Shown: positions 1 to 54,238 of the stretch, piece after piece | How positions within the stretch are numbered: the stretch's first letter is position 1 | Layout of the letters: each line of letters opens with the position of its first letter | IMG/VR virus record: IMGVR_UViG_2541047842_000005 | Reading direction: 5' to 3' (one strand) | DNA: 54,238 nt | Origin: a virus | Lineage: Duplodnaviria > Heunggongvirae > Uroviricota > Caudoviricetes | Translations under genes and position numbers: made by a program | The notes under the pieces: generated by a model | The model's input: the letters and a program-made list of their open reading frames with translations, nothing else | Databases searched by the model: none | Told to the model about the DNA's origin: nothing

Positions 1-231
1 TTATGTATTATCTTTGGCTGACGTTAAACCAATCTGATCAAAGAACTGCATTACGTCCTGATAGCGGTACATAACGCCACGCCCGGTACCAAGTACATCA
101 ACAGGGGCCGGGAACGGAGTTCCGTTCCGTTCCCACTTTTTACGCCATAAGTAAAACGTTCCCCTGCTAATTCCCCCCAGCATACGGCAGATGGCAGGGC
201 GACTAAGAAGAATTGTTGCCGTTTTATCCAT
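1..231 (-). CDS. AlpA-family winged-HTH protein (excisionase/regulator-like)
   Basis: 76 aa, ATG at 231-229 overlapping the stop of the upstream gene; LSRPAICRMLGGISRGTFYLWRKK..FPAPV..GRGVMYRYQDVMQFF fits the AlpA/Xis-type HTH pattern; its stop codon is the first 3 nt of the window. Confidence 0.55.
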   Translation of the reverse strand: MDKTATILLSRPAICRMLGGISRGTFYLWRKKWERNGTPFPAPVDVLGTGRGVMYRYQDVMQFFDQIGLTSAKDNT

Positions 232-886
232 TATTCACCCCCGTGTATTCAACGTGTCCTATACATCCGTCTATAATAGCTTGCGCCATATTGCGATAAT
301 CGCACGAAAATTCGTTGTCGCGGTTAAAATCAATTTCTTTTGCAGCATCTTCACCGATAACCTTAGTAGCAAGTGCAAACGCAATTTCAGCCAGTATTTT
401 TTCTTTCGGATCTACATACAACTTATGAGCGAAATGCTTCCATTCCCCGGCTTGTTCAAAATCAGGCGCATCCATTTCTACAAAAAGAGCAAGGCGATCA
501 CTTATATACTTGTATTTCAGAATAACATATTTCCGACCATCGACAGGATCTAGAAGCTCAAGCCATACTCCGCATGGAGGCTTTTCTCCTGCCATCCATT
601 CCGTAACTTCTGGCGTATCGCAATCATGCCGCTCATCTTCGATTAATTCGTCAATGATTTCACTTTCTTTGTTCATGCCATCATCATCTTTATTAGATAA
701 ATTGGCATATTTATCAAACTTCCAGCTTGCCGCCATAACAGAATAAGTGCCGCGATCAGCGCGAACACCAACTAAATAACATGATCCAAAATTATATTCT
801 TCCCTGCATGTCGATACTTCAAACGATGGGTAGCATTCAGGGTTAGTGCGATGGCTAATCACACCGATTGCTTTTGATTTACTCAT
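224..886 (-). CDS. hypothetical protein (220 aa)
   Basis: Long ORF in the minus-strand early operon; no motif recognised. Confidence 0.5.
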   Translation of the reverse strand: MSKSKAIGVISHRTNPECYPSFEVSTCREEYNFGSCYLVGVRADRGTYSVMAASWKFDKYANLSNKDDDGMNKESEIIDELIEDERHDCDTPEVTEWMAGEKPPCGVWLELLDPVDGRKYVILKYKYISDRLALFVEMDAPDFEQAGEWKHFAHKLYVDPKEKILAEIAFALATKVIGEDAAKEIDFNRDNEFSCDYRNMAQAIIDGCIGHVEYTGVNNG

Positions 887-900
887 TTGTTTATCCTCAA

Positions 901-1077
901 TTATGCCACTGGTACATCGTCAACTTTAATAAAATAATGTGGATGATTTCTAATATCTCTCAGGTAGTAGCACTGACACTCTCGCCACTCATTAGCCGCG
1001 CGATTAAGATAAAACACATTACCATTTTCTACCTTGTAATAAATCCCGGTCGGTTTAGCTTTAAAATACTCAACCAT
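901..1077 (-). CDS. small hypothetical protein (58 aa)
   Basis: ATG at 1077-1075 overlaps the ninB stop (TAATG); fills the gap between ninB and the 224-886 gene; below the ORF-track size cutoff. Confidence 0.3.
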   Translation of the reverse strand: MVEYFKAKPTGIYYKVENGNVFYLNRAANEWRECQCYYLRDIRNHPHYFIKVDDVPVA

Positions 1078-1508
1078 TATTGCCCCCAGCGTTTTATAAA
1101 TTCCTCGTTTAATTTCGTATCACCTGACCACTGAACGCCATGCTCAGCGCCGAACGAGTAGATCAGTTCGATTAATTCGCTAAATTCCGCTTTACTCATC
1201 CGGCTGGTTGATGTTCCCAGCACAACAAAGCCTGATTTGTCCAGGTTAGGGACAACGCCATATTTCTTAAGCCCGGCAGTGAATACCGCCTTCCAGTCTT
1301 CCGGCGACAGCCTCTTACCGTACCAATTAACCTGATCACTAATGTCGGTTAGCAACGCCCATAGAAGGCTATTTTGGCTTAGCGAGCGGGTTTTCTCCTG
1401 GATGGTGATTATCAGCGGGCTTTTGCTATCAGGCTGTATTTCCCTTATCTGCCTGATAGCATTTTCTTTCACGGCGTCGTTGACTATCTCAAATCTAATT
1501 TGCCTCAT
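1077..1508 (-). CDS. ninB: NinB (Orf-family recombination mediator)
   Basis: 143 aa; SQNSLLWALLTDISDQVNWYGKRL..VVPNLDKSGFVVLGTSTSRMSKAEFSELIELIYSFGAEHGVQW is near-colinear with lambda NinB as I recall it. Confidence 0.85.
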   Translation of the reverse strand: MRQIRFEIVNDAVKENAIRQIREIQPDSKSPLIITIQEKTRSLSQNSLLWALLTDISDQVNWYGKRLSPEDWKAVFTAGLKKYGVVPNLDKSGFVVLGTSTSRMSKAEFSELIELIYSFGAEHGVQWSGDTKLNEEFIKRWGQ

Positions 1509-1702
1509 AATACACCGTTGCTATTTTTCCATTGCGCCCGCGCATACATGATCGCCCATAAAGAAATGAGCCTTGAACTAGCCATATGGTCGTTTTTTAG
1601 TTTTTTCATATCAACGACGACAGGACGATCAGGATCATCGTCGCGCATGTATTCCGCAATCGTGCTCAGGTCTTCAACTGTTAAATCTAATTCCTTATCC
1701 AT
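1505..1702 (-). CDS. hypothetical protein (65 aa)
   Basis: ATG preceded by GAGGTGG; stop overlaps the ninB start (ATGA). Confidence 0.45.
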   Translation of the reverse strand: MDKELDLTVEDLSTIAEYMRDDDPDRPVVVDMKKLKNDHMASSRLISLWAIMYARAQWKNSNGVL

Positions 1703-1711
1703 AACGCCACC

Positions 1712-1918
1712 TCACACAATACGCATTGTGTTTCGTAATTCACCGCGCAGCGCCTGCAGTGCATCACGCATTGGTACAAAAACCCGGTTAAATTTTACGT
1801 GTTTATATTTCCGCATCAGTGGCGGTGTATACACCTTTGCGTCGTATACTTCCCACTGATAATAAACGCGCGTATCGTCAATAAACGTTTCAACTGAATA
1901 AAAGATTACCCGTCTCAT
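1712..1918 (-). CDS. hypothetical protein (68 aa)
   Basis: Compact ORF in the operon; start overlaps the stop of the upstream gene. Confidence 0.45.
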   Translation of the reverse strand: MRRVIFYSVETFIDDTRVYYQWEVYDAKVYTPPLMRKYKHVKFNRVFVPMRDALQALRGELRNTMRIV

Positions 1919-2442
1919 AATTCCAACCCCGTTTCACCGTTAAGTTTTTCGATCTCAAATACTGGTTTATCCGGCAGCAGGCCGTTATTTTTCCGGTATT
2001 CATTCAGGCGGTTGTTAAATTCAAATACGATAGGACTCGAACAACCATAGAAGCGAGCTGATCTAAAAAAGTATTTCCCATCAAATTTATTAACTGTTAA
2101 TAAATTTTCACTGCCTAACATCTTTAAAACCCGACAAATTTTCCTCTGTTTTATTTCGAGTTTTAATTCTTTTTTAACATCCTCAGCAGAAAAATAATCG
2201 CTACTATTCAGAAATAAAGGCATGATTTTTTTTATTGCCATTTCGCGCACTGACTTCAAGCAATATGATAATCGCGGCCCTCCCATTTCCACAGGAATAA
2301 TAGCGCCGTCAGAAACCATATCACGCAAACTATTAACGATCTCGATTTCAGGACCTGGAATAGATTTAATAATTGTTGCTTCACCAGCAACAGTGGCATC
2401 CTGTAAAAATTTCGCTATTTGTGTTTTATAAATGGTTTTCAT
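1915..2442 (-). CDS. hypothetical protein (about 175 aa)
   Basis: ORF track gives 1915-2478 from a GTG; first ATG is at 2442 with GAGG 13 nt upstream; start uncertain. Confidence 0.45.
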   Translation of the reverse strand: MKTIYKTQIAKFLQDATVAGEATIIKSIPGPEIEIVNSLRDMVSDGAIIPVEMGGPRLSYCLKSVREMAIKKIMPLFLNSSDYFSAEDVKKELKLEIKQRKICRVLKMLGSENLLTVNKFDGKYFFRSARFYGCSSPIVFEFNNRLNEYRKNNGLLPDKPVFEIEKLNGETGLEL

Positions 2443-2520
2443 TGTTTCTGGCCTCGATTTAAGCGCGAAAACAGCCACCAGAAAGCGGTAAACTTTCCGG
2501 TAAGCCGTTTCTCAAGTTAA

Positions 2521-3942
2521 TTAAAAAGATGCGTTATTCTGGTTGTTTCGTGGTGAGAATCGGCTTGCAGACGGACGTTGTTGCATTGACTGGATGCAAG
2601 CTGACGCCGCGCGGGCCTGGTCGCATGGTAAGATGTTGCCGTTGTCGTCAAACCGCTGGTAAACAGTCCCCGTTTTCCCGTGACGGTTTTTCGAAACAAT
2701 GATCTCCATATATTCGCGGGCAACAGACTGTTCATCATAGTACCCGTCGCGGTAGACCATGATGATCCGGTCTGCGTCCTGTTCAAGATTACCGGAATCA
2801 CGCAGATCAGAATTGTTCGGGCGCTTGTTCGGTCGTTCCTCAACGCGGCGGGATAATTGCGCCAGTGCCAACACTGGTACGCGCAATTCTTTCGCCATCA
2901 TCTTCAACGACCATGACAATTGCCCTACAGCGAGATCGTGACGTTCGGCCTTAGCCAGCTTCATCAACCCGATGTAGTCAATCATTACCATACCGAGGTT
3001 GGGATGATCCTGTTTCATCCGTTCCGTTGTGGCGCGTATTTCCTCAACCGTTAATTGAGACGCGTCAACAATCCAAACGTCAAGATTAGCAAGTGCGCTC
3101 ATACCCTGACCAACATGCGCCAACCCCTCATCATCAAGTTTTACAGGATTACGCAGGCAGTCGGTTGATAAATTACCAGCGCCAGCTATAGCGCGTTCAG
3201 TCATCTGATCGAGTGACATTTCAAGCGTGAAGAACAAAACGCCAACCCGCTGATCTTTACTGCCAGGGTAAGGGTGCTCAGCAGCAGCGCGGGCAATCGC
3301 CAGCGCCAACGCAGATTTACCAGACCCAGGGCGTCCGGCGAGAAGTACCAAATCAGTAGCGTTAATACCGCCTAACATTTCGTCGAGCGGTTCTATCCCT
3401 GTTTTGATGTTGTCAGAATTGACACCGCATTCCATGCGCTTGCTTAAAACCTCTGTGTATTCCTGTACCGCATCGCGCAACAGAACAGGAATGATCTTGT
3501 CTTTCGTTACCTTTAATTTTGAATACCGGGAATCAAAATCTTTCATCGTCTCTTTGACGACTTCAAGCGTCCCCGTTTCCAGCTTGTAGCGCATATCGTC
3601 GATGAGTTCTAACATCTGCCGCCGCTGGTGCTCTTCACGTAGTAGCTGCGCATAGCCTTTCAGGTTTGCGGCAGAAGGACACGAACGCGCCGTTTGCATT
3701 AGCGGTACAAAGTTTTCATTGCCAATCTCATCGCCAACCAATAACGCGTCGATAAGATTCCTGTTTCTGGCTTGCGCCCGGATAACTTCAAACGCACGTT
3801 TGTAAAGCGGGATCGTGAACACTTCAGGATCCAGAGTGGCGAGAACATCTTGCGCGTTAGGAGTGAGGCCGCCTAACAGCAGCCCGCCGATAACTGACGC
3901 TTCACGTTCCTGCCGTAGTGAGTTTATTTGCTCAGTTACCAT
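2521..3942 (-). CDS. replicative DNA helicase, DnaB family
   Basis: 473 aa; Walker A LAGRPGSGKSALA, then DnaB-type motifs (FTLEMS, MVMIDYIGLM, ALAQLSRRVEERPNKRPNNSDLRDSGNLEQDAD). Confidence 0.9.
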   Translation of the reverse strand: MVTEQINSLRQEREASVIGGLLLGGLTPNAQDVLATLDPEVFTIPLYKRAFEVIRAQARNRNLIDALLVGDEIGNENFVPLMQTARSCPSAANLKGYAQLLREEHQRRQMLELIDDMRYKLETGTLEVVKETMKDFDSRYSKLKVTKDKIIPVLLRDAVQEYTEVLSKRMECGVNSDNIKTGIEPLDEMLGGINATDLVLLAGRPGSGKSALALAIARAAAEHPYPGSKDQRVGVLFFTLEMSLDQMTERAIAGAGNLSTDCLRNPVKLDDEGLAHVGQGMSALANLDVWIVDASQLTVEEIRATTERMKQDHPNLGMVMIDYIGLMKLAKAERHDLAVGQLSWSLKMMAKELRVPVLALAQLSRRVEERPNKRPNNSDLRDSGNLEQDADRIIMVYRDGYYDEQSVAREYMEIIVSKNRHGKTGTVYQRFDDNGNILPCDQARAASACIQSMQQRPSASRFSPRNNQNNASF

Positions 3943-3960
3943 TATGTTATTGCCTCCGGT

Positions 3961-5079
3961 TTACAAAATGGAATATTCAGGGTAATAAACAAAACGCCCG
4001 ATTTCCCCATGATCCGGGCTGTAAATAATCACCGCTGCCATCCGCCGCGACCGCCATCCGCCATTTGTTGAGTAAGCGTCTTTACCCGCTAACGTGCCGT
4101 GATACTCAACAACGCCTAACGATGATTCAATCAGCCGTTGATGATGCCAGTGCCCGCAATGAGCGTAAACCGCCGCAGACTTGCCAAAGTCTTCTCGCCA
4201 GTCAGAGACGCAGGCAGACAACAAATTTTCAGGTTTTTTGATAGTATGACCGTGATGATATGCAAGGAATGTTTTGCCGTACTGTGTGTGGTGGACGATG
4301 GCAGGTGACACATCAACAGTAACGCGCGGTTCGTCTTCGTAAAAAGCCGCCAGCGCCGCACGTAGCCAGATCATTCCTGACTGGTCGTGATTACCTGATA
4401 ACACCTGAATTTCTACATCCTTATGATTCAACAACATCTTACCTACAGCACGCCGGACCGACCGGATCGCCACATAAACAAGTTTTGCGTAGCGTGAATC
4501 GCAATCTAAGACGTGATTACTTGATGGCGTCACTGGTAATAGCCCGTCCGTGTGAAGCACATCACCGCCGAGAAGCAATACAGCTTTTTCAGACGTTGGT
4601 GCAGCGCCTACAGCGTAGTCAAAGAAGTCATTTAACACGCGTTCAGCGATCCCGGTGTCGTAGCTCTCACCGCATTCAGCTTTATGAGCAAGCGCCCCGA
4701 TATGCAGATCGAATACCGGATAAAGGGCCAGGCTTTTTTGGAAATCAATCTCAGGCACTGGCACAGCCTCCGCGCGTGGTATCTCTTCCGTGAAAGCGTC
4801 ACAAGCCGATTGCATTAGCATTTCCATTTCATCGCGGTCACGGGCTGTTTTAATCCAGCGCATAATCACATTGCCATCCTTATCGACGAGCAATGACTCA
4901 CCATTGACGCCAAAACCCGGCGCGCGACGCGTGGATATTAAACCGCGTTTCGCCAGCCGTGCGCCCAGTCGTTCAACGTTGCGTTTTGCCATTCCATATT
5001 CTTCGGCTATTTGCTTGTAAGTTTTCCCATTGTTGTATTCAGCGATTAATTGCTCGTCGCTGATCTTTCTTTGCGACAT
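3961..5079 (-). CDS. HTH domain fused to calcineurin-like metallophosphoesterase
   Basis: 372 aa; N-terminal HTH (YKQIAEEYGMAKRNVERLGARLAKRGLI); phosphoesterase signature DLHIG...GGDVLHTDG...GNHD; sits immediately upstream of the helicase gene. Confidence 0.65.
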   Translation of the reverse strand: MSQRKISDEQLIAEYNNGKTYKQIAEEYGMAKRNVERLGARLAKRGLISTRRAPGFGVNGESLLVDKDGNVIMRWIKTARDRDEMEMLMQSACDAFTEEIPRAEAVPVPEIDFQKSLALYPVFDLHIGALAHKAECGESYDTGIAERVLNDFFDYAVGAAPTSEKAVLLLGGDVLHTDGLLPVTPSSNHVLDCDSRYAKLVYVAIRSVRRAVGKMLLNHKDVEIQVLSGNHDQSGMIWLRAALAAFYEDEPRVTVDVSPAIVHHTQYGKTFLAYHHGHTIKKPENLLSACVSDWREDFGKSAAVYAHCGHWHHQRLIESSLGVVEYHGTLAGKDAYSTNGGWRSRRMAAVIIYSPDHGEIGRFVYYPEYSIL

Positions 5080-5255
5080 AATGTTATTTCCTCCGGTTCA
5101 CTGAATGAGTATTTATTCATAAAAAACTAATTTTTATTAACATGGGTTTCACGGTGGCAAAAAATGCCAGCAGGGTTAATCAACAACTTATGCAAATTGA
5201 AATAACTACTTAATGAATAACTAATCGTACACATTGTGGTTTACATTTTGTATAT

Positions 5256-6179
5256 TCATTGGCAGCAAACAAGCCCTTTATATGCTTCTTCTACCATGTC
5301 GAATACTTCCGGCCTGTAATAGAAAAACTCATTACTGCCATCAAATTTTACAGGAAAGTTAATTTTATAATTGCTGAAATATTTATGCATCATGCTTTCT
5401 AATTCATGGATATTTTCGGTTGGACCTTCTAACGTTTTCACGACACATAAATCAGGGATTCTAACGCCTGATTTATGTGCGCTTTTTAATACCCGATTTC
5501 TTCGCTTGTTCTCATTAACGCTTACGCCGATTTTCATTTGTGTAGGCACTTCAGGATCATCAACCATGATGTAAAGTTTGCCGAAATTGTGTGACAAAAA
5601 ACCGTGTTTCGCACATTTCGGGCAGCCTTGCCCGCTTTTAATAGCATAAGGTCTAGGCGACCACTTATGATCACAAACCTTGCATCGACATAATACTTTT
5701 GTCCTATCGTTTATTATTTCTCCCAATACTTCAATATCATGATTTACCTTAGTGATAGCGGATAAATGTTCTTCGTGTGATAATGTTCGTCTTTGTGCGA
5801 TTTTTAAACCTTTACATTTCGGGCAGCCGCGCCCGTTTTTTAGGTTGTTAGGTTTAGCCGACCATTCGTGATTACAAACTTTGCAGCGGCATAATGCTTT
5901 TGTATCGCCGTTTATTATTTCGCCAATCACTTCGACATCAGAATTAACCTTCTCGATAGCGGCAACCTGTTCTTCGTGTGATAATTTCATCTTTCCGGCG
6001 CATTTCGGGCAGCCGTAACCGCTTTTAAGATTGTAAGGTCTAGCCGACCATTCGTGACTGCAAACCTTGCAGCGGCAGGATACTTTTGTCCTGTTATTGA
6101 CAATTTCCCCCAGCACTTCGACATCATGATTAACCTTAGCGATAGCCGCAACCTGTTCATCATGTGTTAACTTGCGCAT
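5256..6179 (-). CDS. triple zinc-ribbon repeat protein with C-terminal T5orf172/GIY-YIG-like domain
   Basis: 307 aa; three tandem ~56-aa repeats HxEQVAAIxKVNxDVEVxGEIxNxxTKxxCRCKVCxHEWSAxPxNLKxGxGCPKC; C-terminus GKLYIMVDD..KIGVSVNENKRRNR..H..EFFYY fits the T5orf172 pattern; strong SD AAGGAG. Confidence 0.55.
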   Translation of the reverse strand: MRKLTHDEQVAAIAKVNHDVEVLGEIVNNRTKVSCRCKVCSHEWSARPYNLKSGYGCPKCAGKMKLSHEEQVAAIEKVNSDVEVIGEIINGDTKALCRCKVCNHEWSAKPNNLKNGRGCPKCKGLKIAQRRTLSHEEHLSAITKVNHDIEVLGEIINDRTKVLCRCKVCDHKWSPRPYAIKSGQGCPKCAKHGFLSHNFGKLYIMVDDPEVPTQMKIGVSVNENKRRNRVLKSAHKSGVRIPDLCVVKTLEGPTENIHELESMMHKYFSNYKINFPVKFDGSNEFFYYRPEVFDMVEEAYKGLVCCQ

Positions 6180-6320
6180 CGTTCCAACTCCTTAAAACGC
6201 CTCAGACGCGCTACAACGCAAAAATCCCACCGCGACACCCGTTTGCACAGGTTGCAGTGTCTTATTGCGTCAGAGGCGCTATCAGGTGTCTAATTTTTGA
6301 TTTACAGACTGGTAGGTAGG

Positions 6321-6422
6321 TTATGGATTTACTAGAAGGAACAAACCGCCAAACAAAACGACGTTAACAGCTATTGCCGCAGCTATGGCGAAAGCCAGGG
6401 CGAAAACGTGTTTACTATCCAT
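6321..6422 (-). CDS. micro-ORF, hydrophobic peptide (33 aa)
   Basis: MDSKHVFALAFAIAAAIAVNVVLFGGLFLLVNP; SD AGAGAGG 7 nt upstream of ATG at 6422; one predicted TM helix; not in the ORF track. Confidence 0.3.
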   Translation of the reverse strand: MDSKHVFALAFAIAAAIAVNVVLFGGLFLLVNP

Positions 6423-6555
6423 TTTAAAATCCTCTCTGTAACGCTCTCTAACGAGCTAATCGCAAAAAGGTAAGCAAGTGTAGCACCACATGCGATTTAG
6501 CTCGCTGGTGAGGTTGTTTTGTGGGTAATTTTGGATTTTTGCGGATCGTGGTTGG

Positions 6556-7602
6556 TCAAAGAGCGCCAGCGCGCGTATCACGTAGCGTTTTTGGTTTAAG
6601 CAGGAAATCAAGTGTCGCAGTGAAGCCATTGCCGAAGTAAAAATCTGAAGCCGTGTTTTTGAACGTTTCGAAGTAGGCGACAAAGCCGTTAATGCTTTTG
6701 TCTTTCAGGTAGTCAGTGAACGCATAGATCTTGCGTTCAAGATCCCGATCCAGTTCGGCAGGTGGTAACAGGCCGTCAAACGTGCTGTTAAATGCTTCCA
6801 CCACGTCGGCAGCGCTTACAGTAGCTGATAGCTTGCGCCATTGCTCAGCGTCAGCCAGATACCCATCGAATTTAGTTACCCGGCAAATGTTGATAGGCTT
6901 AGGTGTTCCACCACGGCTGCGCCATTGCGTCAAAGCCCATTCGATTACTAATGTGATCTCATCCTCCGTGTATGCCTTACGTGTTTTTGTTTCTGTCAGT
7001 AGTTCGATAAATGGCTTAGCATCACGACACTTGCATCCAGCTTTGTCGTTGTAGAAGGCCAAGCAACGCAATGCCGCTTCGTTTACGCCATCCTGATTGA
7101 CCGTTTTTTGTCCATTTTCGCTAATACACGAAGTGTATATATCTTTTTCACTTTCTTCTTCTACTTCTAATTCATGACCCTTTCCTGACCCGGTCATGAC
7201 CCTATCATGACCTTTTGGTGTTGGATTGATTAACTTCTCTAATTTTAATTGCTCCTTCGCTGTGTTTATAGCAGCCCTATAAGCACTCTTAGAAGTCATT
7301 GATTGGTCCAGCCTTTTTAATAACTTTAGGCAAGTTATGTGGCCTTGAGAACATTCGAACAAACCAATTTCGATGAAGTATTTCATCATTTCTTCTATAC
7401 GTTTTTCAGTAGATCCGACGTTTCGCGCAATGATTCTCGCGTCATGTCGTAGGTCAAAATTCAGATTGTGCTGATCTACGTCATAAGTTATTAGTTCGAG
7501 GCAATACCAATAAAGCCCGTACCCTTCCAGGCCATAATCTAACAAAACGTTTTGAAGTTTTTCATCGCGGTTCGCATCGCTGTCATGCTTAAACCACTTC
7601 AT
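6556..7602 (-). CDS. phage replication initiation protein (replisome organiser-like)
   Basis: 348 aa; N-terminus MKWFKHDSDANRDEKLQNVLLDYGLEGYGLYWYCLELI resembles the DUF4373-type N-domain of phage replication initiators; upstream of the helicase. Confidence 0.6.
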   Translation of the reverse strand: MKWFKHDSDANRDEKLQNVLLDYGLEGYGLYWYCLELITYDVDQHNLNFDLRHDARIIARNVGSTEKRIEEMMKYFIEIGLFECSQGHITCLKLLKRLDQSMTSKSAYRAAINTAKEQLKLEKLINPTPKGHDRVMTGSGKGHELEVEEESEKDIYTSCISENGQKTVNQDGVNEAALRCLAFYNDKAGCKCRDAKPFIELLTETKTRKAYTEDEITLVIEWALTQWRSRGGTPKPINICRVTKFDGYLADAEQWRKLSATVSAADVVEAFNSTFDGLLPPAELDRDLERKIYAFTDYLKDKSINGFVAYFETFKNTASDFYFGNGFTATLDFLLKPKTLRDTRAGAL

Positions 7603-7605
7603 AGA

Positions 7606-7863
7606 TCATCCCTCCGGCAACATCACTACATAGACATCACTGAATGCATCAAGACGACAAACAAATCCTTTATCCATTAACGCGGCGAAGGCATCATGTA
7701 CCGTATGAACAGGAAGTTCACACATTGCGGCTACTTCTTTGCGTGATGCATCATGTACCCGTCCTTTGTTATCTGCCTTTTCAGCCAGAGCCATTAAGAC
7801 AAGTTTTTGAATCGGGCTATTAAGTTTTACGTTCCATGCTTTACTAATCATGTTCATACTCAT
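7606..7863 (-). CDS. HTH_36-like DNA-binding protein, first gene of the early operon (Cro-like position)
   Basis: ORF track gives 7606-7941 from a TTG; ATG at 7863 has GGAG 8 nt upstream; NSPIQKLVLMALAEKADNKGRVHDASRKEVAAMCELPVHTVHDAFAALMDKGFV fits an HTH_36-type winged helix. Confidence 0.5.
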   Translation of the reverse strand: MSMNMISKAWNVKLNSPIQKLVLMALAEKADNKGRVHDASRKEVAAMCELPVHTVHDAFAALMDKGFVCRLDAFSDVYVVMLPEG

Positions 7864-8168
7864 CGCATTTTCTCCTATGGTTAGAGTGAACGCGCGGGCG
7901 GGCATCCCATTAGCATTAGATAGCAGTGACTGACCGCTCAACAGATCCCGCCGTTGCGTGATATTTGTTTTTCGCTTCGCAGCGACACCGGATTTTTAAA
8001 GAGCATAAGGTAAGTGCCTTTTTGTGCCTTCAGTTATCTTTTTCCTTGCGTCTTTGCAAGTATGGCCTTACCTTGTCTGCAAGTTTACAAAATGGAATTT
8101 TAAGATCAAGGCTTAAAATACACGTTTTGTGACTTGCATCAAACTTTTTGAGGTTATAGGGTAGCGAC
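7864..8168. promoter_or_regulatory. divergent immunity control region (candidate operators and promoters)
   Basis: Non-coding gap between the divergent cI-like and early-operon genes; repeated half-site TGCAAGT at about 8055-8061 and 8078-8084, and inverted at 8133-8139; also TTTACAAAATGGAAT and TGTGA-N6-TCAAA. Confidence 0.45.
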
Positions 8169-8816
8169 ATGAAAACAAAATGGTATGACTTAGCAAAGCA
8201 GCTCATGCGGGCGCAGGGCATGAGTCAGGATTCACTCGCAGATCTCATGGGGATAACTAAAGGCGGCCTGTCACACTGGCTGAACGGTCGCCGCGAGCCA
8301 AATCTTGAAGATATTGCGCGGATTATGCGGGCGCTTGGTCGTCGGCAGTTCACTGTTACACATGATGGTATGGTCATTGATGATTCTGTTTCTAATACAC
8401 TTCAGGCCGCACCGCCGCGTGATTTAGGTAGTTACCCGGTTATTGACTGGAAGGACACAGTAAACAATATGGATGACACAAGGCGATCAGCATTACCACA
8501 CGTTACGACTAGCGTTATTTGTTCAGATGATAGTTACTGGCTGGTTGCCAAAGGTGAATCAATGAACGCGCCGCAGGGGTTGAGCATCCCGGCGGGGACG
8601 ATGATACTTGTTGACCCGCACGCGCCAGCTATTGACGGCAAACTGGTTATAGCCCAGCTTGAGGAAGGGCAGATACCGACGTTTAAACAGTTGATTATTG
8701 ATGGAGGTCAAAGGCTTTTACGTTCGCTCAATCCGCTGTATCCGCCAATCCCTATGAATCCAGAATCAAAAATTATAGGCGTGGTGGTTGATGCGAAGAT
8801 CGTAAACCTGCCATAA
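8169..8816 (+). CDS. cI: cI-type phage repressor (HTH plus S24 LexA-like peptidase domain)
   Basis: 215 aa; N-terminal HTH (QDSLADLMGITKGGLSHWLNGRREP); C-terminal S24 fold with GESM serine and a downstream FKQL lysine. Confidence 0.85.
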   Translation: MKTKWYDLAKQLMRAQGMSQDSLADLMGITKGGLSHWLNGRREPNLEDIARIMRALGRRQFTVTHDGMVIDDSVSNTLQAAPPRDLGSYPVIDWKDTVNNMDDTRRSALPHVTTSVICSDDSYWLVAKGESMNAPQGLSIPAGTMILVDPHAPAIDGKLVIAQLEEGQIPTFKQLIIDGGQRLLRSLNPLYPPIPMNPESKIIGVVVDAKIVNLP

Positions 8817-8821
8817 ACATT

Positions 8822-8846
8822 AGCCGCCGGATGGCGGCTTTTCTTT
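8822..8846 (+). terminator. rho-independent terminator after the repressor gene
   Basis: GCCGCC-GGAT-GGCGGC stem-loop followed by TTTTCTTT. Confidence 0.5.
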
Positions 8847-8939
8847 GCCTGGAAAACGCCAAAACGTAAACAGAAAACGTTATTTATTGTTTAAATATCA
8901 ATAGCATATAAAATATTTTAAAAAAGTATACAAAATGGA

Positions 8940-8968
8940 TTGACTCGATGTTTTACGGGGCGTATATT
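8940..8968 (+). promoter_or_regulatory. sigma70-like promoter (pL analogue)
   Basis: TTGACT, 17-nt spacer, TATATT; a TATACAAAATGG motif lies directly upstream. Confidence 0.4.
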
Positions 8969-9222
8969 GCGAGTCAAAGGAAGGTCGCAGGTAACAAAAG
9001 CAACTTCCTGGCACTTTAAAAATCAGGCTTAACACCTTGTCAACCGTGGAGTAACTCCCCGATGGGGGACCGAAAGCGGCACTGATAACAAGGCGCATGG
9101 GGTGTTTAAAGCGTTACATCCCCCACGAAACCGCACGCAAGGCGACGAGTCAGCTTGCTTGGAGTGAGCAAGGTCACGCCGGGAACGGCGATGATTGCGG
9201 GATTAGTTGAAAGATGTTAAGC

Positions 9223-9260
9223 CGCTCATTAACAATCTGGTCAGCCGCTGGAAGTGCGGC
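9223..9260 (+). promoter_or_regulatory. nut-like site (boxA-like CGCTCATTAACAA plus boxB-like hairpin)
   Basis: CGCTCATTAACAA resembles the boxA consensus; 8 nt later GCCGC-TGGAAGT-GCGGC hairpin; located in the leader upstream of the N-like gene. Confidence 0.35.
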
Positions 9261-9316
9261 AATTAACGAAGATGATTTTTTATTAAGTATCATCAAGGAT
9301 ATACGGAGATCAGATT

Positions 9317-9607
9317 ATGAGCGTTACAATCATGTATGGCAAATGTGACAGTAAACTGAATGCCAGGGAACGCAGAAAAATAAAAAGAGAAAACGAAAGA
9401 AAATCATCACCTGCAATCAATAAAACAGACAATGTGGATAAAGCTATTCGATTTGCAAACGAGGAAAGATGCAAACCAAATAGCATTAAAGAACGTCGCA
9501 AAGGATCAGTAAAATGGTGTACGGAAAATGAAAGCGGCAGCTACTACCACGCAACGCAACCACGCCATTTAGGGGAAAAACCCCTGGATAAAGTCCGCTA
9601 CCATTAA
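9317..9607 (+). CDS. N-like transcription antiterminator (P22 gp24-like, arginine-rich motif)
   Basis: 96 aa, very basic; N-terminus MSVTIMYGKCDSKLNARERRKIKRENERK parallels the P22 N start (YGK..NAKTRRHERRRK) as I recall it. Confidence 0.55.
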   Translation: MSVTIMYGKCDSKLNARERRKIKRENERKSSPAINKTDNVDKAIRFANEERCKPNSIKERRKGSVKWCTENESGSYYHATQPRHLGEKPLDKVRYH

Positions 9608-9637
9608 TACAAAATGTAAACATCCGGAGGTGACATT

Positions 9638-9760
9638 ATGGTTATTCAGGCGCTTCAATTCAAACTGGCAGTAGCGGAAATGCTTCACGATGCCGAAATG
9701 TGGAGCGCCGCGAATAAAGCCTTATACATAGTGTTAACAGCACGGGAGATTAAATGGTGA
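9638..9760 (+). CDS. small hypothetical protein (40 aa)
   Basis: ATG with strong SD GGAGGTG; stop overlaps the erf start; not in the ORF track. Confidence 0.3.
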   Translation: MVIQALQFKLAVAEMLHDAEMWSAANKALYIVLTAREIKW

Positions 9761-10398
9761 AAACAGAGTTACATAAAAAGCTATGGACGATTCAGCAAAC
9801 GCTGAACGCGCCGAAAAATCAGCGTAATAATTTTGGTGGATATAATTACAGGTCGGCGGAGGATATTTTAGAGGCGGTTAAACCACTGCTTCAAAGTATT
9901 ACGCTGACTGTAAGCGATGAAATTGTCCTGATCGGCAATCGCTATTATGTGAAAGCTACGGCGACGCTAAGCGACGGTGAAGACGAAATAGCGGTAACGG
10001 CTTACGCCAGGGAAGAAGAAAGCAAGAAGGGAATGGACGCAAGCCAGCTAACAGGTGCGACATCAAGTTACGCGCGAAAATATGCTTTGAACGGTTTATT
10101 CTGCATTGATGATGCGCGAGATCCTGATACTGACGCATACGCTAAGCAGACAGGCCAGCAGCCTCGCCAGCAGAAAAACCCACCAAAACAACAACCACAG
10201 CAGCAGAAAGCGCCGCCAAATCCTGATGAAGTATTAGCACGTTTCTGTGATGCAGCAGCGAAAGCGCAGGACGCTAACAAGCTGCGTGAAATATTTGGCA
10301 AATGCTGGAAATTACTACCGGAAGGATCGGAACATCGAATCAAGGCAAAAGATGTTTATGACATCCGGGTAGCAGAGCTTAACGGGGAGATGGGTTAA
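9754..10398 (+). CDS. erf: Erf-family single-strand annealing protein
   Basis: 214 aa; LNAPKNQRNNFGGYNYRSAEDILEAVKPLL...IVLIGNRYYVKATAT...GATSSYARKYALNGLF matches the P22 Erf pattern. Confidence 0.85.
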   Translation: MVKTELHKKLWTIQQTLNAPKNQRNNFGGYNYRSAEDILEAVKPLLQSITLTVSDEIVLIGNRYYVKATATLSDGEDEIAVTAYAREEESKKGMDASQLTGATSSYARKYALNGLFCIDDARDPDTDAYAKQTGQQPRQQKNPPKQQPQQQKAPPNPDEVLARFCDAAAKAQDANKLREIFGKCWKLLPEGSEHRIKAKDVYDIRVAELNGEMG

Positions 10399-10802
10399 TG
10401 AGTTTAAATTCAATCACGCTGGGCGGGAATATCGGTAATGATATGGAGGTTCGCTACACACAAAACGGGAAAGCGATTGGTAGTTTTCCGTTAGCTGTAA
10501 CGAATGGCTACGGCGATAATAAGCGGACAATGTGGGTCACTTGCCTGGTATTTGGTGAGCGTGCGGAAAAATTAGCGCCACATATCCGCAAGGGTGGAAA
10601 AATAGTGGTAAGCGGTCGCCTGGATGTTCGGCAATATGACCGGAACGACGGCACGAAGGGAACGGCGGTAGAAGTGGCGGTTAACGAATTTGAATTCATG
10701 AACGTTAACCAACAAGGCCAGCAGCAGAAAGCGCCTCCGCAGCAGCAGAATAATAACGGGAATAATCCGCCGATGGACTTTGATGACGATATCCCGTTTT
10801 GA
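10398..10802 (+). CDS. ssb: single-stranded DNA-binding protein (SSB)
   Basis: 134 aa; OB-fold region, Gln/Pro-rich linker and acidic C-terminal tail MDFDDDIPF. Confidence 0.9.
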   Translation: MSLNSITLGGNIGNDMEVRYTQNGKAIGSFPLAVTNGYGDNKRTMWVTCLVFGERAEKLAPHIRKGGKIVVSGRLDVRQYDRNDGTKGTAVEVAVNEFEFMNVNQQGQQQKAPPQQQNNNGNNPPMDFDDDIPF

Positions 10803-10817
10803 TCCAATAGGTTAGCG

Positions 10818-11096
10818 ATGGTTGATTATCTAAAACCGCCACCACCGCCACGAACAAAAGAGCAAGTATTAAAAGAAGCCCGTGATCAAATCGATCGCGG
10901 GCTTTTTTTATGCGGCACGGCAGCGGAACGGATGGCAAAAAGATTTAGTGACCTGTACGCAAAACAAATATGGTTCGACAACTGGCAGGCAAGTTTTTAT
11001 CCGCTGCAAAGAAAACCGGATATGCACTGGCCTGAATATGTCGATCCACGTATGCGCAAATATCGCGGGCGTATGGGCCAGGTCATTAACGATTAA
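10818..11096 (+). CDS. hypothetical protein (92 aa)
   Basis: ORF after ssb; polyproline stretch near the N-terminus; no motif recognised. Confidence 0.4.
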   Translation: MVDYLKPPPPPRTKEQVLKEARDQIDRGLFLCGTAAERMAKRFSDLYAKQIWFDNWQASFYPLQRKPDMHWPEYVDPRMRKYRGRMGQVIND

Positions 11097-11108
11097 TGAG
11101 GTGTTATC

Positions 11109-11333
11109 ATGATTGAAGAAAAAGAAGTAGACAAGGAAATTCCTGACGGTTGTGATGAGCTTATTTGTTTTGACGGCGGCCTGTATGAGTTCGAAACGTC
11201 TGCAGGGTGGCACGATAAATGGCCTAAGCCTACTCGCCAGGAATTAAGCGACCGTAAATCATTCGGCGAAGATGCCGAACGGCTGGCTAATAACAAATGG
11301 CTTGATAAGTTAATTGCGGAGGGTGGCAAATGA
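11109..11333 (+). CDS. hypothetical protein (74 aa)
   Basis: SD GAGGTG upstream; acidic; no motif recognised. Confidence 0.45.
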   Translation: MIEEKEVDKEIPDGCDELICFDGGLYEFETSAGWHDKWPKPTRQELSDRKSFGEDAERLANNKWLDKLIAEGGK

Positions 11334-11443
11334 GCTTTGCAAAAATTGCCGCATTGCTTGCGGCTTTATCTATCGCCGTGCTGTATCTCAGTGTATCTCT
11401 TTATATCACGGTAGCGATCATTAAACTCATTACTAACATGTGA
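11330..11443 (+). CDS. micro-ORF, hydrophobic peptide (37 aa)
   Basis: MSFAKIAALLAALSIAVLYLSVSLYITVAIIKLITNM; ATGA overlap with the upstream stop; single predicted TM helix. Confidence 0.3.
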   Translation: MSFAKIAALLAALSIAVLYLSVSLYITVAIIKLITNM

Positions 11444-11451
11444 GGCCAATC

Positions 11452-11571
11452 ATGAAAGTCGGTAAGGATATTGTGACTGTCGCGTTTTGCATTATTTGCT
11501 TCCTGTTTGTGGTTGTTTCTTGTGGCGCATTTGCTGCGTTGGTTAGCTTTATTTTTAGAGGGTTGCCGTGA
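11452..11571 (+). CDS. micro-ORF, hydrophobic peptide (39 aa)
   Basis: MKVGKDIVTVAFCIICFLFVVVSCGAFAALVSFIFRGLP; SD TGAGG 7 nt upstream. Confidence 0.3.
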   Translation: MKVGKDIVTVAFCIICFLFVVVSCGAFAALVSFIFRGLP

Positions 11572-11843
11572 TGAAAACATGGGATGCAAAGGCTGGTGAT
11601 CTTGTTGTGTTGCCTGAATATCGTGATGACCCTGGCCTGGTTGTACTGAATAAGATATATAACGATCTCGAGCGCCCGCTAGTGGTTAAATACCTGGACG
11701 GAACAATCATAGAACCGCGCTACTTTGATGAGATTGAACTAAAGGCCCACAATGTTCGCGTTAAGCCGTTCCGTGCTTATGTTGAAAACCACTGGCGGAA
11801 ATTGTTCGCCGGACTGAATGGGATGTTTGGCGTATGGCTATAA
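11571..11843 (+). CDS. hypothetical protein (90 aa)
   Basis: ORF track starts at a GTG at 11568; the ATG is at 11571. Confidence 0.45.
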   Translation: MKTWDAKAGDLVVLPEYRDDPGLVVLNKIYNDLERPLVVKYLDGTIIEPRYFDEIELKAHNVRVKPFRAYVENHWRKLFAGLNGMFGVWL

Positions 11844-12025
11844 AATTAGTGAAAGTTAAAGACCTGAAAGGCGGCGAAAAGATCCGCACGTGGTATGGCT
11901 ATAAATTTATTGTCGCTGCCTTTTCTTTCGGGTCAGGGGGTCAAGTAACATTATTTGATGAAGAAGACGACGAGGTGGGTAAATGGCATCTTGAACAATA
12001 TGTTGAGGTGTTAAATGAAAATTAA
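11834..12025 (+). CDS. hypothetical protein (63 aa)
   Basis: Compact ORF overlapping its neighbours by a few nt. Confidence 0.4.
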   Translation: MAIKLVKVKDLKGGEKIRTWYGYKFIVAAFSFGSGGQVTLFDEEDDEVGKWHLEQYVEVLNEN

Positions 12026-12347
12026 ATTACATAAGGCCTATGATAGCGAAACAAATAAGCTATCACTATTTATTGAGTTCGAACGCCGGATCGTGTGTGT
12101 ACCGTGGGCGCGTCGCTTTAATGATGCAGCAGGGCGGCGACAGTTCGCGTTAGACATGTTGTTGCGCGGTTGCGGCCTTATGCGCCCGCTATCTGATTTA
12201 AAACGGATGATGCCTGGATCGTTCGGTCAGATTGATGAAATAGAAATAGGCCAGGAAGAGCTAAAACGGGCGCGTGATTTATTCCTTTCAAGTGAAGGAA
12301 ACCCGTTCAACCCAGAAACTGAAATGAAATGGCATCACCCACTATAA
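12015..12347 (+). CDS. hypothetical protein (110 aa)
   Basis: ORF in the early-left arm; no motif recognised. Confidence 0.45.
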   Translation: MKIKLHKAYDSETNKLSLFIEFERRIVCVPWARRFNDAAGRRQFALDMLLRGCGLMRPLSDLKRMMPGSFGQIDEIEIGQEELKRARDLFLSSEGNPFNPETEMKWHHPL

Positions 12348-12360
12348 AAGGATGAACATC

Positions 12361-12981
12361 ATGAACGACATCAAAACAGCTTATTCACTTGGCGGCAATG
12401 GCATGTTAATCACTCGCTACACTGAAGACGCAAGTGTTCATGAAGTGGAAACGAAGGATTATCACGAAGTATTAAAAGATATGGAAGCTGGCGCGTATGA
12501 CGCTGATTTAAACCTGGCTATGCAGATCGTTGATATTGTGATGGACGCGTCGATCCGCGATTATGTTTCTTTAAACGCTGAAGAAAAAACGGTTGTAGCT
12601 CGTTATGTCTTCTGTCTTACTTTCGTAAAACGCATGGAAGAGGATTTTGGTCGAGTGCCAGTGCCGGAAGAGATTGACCCGATGGCGTTCGGAAGTGCTG
12701 TTATCTTCCCGCTGGATGAAAATCATATGGGTAGCATTGCACTGCATACTATGCGTGACATGATGAAAAAACTGTTTGAAGTTAAATTGCTAGAGAAGTT
12801 CGTTGATGACGGTTACGAAGAAGAAGAAGTTAAACACCTTATGCCATTGTTTTACGGCGAAATGGTTGGCACTGATATGCGTGCAAATGATTTCGGCGTG
12901 CAGGCGGCTATAGCTGTGCTTAATGATGCACGGAAAAACTCACAGCCAATGCCTGAACCGGAAAAACGTGTACTGCATTAA
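12361..12981 (+). CDS. hypothetical protein (about 206 aa)
   Basis: Track start 12352; ATG at 12361 has AAGGA 10 nt upstream; acidic protein; followed by a dyad-rich non-coding gap. Confidence 0.45.
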   Translation: MNDIKTAYSLGGNGMLITRYTEDASVHEVETKDYHEVLKDMEAGAYDADLNLAMQIVDIVMDASIRDYVSLNAEEKTVVARYVFCLTFVKRMEEDFGRVPVPEEIDPMAFGSAVIFPLDENHMGSIALHTMRDMMKKLFEVKLLEKFVDDGYEEEEVKHLMPLFYGEMVGTDMRANDFGVQAAIAVLNDARKNSQPMPEPEKRVLH

Positions 12982-13080
12982 CAGCGTGATTGCGATCACA
13001 TAAATATACATTTTGTGTTGTGATCGCGTATCCGTTTTGTAAACCGAAATCAAAAGGTTTACGGCACGGAGGAAAACAAG

Positions 13081-13299
13081 ATGGCCCGCGAATACATGCT
13101 TTATTGCGTTGAGGGTGGCGTAGGCCATGATGCCTACGTCGCCGGGAAAAGCTATCCAGCCGATGAAGTGCTTTCTAATATGCACTTCCGGGAAAATGAA
13201 AGCCAGGTGTCTGTGTGGAAACGGTGCATTGATGGTATTGAGGTTGTAAGCATCGAACGGTATTTAGGTGCGTTTGATTACGGTGTTATTGAGGCTTAA
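13081..13299 (+). CDS. hypothetical protein (72 aa)
   Basis: SD GGAGG upstream of the ATG. Confidence 0.45.
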   Translation: MAREYMLYCVEGGVGHDAYVAGKSYPADEVLSNMHFRENESQVSVWKRCIDGIEVVSIERYLGAFDYGVIEA

Positions 13300-13301
13300 T
13301 T

Positions 13302-13394
13302 ATGGACGACACATTGTTTTATATGTGCTGTTGCTGGGGTTTTATTGCCTTATGCCTGTTTATCAGATGGTTTATTGAATACCATATGAGGTGA
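13302..13394 (+). CDS. micro-ORF, Cys-rich hydrophobic peptide (30 aa)
   Basis: MDDTLFYMCCCWGFIALCLFIRWFIEYHMR; not in the ORF track. Confidence 0.25.
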   Translation: MDDTLFYMCCCWGFIALCLFIRWFIEYHMR

Positions 13395-13397
13395 TAT

Positions 13398-13589
13398 ATG
13401 AAATGCGTTGGAGAATATAAGTTACCGGACAACGCCAAATTAGCTGGTGTCGGTTATTGCGGATGTTATTACTACAACTCAATCGGTGACATTTACCTAA
13501 TCTGCATCATTAAAGGCGTTCAGCATTTTCGCTTGATGCCTTGCACATTAAAAGATCTAAAACAGGCGGTAAAAATGTATGAAGTATAA
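13398..13589 (+). CDS. hypothetical protein (63 aa)
   Basis: SD GAGGTG upstream. Confidence 0.4.
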   Translation: MKCVGEYKLPDNAKLAGVGYCGCYYYNSIGDIYLICIIKGVQHFRLMPCTLKDLKQAVKMYEV

Positions 13590-13782
13590 ACGCTATAAAG
13601 AGTGGAAAATCCCAGAAGCAGCAACAAAGGCAGCGCCCGGAAACTTTTCGGGCGTTTACTTTTATATGGAAGGCAAATGGTATTTCGGCAGCAGGCCTGA
13701 TCACTATTATCAGGAAATATGCAAACCTCATGTATGGGATATAAAAGAGCGGGTGAAAGACGGTGTAATAGACGAGGTTTAA
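13579..13782 (+). CDS. hypothetical protein (67 aa)
   Basis: Compact ORF with small overlap to its neighbour. Confidence 0.4.
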   Translation: MKYKRYKEWKIPEAATKAAPGNFSGVYFYMEGKWYFGSRPDHYYQEICKPHVWDIKERVKDGVIDEV

Positions 13783-13783
13783 A

Positions 13784-14005
13784 ATGGTTAAGAGCTTTTT
13801 AAACTGGTTAAAGGCGTGGCTTTTGGTTACGCTTTTTGTTTTTTTGGTGTTCAGTGGCGCTATCGTCATATTTACGCTGGGTATGATTTTTGTTACATGG
13901 TCAGTACCTGAATTTAACGACATTGAAAGCATTCTTTTTACTGTACGCGCTTTATTGGCTGGTAGCGCATTCATCGGTTTTTGCTTTACTGTTTCGCGTG
14001 ATTAG
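13784..14005 (+). CDS. small membrane protein (73 aa, two predicted TM helices)
   Basis: Two hydrophobic stretches (LLVTLFVFLVFSGAIVIFTLGMIFV and LLAGSAFIGFCF). Confidence 0.4.
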   Translation: MVKSFLNWLKAWLLVTLFVFLVFSGAIVIFTLGMIFVTWSVPEFNDIESILFTVRALLAGSAFIGFCFTVSRD

Positions 14006-14006
14006 G

Positions 14007-14255
14007 ATGAATGGTGATCCTATGGCTTTATTCAATATGTCAGAGCCGCAATTTAACGCCGTAAAGACTGCCGCCCGCGCCGCGCTTTCGGCCTGCAAAG
14101 CGGAGGTAGAGAAGAACGGCTACAGCGATAAAGCCACGCGGCTGATATTAGAGAAGCATTATCGCAAGGTTGCCCCACTAATCAGCATTGAGCGTTTTGT
14201 GTGGTTGGTTGGGTATCTAAATAATCGGTGGGGTACTGATCAGGATTATTTCTGA
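14007..14255 (+). CDS. hypothetical protein (about 80 aa)
   Basis: Track ORF 13890-14255 overlaps the preceding gene; in-frame ATGs at 14007 and 14022; start uncertain. Confidence 0.35.
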   Translation: MNGDPMALFNMSEPQFNAVKTAARAALSACKAEVEKNGYSDKATRLILEKHYRKVAPLISIERFVWLVGYLNNRWGTDQDYF

Positions 14256-14806
14256 TGGGGGTCATGATGAAAAATGATTTTGGAGGTAGTCACACTCCAA
14301 AGGAAATTAAAGATCTATGGCAGACGCCTAAACCAGTTTTCAGAGGAATGGACCGCGAATTTGAATTTGTCGCGGACGTGGCGGCAAACAAAGCAAACGC
14401 GCTAGTTCCGCGATATATAACCGAAGAAATGGACACGTTGCATTATCCGTGGGGAGCGGTGGCAATGCATGGTGAGTATGTTTGGCTTAATCCACCATAT
14501 TCTAATCCTGGGCCATTCGTTGATAAGGCGGCGCTTGAACATCAACGAAATCATATTGGCTGTGTAATGCTATTGCCCGCTGACATTTCTGTTAGCTGGT
14601 TTATGAACGGCGTGGAGACGGCAAACGAATGCCGATTAATCACGCGCGGGCGTCTGGCGTTTATCAATGCCGCTACTGGTAAGCCAGCAAGCGGAAACAA
14701 TAAGGGTAGCTTGTTCTTGATCTGGCATCCACGGTGCAGACATGAATGTATTTTCACGCAGATAACACGTAAAGAGCTATATGCAAGAGGTGCAGAAAAT
14801 GAATAA
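14255..14806 (+). CDS. phage Dam-family DNA N6-adenine methyltransferase
   Basis: 183 aa; WQTPKPVF N-terminal motif and NPPYS catalytic motif typical of phage Dam-like N6A methylases; alternative ATGs at 14264 and 14267. Confidence 0.75.
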   Translation: MGVMMKNDFGGSHTPKEIKDLWQTPKPVFRGMDREFEFVADVAANKANALVPRYITEEMDTLHYPWGAVAMHGEYVWLNPPYSNPGPFVDKAALEHQRNHIGCVMLLPADISVSWFMNGVETANECRLITRGRLAFINAATGKPASGNNKGSLFLIWHPRCRHECIFTQITRKELYARGAENE

Positions 14807-15119
14807 AGCGGCTGAATTGCTGAGACTTGCGGCTGAAACTATCGAGGCAAGAGGGGAGCAAAACGGATACGATCGAAAAGAAGAAAAATCAGCGCCAAAA
14901 ATAGCCACTATTTTCAACGCTAAGATGAATGCGAATTTAACCCCACTTGATGTATGGGATCTAATGATTTGCCTCAAGGAAGCGCGTTTAGGGGCTATTC
15001 TCGCTAATGGAACTGATCCGCTCGACACTCTTATAGACCTTATTGCTTATAACGCGCTTAAGGCCGAACAGATATTAGCGTATCGGGAGGAAGAGCTAAA
15101 TGAAGATGGTGGCAATTGA
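14799..15119 (+). CDS. hypothetical protein (106 aa)
   Basis: Track start 14781; ATG at 14799 has GAGGTG upstream. Confidence 0.4.
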   Translation: MNKAAELLRLAAETIEARGEQNGYDRKEEKSAPKIATIFNAKMNANLTPLDVWDLMICLKEARLGAILANGTDPLDTLIDLIAYNALKAEQILAYREEELNEDGGN

Positions 15120-15603
15120 CAGGTTATTAGCCTGCGTTTATGTCGCCGTTTTCGTTATCATCAATCTTATTGTTAACCACTGTGGCCCGTGGGTAATTCC
15201 GATCACCACGGTAGCCGCCGTGTGTGTCAATATGATGATTCGTGATTTTCTGTTATATGACGGCGGCCTTAAATGGTCGGCTACAACATGCGCCGCCGCT
15301 GGCGCAATCACGGTGCTGATAAATTACGACGCCGGAATGGTGGCGATCGCCTCATTCGTCGCGGTTGTTTCCGGTGCGCTTATTTCTGGCGGCGTTTACC
15401 GGGTTTTACCTGGTGATTTCGATTCGAAACGCTGGCCTGCAAATATAGCGTCAGCCATAGGCGATGCGTTGATTTTCCCTACACTATCGTTTATGGCGTT
15501 TATGCCGGAAATATCAGCGATGCAATTCATCTCAAAAATGGCAGCGGTAACGGTGATCACTATCATCATGCGCCGCTATTTCACGTTTGAGGGAAGAAAA
15601 TGA
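15100..15603 (+). CDS. YhhQ/VUT-family membrane protein (queuosine-precursor transporter-like)
   Basis: 167 aa, multi-pass hydrophobic; DSKRWPANIASAIGDALIFPTLSFMAF parallels the E. coli YhhQ segment RRWWLAPTASTLFGNVSDTLAFFFIAF as I recall it; shorter than YhhQ. Confidence 0.55.
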   Translation: MKMVAIDRLLACVYVAVFVIINLIVNHCGPWVIPITTVAAVCVNMMIRDFLLYDGGLKWSATTCAAAGAITVLINYDAGMVAIASFVAVVSGALISGGVYRVLPGDFDSKRWPANIASAIGDALIFPTLSFMAFMPEISAMQFISKMAAVTVITIIMRRYFTFEGRK

Positions 15604-16388
15604 GCAAGGGCAAACATTGGTTAAATAATTGGCTTAGAAGTTGGGTGGTGTGGTCGCTGTACGACGGCAGCGGGTACGCCGTTAAAGATTGGGCGGAAGC
15701 GGGATATAAGTGCTATTGCTTCAATTATGACGGTGCAAATCACGGCGATTATGAAGGCGTTAAAATCATTCATCCTAATATTGAATACGTTAACGTGTGG
15801 ATTGACAGCCATTTCCTGGTAATGTTCTCGCCTGAATTGTCTTCTTATCCAGCACCTGACATTATATTGGGCTTTCCGCCGTGCGACGATCTCGCCGTTT
15901 CAGGCGCTCGCTGGTTCGCTGGTAAACGGGAAAAAGATCCTGCCTTCCAGGTAAAGGCGGCGTATAACGCAAAACTGGTAGAAAAACTGGCGAATATGTA
16001 TAACGTGCCGTGGATGGTGGAAAATCCGGTGGGCGCACTGTCAACGTTATGGCGCAAACCTGATTTTATCTTCAACCCGTGCGCTTACGGTGGCTACCTG
16101 CCGGAAGACGATAAACACCCTGCTTTCCCTGAATACATAGCGGCCCGCGACGCATACACGAAGAAAACTTGTATCTGGTGCGGGAATGGATTTAAGCAGC
16201 CGCTATTCCGGCCTGTGCCAATGCCTGATGAATGGGAAGACAGTAAGCAGCACGCTAAGTTAGGAGGAAAGTCGAAACGCACTAAGATGATCCGCTCACT
16301 AACGCCGCGCGGCTTTGCCCGTGCTGTATTCCTGGCTAACGACCGGGCCATCAATCGCACTACGCTTAACCGCGTTTTACCGGACTGA
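15600..16388 (+). CDS. DNA cytosine-C5 methyltransferase-like protein (divergent motifs)
   Basis: 262 aa; motif I-like VWSLYDGSGYA, PC motif GFPPCDD (PCD rather than PCQ), ENV-like MVENPVG. Confidence 0.5.
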   Translation: MSKGKHWLNNWLRSWVVWSLYDGSGYAVKDWAEAGYKCYCFNYDGANHGDYEGVKIIHPNIEYVNVWIDSHFLVMFSPELSSYPAPDIILGFPPCDDLAVSGARWFAGKREKDPAFQVKAAYNAKLVEKLANMYNVPWMVENPVGALSTLWRKPDFIFNPCAYGGYLPEDDKHPAFPEYIAARDAYTKKTCIWCGNGFKQPLFRPVPMPDEWEDSKQHAKLGGKSKRTKMIRSLTPRGFARAVFLANDRAINRTTLNRVLPD

Positions 16389-16547
16389 AATTTACAAAAT
16401 GGCGCCATTGCGTGATGTGGATCACATAATGGCGCTATTCACCTTGTTCTGGTGTATCCATTTTGTATACTTCAAGCAAACGAAATGCTCTTTAAAAATC
16501 CGGCAGCGCTGAAATGCGTAGAAATCACCTGAAAAGGAGAGAGCATT

Positions 16548-16721
16548 ATGTCTTTTGATGATTACCAATGGCATGACGACTATGAACGAGAGAGCGTCAT
16601 GCGTGCAATGTGCAATGTATGCAGCACAAAGAAAGGAGGCTGTAACGAGTGCAACGAATGCCTAGATCATTGGCTAATGGCCGGACACGCCGAAAGGCTG
16701 AACGAAACAGAGAATCAAAAA
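16548..16721 (+). CDS. small Cys-rich protein (57 aa, zinc-ribbon-like)
   Basis: Strong SD AAAGGAGAGAG; CNVCSTKKGGCNECNEC; overlaps the untrusted upstream extension of the ninG track ORF. Confidence 0.3.
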
Positions 16722-16738
16722 TAATCGGGGTGGTTTTT

Positions 16739-17344
16739 ATGCAGAACCCTAAAAAACCCATAAGACGCCGTTGCAAATGCTGCGGCGTTTTTTTTGAGCC
16801 TAAATATCACAATCAAACGTGGTGCAGCGATGAATGTCTGGAAGAACTGAAGTTTGATCAGCTATGCCGCGATCGTGAAAAGGCTATGAAGGCTATGGAA
16901 CGAAAGAAACACCGTGATAGCCAGCGGGAAGAACGCAACCGGAAGCGGAAGCAGTTAAATCCGCGCAGCTACTGGATTAAACAGGCGCAAAACGTTTTTA
17001 ACGCTTATATACGCGAGCGTGACGCGCGATTGCCGTGCATATCATGCGGGACTTACTACGGTGAGCAATGCGGGTGGGATGCAGGCCATTACAGGACGGT
17101 AGCAGCCGCCGGACACCTTCGCTTCAACGAGGATAATTGTCACAAGCAATGCAGGCACTGCAACCAGACACTAGACGGCAACATCGGAGGGTATCGCCCG
17201 GCGCTGATTCGAAAAATTGGCCTCGCCAGGGTGGTAGCTCTGGAGAACAACAACGAAACTCACAAATGGACGATTGCAGAATGTAAGGAGCTAATAAACA
17301 TCTATCAGGCGAAATTGGACGCCTTAAGGAGAAAGGCAGCATGA
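16739..17344 (+). CDS. ninG: NinG/Rap recombination protein
   Basis: Track ORF 16649-17344; from MQNPKKPIRRRCKCCG (ATG 16739, SD GGGGTGG) it is colinear with lambda NinG (RSYWIKQAQ..FNAYIRERDARLPCISCGT...WDAGHYRT.AAA..LRFNE.N.HKQC..CNQ). Confidence 0.85.
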   Translation: MQNPKKPIRRRCKCCGVFFEPKYHNQTWCSDECLEELKFDQLCRDREKAMKAMERKKHRDSQREERNRKRKQLNPRSYWIKQAQNVFNAYIRERDARLPCISCGTYYGEQCGWDAGHYRTVAAAGHLRFNEDNCHKQCRHCNQTLDGNIGGYRPALIRKIGLARVVALENNNETHKWTIAECKELINIYQAKLDALRRKAA

Positions 17345-17742
17345 ATGAATATTCTTTTAGCCTGCCTTACCCGCCATCGAACAATCGCTATTACCGACAT
17401 TCGCGCGGTTTTCACTATATAAGCAAAGTGGGGAAGGAATATCGGGAACAAGTAAGAGACATCATCGAGCTATTAAATTTAAACATTAACCTACCTTGCC
17501 GACTGGCAATCGCCATCTATGCCGCGCCGCCGGATAACCGGATCAGAGATCTGGATAATATCCCTAAATGCCTTTTTGATAGCCTTACCTATGCCGGATT
17601 TTGGAAGGATGACGGGCAAATTGACTCAATAAAAATTGTCCGCTGCCGGAAGGTAAAAGGCGGACGCTTGTTTATTAAGATCCGCGAACGCGGCGACCTG
17701 CTACCGGATATTGACGAATACGCGACGAATATGTGGGGGTGA
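17341..17742 (+). CDS. rusA: RusA-family Holliday junction resolvase
   Basis: 133 aa; LPYPPSNNRYYRH motif and acidic catalytic region typical of RusA. Confidence 0.8.
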   Translation: MNEYSFSLPYPPSNNRYYRHSRGFHYISKVGKEYREQVRDIIELLNLNINLPCRLAIAIYAAPPDNRIRDLDNIPKCLFDSLTYAGFWKDDGQIDSIKIVRCRKVKGGRLFIKIRERGDLLPDIDEYATNMWG

Positions 17743-17744
17743 CA

Positions 17745-17981
17745 ATGGAGCTAATAAACATTGTTGTTAAATGTACTCAATCAAGCGTCGATTTTTTCAC
17801 TGAAGGTAAAAAATATTCAGGTTTTATAAAGCATGGGTGCTTTGCTTTCATTCTACAAGACGATCTTGTATCTGATTTCGACGACGCCGACGCATGGCGA
17901 TTAGTCCAGTATTTCCCGTCAAAAAATGAGTATTTTTTGCAGGGTCATTTTAAAACTCGGTTTAAGGTGGTAGAGAAATGA
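17745..17981 (+). CDS. small protein, member of the F-x-E-G-K-x-Y paralogue family
   Basis: 78 aa; FFTEGKKYSGF then ILQDDLVSDF; track start 17733 is a GTG. Confidence 0.4.
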   Translation: MELINIVVKCTQSSVDFFTEGKKYSGFIKHGCFAFILQDDLVSDFDDADAWRLVQYFPSKNEYFLQGHFKTRFKVVEK

Positions 17982-18160
17982 AAAACGAAATTAAAGATCT
18001 GCAAATAGATGTTCAACGTGACGAGCATGATTTAGCGACAGTCAGACGAATCCAGGCTTTTCACATGCAGGAATTACTTGCGCTGAAAGAGCTTGAAAGA
18101 AAACTGGTGCAAACCATTTCTGATCGCAAACGCCTTATTGCTCGCTATGGGGGCAAATAA
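17978..18160 (+). CDS. hypothetical protein (60 aa)
   Basis: Compact ORF; predicted coiled-coil-like sequence. Confidence 0.4.
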   Translation: MKNEIKDLQIDVQRDEHDLATVRRIQAFHMQELLALKELERKLVQTISDRKRLIARYGGK

Positions 18161-18888
18161 TGAATTTAGAATCCATTCTGAAATTCCACTTTCCCAAATC
18201 ACCGCGATTATCAGGCGAAAGCCGGGGAACATCCCCGGATGCACTTAATACGACGGATGCGCTTACCGCCGCTGGTATGGCGCAATCGCGCGTAGAGCTT
18301 GGCTATAGTGCTTTTTTAGGGAAAATGGAGCTATCGCAAGCTGAAAAACACAGGGCCGTAATTTTGCTTACAGAGCGTTTAAGGGTTATGGCGAAAGATT
18401 ACGAATACGTGATGGAATTAAATGAAGAACAACGCAATGATCTTATTATTCTTGTTGCCGTTTTCGCGTTTCGGGATTACTGCCAAAGTGCGGCTACCGA
18501 AAAGGTTTGCCCTAAGTGCGGAGGTAACGGGCTTTTACCGAATCCATATTGTGAATACACATCGACAGTTTGCTCGCGGTGCAACGGCAAAGGCTACGTT
18601 AAAAACCATTGCCAGAGGTGCAAGGGGCGTGGCGAAGTACCGGATAAAGCAGCCAGCGAAGCGGCGGAAATGCCAGTATTCAAAACGTGCCAGCATTGCG
18701 GCGGGCGCGGGTACTCGCGTTTCCCTGTAGATCTTGTCCGGCAGGCGGTTAATCAGCTTGTTTTCCAGGTAAGCCGATCAACATGGTGGAAGAAATACCG
18801 CGCTTTCTATGAAGACGCCATTGCTGAATTGTTCAAGGAAGAGGCGCGGGCTGATAACGAAATTAAACGAGTTACGCGGGGTGAATGA
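18160..18888 (+). CDS. putative late antiterminator Q-like protein with four CxxCxGxG zinc-finger repeats
   Basis: 242 aa; CPKCGGNG, CSRCNGKG, CQRCKGRG, CQHCGGRG; position directly after ninG-rusA as Q in lambdoid phages; family assignment is from memory. Confidence 0.45.
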   Translation: MNLESILKFHFPKSPRLSGESRGTSPDALNTTDALTAAGMAQSRVELGYSAFLGKMELSQAEKHRAVILLTERLRVMAKDYEYVMELNEEQRNDLIILVAVFAFRDYCQSAATEKVCPKCGGNGLLPNPYCEYTSTVCSRCNGKGYVKNHCQRCKGRGEVPDKAASEAAEMPVFKTCQHCGGRGYSRFPVDLVRQAVNQLVFQVSRSTWWKKYRAFYEDAIAELFKEEARADNEIKRVTRGE

Positions 18889-19091
18889 TGGATAAACTGG
18901 AAATAAACGATCAGTTTGCCGTTATCTTGTTCGAAGATAAAACAGGCGGCGCATGGTGTAAGAAAGTCACTGGTGCTGAAGCACGCTTAATATTGGGTAT
19001 GGCAAGCGCGTTAAATGATGGCGAATTGCCAGCCGTGCCAATTAAGCCAGTACATATTTACGGACGGAGTAACGACAATGAAAATACTTAA
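18885..19091 (+). CDS. hypothetical protein (68 aa)
   Basis: First gene of the small-ORF island. Confidence 0.4.
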   Translation: MMDKLEINDQFAVILFEDKTGGAWCKKVTGAEARLILGMASALNDGELPAVPIKPVHIYGRSNDNENT

Positions 19092-19425
19092 CATTGAGTG
19101 GCTGTATTGCGAAAACTGCGACGACGATGGCATGGTCGTAAAAACCGAAAAAGGTTGCGGCCTCATGCTGTATCAAGGTGATAAATTCGTTTGTCCTCGC
19201 TGCGGCGGCGGTGGTGAGATAGAAATTGTTGATGATATTGCTACAGCATATAAGCCATCTCGCATTGCCCTTGATGAAAAAATAAAAATTCATCCTTATT
19301 TATTACAGCAAATTATCGATCACGTATCGGCAGCCGCAATCTATAGCGGTAACAATTATCAGCGAGAAATGAACGTCAAACGTGCGATTGAGCAGTATTT
19401 CGAAGGTGACGACAATGAAGCCTAA
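19078..19425 (+). CDS. hypothetical zinc-ribbon protein (115 aa)
   Basis: ATG 19078 with SD GGAG; CENC..CPRCGGGG. Confidence 0.4.
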   Translation: MKILNIEWLYCENCDDDGMVVKTEKGCGLMLYQGDKFVCPRCGGGGEIEIVDDIATAYKPSRIALDEKIKIHPYLLQQIIDHVSAAAIYSGNNYQREMNVKRAIEQYFEGDDNEA

Positions 19426-19684
19426 ATTAAAAGAGCATGAATTTAGGGATCTCATAAACGGAATAACCGATAAAGCTAGGATGTACTCAAATGCGCAACA
19501 GTTAAGGGCGGTTATAGTTACGGAATTAATGAAATACATTGAGCCATGCGGACCAGGCGACGAAATGACTATGGATAAGGCCATCAAGCGCCGTTCGGCT
19601 GATTGGTCGGTTAGTAACACTGGATTAACCGGATACATTGAAGGCTATAACGACTGTTTACAGGATCATGGCAATGAAAAGTAA
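19415..19684 (+). CDS. hypothetical protein (89 aa)
   Basis: Track start 19382; ATG 19415 with SD GAAGGTG. Confidence 0.4.
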   Translation: MKPKLKEHEFRDLINGITDKARMYSNAQQLRAVIVTELMKYIEPCGPGDEMTMDKAIKRRSADWSVSNTGLTGYIEGYNDCLQDHGNEK

Positions 19685-19889
19685 CCGCAAGCGCCTTGTA
19701 AGGGCATACGATAAAGCATTAAAGGCTTTTGATGATCTGCGACACAATAAGCGCCAGCGCCGCAAATGGGCGCGTATGCTTGTTTATGAGTGGCATTATT
19801 CTGATGCTTTCATGGAAAGTGCGCCGCTATTAACACAGGAACAAGCCGACGAAGTAGCTAACGATAACGTTTATTATATGATGTGGTGA
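19668..19889 (+). CDS. hypothetical protein (about 73 aa)
   Basis: Track start 19638 is a TTG; in-frame ATGs at 19668 and 19674. Confidence 0.35.
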   Translation: MAMKSNRKRLVRAYDKALKAFDDLRHNKRQRRKWARMLVYEWHYSDAFMESAPLLTQEQADEVANDNVYYMMW

Positions 19890-19893
19890 TAAT

Positions 19894-20259
19894 ATGCAAA
19901 TAATCATTGATTATCTTTGCCATGCTGCAAATACGCTTTTTGGTTTTTATCAACAACCATTCCTCAAAGAATGGGACGAAATGCTTAATGACATCATTGA
20001 TAAAGGGTTAATAGTTGAGGTTGGCGAGCTAACGATAAAATTTAATTACGAAGGCAAAGAATATGATATATGGGTAGGTAACAGATGGTACGCATACGGG
20101 CATATTTATTCAATTGGCGGCAAATACATTAAACGTAGCCAGGAGTTCAGGCCGCGATTCCGCACAATGCGCCGCCTGCGTGACCTGCATATGAATATAT
20201 TTGAAAATCAGGAAGCGTGTGAACTATTCAAAATCTACGGAGATAAATCATGGAACTAA
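19894..20259 (+). CDS. hypothetical protein (121 aa)
   Basis: ORF in the island; no motif recognised. Confidence 0.45.
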   Translation: MQIIIDYLCHAANTLFGFYQQPFLKEWDEMLNDIIDKGLIVEVGELTIKFNYEGKEYDIWVGNRWYAYGHIYSIGGKYIKRSQEFRPRFRTMRRLRDLHMNIFENQEACELFKIYGDKSWN

Positions 20260-20480
20260 AAATCTGGCAGGGTATCGACGTAGTTGATAATGAATTGTCT
20301 ATGTTCGCCACTAACGGGAAACGCGTGGTGATCGCTACATGGACGCGCAACCATGATGATATAGCTTTTCGTCGCAAGGCTGCGGAGTGGCTTTTCTCTG
20401 ATGAAGGCTACACGATGAATATCTCCCAGCTTGCCAGAATGAAGGATGAAAAGCTGGTTGATAGTTACACAACTGCATAG
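20250..20480 (+). CDS. hypothetical protein (76 aa)
   Basis: Compact ORF. Confidence 0.4.
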   Translation: MELKIWQGIDVVDNELSMFATNGKRVVIATWTRNHDDIAFRRKAAEWLFSDEGYTMNISQLARMKDEKLVDSYTTA

Positions 20481-20490
20481 TGGGGCAAAT

Positions 20491-20724
20491 ATGTGTATCT
20501 ATGAACACAAGCGGGATAAAACCCGCTTTTTTGTTCGTGCTGGCGTGGCTTACCAGTATCACGACTGCGGATATATCGAGGCGCTTGCTTACGATCTGGA
20601 CTTCGAACAAGAAAAAGAATGGTTCGATTTCAAAATTTACCGGAAGCGTAAACCGACGCGCGACGAGCGACACGCTATCCGGGACTTTTTAATCAGCATA
20701 GACCGCTGGGAGACAGAGGAATGA
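20491..20724 (+). CDS. hypothetical protein (77 aa)
   Basis: Track start 20446 overlaps the previous gene; ATG 20491 with SD GTGGGG. Confidence 0.4.
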   Translation: MCIYEHKRDKTRFFVRAGVAYQYHDCGYIEALAYDLDFEQEKEWFDFKIYRKRKPTRDERHAIRDFLISIDRWETEE

Positions 20725-21008
20725 GAGCGAAGAAAACAGCAGATCAGAAAGCGTTAGTTATCACTACAACTGATGTGTCGTTATTCACGAAGGGTGAAGA
20801 AATAGATCTTAAATTACTTTTCGGCATGTTTGAGCCACACGAAAAGCCGTGGTTCGTGCATGAAGACAAACAGGGAAATATGCGCGTAGTAGTGCCGGAC
20901 AAAAACAGCGACATATTTTTTGCTATTCCAGACCCGTTACATGACGGTGAATTGCTGGCGGTATTGTTGATCGCTGATGCTGTTACTTATAAAGGGAAAG
21001 AAATATGA
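20721..21008 (+). CDS. hypothetical protein (95 aa)
   Basis: ATGA overlap with the upstream stop. Confidence 0.4.
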   Translation: MRAKKTADQKALVITTTDVSLFTKGEEIDLKLLFGMFEPHEKPWFVHEDKQGNMRVVVPDKNSDIFFAIPDPLHDGELLAVLLIADAVTYKGKEI

Positions 21009-21232
21009 AAGTTAAATTCTTGCACGATCACGGCTACCCATCATTAAAACGCGTGGTAGGGGAAACGGTAGACGTTGTTCATTCTGATGATGTGACCTGC
21101 GTCATTTTGGGTAAAGACCTTATCGCTCACGGTGCTGATGATTACTACATTAACCCGGCGTGGTCATATACGTTTAGCCTTGGCGACTTCGTAGGCGATA
21201 AGGGGCGCGGCTTGCAAGTAGTCGAGGGTTAA
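21005..21232 (+). CDS. hypothetical protein (75 aa)
   Basis: ATGA overlap with the upstream stop. Confidence 0.4.
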   Translation: MKVKFLHDHGYPSLKRVVGETVDVVHSDDVTCVILGKDLIAHGADDYYINPAWSYTFSLGDFVGDKGRGLQVVEG

Positions 21233-21236
21233 TATC

Positions 21237-21452
21237 ATGGACGTTTACGAAGATTTATACCTTCAAACAAATACCAGCACTTTTTATTTTTTGAAAAACG
21301 GCGTCGTATATCGCAGCGATGACGGGGTAATAATGAAAGAGTGGCTATTTAAACGCAAAGACCTACTTGATGACCTGGTTTTTGCCGGGATATTCCGTAA
21401 ACGTCCGGCTAACCTGGAAGAAGAAATGCTGATCGACGAGGTATTAAAATGA
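21237..21452 (+). CDS. hypothetical protein (71 aa)
   Basis: Contains FLKNGVVYRSDDG, resembling the paralogue family motif. Confidence 0.4.
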   Translation: MDVYEDLYLQTNTSTFYFLKNGVVYRSDDGVIMKEWLFKRKDLLDDLVFAGIFRKRPANLEEEMLIDEVLK

Positions 21453-21694
21453 AAGTGAATTATTTCAGGGCAAAAGACAAGGCAACAGGAAAGCGGGTGG
21501 CTATCCTGGTTAATGAAGCAAATTATATGTTTGTTCTCCAGCCGTGGTGCATAGCTGACTATAACGATGATTATCGCCGTCACGCTGCGCGGCGGGCGGT
21601 CGGGATGAAAGGCTGGCAGCCTCGCGACATGCTTAATTACTGCGACTGGAATCTGATAGCAAAATACACGGTCGATTATAAAGGGGTTTTCTGA
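21449..21694 (+). CDS. hypothetical protein (81 aa)
   Basis: ATGA overlap with the upstream stop. Confidence 0.4.
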   Translation: MKVNYFRAKDKATGKRVAILVNEANYMFVLQPWCIADYNDDYRRHAARRAVGMKGWQPRDMLNYCDWNLIAKYTVDYKGVF

Positions 21695-21906
21695 TGCAAG
21701 TTAAATGCTCATACTCAAGCAATGACAGTGTTTTCACGATTGGGAGTATTTATGACGTTCACATCGTTTATGGCAATGAAGCACACACAATGAGTAATTG
21801 CCTTGCCTTGATTGATAATCATGACGAAATATGGGTATTCAGGCCGAGCTATGAAGGCGGTGAAATATCCGGTGTAGGTTTTGCTGCCAGCTTTGAACGT
21901 TATTAA
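21694..21906 (+). CDS. paralogue family member A (70 aa)
   Basis: FTIGSIYDVH ... LIDNHDEIWVFR. Confidence 0.4.
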   Translation: MQVKCSYSSNDSVFTIGSIYDVHIVYGNEAHTMSNCLALIDNHDEIWVFRPSYEGGEISGVGFAASFERY

Positions 21907-21916
21907 AGGGGCAACA

Positions 21917-22174
21917 ATGAAACATTTATATTTTGAGGTATTGCAGACGCGCGACCGCAATATTTTTGAAGAAGGGAAGATCTATTGCGGCGTTCAACTC
22001 CACGGCGCACCGGGCGGTGATGGTGCAATGGCGATAACTGGCGATGATGATAAAGTTTATTTCGCTTATGTTAGCCATATCAATAACGCCGCTGGTTTGT
22101 ATATTTATCGCATAGTGCATGATTTCCGTGAGATCGCGGAGTTTTGCGCCCGCGAAGGCAGTAAACCGGAATAA
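21917..22174 (+). CDS. paralogue family member B (85 aa)
   Basis: FEEGKIYCGV ... AITGDDDKVYFA; track start 21881. Confidence 0.4.
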   Translation: MKHLYFEVLQTRDRNIFEEGKIYCGVQLHGAPGGDGAMAITGDDDKVYFAYVSHINNAAGLYIYRIVHDFREIAEFCAREGSKPE

Positions 22175-22184
22175 GTGAGGTGCT

Positions 22185-22424
22185 ATGAATCGGAAACATA
22201 GATACCAGTGCACATACTCACGATGCAGCGCGTTTTTTAAGAATGGCAAGATCTACGAGGTTGACGCGGCATTGGTTGACGCAAAGGATCAGGAATATAT
22301 TCATGCCATTACTGACGACCAGGGGCAGTTATGGCGATTTTATAAGATGGGTTGTGGCACGGCGCTTGTTTATGCGCGTGCTGGTGGTGGTGCTTTTGCT
22401 GCGTTTTCGTATGTAGGGGTATGA
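22185..22424 (+). CDS. paralogue family member C (79 aa)
   Basis: FFKNGKIYEV ... AITDDQGQLWRF. Confidence 0.4.
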   Translation: MNRKHRYQCTYSRCSAFFKNGKIYEVDAALVDAKDQEYIHAITDDQGQLWRFYKMGCGTALVYARAGGGAFAAFSYVGV

Positions 22425-22645
22425 AAATGATTTTAACGTGTAACGAATCGAAATTGGGCTGTTTTGAGGAAGGCGTACAGTACACGGCTGAAAAACCGAT
22501 GGGATTGTCTCCTAAATTTCCGTTTATCGTCGTGACTGACACTTACGGTCACTTATGGTATGCAGGGCCGCTAGGCGGTATTGGTCGTTATGTTGTCCGT
22601 AGTTCGGATGGGGCGATGAAGGTTACTTTTACGGAAGAAACGTAA
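22421..22645 (+). CDS. paralogue family member D (74 aa)
   Basis: FEEGVQYTAE ... VVTDTYGHLWYA; ATG 22421 overlaps the upstream stop; track start 22352 is an unlikely extension. Confidence 0.4.
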   Translation: MKMILTCNESKLGCFEEGVQYTAEKPMGLSPKFPFIVVTDTYGHLWYAGPLGGIGRYVVRSSDGAMKVTFTEET

Positions 22646-22701
22646 ATGTGATCTGTATCACAAGGTTTACGAAATGGCATTGTTTCGGCAGTGCCATTTT
22701 G

Positions 22702-23408
22702 TTGTGCACAGAAAACCCCCAGCTAGGCTGGGGGTTCCGGAAAGCTTTCAGCTTTGAGCCAGTTATTAAAACCCCTTTTGATTTGTTAAAACACCTTGCG
22801 GTCTGGCAACTGCAAGTGTCAAACAAGAAATCAAAAGGGGGTCCCAATGGGGAACGAAAAGAGCTTAGCGCACACCCGATGGAACTGTAAATATCACATA
22901 GTTTTTGCGCCAAAATACCGAAGACAGGTGTTCTACAGAGAGAAGCGTAGAGCAATAGGCAGTATTTTGAGAAAGCTGTGTGAGTGGAAAAGCGTACGGA
23001 TTCTGGAAGCTGAATGCTGTGCAGATCATATCCATATGCTTGTGGAGATCCCGCCTAAAATGAGCGTATCCGGGTTTATGGGATATCTGAAAGGGAAAAG
23101 CAGTCTGATGCTTTACGAGCAGTTTGGTGATTTGAAATTCAAATACAGGAACAGGGAGTTCTGGTGCAGAGGGTACTACGTCGATACAGTGGGTAAGAAC
23201 ACGGCGAAGATACAGGATTACATAAAGCACCAGCTTGAAGAGGATAAAATGGGAGAGCAGTTATCGATTCCCTATCCGGGCAGCCCGTTTACGGGCCGTA
23301 AGTAACGAAGTTGGATGCAAATGTCAGATCGTGTGCGCCTGTTAGGGCGCGGCTGGTAAGAGAGCCTTATAGGCGCATTTGAAAAACCTCCGGCTATGCC
23401 GGAGGATA
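22702..23408 (+). mobile_element. IS200 (IS200/IS605 family) insertion sequence
   Basis: Contains a tnpA colinear with IS200 TnpA; perfect left-end hairpin CCCCCAGC-TAG-GCTGGGGG at 22716-22734, RBS-sequestering inverted repeat at about 22772-22822, right-end hairpin CCTCCGGC-TAT-GCCGGAGG at about 23388-23406; boundaries estimated from the expected ~707 bp length, +/-10 bp. Confidence 0.7.
22847..23305 (+). CDS. tnpA: IS200 transposase TnpA (HUH Y1 transposase)
   Basis: 152 aa from MGNEKSLAHTRWNCKYHIVFAPKYRRQVFY; HxH motif ADHIHMLVEIPP and C-terminal catalytic region RNREFWCRGYYVDTVG match IS200 TnpA; the track ORF 22796-23305 includes an upstream extension. Confidence 0.9.
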   Translation: MGNEKSLAHTRWNCKYHIVFAPKYRRQVFYREKRRAIGSILRKLCEWKSVRILEAECCADHIHMLVEIPPKMSVSGFMGYLKGKSSLMLYEQFGDLKFKYRNREFWCRGYYVDTVGKNTAKIQDYIKHQLEEDKMGEQLSIPYPGSPFTGRK

Positions 23409-23454
23409 TTTATTATAAAGAAGCTGAAGAGAGAACGATGCGGAGGGTAGAAAA

Positions 23455-23733
23455 ATGAAACGCTGGATTAACAAAGAAGTCGAATCTCGCTTAAACGCAT
23501 TTTGGGAGATGGTGGAGAAAGAAGACCCAGCACACGCTGCAAGCCCTTACCTGAACAACATCGAATATCACTACATTGCAGCAAACAACGCGGAGTTCGA
23601 AGAAGAAGGTGGAGCCGACAAGTTCGCACAAAGCAACGCATTCAACAACGCAAACGAAATGATGATGGCAGTCATCGAACAGGCAGAGGAAGACTACGAA
23701 TGCAAATCACTTGAATTCGCACGTATGGCATAA
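23455..23733 (+). CDS. hypothetical protein (92 aa)
   Basis: SD GGAGGG upstream; acidic. Confidence 0.45.
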   Translation: MKRWINKEVESRLNAFWEMVEKEDPAHAASPYLNNIEYHYIAANNAEFEEEGGADKFAQSNAFNNANEMMMAVIEQAEEDYECKSLEFARMA

Positions 23734-23743
23734 GGGGGAAACC

Positions 23744-23884
23744 ATGAACGCTAACGCTAAATATCCGGCCTGGGTTTTCGAACTGTACGCAAGATACTTT
23801 GAATTACTGGCACAAGGTGAAGAAGCATTAAGCATTGACGAGTACGCGGAGTGCTTAGGGTTTAAAGGAGACGAAGAAGCATAA
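23744..23884 (+). CDS. small hypothetical protein (46 aa)
   Basis: SD AAGGGGG upstream; followed by hairpin GGGGCC-GGAT-GGCCCC; not in the ORF track. Confidence 0.3.
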   Translation: MNANAKYPAWVFELYARYFELLAQGEEALSIDEYAECLGFKGDEEA

Positions 23885-23927
23885 AACACGGGGCCGGATG
23901 GCCCCATCAAATCAGAAGGGTGTAATC

Positions 23928-24227
23928 ATGAAAAGCGCTAAATTTATTGCTTGCTGTTTTGTTGAAGTTCCTAACGATGATGTTTTCTGTAATTATGAAT
24001 TTAAAGACAGCTTAGGCAGATCTCATGTTGTTGTTGGTAAGCGCGGCGACTGGTTATATATCACTGATGGAGACAGGATCTTCACTAAAAACCAGTTGTT
24101 AATAATAAAGGCAGAAAATGATGAAATACCAGTAGGTAATATGGGGATTATGAATTATCACGCTGGTTTATTGTTAAAGCACGATACGGTAAACAAAGCG
24201 CGTAGCTTACCTGGTGCGGAGTTTTAA
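23928..24227 (+). CDS. hypothetical protein (99 aa)
   Basis: Track start 23898; ATG 23928 with SD GAAGGGTG. Confidence 0.4.
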   Translation: MKSAKFIACCFVEVPNDDVFCNYEFKDSLGRSHVVVGKRGDWLYITDGDRIFTKNQLLIIKAENDEIPVGNMGIMNYHAGLLLKHDTVNKARSLPGAEF

Positions 24228-24230
24228 TTT

Positions 24231-24485
24231 ATGGAAATAATCAAAATATGGCGCGGCAACAGTAAGGCTGACGGTGAGTTTTGCCGCGTCGTTCAATTCG
24301 TAAATTATGGTAGGTTTTACGAGCTACCTTATGACAAAAGGAAAGATGATTTCTATTTAAGCGAGTCAATCCCGGTGCACAGAAAAATAAAGGCGCTTAG
24401 GGGGTTATTGCGAAGTGGTTTTTATTCTTGCCCTAACCCATTAAACAATCCTGAACTGGTAGCTATTTTTTACGAAGGAGAATAG
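24231..24485 (+). CDS. hypothetical protein (84 aa)
   Basis: Compact ORF. Confidence 0.4.
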   Translation: MEIIKIWRGNSKADGEFCRVVQFVNYGRFYELPYDKRKDDFYLSESIPVHRKIKALRGLLRSGFYSCPNPLNNPELVAIFYEGE

Positions 24486-24488
24486 ACA

Positions 24489-24908
24489 ATGTCTAAATTT
24501 ATCAGCGTTAAAGTTTTCCGTGGCACTTTACCGAACGAAGAAAGATTAGGACAATTTGCCGGGCAACCTAGTGCATGTTTCCGTGTAGCCACTGAAGACG
24601 ATGCGCATGTTAAATGCTTCCACGTATCGGAACCGCCTTTTAATGCAGACCATCTTGAAGACCCGGATAGAATTAAAAGCCTAGTTTTTGCCTATCTGAT
24701 GTTCCAGGGTATCGCTAATATGGAAGTGGAATTGCTTGGCGCTGAACTGGCGGCAGAATACAAAGTGACTGAAGGCGAAAACGGAGGGGTGGAAATTGAG
24801 CGCATCAAAATAAACCTTACAAGATCCGGTGTAAAGGCGAATACCATGGGTTTACGATTGGTTGCGAATACCTGGGCCACATTGGGTACGGCCCTTTCGG
24901 TGAGTTAG
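24489..24908 (+). CDS. hypothetical protein (139 aa)
   Basis: ORF in the island; no motif recognised. Confidence 0.45.
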   Translation: MSKFISVKVFRGTLPNEERLGQFAGQPSACFRVATEDDAHVKCFHVSEPPFNADHLEDPDRIKSLVFAYLMFQGIANMEVELLGAELAAEYKVTEGENGGVEIERIKINLTRSGVKANTMGLRLVANTWATLGTALSVS

Positions 24909-24910
24909 GG

Positions 24911-25048
24911 ATGAATACGATGGACGACGACGGCGACAGCAGGACGCTTGATCTTGATTCTGATGATTTCGAATACATCCCTCCAGTTACTTACCGTGCC
25001 GTTGATGATTTCCTGGCTGAACATGAAGACGAGGGCGATGATGATTGA
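24911..25048 (+). CDS. small acidic protein (about 42-45 aa)
   Basis: MNTMDDDGDSRTLDLDSDDFEY...EHEDEGDDD; alternative ATG at 24920; not in the ORF track. Confidence 0.25.
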   Translation: MNTMDDDGDSRTLDLDSDDFEYIPPVTYRAVDDFLAEHEDEGDDD

Positions 25049-25235
25049 ATGCCTTATAGCTGTGATTGTTTTGCTTTATATCGCTGGCGCTATCCTGATG
25101 TCTTGTTTTATTAAGTTTAGCGGAGCTGAACCTGGCGGCCTTGAGATTCCTTTTTGGCCTGTGACTGTGTTTATCGCTTTCTTCGACGCTACGGCAGGGC
25201 AGATCAATCGAGCTATTAAGGAGCGCAAGAAATGA
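25038..25235 (+). CDS. small membrane protein (65 aa)
   Basis: MMIECLIAVIVLLYIAGAILMSCFIKF; SD GAGGG upstream; the track ORF 24948-25235 has an unlikely extension. Confidence 0.35.
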   Translation: MMIECLIAVIVLLYIAGAILMSCFIKFSGAEPGGLEIPFWPVTVFIAFFDATAGQINRAIKERKK

Positions 25236-25411
25236 TTGAAGATGGGGTGTACGCAACAGTAGTAGACGGGCTGTTTTACCGCGTAGAAGGTGATGATATT
25301 CGCATCCGCGTTGGCGGTGGTGAGTGGGTAGCGCCAATCATTAAGACGACGCGAGAAACAATTAAAATATTTCTTGATGCTGGTGAACTGGTGAGGGTTA
25401 GCGACCTATGA
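25232..25411 (+). CDS. small hypothetical protein (59 aa)
   Basis: MIEDGVYATVV...; ATGA overlaps on both sides; N-terminus resembles that of the next gene. Confidence 0.3.
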   Translation: MIEDGVYATVVDGLFYRVEGDDIRIRVGGGEWVAPIIKTTRETIKIFLDAGELVRVSDL

Positions 25412-32760: not shown

Positions 32761-34032
32761 GTGAGTAAAGAATTAATTCAGGTTAATACCAAATTAACCG
32801 CTAATACCATACGCCGGGAAACGTATAACGGGCGGGAACATATTGTTGTTCCGTCCTACACGTTACCCTTTAACATCGTAATGAACCGGGAATATTACCC
32901 GGAAGCTGAAATTATCGCTAATTACCAGTCACTGGAGGGTACGCTTGCCCCGCTGGGCCATCCTACCGTTGACGGTAAATTTGTTTCAGCATTTAGCCCG
33001 GAAGGATTAAACACGGGTTTTTGTGGTGCGTGGAACAGAAACGTTGAGTTACGCGGCAACCGTGTTTATGTGGAAAAATGGGTGGATGTGGAAACCGCCA
33101 GCCATTCAAGCCAGGGCCGCGAATTATTAGCCCGACTGGAAGCACTGGAGAAAGGAGAAAGCAAAGATCCTATCTGGTCGTCCGTCGCTGTATATCGCCA
33201 GCGTATGCCAGCCACCGAAAAAATGAAAGCCCAGGGTGCTGACCATGTAGTGAAAATCATGTCGATCGACCATGACGCTATCTTGCTGCATGAGCCGCCA
33301 GCCGCTTCGCCGGAACAGGGCGTAGGCTTAATGGTTAATACCGACCAGGCGAAGCCGTTAATGGCGGTGGCAATGAAAGAAAATAGCTATCGCACACTTG
33401 AAAAACAGTTAACCGCTGCCGCGCGGGAAATGTTCCCTGACGCTGATTACGTATACGTGGTGGACTTCACTGATAGAGAGGTGACGATCGCCACTAATGA
33501 AAACTGTGCGGAAAGATACAACTACGAAAAACAGGCTGATAAAATTATTCTCAATAATGGCGAGCTTGCAACCAACGAGGAAAGTAAATCCTGGTTTACG
33601 CAGTTCGCTGAACACCTTTCTAATCTTTTCTCCCTGAATGAAAAAATTAAGGCCAATAAATCGGAGGACGATCCCATGCCTTTGACCAAAGAAGAACGCG
33701 CCGAACTGGTAAAAGAAATTAACGAAGGCTTATCCGCCAATATCGCTAATGCAGTAGCAGAGACATTAAAACCAGTACAGGCAAGCGTTGAAGAATTACA
33801 GACCAATCAGAAAGCGATTAAAGAAGAGATCGCAGCAAACGCAAATAAAGAAGAAGCAGAAAAACGCGCCGCAGTAGCAAAAGTACACGGCGAAATTGTT
33901 GCTAACGCATTAAGTGGTGAAGCGTTAGACGCAATGTTTAAATCCCTGGGTAAAGCAGCACCAATGGCAGCAAACTCAGCCGCTGGTGGAAATAAACCTG
34001 CCACCCCTGACATTAACAACTATTTCGCATAA
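32761..34032 (+). CDS. putative scaffolding / prohead maturation protein
   Basis: About 423 aa; the track ORF starts at a TTG (32746), probable GTG start at 32761 with SD GGAG; Ala/Glu/Lys-rich coiled-coil C-terminal half; sits between the MuF-like and capsid genes. Confidence 0.45.
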   Translation: MSKELIQVNTKLTANTIRRETYNGREHIVVPSYTLPFNIVMNREYYPEAEIIANYQSLEGTLAPLGHPTVDGKFVSAFSPEGLNTGFCGAWNRNVELRGNRVYVEKWVDVETASHSSQGRELLARLEALEKGESKDPIWSSVAVYRQRMPATEKMKAQGADHVVKIMSIDHDAILLHEPPAASPEQGVGLMVNTDQAKPLMAVAMKENSYRTLEKQLTAAAREMFPDADYVYVVDFTDREVTIATNENCAERYNYEKQADKIILNNGELATNEESKSWFTQFAEHLSNLFSLNEKIKANKSEDDPMPLTKEERAELVKEINEGLSANIANAVAETLKPVQASVEELQTNQKAIKEEIAANANKEEAEKRAAVAKVHGEIVANALSGEALDAMFKSLGKAAPMAANSAAGGNKPATPDINNYFA

Positions 34033-34042
34033 GAGGTGAATT

Positions 34043-34444
34043 ATGGCCCGTTTTCGTCGTGTAAATATTGACGGCAAATCCGTTACTGAAACAGCAGTAT
34101 CTGCCGCAGCACTTAAGCCGGGTACTCCGGTAAAAATGGCGTCTGGTAAATTCGCTGCCGCAACTGATACCACAGGACGTATTTATGTTGTTAACCCGGC
34201 ATACCATGAAGGTTTAGGCATTGAAGATGCGATCCCGGTTGGTCATTCCGTGGTTGCTGACTACGCAGAAGAAGGACGTGAATTTGCGATTCTGCTTCCT
34301 GAAGGTGCTTACACCAAAGACGCTGCCATCACCATTGGTGAAGGTGGCTTTAAATTGGTTACATCTGATGAACCTGTTTTCGCTTTCTGCCAGGAAACTG
34401 TAACCCTTGAAGCGGCTGATTTTGTACGTGTCCGCGTTGCATAA
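34043..34444 (+). CDS. putative head decoration / capsid accessory protein
   Basis: 133 aa; immediately upstream of the major capsid gene; strong SD AAGAGGTG. Confidence 0.45.
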   Translation: MARFRRVNIDGKSVTETAVSAAALKPGTPVKMASGKFAAATDTTGRIYVVNPAYHEGLGIEDAIPVGHSVVADYAEEGREFAILLPEGAYTKDAAITIGEGGFKLVTSDEPVFAFCQETVTLEAADFVRVRVA

Positions 34445-34463
34445 TAATAAGAGGTGAAAAACT

Positions 34464-35516
34464 ATGTTGTTTAATAAACACAACCTTGCTACCAACAGCC
34501 GCATTCGTGCCCAGTGGGATCACCTTTGGGCGCAGCGCAACATGTTCAATGATCAGGACGGCGCTCTTATTGCCGCAAATATGGCAAACATGACCGCTGA
34601 CATCCTGGCATGTAATGCCGTTGGCGGCTTCGATCAGGAGTTCTGGAAAGCTGTCGATAACCAGATTATCGAAATGAGCACCGAAGAGACTGGTATTGAA
34701 ATCGTAAACGATTTGATGGCTGTGCAAACCGTATTGCCAATCGGTAAAACCGAGAAAATGTACAGCGTATCCGGTGATATTAACGATGAAGTTGTCGTTA
34801 GTATCGATGGTCAAGCCCCGCATGGCTTCGATCACACTGAATATGGCAGCGATGGCGACCCGATCCCGATGTTCGCAGCGGGTTACGGTGTCAGCTGGCG
34901 TCATTCCGAAGGTCTGAAAACTGTTGGTATTGACCTTGCACTGGATAGCCAGCGCCTGAAACTACAAAAATTCAACAAGGCCCGCGTTGATTATTACCTT
35001 AACGGTAACGCAAAAATCAACGTCAACGGTAAACCTGGCCAGGGTATTAAAAATCACCGCAATACCCAGCAACTAGTCATGACCTCCGAAGATCTCACCA
35101 CTGACGGATTCGATGCTCTCATCAAATTCTTCACCACTGGTGCATTCGGTGTTATGGCCCGCAACAACCGCGTTGACCAGTATGATCTCATGTGGGTGTC
35201 ACCTGAAATTATGGCTAACCTGGCAGCGCCGCACATTGCAAACGGGACTGTCGTAGGCAGTGTTCTGAATATCGTTAAACCGTTCATTCCGGTTAAAGAA
35301 ATCCGTCAGACCTATGCACTGAAAGGCAACGAGTTCATTGCCTATCAACGCCGCCGCAACGTCATTACCCCGCTGGTTGGTATGACTACTGGCGTAGTGC
35401 CTCTGCCGCGCACCATGCCTACCGATAACTACAACTTCAAAATCATGTCTGCCGAAGGCTTACAAATCACCTGCGACATGCTGGGCCGTTCCGGTGTTGT
35501 TTACGGTCACAAATAA
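34464..35516 (+). CDS. major capsid protein (putative)
   Basis: 350 aa; strong SD; followed by a strong terminator as expected for the most highly expressed head gene; canonical position. Confidence 0.65.
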   Translation: MLFNKHNLATNSRIRAQWDHLWAQRNMFNDQDGALIAANMANMTADILACNAVGGFDQEFWKAVDNQIIEMSTEETGIEIVNDLMAVQTVLPIGKTEKMYSVSGDINDEVVVSIDGQAPHGFDHTEYGSDGDPIPMFAAGYGVSWRHSEGLKTVGIDLALDSQRLKLQKFNKARVDYYLNGNAKINVNGKPGQGIKNHRNTQQLVMTSEDLTTDGFDALIKFFTTGAFGVMARNNRVDQYDLMWVSPEIMANLAAPHIANGTVVGSVLNIVKPFIPVKEIRQTYALKGNEFIAYQRRRNVITPLVGMTTGVVPLPRTMPTDNYNFKIMSAEGLQITCDMLGRSGVVYGHK

Positions 35517-35535
35517 TTTCGTATTTCCTGTAACT

Positions 35536-35564
35536 CCCCGGCGCGATGCCGGGGATTTTTTTTT
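35536..35564 (+). terminator. rho-independent terminator after the capsid gene
   Basis: CCCCGGC-GCGAT-GCCGGGG followed by a T9 tract. Confidence 0.7.
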
Positions 35565-35582
35565 GTATGTGGAGCAAACAAA

Positions 35583-35969
35583 ATGGTCACTACAGAACAG
35601 GCGCGGGAATATCTTGAAAGCCAGGGTATTGACCTGCCAGACATTATCTTATCTTTGCTGGTGGAGCAGGCAAATAGCGTTAATGAATGCCTTGATGCCA
35701 ACTATCCGGCCTCCACTGCAACATTGATTCAGCTTTATCTGATTGGCCTGTTAGGACTAAGCCAGGCTGATAAATACGTTTCCTCGCAGACTGGGCCGAA
35801 CGGTGCGAGTCAGTCATACCGCTATGTCGATTTCAACAAACGATGGAAGGCGGCCTATTCGTTGCTTTACTCCATTGATAAACATCACTGTACAGCCGAA
35901 CTGATTCCAGCAGATCCAGAAAACACCGCGCACGCAGGGCTTTGGATAGGTAAAAGTGGGAGGATGTAA
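35583..35969 (+). CDS. putative head-tail connector/adaptor protein
   Basis: 128 aa; first gene after the capsid terminator; assignment by position only. Confidence 0.35.
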   Translation: MVTTEQAREYLESQGIDLPDIILSLLVEQANSVNECLDANYPASTATLIQLYLIGLLGLSQADKYVSSQTGPNGASQSYRYVDFNKRWKAAYSLLYSIDKHHCTAELIPADPENTAHAGLWIGKSGRM

Positions 35970-35971
35970 CA

Positions 35972-36157
35972 ATGTGGAACGACCTGACATTACCGGATCC
36001 GTTATTGCCGAAACTGTTTACCCGCGTATGGGTGAAGACAGACACCGGGCGACAGGTAGCCGCCTACCTCAATGATGCTGGCGAATGGGTAATTCTTTGC
36101 CCGCGCGTGGCGAAAACCCATCCGAAAATTGTTAAATGGAGCTATGGCTATGAGTAA
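35972..36157 (+). CDS. hypothetical head-tail joining protein (61 aa)
   Basis: Position only. Confidence 0.35.
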   Translation: MWNDLTLPDPLLPKLFTRVWVKTDTGRQVAAYLNDAGEWVILCPRVAKTHPKIVKWSYGYE

Positions 36158-36518
36158 GATCGCGAGATTCAGTTACAAGGCATTAGCCACCATTTACCCC
36201 GTAACGCGTGACGACTGGACAAACTCCGACGTATACGGTGCGCCATACCTGGTAGATTGTGCATGGGAGCGTACTGACGGAACCGCAACAGACGCAAACG
36301 GGAATGAGGTTAGCAACACGATAACCGTATATACCGAACTGCTTCACAAGATGCAGCCAGTGCAGCTCCCTGAAAAAGGATGGATGCTTGCCACTGGTGA
36401 CACTACTGCTATTTCCGACCCGCTGGCGGCTGGGGCCAACTTTATAACCGGAATCGTTGAATGGGACATGAGCATGTTTAACGACACGCCGGATTATAAG
36501 ATCGTAACAGGGGGTTAA
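36150..36518 (+). CDS. hypothetical head-tail joining protein (122 aa)
   Basis: Track start 36129; ATG 36150 with SD GGAG. Confidence 0.35.
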   Translation: MSKIARFSYKALATIYPVTRDDWTNSDVYGAPYLVDCAWERTDGTATDANGNEVSNTITVYTELLHKMQPVQLPEKGWMLATGDTTAISDPLAAGANFITGIVEWDMSMFNDTPDYKIVTGG

Positions 36519-36520
36519 TT

Positions 36521-36961
36521 ATGCCTATTAAGGGCGTTAAACGCGTCAGGGAGCGATTGAAGCAGGAGCTAAAGGAAATTACAGACAGAAAAACGCACGA
36601 TGTATTATGGCGAGTGGGGCTTGTTGCTGGTGGATTTGCTGCAAATATGACGCCGATCGATACTGGTTTTTTAATTAACAGTCAATTCCAGTATATAGGT
36701 GACACTCCTGAGGGTATGCAATTACGTCTGGGTTATACCGCCCGCTACGCTGAATGGGTGCATGACATGCCGGGCACATTAAAAGGCCAGCCGCGCGAAC
36801 ATTTCGGTAAAACCAGAGAAGGCGTCGAATTTGGCGGCGGTACTGGTAAGGGTAATTACTGGGATCCGAACGCGGAGCCTGAATTTTTGCGCAAAGCATT
36901 CGAGGAACCAGATAACGCAGACGATATTTATAAAACGATTATAGAAGGTTACAAGACATGA
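36521..36961 (+). CDS. HK97 gp10-family neck/tail-completion protein
   Basis: 146 aa; TPIDTGFLINSQF...RYAEWVH pattern typical of the HK97 gp10 family. Confidence 0.55.
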   Translation: MPIKGVKRVRERLKQELKEITDRKTHDVLWRVGLVAGGFAANMTPIDTGFLINSQFQYIGDTPEGMQLRLGYTARYAEWVHDMPGTLKGQPREHFGKTREGVEFGGGTGKGNYWDPNAEPEFLRKAFEEPDNADDIYKTIIEGYKT

Positions 36962-37344
36962 AACGCAGCGAGGTTTACGACGAAATAAGGGATTGGATTA
37001 AATCCCACGGGTACGACGAAGGTTATATTTTGCAGGCCCGTTTCTGGAATGAGCGATCCAATTCGAATAACAGCAGATATATTGTCATACAGCAAAACGG
37101 CGGCGCGGCGGGAGAAGAGGCGATAACCCGTGACTATTTTCGCATCCTGGTTATTTCAGCGCGTAACGATGCAAATATTAGTGAAGTGGAAGACCTCGCC
37201 GACGCAATACGTCAAAGTATGATAACCGAGTATAAAACTGATAAAATTACACACATGAAGCCAGTTGGCGCTATTCCCGCAATGCAGACGAGAGAAGGGC
37301 GCTTTATTTTTACCGTAGCTTTTCAAACCATAATATCCAGATAA
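36958..37344 (+). CDS. putative tail terminator protein
   Basis: 128 aa; position immediately upstream of the major tail protein gene. Confidence 0.35.
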   Translation: MKRSEVYDEIRDWIKSHGYDEGYILQARFWNERSNSNNSRYIVIQQNGGAAGEEAITRDYFRILVISARNDANISEVEDLADAIRQSMITEYKTDKITHMKPVGAIPAMQTREGRFIFTVAFQTIISR

Positions 37345-37357
37345 GAGGTAACTAAAC

Positions 37358-37834
37358 ATGTCTCAGACTTGCGAAAAAGGCACGTTTACAGGCCGTGACG
37401 TTGCTGTATTCTTCGCTATCGCTTGTCCAAATGCGAAGCCGGAAGCTGAAGCGTACAAAGCGTTAGGCATGATGCGTGGTAAAACACTTTCCGTTGAATG
37501 GGAAACCGCTGACGCCACCGCCGATAAATCAGCCGATTACACGAAAGAATCAATGGTTACTTACAAATCCGTTTCTTTCTCCGGCGACGGTGTGTCCCGC
37601 ACTGAAGAAATCCATAATCAGAAAGCGCTGAAACGCCACGTAATTACGCCAGGTGAAACCACCGGATCACAACCTTATGTATGGCTGAAGATCGTTTCTC
37701 CTGTAGACGTAACTGAAGGCCCATTCCTTTGCACTTCCTTTAAAGAAGAAGATCCGCATGATGATGTTTCCACCTGGTCTATTGAGTGCGAAAGCGCTGG
37801 CAAGGTAACGGTAGGCGACGTTCCGCCAGCATAA
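37358..37834 (+). CDS. major tail protein (tail tube)
   Basis: 158 aa; position upstream of the chaperone and tape measure genes; followed by a terminator hairpin. Confidence 0.6.
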   Translation: MSQTCEKGTFTGRDVAVFFAIACPNAKPEAEAYKALGMMRGKTLSVEWETADATADKSADYTKESMVTYKSVSFSGDGVSRTEEIHNQKALKRHVITPGETTGSQPYVWLKIVSPVDVTEGPFLCTSFKEEDPHDDVSTWSIECESAGKVTVGDVPPA

Positions 37835-37852
37835 CAGCCAATATTAACAATC

Positions 37853-37877
37853 GGGGCCATTTGGCCCCTTTTCTTTT
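37853..37877 (+). terminator. rho-independent terminator/attenuator after the major tail gene
   Basis: GGGGCC-ATTT-GGCCCC followed by TTTTCTTTT. Confidence 0.55.
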
Positions 37878-37889
37878 AAGGTGAATACT

Positions 37890-38588
37890 ATGATCCATGT
37901 TCGTACAGGACAATTTGCTGCCGTGGTGAACGGTAAGCGCTATGAGTTTAATCCTTGCTTTGCTGCGATGGCTAAAATCGGCAACGATAGTGAGCTTGTC
38001 GAATATTTCGCACTTATCCACGGCGGCAAATATCCATCACGATTGCCAGCAGATCCAGACCTACGCAATCGCATTCTGGCGCGGTGTTATGGTGAAATAG
38101 TTCAGACATCAATGCACATCCTGAAATGTTGCTCAGACGACGAAATAGGCCCGTTATTGGGCGAATGCTGGTTTACTCCTTCGGGTAAGTTAAAGTTAAA
38201 GCCCGGATTAATGCCGATCGAGGATATCATCACGCTTGCGCAGCACTGCATGTACCACGGTCTTATTGGTGATGGCCCGGAAGAAGAGTCCGGGGAAATC
38301 CCGGAAGGGGAATATAAGCCGACTTTTAACGTCCTTGAATTCGTCTATTCTGCCGTTGCTCACCTGGGCTTGTCAGAATCGGAAGCATGGAATATGACAA
38401 TGACCGGATATAGGGCCGCTGTACGCGCTAAAACGCCGCCAGACGAAAGAAACGAGAAAAGCAAGCCAAACATTCACATAAATAAACGTGCTTATGACGA
38501 GCAAATGGAGGCCGCTAAAAAGGCACTAGAAAGAATGAAAAATCGTGAGCAAGAAAAGCCCGGTAGATCCGGGCGTTTTGCTAATTGA
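37890..38588 (+). CDS. putative tail assembly chaperone
   Basis: 232 aa from ATG 37890 (SD AAGGTG; track start 37881 is a GTG); position between the major tail and tape measure genes. Confidence 0.4.
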   Translation: MIHVRTGQFAAVVNGKRYEFNPCFAAMAKIGNDSELVEYFALIHGGKYPSRLPADPDLRNRILARCYGEIVQTSMHILKCCSDDEIGPLLGECWFTPSGKLKLKPGLMPIEDIITLAQHCMYHGLIGDGPEEESGEIPEGEYKPTFNVLEFVYSAVAHLGLSESEAWNMTMTGYRAAVRAKTPPDERNEKSKPNIHINKRAYDEQMEAAKKALERMKNREQEKPGRSGRFAN

Positions 38589-38955
38589 AATCTTTAATTG
38601 CTGTACCTGGTGAACTGTGTGTGATTGTATTGTATACAGACTTTGCCTTACTGCGATCTTTCCATTCTTTTAGGATGCAGTTATCAAACTTTGCGATAAC
38701 CCTTGAAGGGGATAATTCTTCAACATCCATGTAAGTAAATCCTATCGTGCTGGTTACTGAATACCATACGTGATAACTATAATTACCGTCATGCTCGATT
38801 CTTTGTGGTTCCCCCATTATTTTATTCACTTGCTCACAAGTCATTCCAACTTGCAAATTTTTATCAGCTAACTTAACGAAATCAGTTGATCTTGCGCACC
38901 CTGTAAGAGCTAAAGCCATAACACCAATGAGAACCGCTTTGATTATTTTTTTCAT
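38581..38955 (-). CDS. lipoprotein (moron, opposite strand within the tail operon)
   Basis: 124 aa; signal peptide with lipobox LTGC (MKKIIKAVLIGVMALALTGC). Confidence 0.65.
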   Translation of the reverse strand: MKKIIKAVLIGVMALALTGCARSTDFVKLADKNLQVGMTCEQVNKIMGEPQRIEHDGNYSYHVWYSVTSTIGFTYMDVEELSPSRVIAKFDNCILKEWKDRSKAKSVYNTITHSSPGTAIKDFN

Positions 38956-38965
38956 GATTTACCCC

Positions 38966-39625
38966 TTAATTCCAGTTGCAAGCGTTTTTCACTTTGTCGA
39001 TGTGGTTATAAAGACCATCAATGTTAAACACTGCTTTCTCAATGTCGCCAGCTTCCGGCACTACTTCAATGATGAATTGTTTTTCGTTAACCAGTTTTTT
39101 AATCATTGGGATGGCTTTTTTGCCGTCCCATAATCCAAGAGCTTTATAATTAGTTGACCGCCACCACTCAGTAGCTACAGCTTTGTGAACGCCGATCCGG
39201 TAGTTAATATAAGTAGTGTCCCCGGCGTCAGTTACATGGTGTGACCATGCTACGAACATTTTTGTTTTATTACCCTGGCAAGCGATTGTTAATACCGGTT
39301 TATTCTTATCCTGTGCCTTCAGTGTCGGGAAAGCATCAAGACTTCCGCTGAATTGTTCTGCTTTCACAAAAAGGAATACGTTTTTTGCGTCCTGCATATC
39401 ATCTTTTCTTTCAACTACAAGCCACTGTTTACCAGCATTTTCTTTTTCTAACTGTGCATCGTATGCGGCTTGTTTTGCTTGTTGTTCTGCAAGCCATTTA
39501 GCATTTTTCTCTGCTAATGCTTGTTGCTCTTGATTGGTCACTATAGGCGCTTTTTCATTATCCTCATTGCAACCAACCAGACCCAATACCGCCGCAATCA
39601 TTGCCACTTTTGCTAACCGTTTCAT
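38966..39625 (-). CDS. lipoprotein (moron, opposite strand within the tail operon)
   Basis: 219 aa; signal peptide with lipobox LVGC (MKRLAKVAMIAAVLGLVGC); SD GGTGGG upstream. Confidence 0.65.
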   Translation of the reverse strand: MKRLAKVAMIAAVLGLVGCNEDNEKAPIVTNQEQQALAEKNAKWLAEQQAKQAAYDAQLEKENAGKQWLVVERKDDMQDAKNVFLFVKAEQFSGSLDAFPTLKAQDKNKPVLTIACQGNKTKMFVAWSHHVTDAGDTTYINYRIGVHKAVATEWWRSTNYKALGLWDGKKAIPMIKKLVNEKQFIIEVVPEAGDIEKAVFNIDGLYNHIDKVKNACNWN

Positions 39626-39672
39626 AACCCACCACGCTAACTTGATTTACTGACCATTCCCTTTAGCTTCCT

Positions 39673-39712
39673 TATACAAAATGGAGTCGTTGAAGTAAAG
39701 CCATTTTGTATA
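39673..39712. repeat. inverted repeat TATACAAAATGG - N16 - CCATTTTGTATA in the divergent intergenic region
   Basis: 12-nt arms, perfect; lies between the start of the minus-strand lipoprotein gene and the tape measure gene. Confidence 0.6.
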
Positions 39713-39752
39713 AAATAGATACACAGATCACATTTTTGCATGAGGTTAAATC

Positions 39753-42095
39753 ATGGCTACCAGTGTAGGTACAATTTATTACGAAGTTGATGCGAAAACT
39801 GGTCAACTTCTCGTTGCACAACGACAGGCAGACCAGGCCTTTGATCGTATAGAGCGCGGCGCAAAACAGGCTGACCGCCAGGTAAACACCCTGAAAACAT
39901 CCATCAAGGCACTGACCAGGGTTATCCATCTGCTAATTGCTGCGGAGGCTGTGCGCCAATTTATGGATATGGCGGAGCAAGCAAAAATGCTTCGCGTAAA
40001 AATCAAAATGCTTACGGGCGATGCGGAGTCCGCCGGACGGGTTTTCGACGGCCTGAAAGCAATATCCAGGGAGACGGGGCAGAGCCTGAAAGATACTGGC
40101 GAATTATGGCAAGGCCTGGCTATCTCACTAAAAAACACCTCCGCTACGGAAGGGCAATTGCTTAACCTGGTTGGCACTATTCAGAAAATGGGTGCATTAG
40201 GCGGCGCGTCAGCGGAACAGATGTCTAACTCAATGCGTCAATTCCGTCAGTCTATCGACGGCGGTGTTCTTCGTGCCGAAGAATTTAACAGCCTGCTTGA
40301 AAATACGCCGACCATCGTACAAACAATGGCCCGCCATATGGGATTATCAATGGGCCAGTTCCGCGCCGAAATGCTGGACGGCAAGATCACGGCTGAAAGG
40401 ATGGTTAACGCAATACAGGCGGCTACGCAGGAAACAAACGATAAGTTTGCTCAGTTGCCGCGCACATCCGGCATGGCTATCAATGAGCTTAAAGTAGAAA
40501 TTATGGGCCTTGTTGAGCAGTTGGATGATCTTTTTGGCGTGTCAGATGGCGTTGTTTCAGCTATCGACTTGATCACGAAAGGCGTTAAAGGGCTTGGCGA
40601 TGGCGCTAAATTCGCTAAAACCTGCTTCGACACACTCAAAACGGCTGGTAGCGAATTTATCGACATGTTTGATGATGTGGCTGTTAAGGCTGGAGAGGTG
40701 GCCGAGAAGATCATCGCAATGGTGACGCCAATCAAGGCACTAATGGATGCCTACAAATGGATGAAGGAGGTCGTAGGAGAGCAAACCGACGAATATAACA
40801 GCAACTACGAGAAGAAATACGGTAAGACCGTTGGCAAGGTCATGCAACTACAGGATGATCTGACCGCAGCAATCCAGGCTACAGAAGAAGCAAGGAAAAA
40901 TGAACAGAATGCCGCCAATGACGGAGCGATTACCGGATTCGACAAGCCAGTAGACAAACCGAAAAAACAGAAAAAAGAGAAGAAATCTGAAGCTGATCGT
41001 CTTGGCGATAAAGGTATAAGCGTTTCTGACCAGTACAACAAAGACGCCGCCGCTATGCGCAAAGCGTTAGAGAGCGGCAAGGCCATTGATGCTGCATTCG
41101 CCCAGGGTAAAATCACTCTCCTTGAGTACCGCGCCGCGCAAAAAGGGATAGGTAAGGAACTAAAGGAAGAATTAGCACAAATTCCGGTAGAGGAATTGCG
41201 CGACAAATGGGAGCAAATAGTAAGCCCGATGGATCAGCTAAAGGGCGAAGTAGACCCTATTCAGCAGGTTCAAAATGAATGGGCCGTCCGTAAGCAAATG
41301 CTTATCGACCTGGGCGTGACGGAAGCGCAACAGAAACAGGAACTGTTAGCCTATGAGCAACAGATCCGCGATCTGAAGTGGGAGCAATGGCAGGCGCAAA
41401 GCGACACAAACAGCCTTATCGGTGATTGCGTTAATGGCCTTAAAGGTGGTATGAGCAATGCACTTGTTGGCCTGTTAAATGGTACTCAATCATTGAGTGA
41501 TGTTTTTGCTAACTTAGGCAGCAATATCCTCGGGAATATCGGTAACAGGCTTTCAGACATAGCTGCAAACTGGATAGCAGATCAGATCATGATGGAAACG
41601 CAAAGCAAAGCGACTCAGGCAAGTACCACGGCGGGCGCGGTAGCGGCGCAAGGCCAGATTGCTGCGGCGGCGGCCCCGGCGGCGGCGGCAACAGCGGCGT
41701 CAACTGGCGGCGCATGGGCGGCGGCTGGTTCTGCGGCACTCACTGCGATCATGTCGCTGGCTACGTCAATTTTTGGCGGCGGTCGCTTTAATGGTGGTAG
41801 CGTCATTGGTGGCAATATGTACCGTGTAGGGGAACACAACAGGCCGGAGCTATTCCAGACATCTAACGGAAATCAATATATGATCCCTGGCGAGAATGGC
41901 AGGGTTATTCCTGGTCGTGACATTGGCGGTGGCGGCGGCATTAGTATGCCTGTCAATATCAACATTCAGACCACAAACGGATTTAGCGACGAGGACAGCC
42001 GCAGACTTGAGCAGACAATGGAACGTGTAGCAATGAAAATGATAACAAGGGAATCACAACGACCAGGCGGAATATTGCAACCTCGCCGCAAATAA
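39753..42095 (+). CDS. tail tape measure protein
   Basis: 780 aa; long coiled-coil regions and a Gly/Ala-rich hydrophobic segment (AAAAAPAAAATAASTGGAWAAAGSAALTAIMSLATSIFGGG) typical of tape measure proteins. Confidence 0.85.
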   Translation: MATSVGTIYYEVDAKTGQLLVAQRQADQAFDRIERGAKQADRQVNTLKTSIKALTRVIHLLIAAEAVRQFMDMAEQAKMLRVKIKMLTGDAESAGRVFDGLKAISRETGQSLKDTGELWQGLAISLKNTSATEGQLLNLVGTIQKMGALGGASAEQMSNSMRQFRQSIDGGVLRAEEFNSLLENTPTIVQTMARHMGLSMGQFRAEMLDGKITAERMVNAIQAATQETNDKFAQLPRTSGMAINELKVEIMGLVEQLDDLFGVSDGVVSAIDLITKGVKGLGDGAKFAKTCFDTLKTAGSEFIDMFDDVAVKAGEVAEKIIAMVTPIKALMDAYKWMKEVVGEQTDEYNSNYEKKYGKTVGKVMQLQDDLTAAIQATEEARKNEQNAANDGAITGFDKPVDKPKKQKKEKKSEADRLGDKGISVSDQYNKDAAAMRKALESGKAIDAAFAQGKITLLEYRAAQKGIGKELKEELAQIPVEELRDKWEQIVSPMDQLKGEVDPIQQVQNEWAVRKQMLIDLGVTEAQQKQELLAYEQQIRDLKWEQWQAQSDTNSLIGDCVNGLKGGMSNALVGLLNGTQSLSDVFANLGSNILGNIGNRLSDIAANWIADQIMMETQSKATQASTTAGAVAAQGQIAAAAAPAAAATAASTGGAWAAAGSAALTAIMSLATSIFGGGRFNGGSVIGGNMYRVGEHNRPELFQTSNGNQYMIPGENGRVIPGRDIGGGGGISMPVNINIQTTNGFSDEDSRRLEQTMERVAMKMITRESQRPGGILQPRRK

Positions 42096-42101
42096 ACAAA
42101 A

Positions 42102-42131
42102 CCCCGGCACAATGCCGGGGCTATCTTTATT
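42102..42131. terminator. bidirectional rho-independent terminator
   Basis: CCCCGGC-ACAAT-GCCGGGG flanked by an A-rich tract upstream and a T-rich tract downstream. Confidence 0.55.
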
Positions 42132-42306
42132 CAATTTCATCATTTTTAAATTCGCCGTTTGCATAAAGCTGTAATGCGCTTATCAGTTCGTCAGCTTGCT
42201 TTTTGTCTATTACAATCATCTCGCAGTCGCTAACGTTCCATAATCTTCCATCATCTTCAACACTAAGATCAATCCTTCTGCATTCTTCAGTCTCATGAAT
42301 AATCAT
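42127..42306 (-). CDS. small hypothetical protein (59 aa), moron cluster 1
   Basis: MIIHETEECRRIDLSVEDDGRLWNV...; SD GAAGG upstream; not in the ORF track. Confidence 0.3.
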   Translation of the reverse strand: MIIHETEECRRIDLSVEDDGRLWNVSDCEMIVIDKKQADELISALQLYANGEFKNDEIE

Positions 42307-42345
42307 TATAAACCTTCATTATGTTATTAATTTTAGTGAATAAAT

Positions 42346-42516
42346 TTACTCAAATCTTGTATACCCTCTTTCAATTTTCCCTCCGTGTACACTTCTGGCA
42401 AATACCGCGTCAGTATACCTAAAAAATGGGCATGTATATGTATCACCTTTACTATCCATCCATTTTAGCACCCATGCCATACGTTTTACATTGCTTTTAT
42501 TTGCCGGGTTTTTCAT
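42346..42516 (-). CDS. small hypothetical protein (56 aa), moron cluster 1
   Basis: MKNPANKSNVKRMAWVLKWMDSKGDTYTCPFF...; strong SD GGAGGAAAATAAA-ATG; not in the ORF track. Confidence 0.35.
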   Translation of the reverse strand: MKNPANKSNVKRMAWVLKWMDSKGDTYTCPFFRYTDAVFARSVHGGKIERGYTRFE

Positions 42517-42634
42517 TTTATTTTCCTCCGCAAATTACAATCTTCCGTTTCTTGCTATATAGCTGCGAGAAAACATTACCAACCAAATATTCCAGATCTC
42601 CCTCCAGGTGAATTTATCGTCCTCCATACCCACC

Positions 42635-42889
42635 TCACTTATGGCAACCGCGAACGCCAGACAATTCATTGAATTTATGGTGTTCAACAATCACCCACTC
42701 CTTCAGATCCTGGCTATAGACTCGCCAGTCTAAATTGGCGCGGAAGGCGTAGCCGTAACCGTCTTTCAATTTTTTGGGTGACGCATTCTTGTTTAAAAAC
42801 GCGTTCAAAAGTTCCTTTGCTTTTTTGACTACATGCCCCGGCGCGTTTTTCTGTGCTTTCAGATTTTTGTCAATCGCTACCAGTTTCAT
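42635..42889 (-). CDS. HigB/RelE-superfamily toxin-like protein
   Basis: 84 aa; N-terminus MKLVAIDKNLKAQKNAPGH parallels E. coli HigB MHLITQKALKDAAEKYPQH and C-terminal ..LDWRVYSQDLKEWVIVEHHKF fits the RelE/HigB pattern (from memory). Confidence 0.4.
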   Translation of the reverse strand: MKLVAIDKNLKAQKNAPGHVVKKAKELLNAFLNKNASPKKLKDGYGYAFRANLDWRVYSQDLKEWVIVEHHKFNELSGVRGCHK

Positions 42890-42906
42890 AACTCACCCCA
42901 TCATCC

Positions 42907-43062
42907 TTAGTTAAGTGCCTTCAGGAAGAAGTCCCGGTATTCATCTTCTTTTGCATTCATCATGAATTGACCGTATTTGAATGCGTCGTCGAAACCCTTA
43001 ACGATTGCTATTTCCACTTGTTCGAATGCGTTGTTTAGCATTACCACTACATAGCGTTTCAT
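42907..43062 (-). CDS. small hypothetical protein (51 aa), upstream partner of the toxin-like gene
   Basis: Track ORF 42907-43137; ATG at 43062 has strong SD AAGGAGG 6 nt upstream. Confidence 0.35.
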   Translation of the reverse strand: MKRYVVVMLNNAFEQVEIAIVKGFDDAFKYGQFMMNAKEDEYRDFFLKALN

Positions 43063-43175
43063 TTTGGGCCTCCTTCGTTGGTACTGCTTTTCTTCTTGCT
43101 TTCTGTATACATCTTGTTGCGAACTATGTGAAGCCATATTGTAAACTAGCTATAATCATTGTACTGAAGATCTCA

Positions 43176-43197
43176 TTTTCGCGTAGAAGCGCGTAAA
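43176..43197 (+). repeat. 22-bp element TTTTCGCGTAGAAGCGCGTAAA (copy 2)
   Basis: Exact copy of 30455-30476; 32 nt upstream of the gpM-like gene start. Confidence 0.6.
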
Positions 43198-43229
43198 GAT
43201 ATATACAAAATGTAACTTATGGGGGTTTT

Positions 43230-43583
43230 ATGCCGGAAGTTTTCAGATGGACGCCGCAAAGAAGCTACAGCGTGACCAGGGAGCCAAACGTATCTGTCAT
43301 TAAACTTGGTGATGGGTATGAACAGCGCCAGGCGAAAGGGATCAACACATTGCTTGATAGCTACACCCTGGTTTTTAAAGGCAGTAGCGCAGGATGCGGT
43401 GATGGTGGGAACGTGGCGATCCAGGCAGAAGCATTCTTGAGGGCGCGCGGCGCTAGCGAGGCTTTTTACTGGTCGCCGTCTATGGATGGCGTGCAAAGGC
43501 TTTTTGTTTGCCGTAGCTGGAGTATGACAAAGGACGGGCCTGTATACACGCTAAACGCAACGTTTGAGCAAGTTATTAATTAG
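43230..43583 (+). CDS. minor tail protein M-like
   Basis: 117 aa; FRW...V.KV.FGDGY.QR...G.N......Y...F......FEQVIN colinear with lambda gpM as I recall it. Confidence 0.75.
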   Translation: MPEVFRWTPQRSYSVTREPNVSVIKLGDGYEQRQAKGINTLLDSYTLVFKGSSAGCGDGGNVAIQAEAFLRARGASEAFYWSPSMDGVQRLFVCRSWSMTKDGPVYTLNATFEQVIN

Positions 43584-43775
43584 GGAGGGGATATACCTTA
43601 TTTTTGTGTAGTGGAGCGCACTGGCGCTTTTACATTGTTCGCCGACTATGAAATTAATGATCTTACTGTCCGGGCTGATAACGGTGAGACGTGGTATCTT
43701 CATGATATGGGTGATGGATATATCGGCTGTACGACTTGGGATGGCAAAGAAGTAGCATTTCTATCCTACGATTAA

Positions 43776-43810
43776 AAAAAAAACACCCCGCCACGGCGGG
43801 GTTTATAGTG
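43776..43810. terminator. bidirectional terminator (A10 - hairpin - T-rich)
   Basis: AAAAAAAAAA followed by CCCCGCC-ACG-GCGGGG hairpin; gives a U-tract for minus-strand transcripts coming from the moron cluster. Confidence 0.55.
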
Positions 43811-43878
43811 TCGATAGCAGAATGCATGACAATCCAATAATGATAATGATCATTTCCAGAACGTAATGTTCGCACATC

Positions 43879-44127
43879 TCATAACGCCCCCTTCAAATAT
43901 GTCAATCCCTTATCAGTGACGAATGAGTGATTAACCTGGTTTTCATCCGTCATGATGATAAATAACTTTTCCTGTAGGTATTTCGCTTTAGGGTACAGCG
44001 TTAAGCAGACCTGGTACAGTATCCCGCGCTCAATCAGCAAATCAATAAATTCGTGTTCATGATAACCGATGAGGCGGGCGGCCTGTTTCAACGTGTACAC
44101 ATAATCACCGTGATTGCGCCGCCCCAT
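43879..44127 (-). CDS. hypothetical protein (82 aa), possibly HTH
   Basis: YTLKQAARLIGYHEHEFIDLLIERGIL has helix-turn-helix character; moron cluster 2. Confidence 0.4.
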   Translation of the reverse strand: MGRRNHGDYVYTLKQAARLIGYHEHEFIDLLIERGILYQVCLTLYPKAKYLQEKLFIIMTDENQVNHSFVTDKGLTYLKGAL

Positions 44128-44136
44128 GTTGCCGCC

Positions 44137-44490
44137 TTATTTATCGAATGCTGAAAGGTTATCGATACAGAAATCTTTCGCCGCTTTTTCGTATTCGCGT
44201 TTTGCTTCTGGATCGTCAGCCGGGAAACCTTTTGCGTGTATTTCACCAGGGCAAGACTGGTCCATAGAATCTGCATAATAAGCAGTGAAGCTACCATTAA
44301 TATCTTTCGGGTTCATATCTTCCACCTTATCCGGTATTTGTACTGGAGTAATTTTGAATTCTCTGGCGCGACCGAAGAATCGAACGAGTTTTTCTCCTTC
44401 CTCGACCGCCATTTCGTAACTGTCATGCAAACCGTAACCTTCCCAATCATCACTACCAGCCATCCAGACATCAAGACGATACTTTTGCAT
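44137..44490 (-). CDS. hypothetical protein (about 118 aa)
   Basis: Track ORF 44137-44592; ATG at 44490 has SD GAGGG and follows the stop of the upstream gene. Confidence 0.4.
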   Translation of the reverse strand: MQKYRLDVWMAGSDDWEGYGLHDSYEMAVEEGEKLVRFFGRAREFKITPVQIPDKVEDMNPKDINGSFTAYYADSMDQSCPGEIHAKGFPADDPEAKREYEKAAKDFCIDNLSAFDK

Positions 44491-44494
44491 TTTG

Positions 44495-44659
44495 CTAACC
44501 CTCATATTTGACAGGTTCGATCTGGTATCCCAAAAGGCGGTCATCCTCAGCAAGTAAAAGCGCGTCAACCAATGCTTCACCCTCGTCGTCATACAGGGCG
44601 ATAACCTTTTCCCTACCGTCTGTCATGAATACCGTCAACTTCCATAGCTTTTCAGTCAT
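44495..44659 (-). CDS. small hypothetical protein (about 54-60 aa)
   Basis: Track ORF 44495-44779 is over-extended; in-frame ATGs at 44677, 44668 and 44659; promoter-like TTGATC-17-TATATT on the minus strand at about 44709-44737. Confidence 0.3.
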   Translation of the reverse strand: MTEKLWKLTVFMTDGREKVIALYDDEGEALVDALLLAEDDRLLGYQIEPVKYEG

Positions 44660-44788
44660 AACGCACATCCGCGCCATTTTGTTAACCATGCTTCCGTTTG
44701 AGTAAAATATACATATTGTAAAAACCATGATCAATCCATTTTGGTGTGATTTAGCGTGACGCATATCACAAAATGACAAGGTGAGAAA

Positions 44789-45493
44789 ATGCGCAATATT
44801 CCGAGAGAGATGATTATTGATTCCGTCGATGCCGGAGTTGGCGCGGTCATTGACTTATTTGAACTGGACCTTACTCCCCTGGGAGGCGAGGTTATCCGCT
44901 TCCATTCCGGCGCGAACGGCTATTACGGCCAGGTTATCTGGAAGGGAGTAGCTTACAACAGCTACCCGATCGAGGCGACGGGCTTCGAAATGAAAAATGA
45001 GGGTGTTTATTCACGGCCTCAAATGGTTGTAGCCAATATCGGCGGACTCATTACGGGGATGAACAACGATTTTAACGACCTTAGAGGAATGAAGGTTACG
45101 CGCCGCCAGGTGGAGGTGAAATATCTTGACGCCGTTAACTTCCCTAACGGTAATCCAGACGCAGATCCATCTATTGAGGCTGTATCTTTTTACGTCATTG
45201 AAGCAATGAGCGAAGAAACAGCGGATCAGGTGCAGTATGAACTGTCAACGCCAATTGATGCAGATAAAGCTGTCATCCCTGGGCGCACCATCCTTGCTGA
45301 CGTTTGCCAGTGGCAATACAGAGGCGACGGGTGTATGTACGCTGGCGGACCAGTAGCAAACGATAAAGACGAGCCGACAAGCGATCCTAAAGCCGACAGA
45401 TGTAGCCACCGTCTGAGCGGTTGTCGTTTACGTTTCCCGCGTCCAAATCCGTTACCAATTTCCTGTTTCCCCGGTTCAAGTAAGGTGGGCTAA
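44789..45493 (+). CDS. minor tail protein L-like
   Basis: 234 aa; C-terminal Cys cluster (CQWQYRGDGC...CSHRLSGC) as in lambda gpL; order M-L-K-I-J. Confidence 0.75.
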   Translation: MRNIPREMIIDSVDAGVGAVIDLFELDLTPLGGEVIRFHSGANGYYGQVIWKGVAYNSYPIEATGFEMKNEGVYSRPQMVVANIGGLITGMNNDFNDLRGMKVTRRQVEVKYLDAVNFPNGNPDADPSIEAVSFYVIEAMSEETADQVQYELSTPIDADKAVIPGRTILADVCQWQYRGDGCMYAGGPVANDKDEPTSDPKADRCSHRLSGCRLRFPRPNPLPISCFPGSSKVG

Positions 45494-45495
45494 TT

Positions 45496-46227
45496 ATGGC
45501 ACTTGAAGACAAAATGGTTCGCTACGCCGCAGCTCACCCGCGTGAGGAAGTTTGCGGCCTGGTGATAAATAACGAATATTTTTACCCGTGCGCTAACGTA
45601 TCTGAAACGCCATACAACAGCTTCAAAATTTCGCCGGACGATTACATCAAAGCTGACGAATTAGGCGTTATAACCGCCGTTTTTCACTCTCACGTTGATG
45701 ATATTCCGGTATTGTCTGCGCTGGATCGACAACAACAGGTTATTTCCGGCCTCCCGTGGCTTTTATGCTCCGGTGGCAGGGTTAGAAAATTCCGCCCGGT
45801 AGCGCACCTGTTAGGCCGAAAATTTGAGCACGGGAAAACAGACTGCTACGCGCTTTTCCGCGACGCATATCACCTTTGTGGCGTGGATCTACCGGACTTC
45901 GAGCGCCTTGATGGCTGGTGGCTTCGTGGTGAAAACCTGTATTTAAAAAACTTGCCGCGAAACGGGTTTTATCAGGTTGATGCGCAAAGCATCCAGCCAG
46001 GTGACGTAATAATCAGGCAGCCGTTCAAAGGCGCTGACCCATGCCACGCGATGATTTACCTGGGCGATAACACTGTTTTGCATCATGACAATGCCGGACT
46101 GTTAAGCCGCCGCGAGCAAATGCGGCCCGCTTATGTTCGACAAACGCATTCAATATGGAGATCTGATAAATGCTCAAATTTAGATTTACGGGCAATCTTC
46201 GAAGATATTACAGCAAAGTGTGTTTAA
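45496..46227 (+). CDS. tail assembly protein K-like (JAB/MPN plus NlpC/P60 domains)
   Basis: 243 aa; JAB-type HSHVDD motif, NlpC/P60-type Cys in GKTDCYALFRDAY. Confidence 0.75.
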   Translation: MALEDKMVRYAAAHPREEVCGLVINNEYFYPCANVSETPYNSFKISPDDYIKADELGVITAVFHSHVDDIPVLSALDRQQQVISGLPWLLCSGGRVRKFRPVAHLLGRKFEHGKTDCYALFRDAYHLCGVDLPDFERLDGWWLRGENLYLKNLPRNGFYQVDAQSIQPGDVIIRQPFKGADPCHAMIYLGDNTVLHHDNAGLLSRREQMRPAYVRQTHSIWRSDKCSNLDLRAIFEDITAKCV

Positions 46228-46700
46228 ACGTTGAAACGCCAGCGCAAGGGCTTCGCTTATTGACCGCGCAGAATCAGGAATTCAAGAAGGCTTTTTTAAA
46301 TACACCTTTGCGGTTACGGATTGCCGGGAAAGATTATAACGAAAAGACGGCCCCGGCAGCGGTTAATAGTAAATACCCTGACGGAACTACCGTCATTATT
46401 GCGCCAGTAGTTGAAGGCGGTATTGCTGGGATTGGTGTTGTAGGCTGGATCCTGATTGGTGTTTCGGTGGTTAGCGTTGCGTTCTCAATCTTTATGTCCC
46501 GCAACATGAAGATAAAAACATCGGCAGAAAGCGCACAAGATAACACCATAACGAACAACACCTACACCAGCATTGAAAACAAGGTGGGCCAGGGTAGACC
46601 AGTGCCAATACTATTAGGTGAAATGAAAATAGGTTCAAACGTCGGATCGTTAGGCATAGACACAAGCAACAATAGAGACGCCTTAGACGTTGTAAGTTAA
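46170..46700 (+). CDS. tail assembly protein I-like
   Basis: 176 aa; internal hydrophobic segment GIAGIGVVGWILIGVSVVSVAFSIF; position between K and J; start overlaps K. Confidence 0.65.
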   Translation: MLKFRFTGNLRRYYSKVCLNVETPAQGLRLLTAQNQEFKKAFLNTPLRLRIAGKDYNEKTAPAAVNSKYPDGTTVIIAPVVEGGIAGIGVVGWILIGVSVVSVAFSIFMSRNMKIKTSAESAQDNTITNNTYTSIENKVGQGRPVPILLGEMKIGSNVGSLGIDTSNNRDALDVVS

Positions 46701-46713
46701 CAGGAGAAAAACC

Positions 46714-49700
46714 ATGAGTAGCGGCGGCGGCAAAGCCAAAACACCAACATTATTGAACGATAACCTGTATCACAAACAGTTTTATCGTGTTTTAGATATT
46801 CTCAGCGAAGGGCCGATATACGGTCCGGTAAACCAGAAAGCGCCATTGAATGACGTGATGCTTAATGACACTCCTGTTACTGACGCAAACGGGAATACAT
46901 CAATTCCGGGGATTAGTATAGCCTGGCGCAACGGCACGGCTGACCAATCGCCGATTAATGGTTTTAACGCCATTGAGTCAACCGTTATTGTCAACGCAAA
47001 GGTAACTCACGACACACCAATAATCAGGACTGTTTCAGATCCAAACGTTACCCGCGTCAGGTTGAATCTTGGTGTTGATGCTCTCGTTCAGTCAGATGAA
47101 AAGGGCAATCAATATAATACATCCGTCATGTTGATGGTTGATGTTAAACCGTCATCATCTTCTACGTGGTCGCTGATTAAAGACATACACATTGGCCCTG
47201 GTAAACAAAGCGGTGAATACCTGGAAGCTCACATCATTAAAGCGCCGGATGAAAAACCGTTTGATATTCGCGTTCGTCGCATAACACCAGACAGCAACGG
47301 CGATCTATTGCGGAATGATACGCGGTGGAGTAGTTACAGCGAAATAATAGATGATAATCTGTCTTATCCTCATACCGCTGTAGCTGGCGCCGTAATTGAC
47401 CATGATCAGTATACTGATACGCCTACCCGCACCTATCACCTTCGCGGCCTGATTGTTGATGTGCCTGACAACTACAACCCTGAAACGCGCACATATTCAG
47501 GTTTATGGCTTGGTGGATTTAAAAAGGCGTATACCAATAACCCTGCATGGCTTTTCCGGTATCTGGTTAAAAACGAGCGCTTTGGACTTGCTCGACATGC
47601 TGGTTACATTGATGTTGATGATGGCGCTTTGTACGTGCTTTCTCAATACTGCGATCAGTTGGTTGATGATGGCTATGGTGGCCTTGAACCTCGCATGACG
47701 CTTAACGCTTACATTACGGAGCAAATGAGCGCCCGCGACCTACTGGATAACATCGCAGGTATGTTCCGTGGTATCGCGTTATGGGACGGACAACGTCTTA
47801 CCGTGATGATTGATGCGCCACAAGATCCAATCGCCACCATCACAAATGCAAACGTCGTTGATGGCGCGTTTACTCGTTCAAGTATCGCACGCGCAGAATG
47901 CTACAACGCCGTGATCGTATCCTGGACTGACCCTGAAAACGGCTGGGAGCAATCAAAAGAATATGTCGCAGATGATAAACTAATCGCCCGTGATGGTTAT
48001 AACGAAACCACGTTGGAGGCGTTCGGTTGCACTTCACGCGGGCAAGCGCACCGCGCTGGTAAATGGCTGATCGAAACAGCGAAACGCGAGCCGTCAAAAT
48101 TCACATTTAAAATGGCCCGTGACGCCATTCACTTTACGCCGGGGGATATAATCGAGATCCTCGATAATAATCGCGCAGGCGCTCGTTTAGGCGGTCGCAT
48201 CGTGGCGAACAATGGCAGAGCGATCACGGTCGACAAGGTTGATTCTGAATATATCGCGGCTGGCGACACCATCAGCTTACTTGATAGCGATGGTAAATTT
48301 AAAAAACACCAGATCATCGGAGTTAACGGGAACATTATCACCCTTGCAGCCGCCCCGGCGTGGATTCGTAACGGCACTGTTTTTGCTGTATCAACCAACG
48401 CAGCAAAACCCGTTTTATGTCGAATCACCAGTGTAGCAGAAACAGAAAATAACAGCGTATACACCATCGAGGCCGCACAGCATGATCCACATAAGCAGGC
48501 CGTAGTCGATAATGGCACAATCTTCGAGATCAATAACGACACGCTTAATCACTTCCGCGTGCCGAACATTGAAAATCTGAAGGTGTTAAACGTTGGATCT
48601 GAAACGGTTCAATGTCGCGCAACATGGGAAACACAGACGACAACGCGTCGCCTGACCTTTGAGATTCGCGTGTATAACGCCGAAGGCGCTGTAGTTAAAA
48701 GCTACGAAACCACGAATTACAGTTATGATTTTTATGGCATTGATGCTGGCAACTACTCATTAGGCATTCGTGGCAGAAATGACACGGGCATGAAGGGTGC
48801 GGAAAGCATTGTCGATCTGGTTATTGGCGCACCAGCGGCCCCAGTTGGCGTTAATTGGGTTCCCGGTGTATTCCAGGCTACAGTTTACCCGATCAGCAGA
48901 ACAACGCTCACCACTGATACCAGTTACGAGTTTTATTACTCAGGTGAAACGCAGATCACTGATCCGGCATCAATAACCACTAAAGCACAATATACCGGGC
49001 GTGGTCATCAGTGGACGTTTGGCGGCATGAATACAGGTCACACATATTACGTTTATGTGCGCGCGCGTAACGCTTTTGGTGTGTCTGACTTTGTGGAAGC
49101 GTCAGGTAAGCCAACAGAAAACTTTGATGAAATTACCGATTACGTCACCAAAGACGTAATGAATTCCAAACAATTTAAAGAAATGGTTGGTGACATTAAA
49201 GATCTAGGCGACCGCACTGATCTTATCGAAAGCGCTACGAATGACCTTAAAACTGCTACTGACAACCTCAAAACTGCAACTGATAATCTGACCAACATAA
49301 CTGACGATTTAAGGACTGAAACTGACAACCTAACCATAGAAACAGGATCAATAAAAGCTGATACTGATACGCTCAAAAAAGAAACGGAAGATCTTTATAA
49401 AAAAGTTAAGGAAAACGCCGATGATATTGGACAGCATGAGTCGAGAATCGACTCGCTGGAGGTGTCTAGCGAAAAAGTTGGCAGCGAACTGGCGCAAGCA
49501 AAAGCAAGTCTGCAAAACGCCTCACTTGCTCTTATTAATAACTCGCTTGCACAGACTAACACTCGCGTAACTCTTACCGCTCAGTACAAGAAAGGCAGGA
49601 CAGAGACGAAAGCGGAAATTGACCGCATTGACAACGTTATCGCTGAAGAGAAAAAAGCGACAGCGGAATCACTGGAAACCATCACGGCAGAAATGAATGT

Positions 49701-51684
49701 GATGGACACAAACCTTAAAGGTCAGATCTCTAATGTGCAACGCGCAGTAGCTGACGAGGCCAGCGCCCGCGCTGAAGCTATTAACGGTGTAAATGCCTCA
49801 ATAAGCAATCTTGACAAGAAAACTGACGCCAGCGTAAACCGTCTTGATCAGGCAATTGCAGACGAAACAAGTGCGCGTACTCAGGCTATCAGCGACGTGA
49901 ACGCAAGTATCTCAACACTTGACAAGAAAACTGACGCCAGCGTTAAGCGCCTCGATAATGCAATATCAGATGAAACGCAGGCAAGAAGCGACGCAATAAC
50001 AGTGGTTAAAGCTGATTTAACAACGCTTGAAAATAACACAAATGCCAGTGTTAGCCGTCTTGATCAAGCTATCGCTGATGAATCAAGCGCACGTGCTCAG
50101 GCGATATCAGGTATCAGCGCGACGCTTGGCGGCGTTAAAAGTGAGGTTGATAAAAACAGCGACGAGATAGATCAGGCGAAAGCAAGTCTGCAAAACGCAT
50201 CTCTGGCGCTTATTAATAACTCAATGGCGCAAAGCAAGATGAGCACTGTTATTGAGGCGAAATACAGGAAAGGACAAACAAAAACAAAAGCGGAAATAGC
50301 AAGGGTAGACACAGCAATCGCAGATGAGGCGAGCGCACGCGCAGAAGCTATTAGCAACGTTAACGCCAGCGTCAGTAGTCTTGAAAGCAAAACCGACGCG
50401 AGCGTTTCCCGTCTTGATAAAGCAATCGCAGATGAGGCGAGCGCACGCGCAGAAGCTATTAGCGGGGTTAATGCGTCAATTTCCACGCTCGATAGCAAGG
50501 TGACAAGCAACGTAACCAGGATGGATAAAGCGATCGCAGATGAGAAGAATGCACGCACTGACGCAATCAGCAGCCTTAACTCATCGCTTACCAGTACGAT
50601 TAATTCGAAAGTATCCGAAGTGTCAACTGCACTTTCTACGCATGAAACATCAAGCGCGGAAAAATTTGGCCAGATCTCGGCATCTTTCGACGATGTAAAC
50701 TCAAGCATCACGGAATGGTCACAGGCTATGGCAACGGCAGACGAGGCATTGTCAACCAGAATCGACCAGTTGAAAGTAACTATTAACGGAAACACAACGG
50801 CGATAGAAACGACATCAAAAGCACTGACTGACTTCAAAGGTAACGTTGATGCGTCATATTCAATTAAGATTGCCACTGATAAAAACGGTATGAAATACGC
50901 TACAGGAATGTCGCTCGGCCTTACTGGTAGCGGGACTAACGTTCAATCGCAGTGTATTTTCCTCGTTGACCGTTTCGTGCTTATGACTGCGGCAGGTGGC
51001 TCCTATCAGACCCCGTTCTATGTTACTAACGGTGCTTGCTACATCCGTGATGCGTGGATCAGAGACGCATCAATCACTACCGCGAAGATTGCGCAGCAAA
51101 TTCAGTCAACCAACTATAAAGCTGGTTCGGCTGGCTGGATGCTAAATAAAAACGGCAATGCGGAGTTCAACAACGTCACTGTACGCGGTACGGTGTACGC
51201 AACATCTGGTAAATTCACTGGTGAGATTCAGGCCACAAGCGGGAAGTTTAAAGGTACAGTAGAGGCAAAGTCATTTGTCGGTGACGTTGCTAACATGGGG
51301 GTTGGTCCAGATCGAGTGCTTGGGCATAACGGAAGTTATAGCGCAACCATCACATATAAAGACAGCACGGATAATGCATTGACGAAATCAGTTATGCTTA
51401 TGGCGACTATTTCATTAATGTCTGGTGAATATAGATCCACTTATAACGTAACGTTTAGTTGCGGAGATAAAAACAAAACAATTTCATATTACGTGCCTTA
51501 TGGTGGATGCACATTAACAGTGCAATGCGCTTTTTCTGGTTTAAAAGCATCAGATATTATCGGGAAAATATATTGTCCTCAAACATCATCATCTGAAGGA
51601 TACGCATATTGTACCGCGTTGTATTCTCCAACAATGATAGTAGCAAGAGGCACCGGATCATTTAGAACATCAACGACAGCATAA
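46714..51684 (+). CDS. host specificity protein J-like central tail fibre with extended repeat-rich C-terminal region
   Basis: 1656 aa; N-terminal two-thirds J-like; residues about 900-1300 are tandem coiled-coil repeats (AIADEASARAEAISGVNASISTLDSKTDASVSRLD); distinct C-terminal domain. Confidence 0.8.
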   Translation: MSSGGGKAKTPTLLNDNLYHKQFYRVLDILSEGPIYGPVNQKAPLNDVMLNDTPVTDANGNTSIPGISIAWRNGTADQSPINGFNAIESTVIVNAKVTHDTPIIRTVSDPNVTRVRLNLGVDALVQSDEKGNQYNTSVMLMVDVKPSSSSTWSLIKDIHIGPGKQSGEYLEAHIIKAPDEKPFDIRVRRITPDSNGDLLRNDTRWSSYSEIIDDNLSYPHTAVAGAVIDHDQYTDTPTRTYHLRGLIVDVPDNYNPETRTYSGLWLGGFKKAYTNNPAWLFRYLVKNERFGLARHAGYIDVDDGALYVLSQYCDQLVDDGYGGLEPRMTLNAYITEQMSARDLLDNIAGMFRGIALWDGQRLTVMIDAPQDPIATITNANVVDGAFTRSSIARAECYNAVIVSWTDPENGWEQSKEYVADDKLIARDGYNETTLEAFGCTSRGQAHRAGKWLIETAKREPSKFTFKMARDAIHFTPGDIIEILDNNRAGARLGGRIVANNGRAITVDKVDSEYIAAGDTISLLDSDGKFKKHQIIGVNGNIITLAAAPAWIRNGTVFAVSTNAAKPVLCRITSVAETENNSVYTIEAAQHDPHKQAVVDNGTIFEINNDTLNHFRVPNIENLKVLNVGSETVQCRATWETQTTTRRLTFEIRVYNAEGAVVKSYETTNYSYDFYGIDAGNYSLGIRGRNDTGMKGAESIVDLVIGAPAAPVGVNWVPGVFQATVYPISRTTLTTDTSYEFYYSGETQITDPASITTKAQYTGRGHQWTFGGMNTGHTYYVYVRARNAFGVSDFVEASGKPTENFDEITDYVTKDVMNSKQFKEMVGDIKDLGDRTDLIESATNDLKTATDNLKTATDNLTNITDDLRTETDNLTIETGSIKADTDTLKKETEDLYKKVKENADDIGQHESRIDSLEVSSEKVGSELAQAKASLQNASLALINNSLAQTNTRVTLTAQYKKGRTETKAEIDRIDNVIAEEKKATAESLETITAEMNVMDTNLKGQISNVQRAVADEASARAEAINGVNASISNLDKKTDASVNRLDQAIADETSARTQAISDVNASISTLDKKTDASVKRLDNAISDETQARSDAITVVKADLTTLENNTNASVSRLDQAIADESSARAQAISGISATLGGVKSEVDKNSDEIDQAKASLQNASLALINNSMAQSKMSTVIEAKYRKGQTKTKAEIARVDTAIADEASARAEAISNVNASVSSLESKTDASVSRLDKAIADEASARAEAISGVNASISTLDSKVTSNVTRMDKAIADEKNARTDAISSLNSSLTSTINSKVSEVSTALSTHETSSAEKFGQISASFDDVNSSITEWSQAMATADEALSTRIDQLKVTINGNTTAIETTSKALTDFKGNVDASYSIKIATDKNGMKYATGMSLGLTGSGTNVQSQCIFLVDRFVLMTAAGGSYQTPFYVTNGACYIRDAWIRDASITTAKIAQQIQSTNYKAGSAGWMLNKNGNAEFNNVTVRGTVYATSGKFTGEIQATSGKFKGTVEAKSFVGDVANMGVGPDRVLGHNGSYSATITYKDSTDNALTKSVMLMATISLMSGEYRSTYNVTFSCGDKNKTISYYVPYGGCTLTVQCAFSGLKASDIIGKIYCPQTSSSEGYAYCTALYSPTMIVARGTGSFRTSTTA

Positions 51685-51710
51685 AAAACGGGGCATAAGC
51701 CCCGTTTTTT
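51685..51710. terminator. bidirectional rho-independent terminator
   Basis: AAAAA-CGGGGC-ATAA-GCCCCG-TTTTTT, perfectly symmetric. Confidence 0.75.
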
Positions 51711-51721
51711 ATGCATTGTTT

Positions 51722-54238: not shown

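Follow-up and report, generated by a model that had tools for sequence, protein, structure and literature searches.

In phage lambda, the tail genes M and L are contiguous. In the window (the whole analyzed stretch of 54,238 nucleotides, representing a mEp021-like (mEpimmI) temperate coliphage), three minus-strand genes, A, B and C, are located between the gpM and gpL homologues. This raises the question of whether the three genes constitute fitness or defence cargo expressed in the lysogen, as was proposed in an earlier note based on the sequence alone, or whether they serve the phage itself.

Organization of the Locus and Its Terminator

The three ORFs and their flanks were confirmed. The left flank encodes a gpM-like minor tail protein (43230..43583, plus strand; PF05939, E = 6.5e-28), which was 85–100% identical in relatives, and the right flank encodes a gpL-like minor tail protein (44789..45493, plus strand; PF05100, E = 1.8e-71). 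Genes A (44659..44495; 54 aa, acidic, pI 4.2), B (44490..44137; 117 aa, acidic, pI 4.6) and C (44127..43879; 82 aa, a stand-alone KilAC/ANT domain) are tightly packed on the minus strand, with gaps of 4 nt and 9 nt; thus, the previously given sizes of A and C were correct, whereas B is one residue shorter than the 118 aa noted earlier. A fourth gene missed by the earlier note, orfX (43611..43775, plus strand; 54 aa, acidic, pI 4.1), has the same orientation as the tail genes, is conserved, and belongs to the same insertion/indel as the cassette. The dN/dS values of 0.07–0.22 for X, A, B and C indicated purifying selection on all four and show them to be real coding genes. The GC content of the cassette was 43.7%, versus 51.4% in gpM and 50.6% in gpL. 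Membrane or lipoprotein signals were absent from the three core genes, the products of which look cytoplasmic, and none of the four products resembles a virion protein or a known defence protein. In its layout, the cassette is an autonomous, non-structural, antisense transcription unit.

Folding revealed a convergent terminator common to orfX and the cassette (43776..43812), consisting of A10, a 7-bp GC stem (43785–43802) and a T-rich tail. In the minus-strand RNA, the stem is followed by G and U10, whereas the plus-strand tail is only UUUAUAGU; consequently, the terminator, described earlier as bidirectional, is strong on the minus strand and weaker on the plus strand in the window. In most relatives, these strengths are reversed, with the plus strand being the better one; the stem is conserved, and the changes fall in the loop and the upper stem. 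The same terminator is annotated on both strands in mEp021.

Origin of the Cassette Promoter

The promoter scan placed the putative minus-strand promoter of the cassette, Pcas (TTGATC-17-TATATT), at 44734..44706. The consensus match alone was no better than chance, with 7 sites in the region versus 7.5 expected; the promoter is supported by hexamers that are near-invariant in 34 distinct relatives and by paralogy with an early promoter. The flanking motifs were conserved together with the hexamers in these 34 sequences, while parts of the spacer and of the UTR varied. The composite pattern CAAAAYGGWTTGAY-N17-19-TATATT occurred at exactly two sites in 54 kb (0.00 expected), namely, Pcas and a PR-like promoter at 8931–8968, and was likewise present in mEp021, at its PR-equivalent promoter, and in 29 relatives, at Pcas. 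The PR-like promoter is located just downstream of the CI-like repressor gene, between the terminator of that gene and the N-like gene, a placement also reported for these phages (PMC11893012). Homology between the two promoters spans about −47 to +20 and comprises a ACAAAATGG element abutting the −35 hexamer, the −10 hexamer and the initial transcribed block; every block conserved in the PR-like promoter is common to both. Pcas is thus an inverted copy of the PR-like early promoter beside the repressor gene, which is a new observation.

The motif copy abutting the −35 hexamer of Pcas, CCAAAATGG (44736..44744, minus strand), is placed exactly as at the PR-like promoter. An exact copy of ACAAAATGG in the 5′ UTR (44674..44682, minus strand, about +17 to +26) was invariant in 34 distinct relatives, and a third copy, ACAAAATGA (44768–44776), overlaps the palindrome CGTGACGCATATCACA (44755..44770). 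The ACAAAATGG motif is phage-wide, with 14 occurrences in the window versus 0.92 expected, and GTGA-N6-TCAC was found 7 times versus 0.44 expected. The center of palindrome CGTGACGCATATCACA lies about −63.5 from the inferred start (near 44699 on the minus strand), i.e., upstream of the core promoter and not over it; its half-sites were invariant and its center variable in relatives. The palindrome is similar to a CRP site, and a phage operator is the other possibility. A further palindrome of 11 bp, TACATATTGTA, overlaps the −10 hexamer of Pcas. The TTTACAAAATGG motif and the CGTGAT-N4-ATCACA palindromes are candidate regulator-binding elements.

The intergenic DNA between A and gpL also contains a plus-strand promoter-like site, TTGTTA-18-TAAAAT (44679–44708), the −10 hexamer of which stays TAAAAT or TACAAT in relatives. 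This site is retained by L009, a close relative without the cassette, in which the intergenic region is intact from exactly TTGTTAAC onward; since the site is kept where the cassette is absent, part of the intergenic conservation may serve gpL. It would be consistent with these data, and with the hairpin being the better plus-strand terminator in most relatives, if the region were mainly a restart promoter or regulatory site for gpL-K-I-J, acting after the hairpin terminator, with the minus-strand 'promoter' incidental and A-B-C expressed weakly or from elsewhere. However, this is highly improbable: it is in the minus-strand orientation that the paralogy with the PR-like promoter holds, covering the −35, the −10 and the transcribed block; three tightly coupled genes kept by purifying selection must have a promoter, and no other is evident; and a restart promoter is not required because mEpimmI phages encode Q-like antitermination (PMC11893012).

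Expression of the cassette in lysogens, as the earlier note envisaged, is made less likely by the fact that Pcas is a copy of the early PR-like promoter. The motif common to both promoters might instead bind an activator or a host factor, or be a UP-like element, in which case Pcas could be constitutive in lysogens.

Distribution of the Cassette and Variability of the gpM/gpL Junction

The arrangement X|C-B-A was carried by 41 of the 42 close IMG/VR relatives, and the cassette was found in all seven GenBank relatives and in 35 E. coli prophages. DNA identity to mEp021, mEp013, mEp515 and MagusPhagus was 84–87%, with identical gene order, and even the most divergent B homologue was situated in the same genomic context. 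The sole exception among the 42, L009, has a natural deletion of X through A with a 132-nt junction at ATTTTGT microhomology. Among 36 contigs of a sister clade, to which Salmonella phage ES18 also belongs, gpM and gpL were nearly contiguous in 19 (a 46-nt gap), and 17 contained unrelated cargo, which in one contig was a NucC/DUF6602-like nuclease. Operon variants had extra genes inserted between B and C or downstream of C, for example, in the order A, B, (g15/HNH), C, while C remained constant. The gpM/gpL junction is a recurrent insertion site in this tail-module family.

Taken at the sequence level, the locus has three attributes of a moron: its genes are extra, being absent from the same position in L009 and in 19 of the 36 sister-clade contigs, and they possess their own promoter, terminator and deviant base composition. 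A classical moron would be expressed constitutively in the lysogen from its own promoter and would provide the host with a fitness, exclusion or defence benefit. The antisense position relative to the late operon, the lower GC content and the nuclease at the junction in the sister clade agree with this interpretation, as do the 'possible moron' annotations of the ES18 genes at the same positions and a ParE-like domain protein encoded by the neighbouring cassette 1. The interpretation is nevertheless unlikely. The cassette is near-universal rather than sporadic, its products are small, acidic and cytoplasmic-looking, the core genes lack membrane or lipoprotein signals, and Pcas is a copy of an early promoter, which must be off in lysogens. 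The near-universality in the lineage also comes close to what the earlier note itself had named as grounds for refuting its proposal.

Searches for Defence, Toxin and RNA Genes

Homology searches with defence models, which the earlier note had suggested, did not bear out the claimed signature of fitness or defence cargo. PADLOC-DB v2 gave no match at E ≤ 1 with A, B, C and X, nor at E ≤ 0.01 with the variant genes m8, g13 and g15; the NCBIfam scan of A, B, C and X yielded nothing, and there was no informative Pfam match pointing to defence. No toxin family was matched by the cassette proteins in Pfam, NCBIfam or PADLOC, and no Pfam match to the ribbon–helix–helix (RHH) family was found for A or B. 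Rfam, at permissive thresholds over 41.9–45.2 kb, gave only sub-threshold chance matches.

A pair of small genes that includes an HTH gene is a usual feature of toxin–antitoxin loci, and the ParE-like domain protein of cassette 1 lies nearby. A toxin–antitoxin or abortive-infection module is nonetheless extremely improbable here: a toxin domain is absent, PADLOC gave no matches, and a basic partner is lacking, with C near neutral and A, B and X all acidic.

Genes A, B and orfX

The Shine–Dalgarno sequence of gene A is GGATG in the window phage and GGAGG in most relatives. An alternative start of A at an upstream in-frame ATG within the ACAAAATGG motif was rejected: some relatives have lost this ATG or have it out of frame, and the GGAGG sequence belongs to the downstream ATG. 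Gene A matched phrog_29559 (E = 4e-39), its family comprises only 19 clusters, and its dN/dS was 0.215. Some records label it a 'transporter', for which no basis was found. OrfX matched phrog_3249 (E = 1.5e-14) and had a dN/dS of 0.066.

Gene B matched phrog_38567, and its family is restricted to E. coli and these phages. The protein consists of a hypervariable N-domain (residues 1–52), a mosaic middle and an invariant C-terminal segment of 44 residues, with dN/dS values of 0.23, 0.50 and 0.08, respectively. The N-domain was modelled as beta-beta-alpha-beta with pLDDT >90 (AF2). The B model had no match in the PDB at E ≤ 0.001 (Foldseek) and only weak matches in BFVD, to uncharacterised DUF7336-like small phage proteins. 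The B profile recovered its own family and low-complexity noise, and nothing else, from 1.84 billion representative proteins, and nothing significant from PDB sequences. Profile comparison of gene A with the N-domain of B gave the same topology, albeit weakly (E = 0.009, probability 4%), by which paralogy of A and B is not established. A and B are acidic, fast-evolving orphans confined to this phage group.

Gene C and Antirepression

Gene C scored 28.7 bits against the PF03374 gathering score of 25.3 (E = 1.8e-6, profile positions 23–102 of 108), its relatives are precomputed as PF03374, and its predicted fold weakly resembles winged-helix HTH domains of the MerR/excisionase (Xis) type. The 82-aa protein consists of KilAC only; the N-terminal AntA/AntB, Bro-N or Rha domain is absent (Pfam). 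Rha/Ant proteins of Vibrio, Cronobacter and Stx phages have C-terminal domains to which the protein was 30–41% identical, while nothing significant was found among PDB sequences. Its charge is near neutral, unlike that of the acidic A, B and X (pI 4.1–4.6). C is the conserved member of the operon, with a dN of 0.034 versus 0.11–0.19 for A and B; such near-universal conservation would not be usual in cargo of an arms race and agrees with C serving to regulate the phage itself.

Two possibilities concerning C were rejected. The haemolysis-inducing Ipe of mEp021 is encoded by an ORF whose alternative starts give 83, 82, 77 and 72 aa (PMC6379469); this start pattern was present in no ORF of the window or of the mEp021 segment examined, and C has a single N-terminal Met. 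A Gifsy/N15-style antirepressor under SOS control was ruled out by the lack of any LexA box close to the cassette and of a perfect one in the entire window.

The cassette might instead be a regulatory module of the phage itself, i.e., a secondary immunity/induction switch in which C, as an antirepressor or transcription factor, would target the repressor or the promoters of the phage, perhaps with catabolite (CRP-like) control. Precedent exists in the immI region of P22, an antirepressor region within the late operon, and the conserved GTGA-N6-TCACA palindrome at about −63.5 relative to the Pcas start agrees with such control. Furthermore, the KilAC gene is listed as core among 48 mEpimmI genomes, and mEpimmI lysogens are mostly not UV-inducible, their repressor having no Ala-Gly cleavage site (PMC11893012), so that the switch would provide a non-SOS induction route where the repressor has no RecA cleavage site. 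Still, known antirepressors carry an N-terminal AntA/Bro-N/Rha domain that C does not have, L009 manages without the cassette, a LexA box is absent, and the fast-evolving A and B are left unexplained; this module is accordingly rated as quite unlikely.

Proposed Role of the Operon

The cassette, together with orfX and the common terminator, is best explained as a conserved accessory operon of the early, immunity-controlled, anti-host or antirepressor type, an explanation that we hold tentatively, at somewhat less than even confidence. An early anti-host or antirepressor-type operon is likewise the most likely role, assigned with low confidence. The sigma-70-type elements of Pcas, facing away from gpL, would direct transcription through A-B-C, which would stop at the GC hairpin and U10. 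Given that Pcas is a copy of the PR-like early promoter, we infer that the operon would be switched on together with the early genes, either upon infection or upon induction, the timing following entirely from the promoter paralogy. In the lysogen, it would be repressed by the same immunity regulator; at later stages, late transcription running towards it would shut it off. C would be the conserved regulatory or antirepressor-type component, whereas A and B would be variable effectors, possibly built on a common phage domain of ~55 aa. That an isolated KilAC domain is enough to block SOS was reported for Listeria AriS (PMC9043618); pairwise similarity between gene C and the AriS-type A118 Gp42 was not detected. 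Acting early, A, B and C together would most likely bind and neutralise proteins of the host or of a resident prophage, with counter-defence, antirepression or SOS/RecA modulation as the conceivable outcomes. This layout corresponds to that of acr-aca operons and of the P22 immI region.

A bolder version of the early-operon explanation, which we consider decidedly unlikely, takes the cassette as an immediate-early operon driven by the duplicated PR-type promoter, with ACAAAATGG forming part of a genome-wide operator network and the products forming a new anti-host system. In that case, ACAAAATGG operators would stand at nearly every operon boundary of these phages, the KilAC-only protein would modulate RecA/SOS or heterologous prophage repressors and so contribute to the non-UV-inducibility of mEpimmI lysogens, and neutralising the defence proteins of the host would fall to the two diversifying, DUF7336-like acidic proteins.

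Among coliphages of the human gut, mEpimmI phages reportedly occur as often as lambdoid phages, yet no function is known for about half of their genes, this operon included. Should the operon prove to be an early module of counter-defence or antirepression, new protein families (KilAC-only and DUF7336-like acidic) would join those that E. coli phages use in anti-defence and inter-prophage conflict, such cargo could be sought predictably at the M-L tail junction, and the promoter paralogy would offer a handle on the operator code of the mEpimmI group. If it is an ordinary moron, it is an already annotated feature of modest interest.

Comparison with Known Systems

Direct orthologues in the same position and order are gp70–gp74 of mEp021 and the corresponding genes of mEp010, mEp013, mEp044, mEp515, mEp554 and MagusPhagus (mEpimmI; Negrete-Mendez et al. 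2025, PMC11893012). Orthologue identity was 91–100% for C; for A and B, it was scored in mEp021 and MagusPhagus and was 69–73% and 67–68%, respectively. In mEp021, the terminators are annotated, and gp71 is annotated as a 'putative antirepressor'. The window phage has the minimal X|C-B-A form, whereas in mEp021 an additional gene, gp72, separates B from C, and a small membrane peptide is encoded downstream of C.

Salmonella phage ES18 (GenBank AY736146) has the same tail module (gpM 66% and gpL 71% identical), and its gp24 (plus strand) and gp25 (minus strand) at the M-L junction, as well as gp22 at H-M, are annotated as 'possible moron'. ES18 and the window phage share the same two insertion points and the pattern of a small plus-strand ORF followed by minus-strand ORF(s), with terminators, whereas the ES18 cargo is unrelated in sequence and contains one minus-strand gene instead of three. 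The antisense-cassette layout is already known from ES18, and the cassette of the window is not a new architecture.

The cassette shares KilAC/ANT (PF03374) with Ant of P22 and P1 and with Listeria AriS (PMC9043618). A118 Gp42 combines AntA with ANT, whereas C is KilAC alone and thus lacks the architecture of a full-length antirepressor. P22 immI combines an antirepressor with Arc/Mnt-type RHH repressors, whereas the cassette has only the KilAC domain.

The lambdoid morons (lambda bor and lom, HK97 gp15) resemble the cassette in being extra units of the late region with their own promoter, terminator and deviant composition. They are expressed by the prophage and act at the envelope; unlike them, the cassette has a promoter that copies an early promoter, and its core products are devoid of membrane features.

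In acr-aca operons, the Aca HTH protein represses the operon via inverted repeats over the promoter. The cassette differs from them in its apparent lack of sequence relationship to any Acr or Aca and in the position of its palindrome, upstream of the core promoter. The likeness lies in the layout: in both cases, an own promoter is followed by small variable genes, a conserved 3′ HTH gene and a terminator, and the unit adjoins or sits within late genes in the opposite orientation. The minus-strand acrIIA3-acrIIA2-acrIIA1 operon of Listeria phage A118, which has its own terminator, is an architectural analogue of the cassette.

Organization of the M–L Junction

The region showed 84–87% DNA identity with Escherichia phages mEp021, mEp013, mEp515, mEp554, mEp044, mEp010 and MagusPhagus; mEp021 and its relatives form the 'mEpimmI' group of non-lambdoid, Nus-dependent temperate coliphages (Negrete-Mendez et al. 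2025, PMC11893012). One IMG/VR contig (L003) was identical to the window over the whole region. The three tightly packed minus-strand genes reported earlier between the gpM (43230–43583, PF05939) and gpL (44789–45493, PF05100) homologues were confirmed, namely, A (44659..44495, 54 aa), B (44490..44137, 117 aa) and C (44127..43879, 82 aa), whereas a conserved plus-strand gene X (43611–43775, 54 aa, phrog_3249), located between gpM and the hairpin, had been overlooked. The hairpin (43785–43802), previously described as a bidirectional terminator, is a strong terminator on the minus strand (in RNA, a 7-bp GC stem followed by G+U10), but on the plus strand its U tail is weak in the window; in most relatives the terminator strengths are reversed. 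The stem is kept among relatives, and the loop and upper stem vary. The cassette is poorer in GC (43.7%) than the tail genes on either side (50–51%).

Distribution among Relatives and Insertion Hot Spot

Presence and absence were compared in 42 IMG/VR contigs that contain both flanks and a gpL of 85% identity or more: the cassette was absent from one contig, L009 (IMGVR_UViG_3300045988_076424, 53.9 kb), and present in the other 41 as X(+), hairpin, C-B-A(−). The M–L junction of L009 measures 132 nt; it has lost everything from X to A and kept the promoter region. This natural deletion of ~1.08 kb (L009 5860–6000), which takes out X, the hairpin, C, B and A, has as its breakpoint an ATTTTGT microhomology that is part of a phage-wide motif. 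The cassette adjoined gpL in 35 of 5,426 complete E. coli genomes, and the most divergent B homologue (49% identical) had the same genomic context. A KilAC-like protein is among the genes of all 48 mEpimmI genomes according to manual analysis (PMC11893012).

The cassette is flexible in content: in some relatives, additional small genes that separate the hairpin from C encode a 49-aa membrane peptide or orphans of 58–67 aa, and others placed between C and B encode a 79-aa orphan (the counterpart of mEp021_72) or an HNH endonuclease. The endonuclease gene (PF13392) lies between the B and C homologues of L016 (IMGVR_UViG_3300029816_000005), and mEp021 (L001 6841–7407) has an annotated HNH endonuclease gene between gpI and gpJ; these insertions suggest homing-type mobility in the tail region.

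In the sister clade (gpL ~70% identical), whose closest isolate is Salmonella phage ES18, the M–L gap was 46 nt in 19 of 36 contigs, and the other 17 had unrelated insertions of 179–1302 nt in this place, which encode, among others, a DUF6602/NucC-like PD-DExK nuclease, a retropepsin-like protein (L081) and a CxxCxxCC protein (L073). The nuclease, of 268 aa, occupies the ES18-like M–L junction of L054 (4325–5131, gap coordinates) and matched the PADLOC models PD_DExK (E-value = 2.7e-26) and NucC (E-value = 9.8e-14). In ES18, the tape measure gene and gpM are separated by gp22(−), and gpM and gpL by gp24(+)/gp25(−). All are annotated as 'possible moron', with terminators, and none is related to X, A, B or C at the sequence level. 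The architecture and insertion site were therefore already known, the insertion pattern being annotated in ES18 and the genes in mEp021 and its relatives (as hypothetical proteins and 'putative antirepressor'). The cassette is the cargo that the mEpimmI lineage, in particular, has retained vertically. The present analysis adds the distribution across the population (41 of 42 relatives, a single natural deletion, an insertion hot spot that the sister clade has too), an analysis of selection, the mosaic make-up of B, fold assignments and the paralogy of the promoters.

A first minus-strand cassette (42127–43137) separates the tape measure gene from gpM in the window. One of its products, of 84 aa (42635–42889), matched a ParE-like toxin domain (PF24732, E-value = 1.2e-7, above the cut-off), and the other three ORFs of this cassette gave no family.

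Selection and Protein Analysis

Pairwise dN/dS values for 28–36 distinct alleles were 0.066 (X), 0.215 (A), 0.207 (B) and 0.109 (C), with 0.065 for gpM and 0.044 for gpL; because of these values, X, A, B and C are all genuine coding genes. The non-synonymous evolution of A and B was 3–6 times faster than that of the tail genes. Synonymous divergence was markedly low in gene C (43879–44127; dS 0.31 vs. 0.53–0.99 in A, B, X, gpM and gpL), which suggests recent spread via recombination or extra constraint at the nucleotide level.

Defence cargo, proposed previously, found no backing in homology searches, as none of A, B, C and X matched PADLOC or NCBIfam models; a toxin–antitoxin or abortive-infection module is highly improbable. 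The family of B (pI 4.6) comprises 59 clusters, every one from E. coli or mEpimmI-type phages, and the B profile retrieved nothing outside this family from 1.84 billion representative proteins. B is a mosaic protein: a hypervariable, confidently modelled N-terminal beta-beta-alpha-beta domain (dN 0.34, dN/dS 0.23) is followed by a middle segment with alternative versions (dN/dS 0.50) and an almost invariant, poorly modelled C-terminal tail of 44 residues (dN/dS 0.08). The tail (44137–44268, DSMDQSCPGEIHAKGFPADDPEAKREYEKAAKDFCIDNLSAFDK), with conserved C80, H85 and C108 and a low-confidence model, may form a metal site or partner-binding site. The N-terminal domain resembled many uncharacterised 53–70-aa phage proteins in BFVD, some labelled DUF7336 (E-values 3e-3 to 5e-2, target TM up to 0.8), and had no counterpart in PDB. 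A (pI 4.2) aligned weakly to this domain across 45 residues; its label 'transporter' in some records is baseless.

C matched Pfam family ANT/KilAC (PF03374; 28.7 bits, cut-off 25.3; profile positions 23–102 of 108) and no other. Rha/Ant-type proteins of Vibrio, Cronobacter, Hafnia and Stx phages share 30–41% identity with C in their C-terminal domains; their N-terminal domain has no counterpart in C. For a KilAC domain by itself, function is documented in one case, Listeria AriS, in which this domain is enough to block the SOS response, probably via RecA (PMC9043618); transfer of this function to C is weak because C had no pairwise similarity to the AriS-type protein A118 Gp42.

Cassette Promoter and Phage-Wide Motifs

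The cassette promoter proposed earlier, TTGATC-17-TATATT (Pcas), was recovered by scanning (44734..44706), although the match alone was no better than chance (7 sites found, 7.5 expected). In 34 distinct relatives, the −35 (GATCAA or TATCAA, plus strand) and −10 (AATATA) elements, the 5′ UTR block CCATTTTGTTAAC, the CC(A/G)TTTTGG sequence abutting the −35 element and the half-sites of a GTGA-N6-TCACA palindrome were near-invariant; parts of the spacer, the palindrome centre and other UTR positions varied. The same DNA holds a plus-strand promoter-like site, TTGTTA-18-TAAAAT, retained by L009, which favours a mainly plus-strand role for the intergenic region, an improbable reading overall.

The composite CAAAAYGGWTTGAY-N17-19-TATATT occurred exactly twice in 54 kb (0.00 expected), at 44743–44706 (minus) and 8931–8968 (plus). 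The latter copy is flanked by the terminator of the CI-like repressor gene (8169–8816) and the N-like antiterminator gene, the expected place of an early rightward promoter (nutR1/Gp17 in PMC11893012), and is likely to be that promoter and a paralogue of Pcas. This strong promoter-like site (TTGACT-17-TATATT, 10 of 12 matches) is bracketed by an 8-bp inverted repeat, TTGACTCG...CGAGTCAA. Both copies have the block TCAAA(G/CG)GAAG at about +8 to +20. The early promoter of mEp021 keeps the same blocks with a different spacer; thus, all blocks conserved in the early promoter are also present at Pcas. The divergent region upstream of the repressor gene has an inverted motif pair too. From this likeness we infer that Pcas is controlled like the early promoter; an activator or a host factor may, however, be what binds the shared motif.

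The 9-mer ACAAAATGG (extended form T(T/A)TACAAAATGG) had 14 copies in the window (0.92 expected) and GTGA-N6-TCAC had seven (0.44 expected), the two occurring together in most intergenic or operon-boundary regions. Copies of ACAAAATGG, at 3963, 8087, 8930, 16394, 16466(−), 22702(−), 39676, 39709(−), 44682(−), 52117 and other positions, with one-mismatch copies at 43205, 44736–44744 and 44768–44776, are mostly intergenic, often in convergent pairs, and present at both early-promoter regions; the immunity repressor or a different regulator of the phage may use the motif as its operator. CRP-site-like CGTGAT-N4-ATCACA palindromes accompany it at operon boundaries (12985–13000, 16411–16426, 22647–22662, 44755–44770 and 52104–52119; also 8128–8143 and ~39722), that at 22647 being a perfect TGTGA-N6-TCACA. 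The 44755–44770 palindrome has 9 of 10 CRP-core positions, its centre ~63.5 nt upstream of the inferred start, near the class-I position; given the over-representation in the phage, a phage regulator fits equally well. The motif combination seen at Pcas recurs at 39676–39730, directly upstream of the tape measure gene start (39753), as the inverted pair TATACAAAATGG-N16-CCATTTTGTATAA followed by ACACAGATCACA. No LexA box was found near the cassette, nor a perfect one elsewhere in the window.

Proposed Role and Comparison with Known Systems

The genes and the selection on them, the elements of promoter and terminator and how these are conserved, the accessory status and the absent defence-model matches were counted as observed. 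Beyond these, the leading, still tentative reading is an early, immunity-controlled operon, in which Pcas would be on at infection or induction and off in the lysogen and would later be overrun by convergent, antiterminated late transcription. The conserved C would serve as a regulator or antirepressor-type component, with A and B as diversifying effectors that bind host or resident-prophage targets. A classical moron expressed in the lysogen is the less likely choice, since the promoter paralogy speaks against constitutive lysogen expression; a switch internal to the phage, for regulation or induction, appears more doubtful still. The cassette matters more if it is an early anti-host operon or part of an operator network.

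The proposed operon resembles acr-aca loci, such as the A118 acrIIA3-2-1 locus, in its order of promoter, small variable acidic proteins, conserved HTH protein and terminator, and in the swapping in of genes upstream of the HTH gene. The immI region of phage P22 lies within the late operon, and the cassette is likewise located inside the late operon.

Follow-up and report, generated by a model that had tools for sequence, protein, structure and literature searches.

Size-variable fibers built from repeats include the streptococcal M protein, the stalks of trimeric autotransporters, the adenovirus fiber shaft, phage tape measure proteins, and the duplications of phage T4 gp37. In these proteins, in-frame intragenic repeats encode a fibrous module, and homologous recombination produces alleles that differ by whole units. 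Host use is affected by the length of the adenovirus fiber shaft and by domain duplications in T4 gp37.

In the central tail fiber of phage lambda, gpJ, residues 809-861 form an α-helical shaft (AHS) that is a three-helix bundle (Ge & Wang 2024, PMC11101478). The central fiber of F-type pyocins has a coiled coil that refolds into a β-prism, as described for F7, together with a characteristic motif, SxSxxMxxLxS (He et al. 2026 preprint, PMC12874032); in a word search of the text of that preprint, repeats go unmentioned. A 2025 study of the mEpimmI phages (PMC11893012) reported that their J proteins vary in size and carry "repeats of different length (positions 950-1,475)," that the choice of receptor follows the C terminus, and that J of mEp021 is found in virions by mass spectrometry. 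These relatives need OmpA or LamB, with mEp021 and mEp515 both using OmpA, and the tails of these phages are ~130 nm long; the paper is without fiber measurements (PMC11893012). Repeats and size differences are already known for this phage group, and repeat-driven variation in fiber length is a familiar theme. Here, we resolve what the mEpimmI study left unresolved, namely, the structure of the 36-aa and 7-aa units, the crossover junctions, and the series of unit numbers.

Results

The window, a 54,238-nt stretch of a Caudoviricetes genome (IMG/VR record IMGVR_UViG_2541047842_000005), contains a plus-strand gene for a J-like central tail fiber (tip attachment) protein of 1656 aa (46714-51684), recognized from its ORF, its Pfam domains, and its match to lambda J. 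The source is an E. coli prophage, and a prophage gene of E. coli CB7286 is 100% identical. Directly upstream, homologs of L (Phage_tail_L, 44789-45493), K (NlpC/P60 plus JAB, 45496-46227), and I (46170-46700) together span 44789-46700, giving the tail module the gene order L-K-I-J. Lambda J in the PDB matches aa 1-851 (E = 3e-186), and the N-terminal hub and FNIII/Ig domains are homologous to those of gpJ; the Pfam domains found are FNIII-A_GpJ, Phage-tail_3, Ig_J, Ig_J_second, and Phage_Tail_Tip. The last of these (PF09327/DUF1983, E = 3e-40) is a distal β-prism, the central straight fiber domain, at aa 1363-1500 (50800-51213, plus strand), and Foldseek gives lambda central tail fiber structures as its best matches. 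It is followed by a lineage-specific C-terminal receptor-binding region (aa 1501-1656; 51214-51681, plus strand). At the nucleotide level, the alignable part of the gene, 66-80% of its length, is 84-90% identical to that of six mEp phages, and the flanking genes are the same, consistent with membership in the mEpimmI group.

A hairpin terminator with a perfect 16-bp stem and a 4-nt loop (51679-51714) overlaps the J stop codon and also serves a convergent small gene. It alone stands out in a scan for promoters and terminators, which otherwise found no more sites inside the J-like gene than in shuffled sequence. No tRNAs were found in the window. The phage encodes homologs of ERF, NinB, and NinG. 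We also considered a diversity-generating retroelement or another programmed mechanism, and no reverse transcriptase is present among the 26 window ORFs scanned.

The J-like protein exceeds lambda J (1132 aa) by 524 residues, in line with the roughly 500 given in the preliminary description, which regarded the excess as a C-terminal extension. The location of the segment is different, however: J aa 1-850 correspond to lambda J 1-857 (38% identity), and lambda J 841-997 is matched by J aa 1360-1525. Because its flanks align to lambda J on both sides, the extra segment is placed by these comparisons as an internal, ~510-residue expansion of the short α-helical shaft between the FNIII domains and the β-prism. 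The shaft has no proline in 525 residues and shows a hydrophobic periodicity of 3.54 residues for the heptad array and 3.60 for the unit blocks. Run in monomer mode without an alignment, AF2 predicts helices over aa 902-1372 (pLDDT 73); with a shallow alignment of 54 rows, again as a monomer, it predicts one continuous helix over aa 1200-1352 (pLDDT 92-98), and the β domain follows the predicted helix directly. Searches for homologous proteins gave almost only short partial proteins. A Pfam search of the shaft yielded no family, only subthreshold coiled-coil noise; a precomputed label, PF28217, is attached to some hits.

The window shaft occupies the same place as the lambda AHS, between FNIII-2 and the β-prism with its receptor-binding domain, and has homologous flanks. 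It differs in size (~525 residues versus ~50), in its construction from heptad and 36-aa repeats, a unit for which lambda J has no match, and in being polymorphic in length. We propose that the repeat-rich segment (aa ~836-1360) corresponds to the gpJ AHS in greatly expanded form, extending from FNIII-2 to the β-prism. It would most likely form a parallel three-helix bundle that keeps the β-prism and receptor-binding domain at a distance from the tail tip. If the shaft is a straight helix, each 36-aa unit would change its length by ~5.3 nm, and the 334 aa by which mEp021 and mEp515 differ would amount to ~49 nm at 0.148 nm per residue.

Two types of repeat make up the shaft, a proximal array of 7-aa repeats and 36-aa units in one or two blocks, of which the window gene has two, all encoded on the plus strand. 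The proximal array consists of eight 21-nt repeats of the type TDNLKTA (aa 841-896; 49234-49401). Header module 1 (aa 897-1008; 49402-49737), which also contains one degenerate 36-aa unit at aa 973-1008, precedes block 1 with its four 108-nt units (aa 1009-1152; 49738-50169), and header module 2 (aa 1153-1198; 50170-50307) precedes block 2, the polymorphic block, with three (aa 1199-1306; 50308-50631). The shaft closes with a conserved, nonrepeated distal end (aa 1307-1362; 50632-50799) that the AF2 helix enters, running to aa 1352, and that aligns to the F2-pyocin fiber and to 9l9p. The seven in-register units start at 49738, 49846, 49954, and 50062 in block 1 and at 50308, 50416, and 50524 in block 2. 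Their consensus, D-K/Q-A-I-A-D-E-T-S-A-R-T-E/Q-A-I-S-G-V-N-A-S-I-S-T-L-E/D-S-K-T-D-A-S-V-S-R-L, matches the repeated coiled-coil-type helical module of the preliminary description. Each block is preceded by a AKASLQNASLALINNS header, with the two copies at aa 929-944 and 1155-1170. The corresponding DNA copies (49495-49553 in header module 1 and 50173-50231 in header module 2) lie 678 nt apart and agree at 49 of 59 nt (83%; by blastn, 88% over 50 nt, E = 2e-11), with a longest exact run of 20 nt. A pair of ~60-bp repeats ~680 bp apart with a shared peptide is therefore present as the preliminary description had it, whereas "near-identical" overstates a match of 83% with a 20-nt core.

The 36-aa units were detected by a repeat search together with an HMM built from the seven window units; this HMM matches those units by construction, and its informative scores are those on other phages. 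Tandem Repeats Finder returned the 21-nt array only, missing the 36-aa array because nucleotide identity between units in the window is mostly just 43-69%; exact runs in those unit pairs are ≤12 nt. Units 5 and 6 share a 43-nt exact repeat (50313-50355 and 50421-50463, plus strand, spaced by 108 nt), and block 1 contains a 26-nt exact repeat with the same spacing (49810-49835 and 49918-49943). When the codons of this protein were resampled synonymously 200 times, no exact repeat was longer than 26 nt, less than the 43 nt seen in the gene. The nucleotide-level repeats, all of which are present as had been claimed, surpass chance. With the other unit pairs too diverged, tracts identical enough to recombine are limited to the 43-nt and 26-nt repeats, and by sequence identity only two or three sites in the window are plausible recombination substrates today. 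The 43-nt repeat, the strongest in the gene, and the heptad array, which lies upstream of the interval covered by the preliminary description, are both unremarked there.

Genes that are otherwise 99.9-100% identical to the window gene carry -1, 0, +1, or +2 units, such that block 2 has 2, 3, 4, or 5 units. The junctions of the -108, +108, and +216 alleles fall in the 43-nt repeat. L023 shows no mismatches over 4863 nt apart from the loss of 108 nt, with alignment blocks that overlap by exactly the 43-nt repeat, and L022 has the same deletion. GN04592 and L013 have gained 108 nt and LP-26-E1-261 has gained 216 nt, all at 99.9-100% identity; the extra unit joins a unit-6 head to a unit-5 tail, as predicted. 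Exact repeats in the +1 and +2 alleles reach at least 151 nt. Both reciprocal products of a crossover in the 43-nt repeat occur in nature. The +1 allele is found in two genomes with different SNPs, and the +2 allele is found in a chromosome-level assembly. For the -1 alleles, the sources are draft assemblies of isolates, in which mis-resolution of the 43-nt repeat is conceivable; 7-unit alleles were assembled correctly in the same project series.

The same quantization is evident across the family. In ~45 relatives, unit number ranges from 2 to 12 and J length from 1350 to 1828 aa, and the heptad segment measures 61, 68, 82, 89, or 103 aa, differing always by whole heptads. J of mEp515 equals J of mEp021 minus 1002 nt in frame, by one clean crossover at which 56 consecutive copy-A diagnostic sites are followed by 43 copy-B sites. 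Whole-unit natural alleles with junctions inside the repeats bear out the earlier suggestion that the repeats mediate in-frame deletion and expansion. That suggestion had emphasized the header pair as substrate. We sought a header-to-header recombinant (49495/50173) among the ~45 alleles and saw none, and every single-header allele keeps header-1 type sequence after the shared motif. As read from the alleles, recombination acts on the 36-aa units themselves, not on the header pair.

The arrays also coincide with mosaic breakpoints. GN05505 is 11% diverged up to position 49273, within the heptad array, and then shows 0 mismatches in 2411 nt; the divergence of L014 and L019 extends no further than 50467 and 50391, respectively. 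FAH combines the same receptor-binding domain with a different, short shaft, and an identical C-terminal 160 aa occurs on shafts with 3.6, 6, 7, 8, and 9 units. The C-terminal region is 31-37% identical to the termini of LamB-using mEp phages and has no match to those of the OmpA users. By unit count, the OmpA users mEp021 and mEp515 have 12 and 4 units, and the LamB users have 3.6 to 12. On this comparison, receptor type follows the C-terminal domain and not shaft length. The length of the downstream fiber gene (449-1160 aa in relatives) does not follow J length, and mEp021 and mEp515 share the same 449-aa downstream fiber protein.

Discussion

The repeats, the alleles in quantized steps, their crossover junctions, and the prediction of helix are direct observations, and we consider it likely that they are jointly best explained by an expanded helical shaft that changes length by whole units through its repeats and whose arrays serve as junctions for exchange. 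The 36-aa units are repeated at the DNA level as well, which would allow whole units to be lost or gained in frame by unequal homologous recombination or by replication slippage, with the 43-nt repeat common to units 5 and 6 as the probable substrate in use in the window. The acting pathway may be host RecA or the phage's own Erf/NinB/NinG. The same arrays would act as junctions at which different phages swap the distal shaft and receptor-binding part. The resulting fiber resembles the size-variable fibers introduced above in having in-frame DNA repeats and whole-unit alleles, although streptococcal M protein and the others are different proteins with different folds.

Could the repeats instead reflect coiled-coil periodicity only, with no recombinational role and with length variants that are assembly errors? 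Synonymous sites differ strongly between most units, as this reading expects, and assemblers do struggle with the gene: many database copies of the protein are fragments ending inside the array because the array breaks short-read assemblies. Extra perfect units cannot arise from repeat collapse, however, and they appear as +1 in two SNP-distinct genomes and as +2 at chromosome level; the same junction is seen in both reciprocal products, mEp021 and mEp515 are phage isolates that were sequenced independently, and the 43-nt identity goes beyond what the protein sequence requires. We regard this explanation as very improbable. Even less credence is due to the idea that the antisense ORF of 234 aa (50172-50876, minus strand) is a real overlapping gene. 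Its 234 codons lie within a 771-nt stop-free stretch, but in codon-resampled J genes the stop-free stretch in the antisense frame averages 561 nt (SD 133) and reaches ≥771 nt in 7.9% of cases, and 68% of resamplings have their longest stretch beginning in the same region, nt 3000-4200 of the gene. The frame does not stay open in mEp013, mEp515, mEp021, mEp010, MagusPhagus, or FAH, and its translation is a low-complexity sequence with much Leu, Ser, and Ala. The ORF exists but is spurious, as first supposed, an artifact of composition; the stretch is long because Tyr, His, and Gln codons are scarce in the shaft. That variation in shaft length changes the receptor or host used, as was also suggested for repeat number, seems unlikely to us as well. 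A longer shaft could, hypothetically, reach outer-membrane proteins through O-antigen or capsule, and the adenovirus and T4 gp37 cases lend it an analogy. Against it, OmpA is used at both 4 and 12 units, LamB is used at 3.6-12 units, and an identical receptor-binding domain sits on five shaft lengths.

A different possibility bears on shaft function only, as it is compatible with the recombination mechanism. The 36-aa units could form a metastable coiled coil that refolds into a β-prism on receptor binding, with unit number setting the stroke and stored energy of the collapsing fiber. The F-type pyocin central fiber (F2-pyocin, PDB 25vf) is likewise a J-like protein whose sequence aligns with ours, and its long trimeric coiled coil precedes the β-prism seed at the place where the window shaft is predicted to be helical; as in this fold-switching fiber type, a long predicted helical segment lies between the FNIII domains and the β-prism seed. 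The strand motif is enriched: SxSxxMxxLxS, counted in either direction, has 29 matches in the 525-aa shaft versus 5 in the other 1131 aa, whereas composition shuffles of the shaft gave 7.6 ± 2.7 matches and never more than 20 in 1000 shuffles. Within each unit, a forward match (positions 10-20) alternates with a reverse match (from position 31 through position 5 of the following unit) at a period of 36, and an invariant Glu7 and a nearly invariant Arg11, at i and i+4, fit the Asp/Glu-Arg pairing described for the pyocin. F2-pyocin fiber residues 912-1185 align to J aa 1205-1482 (E = 1e-28), and lambda shaft residues 841-861 also turn into β strands on LamB binding. On the other hand, the motif is loose and rich in small residues, its matches are copies of one ancestral unit and so not independent, and each unit has a third, overlapping reverse match, which makes the strand assignment less clear. 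Most of the F2-pyocin alignment comes from the β domain, and AF2 gave only helix, in a monomer mode that cannot show a trimeric prism. At 525 residues, the switch would have three times the size of any seen to date; the coiled coil of the pyocin spans 163 residues, and the family described here has 2-12 tandem units. On balance, refolding of the shaft is possible but doubtful. Equally tentative is the wider proposal that mEpimmI fibers are long "collapsible" shafts of up to ~12 units whose stroke and energy are tuned through unit number by recombination; if true, the stroke would pull the tail tip tens of nanometers toward the membrane.

Under the preferred reading of a repeat-expanded helical shaft, this locus offers a concrete case of length change in a siphophage central fiber, by helical modules of 36 or 7 residues and through short identical DNA tracts. 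Gain or loss of shaft units leaves the receptor-binding tip untouched, and shaft length may itself have a fitness effect. The 6-, 7-, 8-, and 9-unit alleles, otherwise isogenic, could be used together with mEp021 and mEp515 (12 and 4 units) to relate shaft length to adsorption through O-antigen or capsule. The same alleles could probe whether long J-like coiled coils act as fold-switch springs and, should that prove true, would provide a ready-made titration of the fold switch.

A J-type fiber gene built around tandem repeats

The repeats lie within a single long open reading frame, 46714-51684 (+), which encodes 1656 residues and contains the whole repeat region. Pfam places FNIII-A_GpJ (aa 88-214), Phage-tail_3 (aa 335-492), Ig_J (aa 609-707), Ig_J_second (aa 709-811), and Phage_Tail_Tip (PF09327; aa 1363-1500) in the product, with no domain placed over aa 812-1362. 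On the basis of these domains and of the homologs of lambda L, K, and I that sit upstream, we assign the gene to the J-type central tail fiber of a siphovirus-type prophage. Escherichia coli CB7286 has a prophage gene that is 100% identical to it, and the J genes of phages mEp013, mEp515, mEp021, mEp010, mEp044, mEp554, and MagusPhagus are 84-90% identical to it over an aligned 66-80% of the gene only; these phages are members of the mEpimmI group, which was described in 2025 (PMC11893012). An HNH endonuclease gene lies between I and J in mEp515 and mEp021 (positions 2437-3003 of loci L002 and L003) and is absent from the window and the other relatives.

A repeat search recovered seven 108-nt copies, all in register, that begin at 49738, 49846, 49954, and 50062 (block 1) and at 50308, 50416, and 50524 (block 2), each encoding one 36-residue unit in the J frame. 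The consensus from 45 distinct units of relatives is DKAIADETSARTEAISGVNASISTLESKTDASVSRL, with Glu7 and Ala10 invariant and Asp1, Ile4, Arg11, and Ala14 nearly so. The repeated coiled-coil-type modules noted in the preliminary description are thus confirmed. Its second element, a pair of near-identical direct repeats of about 60 bp some 680 bp apart, stands as to existence and spacing (49495-49553 and 50173-50231, 678 nt, both encoding AKASLQNASLALINNS) but not as to near-identity, because only 49 of 59 nt match and the exact core spans just 20 nt (49501-49520 = 50179-50198). Since each copy of this pair stands at the head of one unit block, header and units together make up a higher-order duplication with a period of 226 aa. 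Eight heptads of the TDNLKTA type (49234-49401) lie directly upstream of the interval originally described.

Most unit pairs share only 43-69% nucleotide identity. Those that match exactly over 17 nt or more are tracts of 43 nt (50313-50355 = 50421-50463) and 26 nt (49810-49835 = 49918-49943), to which the 20-nt core of the header pair adds a third exact repeat. The 43-nt tract is longer than the longest exact repeat in any of 200 codon-resampled genes for the same protein (maximum 26 nt) and so reflects recent duplication or gene conversion rather than protein constraint alone.

The repeats form an expanded internal shaft

The repeat segment had been taken for a C-terminal extension, a placement that the comparison with lambda J overturns. 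Residues 1-850 align with lambda J 1-857 (38% identity) and residues 1360-1525 with lambda J 841-997, so the ≈510 extra residues are internal, and the distal beta-prism and receptor-binding domain remain after them. Lambda gpJ has a short alpha-helical shaft (residues 809-861) between FNIII-2 and the beta-prism (Ge & Wang 2024), whereas the window J carries the ≈510 extra residues in its place.

Run without an alignment, AlphaFold2 yields helices across aa 902-1372 (pLDDT 73), with brief interruptions of which two fall in the headers. With a 54-sequence alignment, aa 1200-1352 are predicted as one continuous helix (pLDDT 92-98), followed by a beta domain whose best PDB matches are lambda central tail fiber structures. 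None of the 525 shaft residues (aa ≈836-1360) is a proline. In the heptad array hydrophobicity has a period of 3.54 residues, in the unit blocks one of 3.60, and the flanking domains show no comparable peak. A period of 36/10 is the value for a mixture of heptads and hendecads and points to a nearly straight helical bundle, which by analogy with lambda gpJ and the F-pyocin fiber would be trimeric. A solved J-like "putative tail fiber protein" (PDB chain 9l9p_S, residues 878-978) has its own tandem repeats of ≈33 residues (IATETEALSREIDQLKAQIGDDIQASLTDIREV) with the same IADET.AR-type start.

Shaft length varies by whole units

Counted with a hidden Markov model of the 36-aa unit, eight phage genes carry 4 units (MagusPhagus and mEp515), 3 plus a partial unit (mEp013), 4+3 (window), 4+5 (mEp010), or 7+5 (mEp021, mEp044, and mEp554). 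Across 40 IMG/VR loci there are between 2 and 12 units, and J, where complete, measures 1350 to 1828 aa. Heptad segments of relatives are 61, 68, 82, 89, or 103 aa long, differing always by whole heptads.

Exact junctions can be read in two cases. Between the mEp515 and mEp021 J genes, one alignment covers mEp021 positions 1-3447 (99.8% identity) and another 4283-5184 (97.8%); they share 167 nt, and the difference comes to 1002 nt (334 aa). At sites that tell the two mEp021 copies apart, mEp515 has 56 consecutive upstream-copy bases and then 43 downstream-copy bases, a pattern that reads as a single clean crossover. Closer to the window, locus L023 lacks 108 nt and is otherwise free of mismatches over 4863 nt, with its two alignment blocks overlapping by exactly the 43-nt repeat; L022 has the same deletion. 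One extra unit occurs in GN04592 and L013 and two in LP-26-E1-261 (99.9-100% identity to the window J). The deleted allele joins the head of unit 5 to the tail of unit 6 (the first two units of block 2, 50308-50631), and the expanded alleles hold the reciprocal chimera (DKAIADEASARAEAIS joined to NVNASVSSLESKTDASVSRL); they are both of the products expected from unequal exchange within the 43-nt tract. Seven units are also present in a lineage (GN05505, L014, and L019) that has diverged from the window by 6%, and on that ground this form is probably ancestral. In-frame deletion and expansion, proposed at the outset, are thereby borne out by the −1, +1, and +2 alleles and by the mEp515/mEp021 crossover. 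No product of header-header recombination was seen among the alleles compared; the exact core of that pair is only 20 nt long.

The −1 alleles are known from draft assemblies of isolates, in a project series that did assemble seven-unit alleles correctly. An assembler that collapses a repeat would not produce the +1 and +2 alleles, and two genomes that differ in their SNPs both have the +1 allele. Most database copies of distal J are partial proteins at contig ends, and many begin inside the array, as does a 43-member protein group (P0004) starting at J aa 1220, just past the 43-nt repeat. Short-read assemblies therefore often break here, and unit numbers from draft genomes call for caution.

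The data are best explained by a helical shaft of modules that gains or loses length in fixed steps, of 36 residues (≈5.3 nm if straight) and of 7 residues, when its own DNA repeats recombine homologously or slip. Among the genes of the phage are those for an ERF-family annealing protein (9754-10398, +), NinB (1077-1508, −), and NinG (16649-17344, +), which by analogy could act on short homologies and may be relevant to recombination at such repeats.

Receptor use and possible distal-module exchange

Receptor-range variation through repeat number, also suggested initially, is not supported by the relatives. Both mEp021 and mEp515 need OmpA (PMC11893012) and have 12 and 4 units, respectively, and LamB users range from 3.6 to 12 (receptors from PMC11893012, counts from the unit model). 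Shafts of five lengths carry the last 160 aa of the window J without any change, and receptor type tracks the C-terminal cluster. The original interpretation is accordingly supported in part.

The arrays may also be sites where phages exchange distal modules, a suggestion drawn from few cases. Up to 49273, a position within the heptad array, GN05505 and the window disagree at ≈11% of sites, and over the next 2411 nt they agree throughout. L014 last differs at 50467 and L019 at 50391, both within unit block 2, and FAH combines an mEp013-like short shaft with a C-terminal 350 aa 99% identical to that of the window.

A possible fold switch

In the F7 pyocin, a 163-residue coiled coil of the J-like fiber converts to a beta-prism on receptor binding, powering penetration, and the 2026 preprint describing this predicts a fold switch in many siphophage fibers. 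That the J shaft behaves likewise seems to us possible but rather doubtful. The strand motif defined in that preprint, SxSxxMxxLxS with Asp/Glu-Arg pairs at ±4, matches 29 times in the shaft versus 5 in the rest of J (7.6 ± 2.7 in composition shuffles of the shaft), forward and reverse matches alternate with a period of 36, and Glu7 and Arg11 of the unit are consistent with the described pairing; the motif is loose, however, and the shaft matches are copies of one unit. The F2-pyocin fiber aligns with J aa 1205-1482 (E 1e-28), but mainly through the beta domain, and monomer prediction of the shaft gives helix only.

The antisense frame and other genes of the window

The antisense frame at 50172-50876 (−) is spurious, as first supposed. 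A stop in it takes a Tyr codon, or a Gln or His codon preceded by one ending in T, and the shaft is poor in Tyr, Gln, and His. Codon-resampled genes for the same protein give a mean stop-free run of 561 nt (sd 133), which reaches the observed 771 nt in 7.9% of resamplings; in 68% the longest run likewise begins within nt 3000-4200 of the gene. The frame is closed in diverged relatives.

Directly after J, a small convergent gene (51722-52024, −) encodes a predicted secreted protein (MKKLIVACILSALSFGAFA ahead of S...) with two C-terminal Cys; a lipobox-like IVAC lies too near the N-terminus to convince. Its position is that of the lipoprotein-type superinfection-exclusion genes of mEpimmI phages (PMC11893012). 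A perfect hairpin terminator with a 16-bp stem (51679-51714) overlaps the J stop codon and is common to both genes. Further downstream, a 598-aa fiber-like gene (52165-53961, +; RefSeq "phage head spike fiber domain-containing protein") has a weak Laminin_G_3 match; its counterparts in relatives span 449-1160 aa and show no co-variation with J length.

A 219-aa frame on the opposite strand within the tail cluster (38966-39625, −), where it separates the major tail gene (37881-38588) from the tape measure gene (39753-42095), carries the VasI domain of type VI secretion systems (Pfam, E 1e-15) and looks like a moron. A 307-aa frame (5256-6179, −), adjoining replication genes (DnaB-like helicase, 2521-3942), combines three DUF4379/CapR treble-clef zinc-finger repeats with a T5orf172/MUG113 domain.

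Significance

That fibrous surface proteins vary in size through their repeats is already familiar, and the mEpimmI J proteins were reported to differ in size, with repeats of different length at positions 950-1475 (PMC11893012). What this analysis adds is the anatomy of the units, the recognition that the segment is an enlarged alpha-helical shaft, crossover junctions located exactly, an allelic series of 6, 7, 8, and 9 units, and the possible tie of the J shaft to fold switching. Repeat-built shafts may be common in J-like fibers beyond the mEpimmI group, and shaft length could still affect access to the outer membrane across surface polysaccharide.
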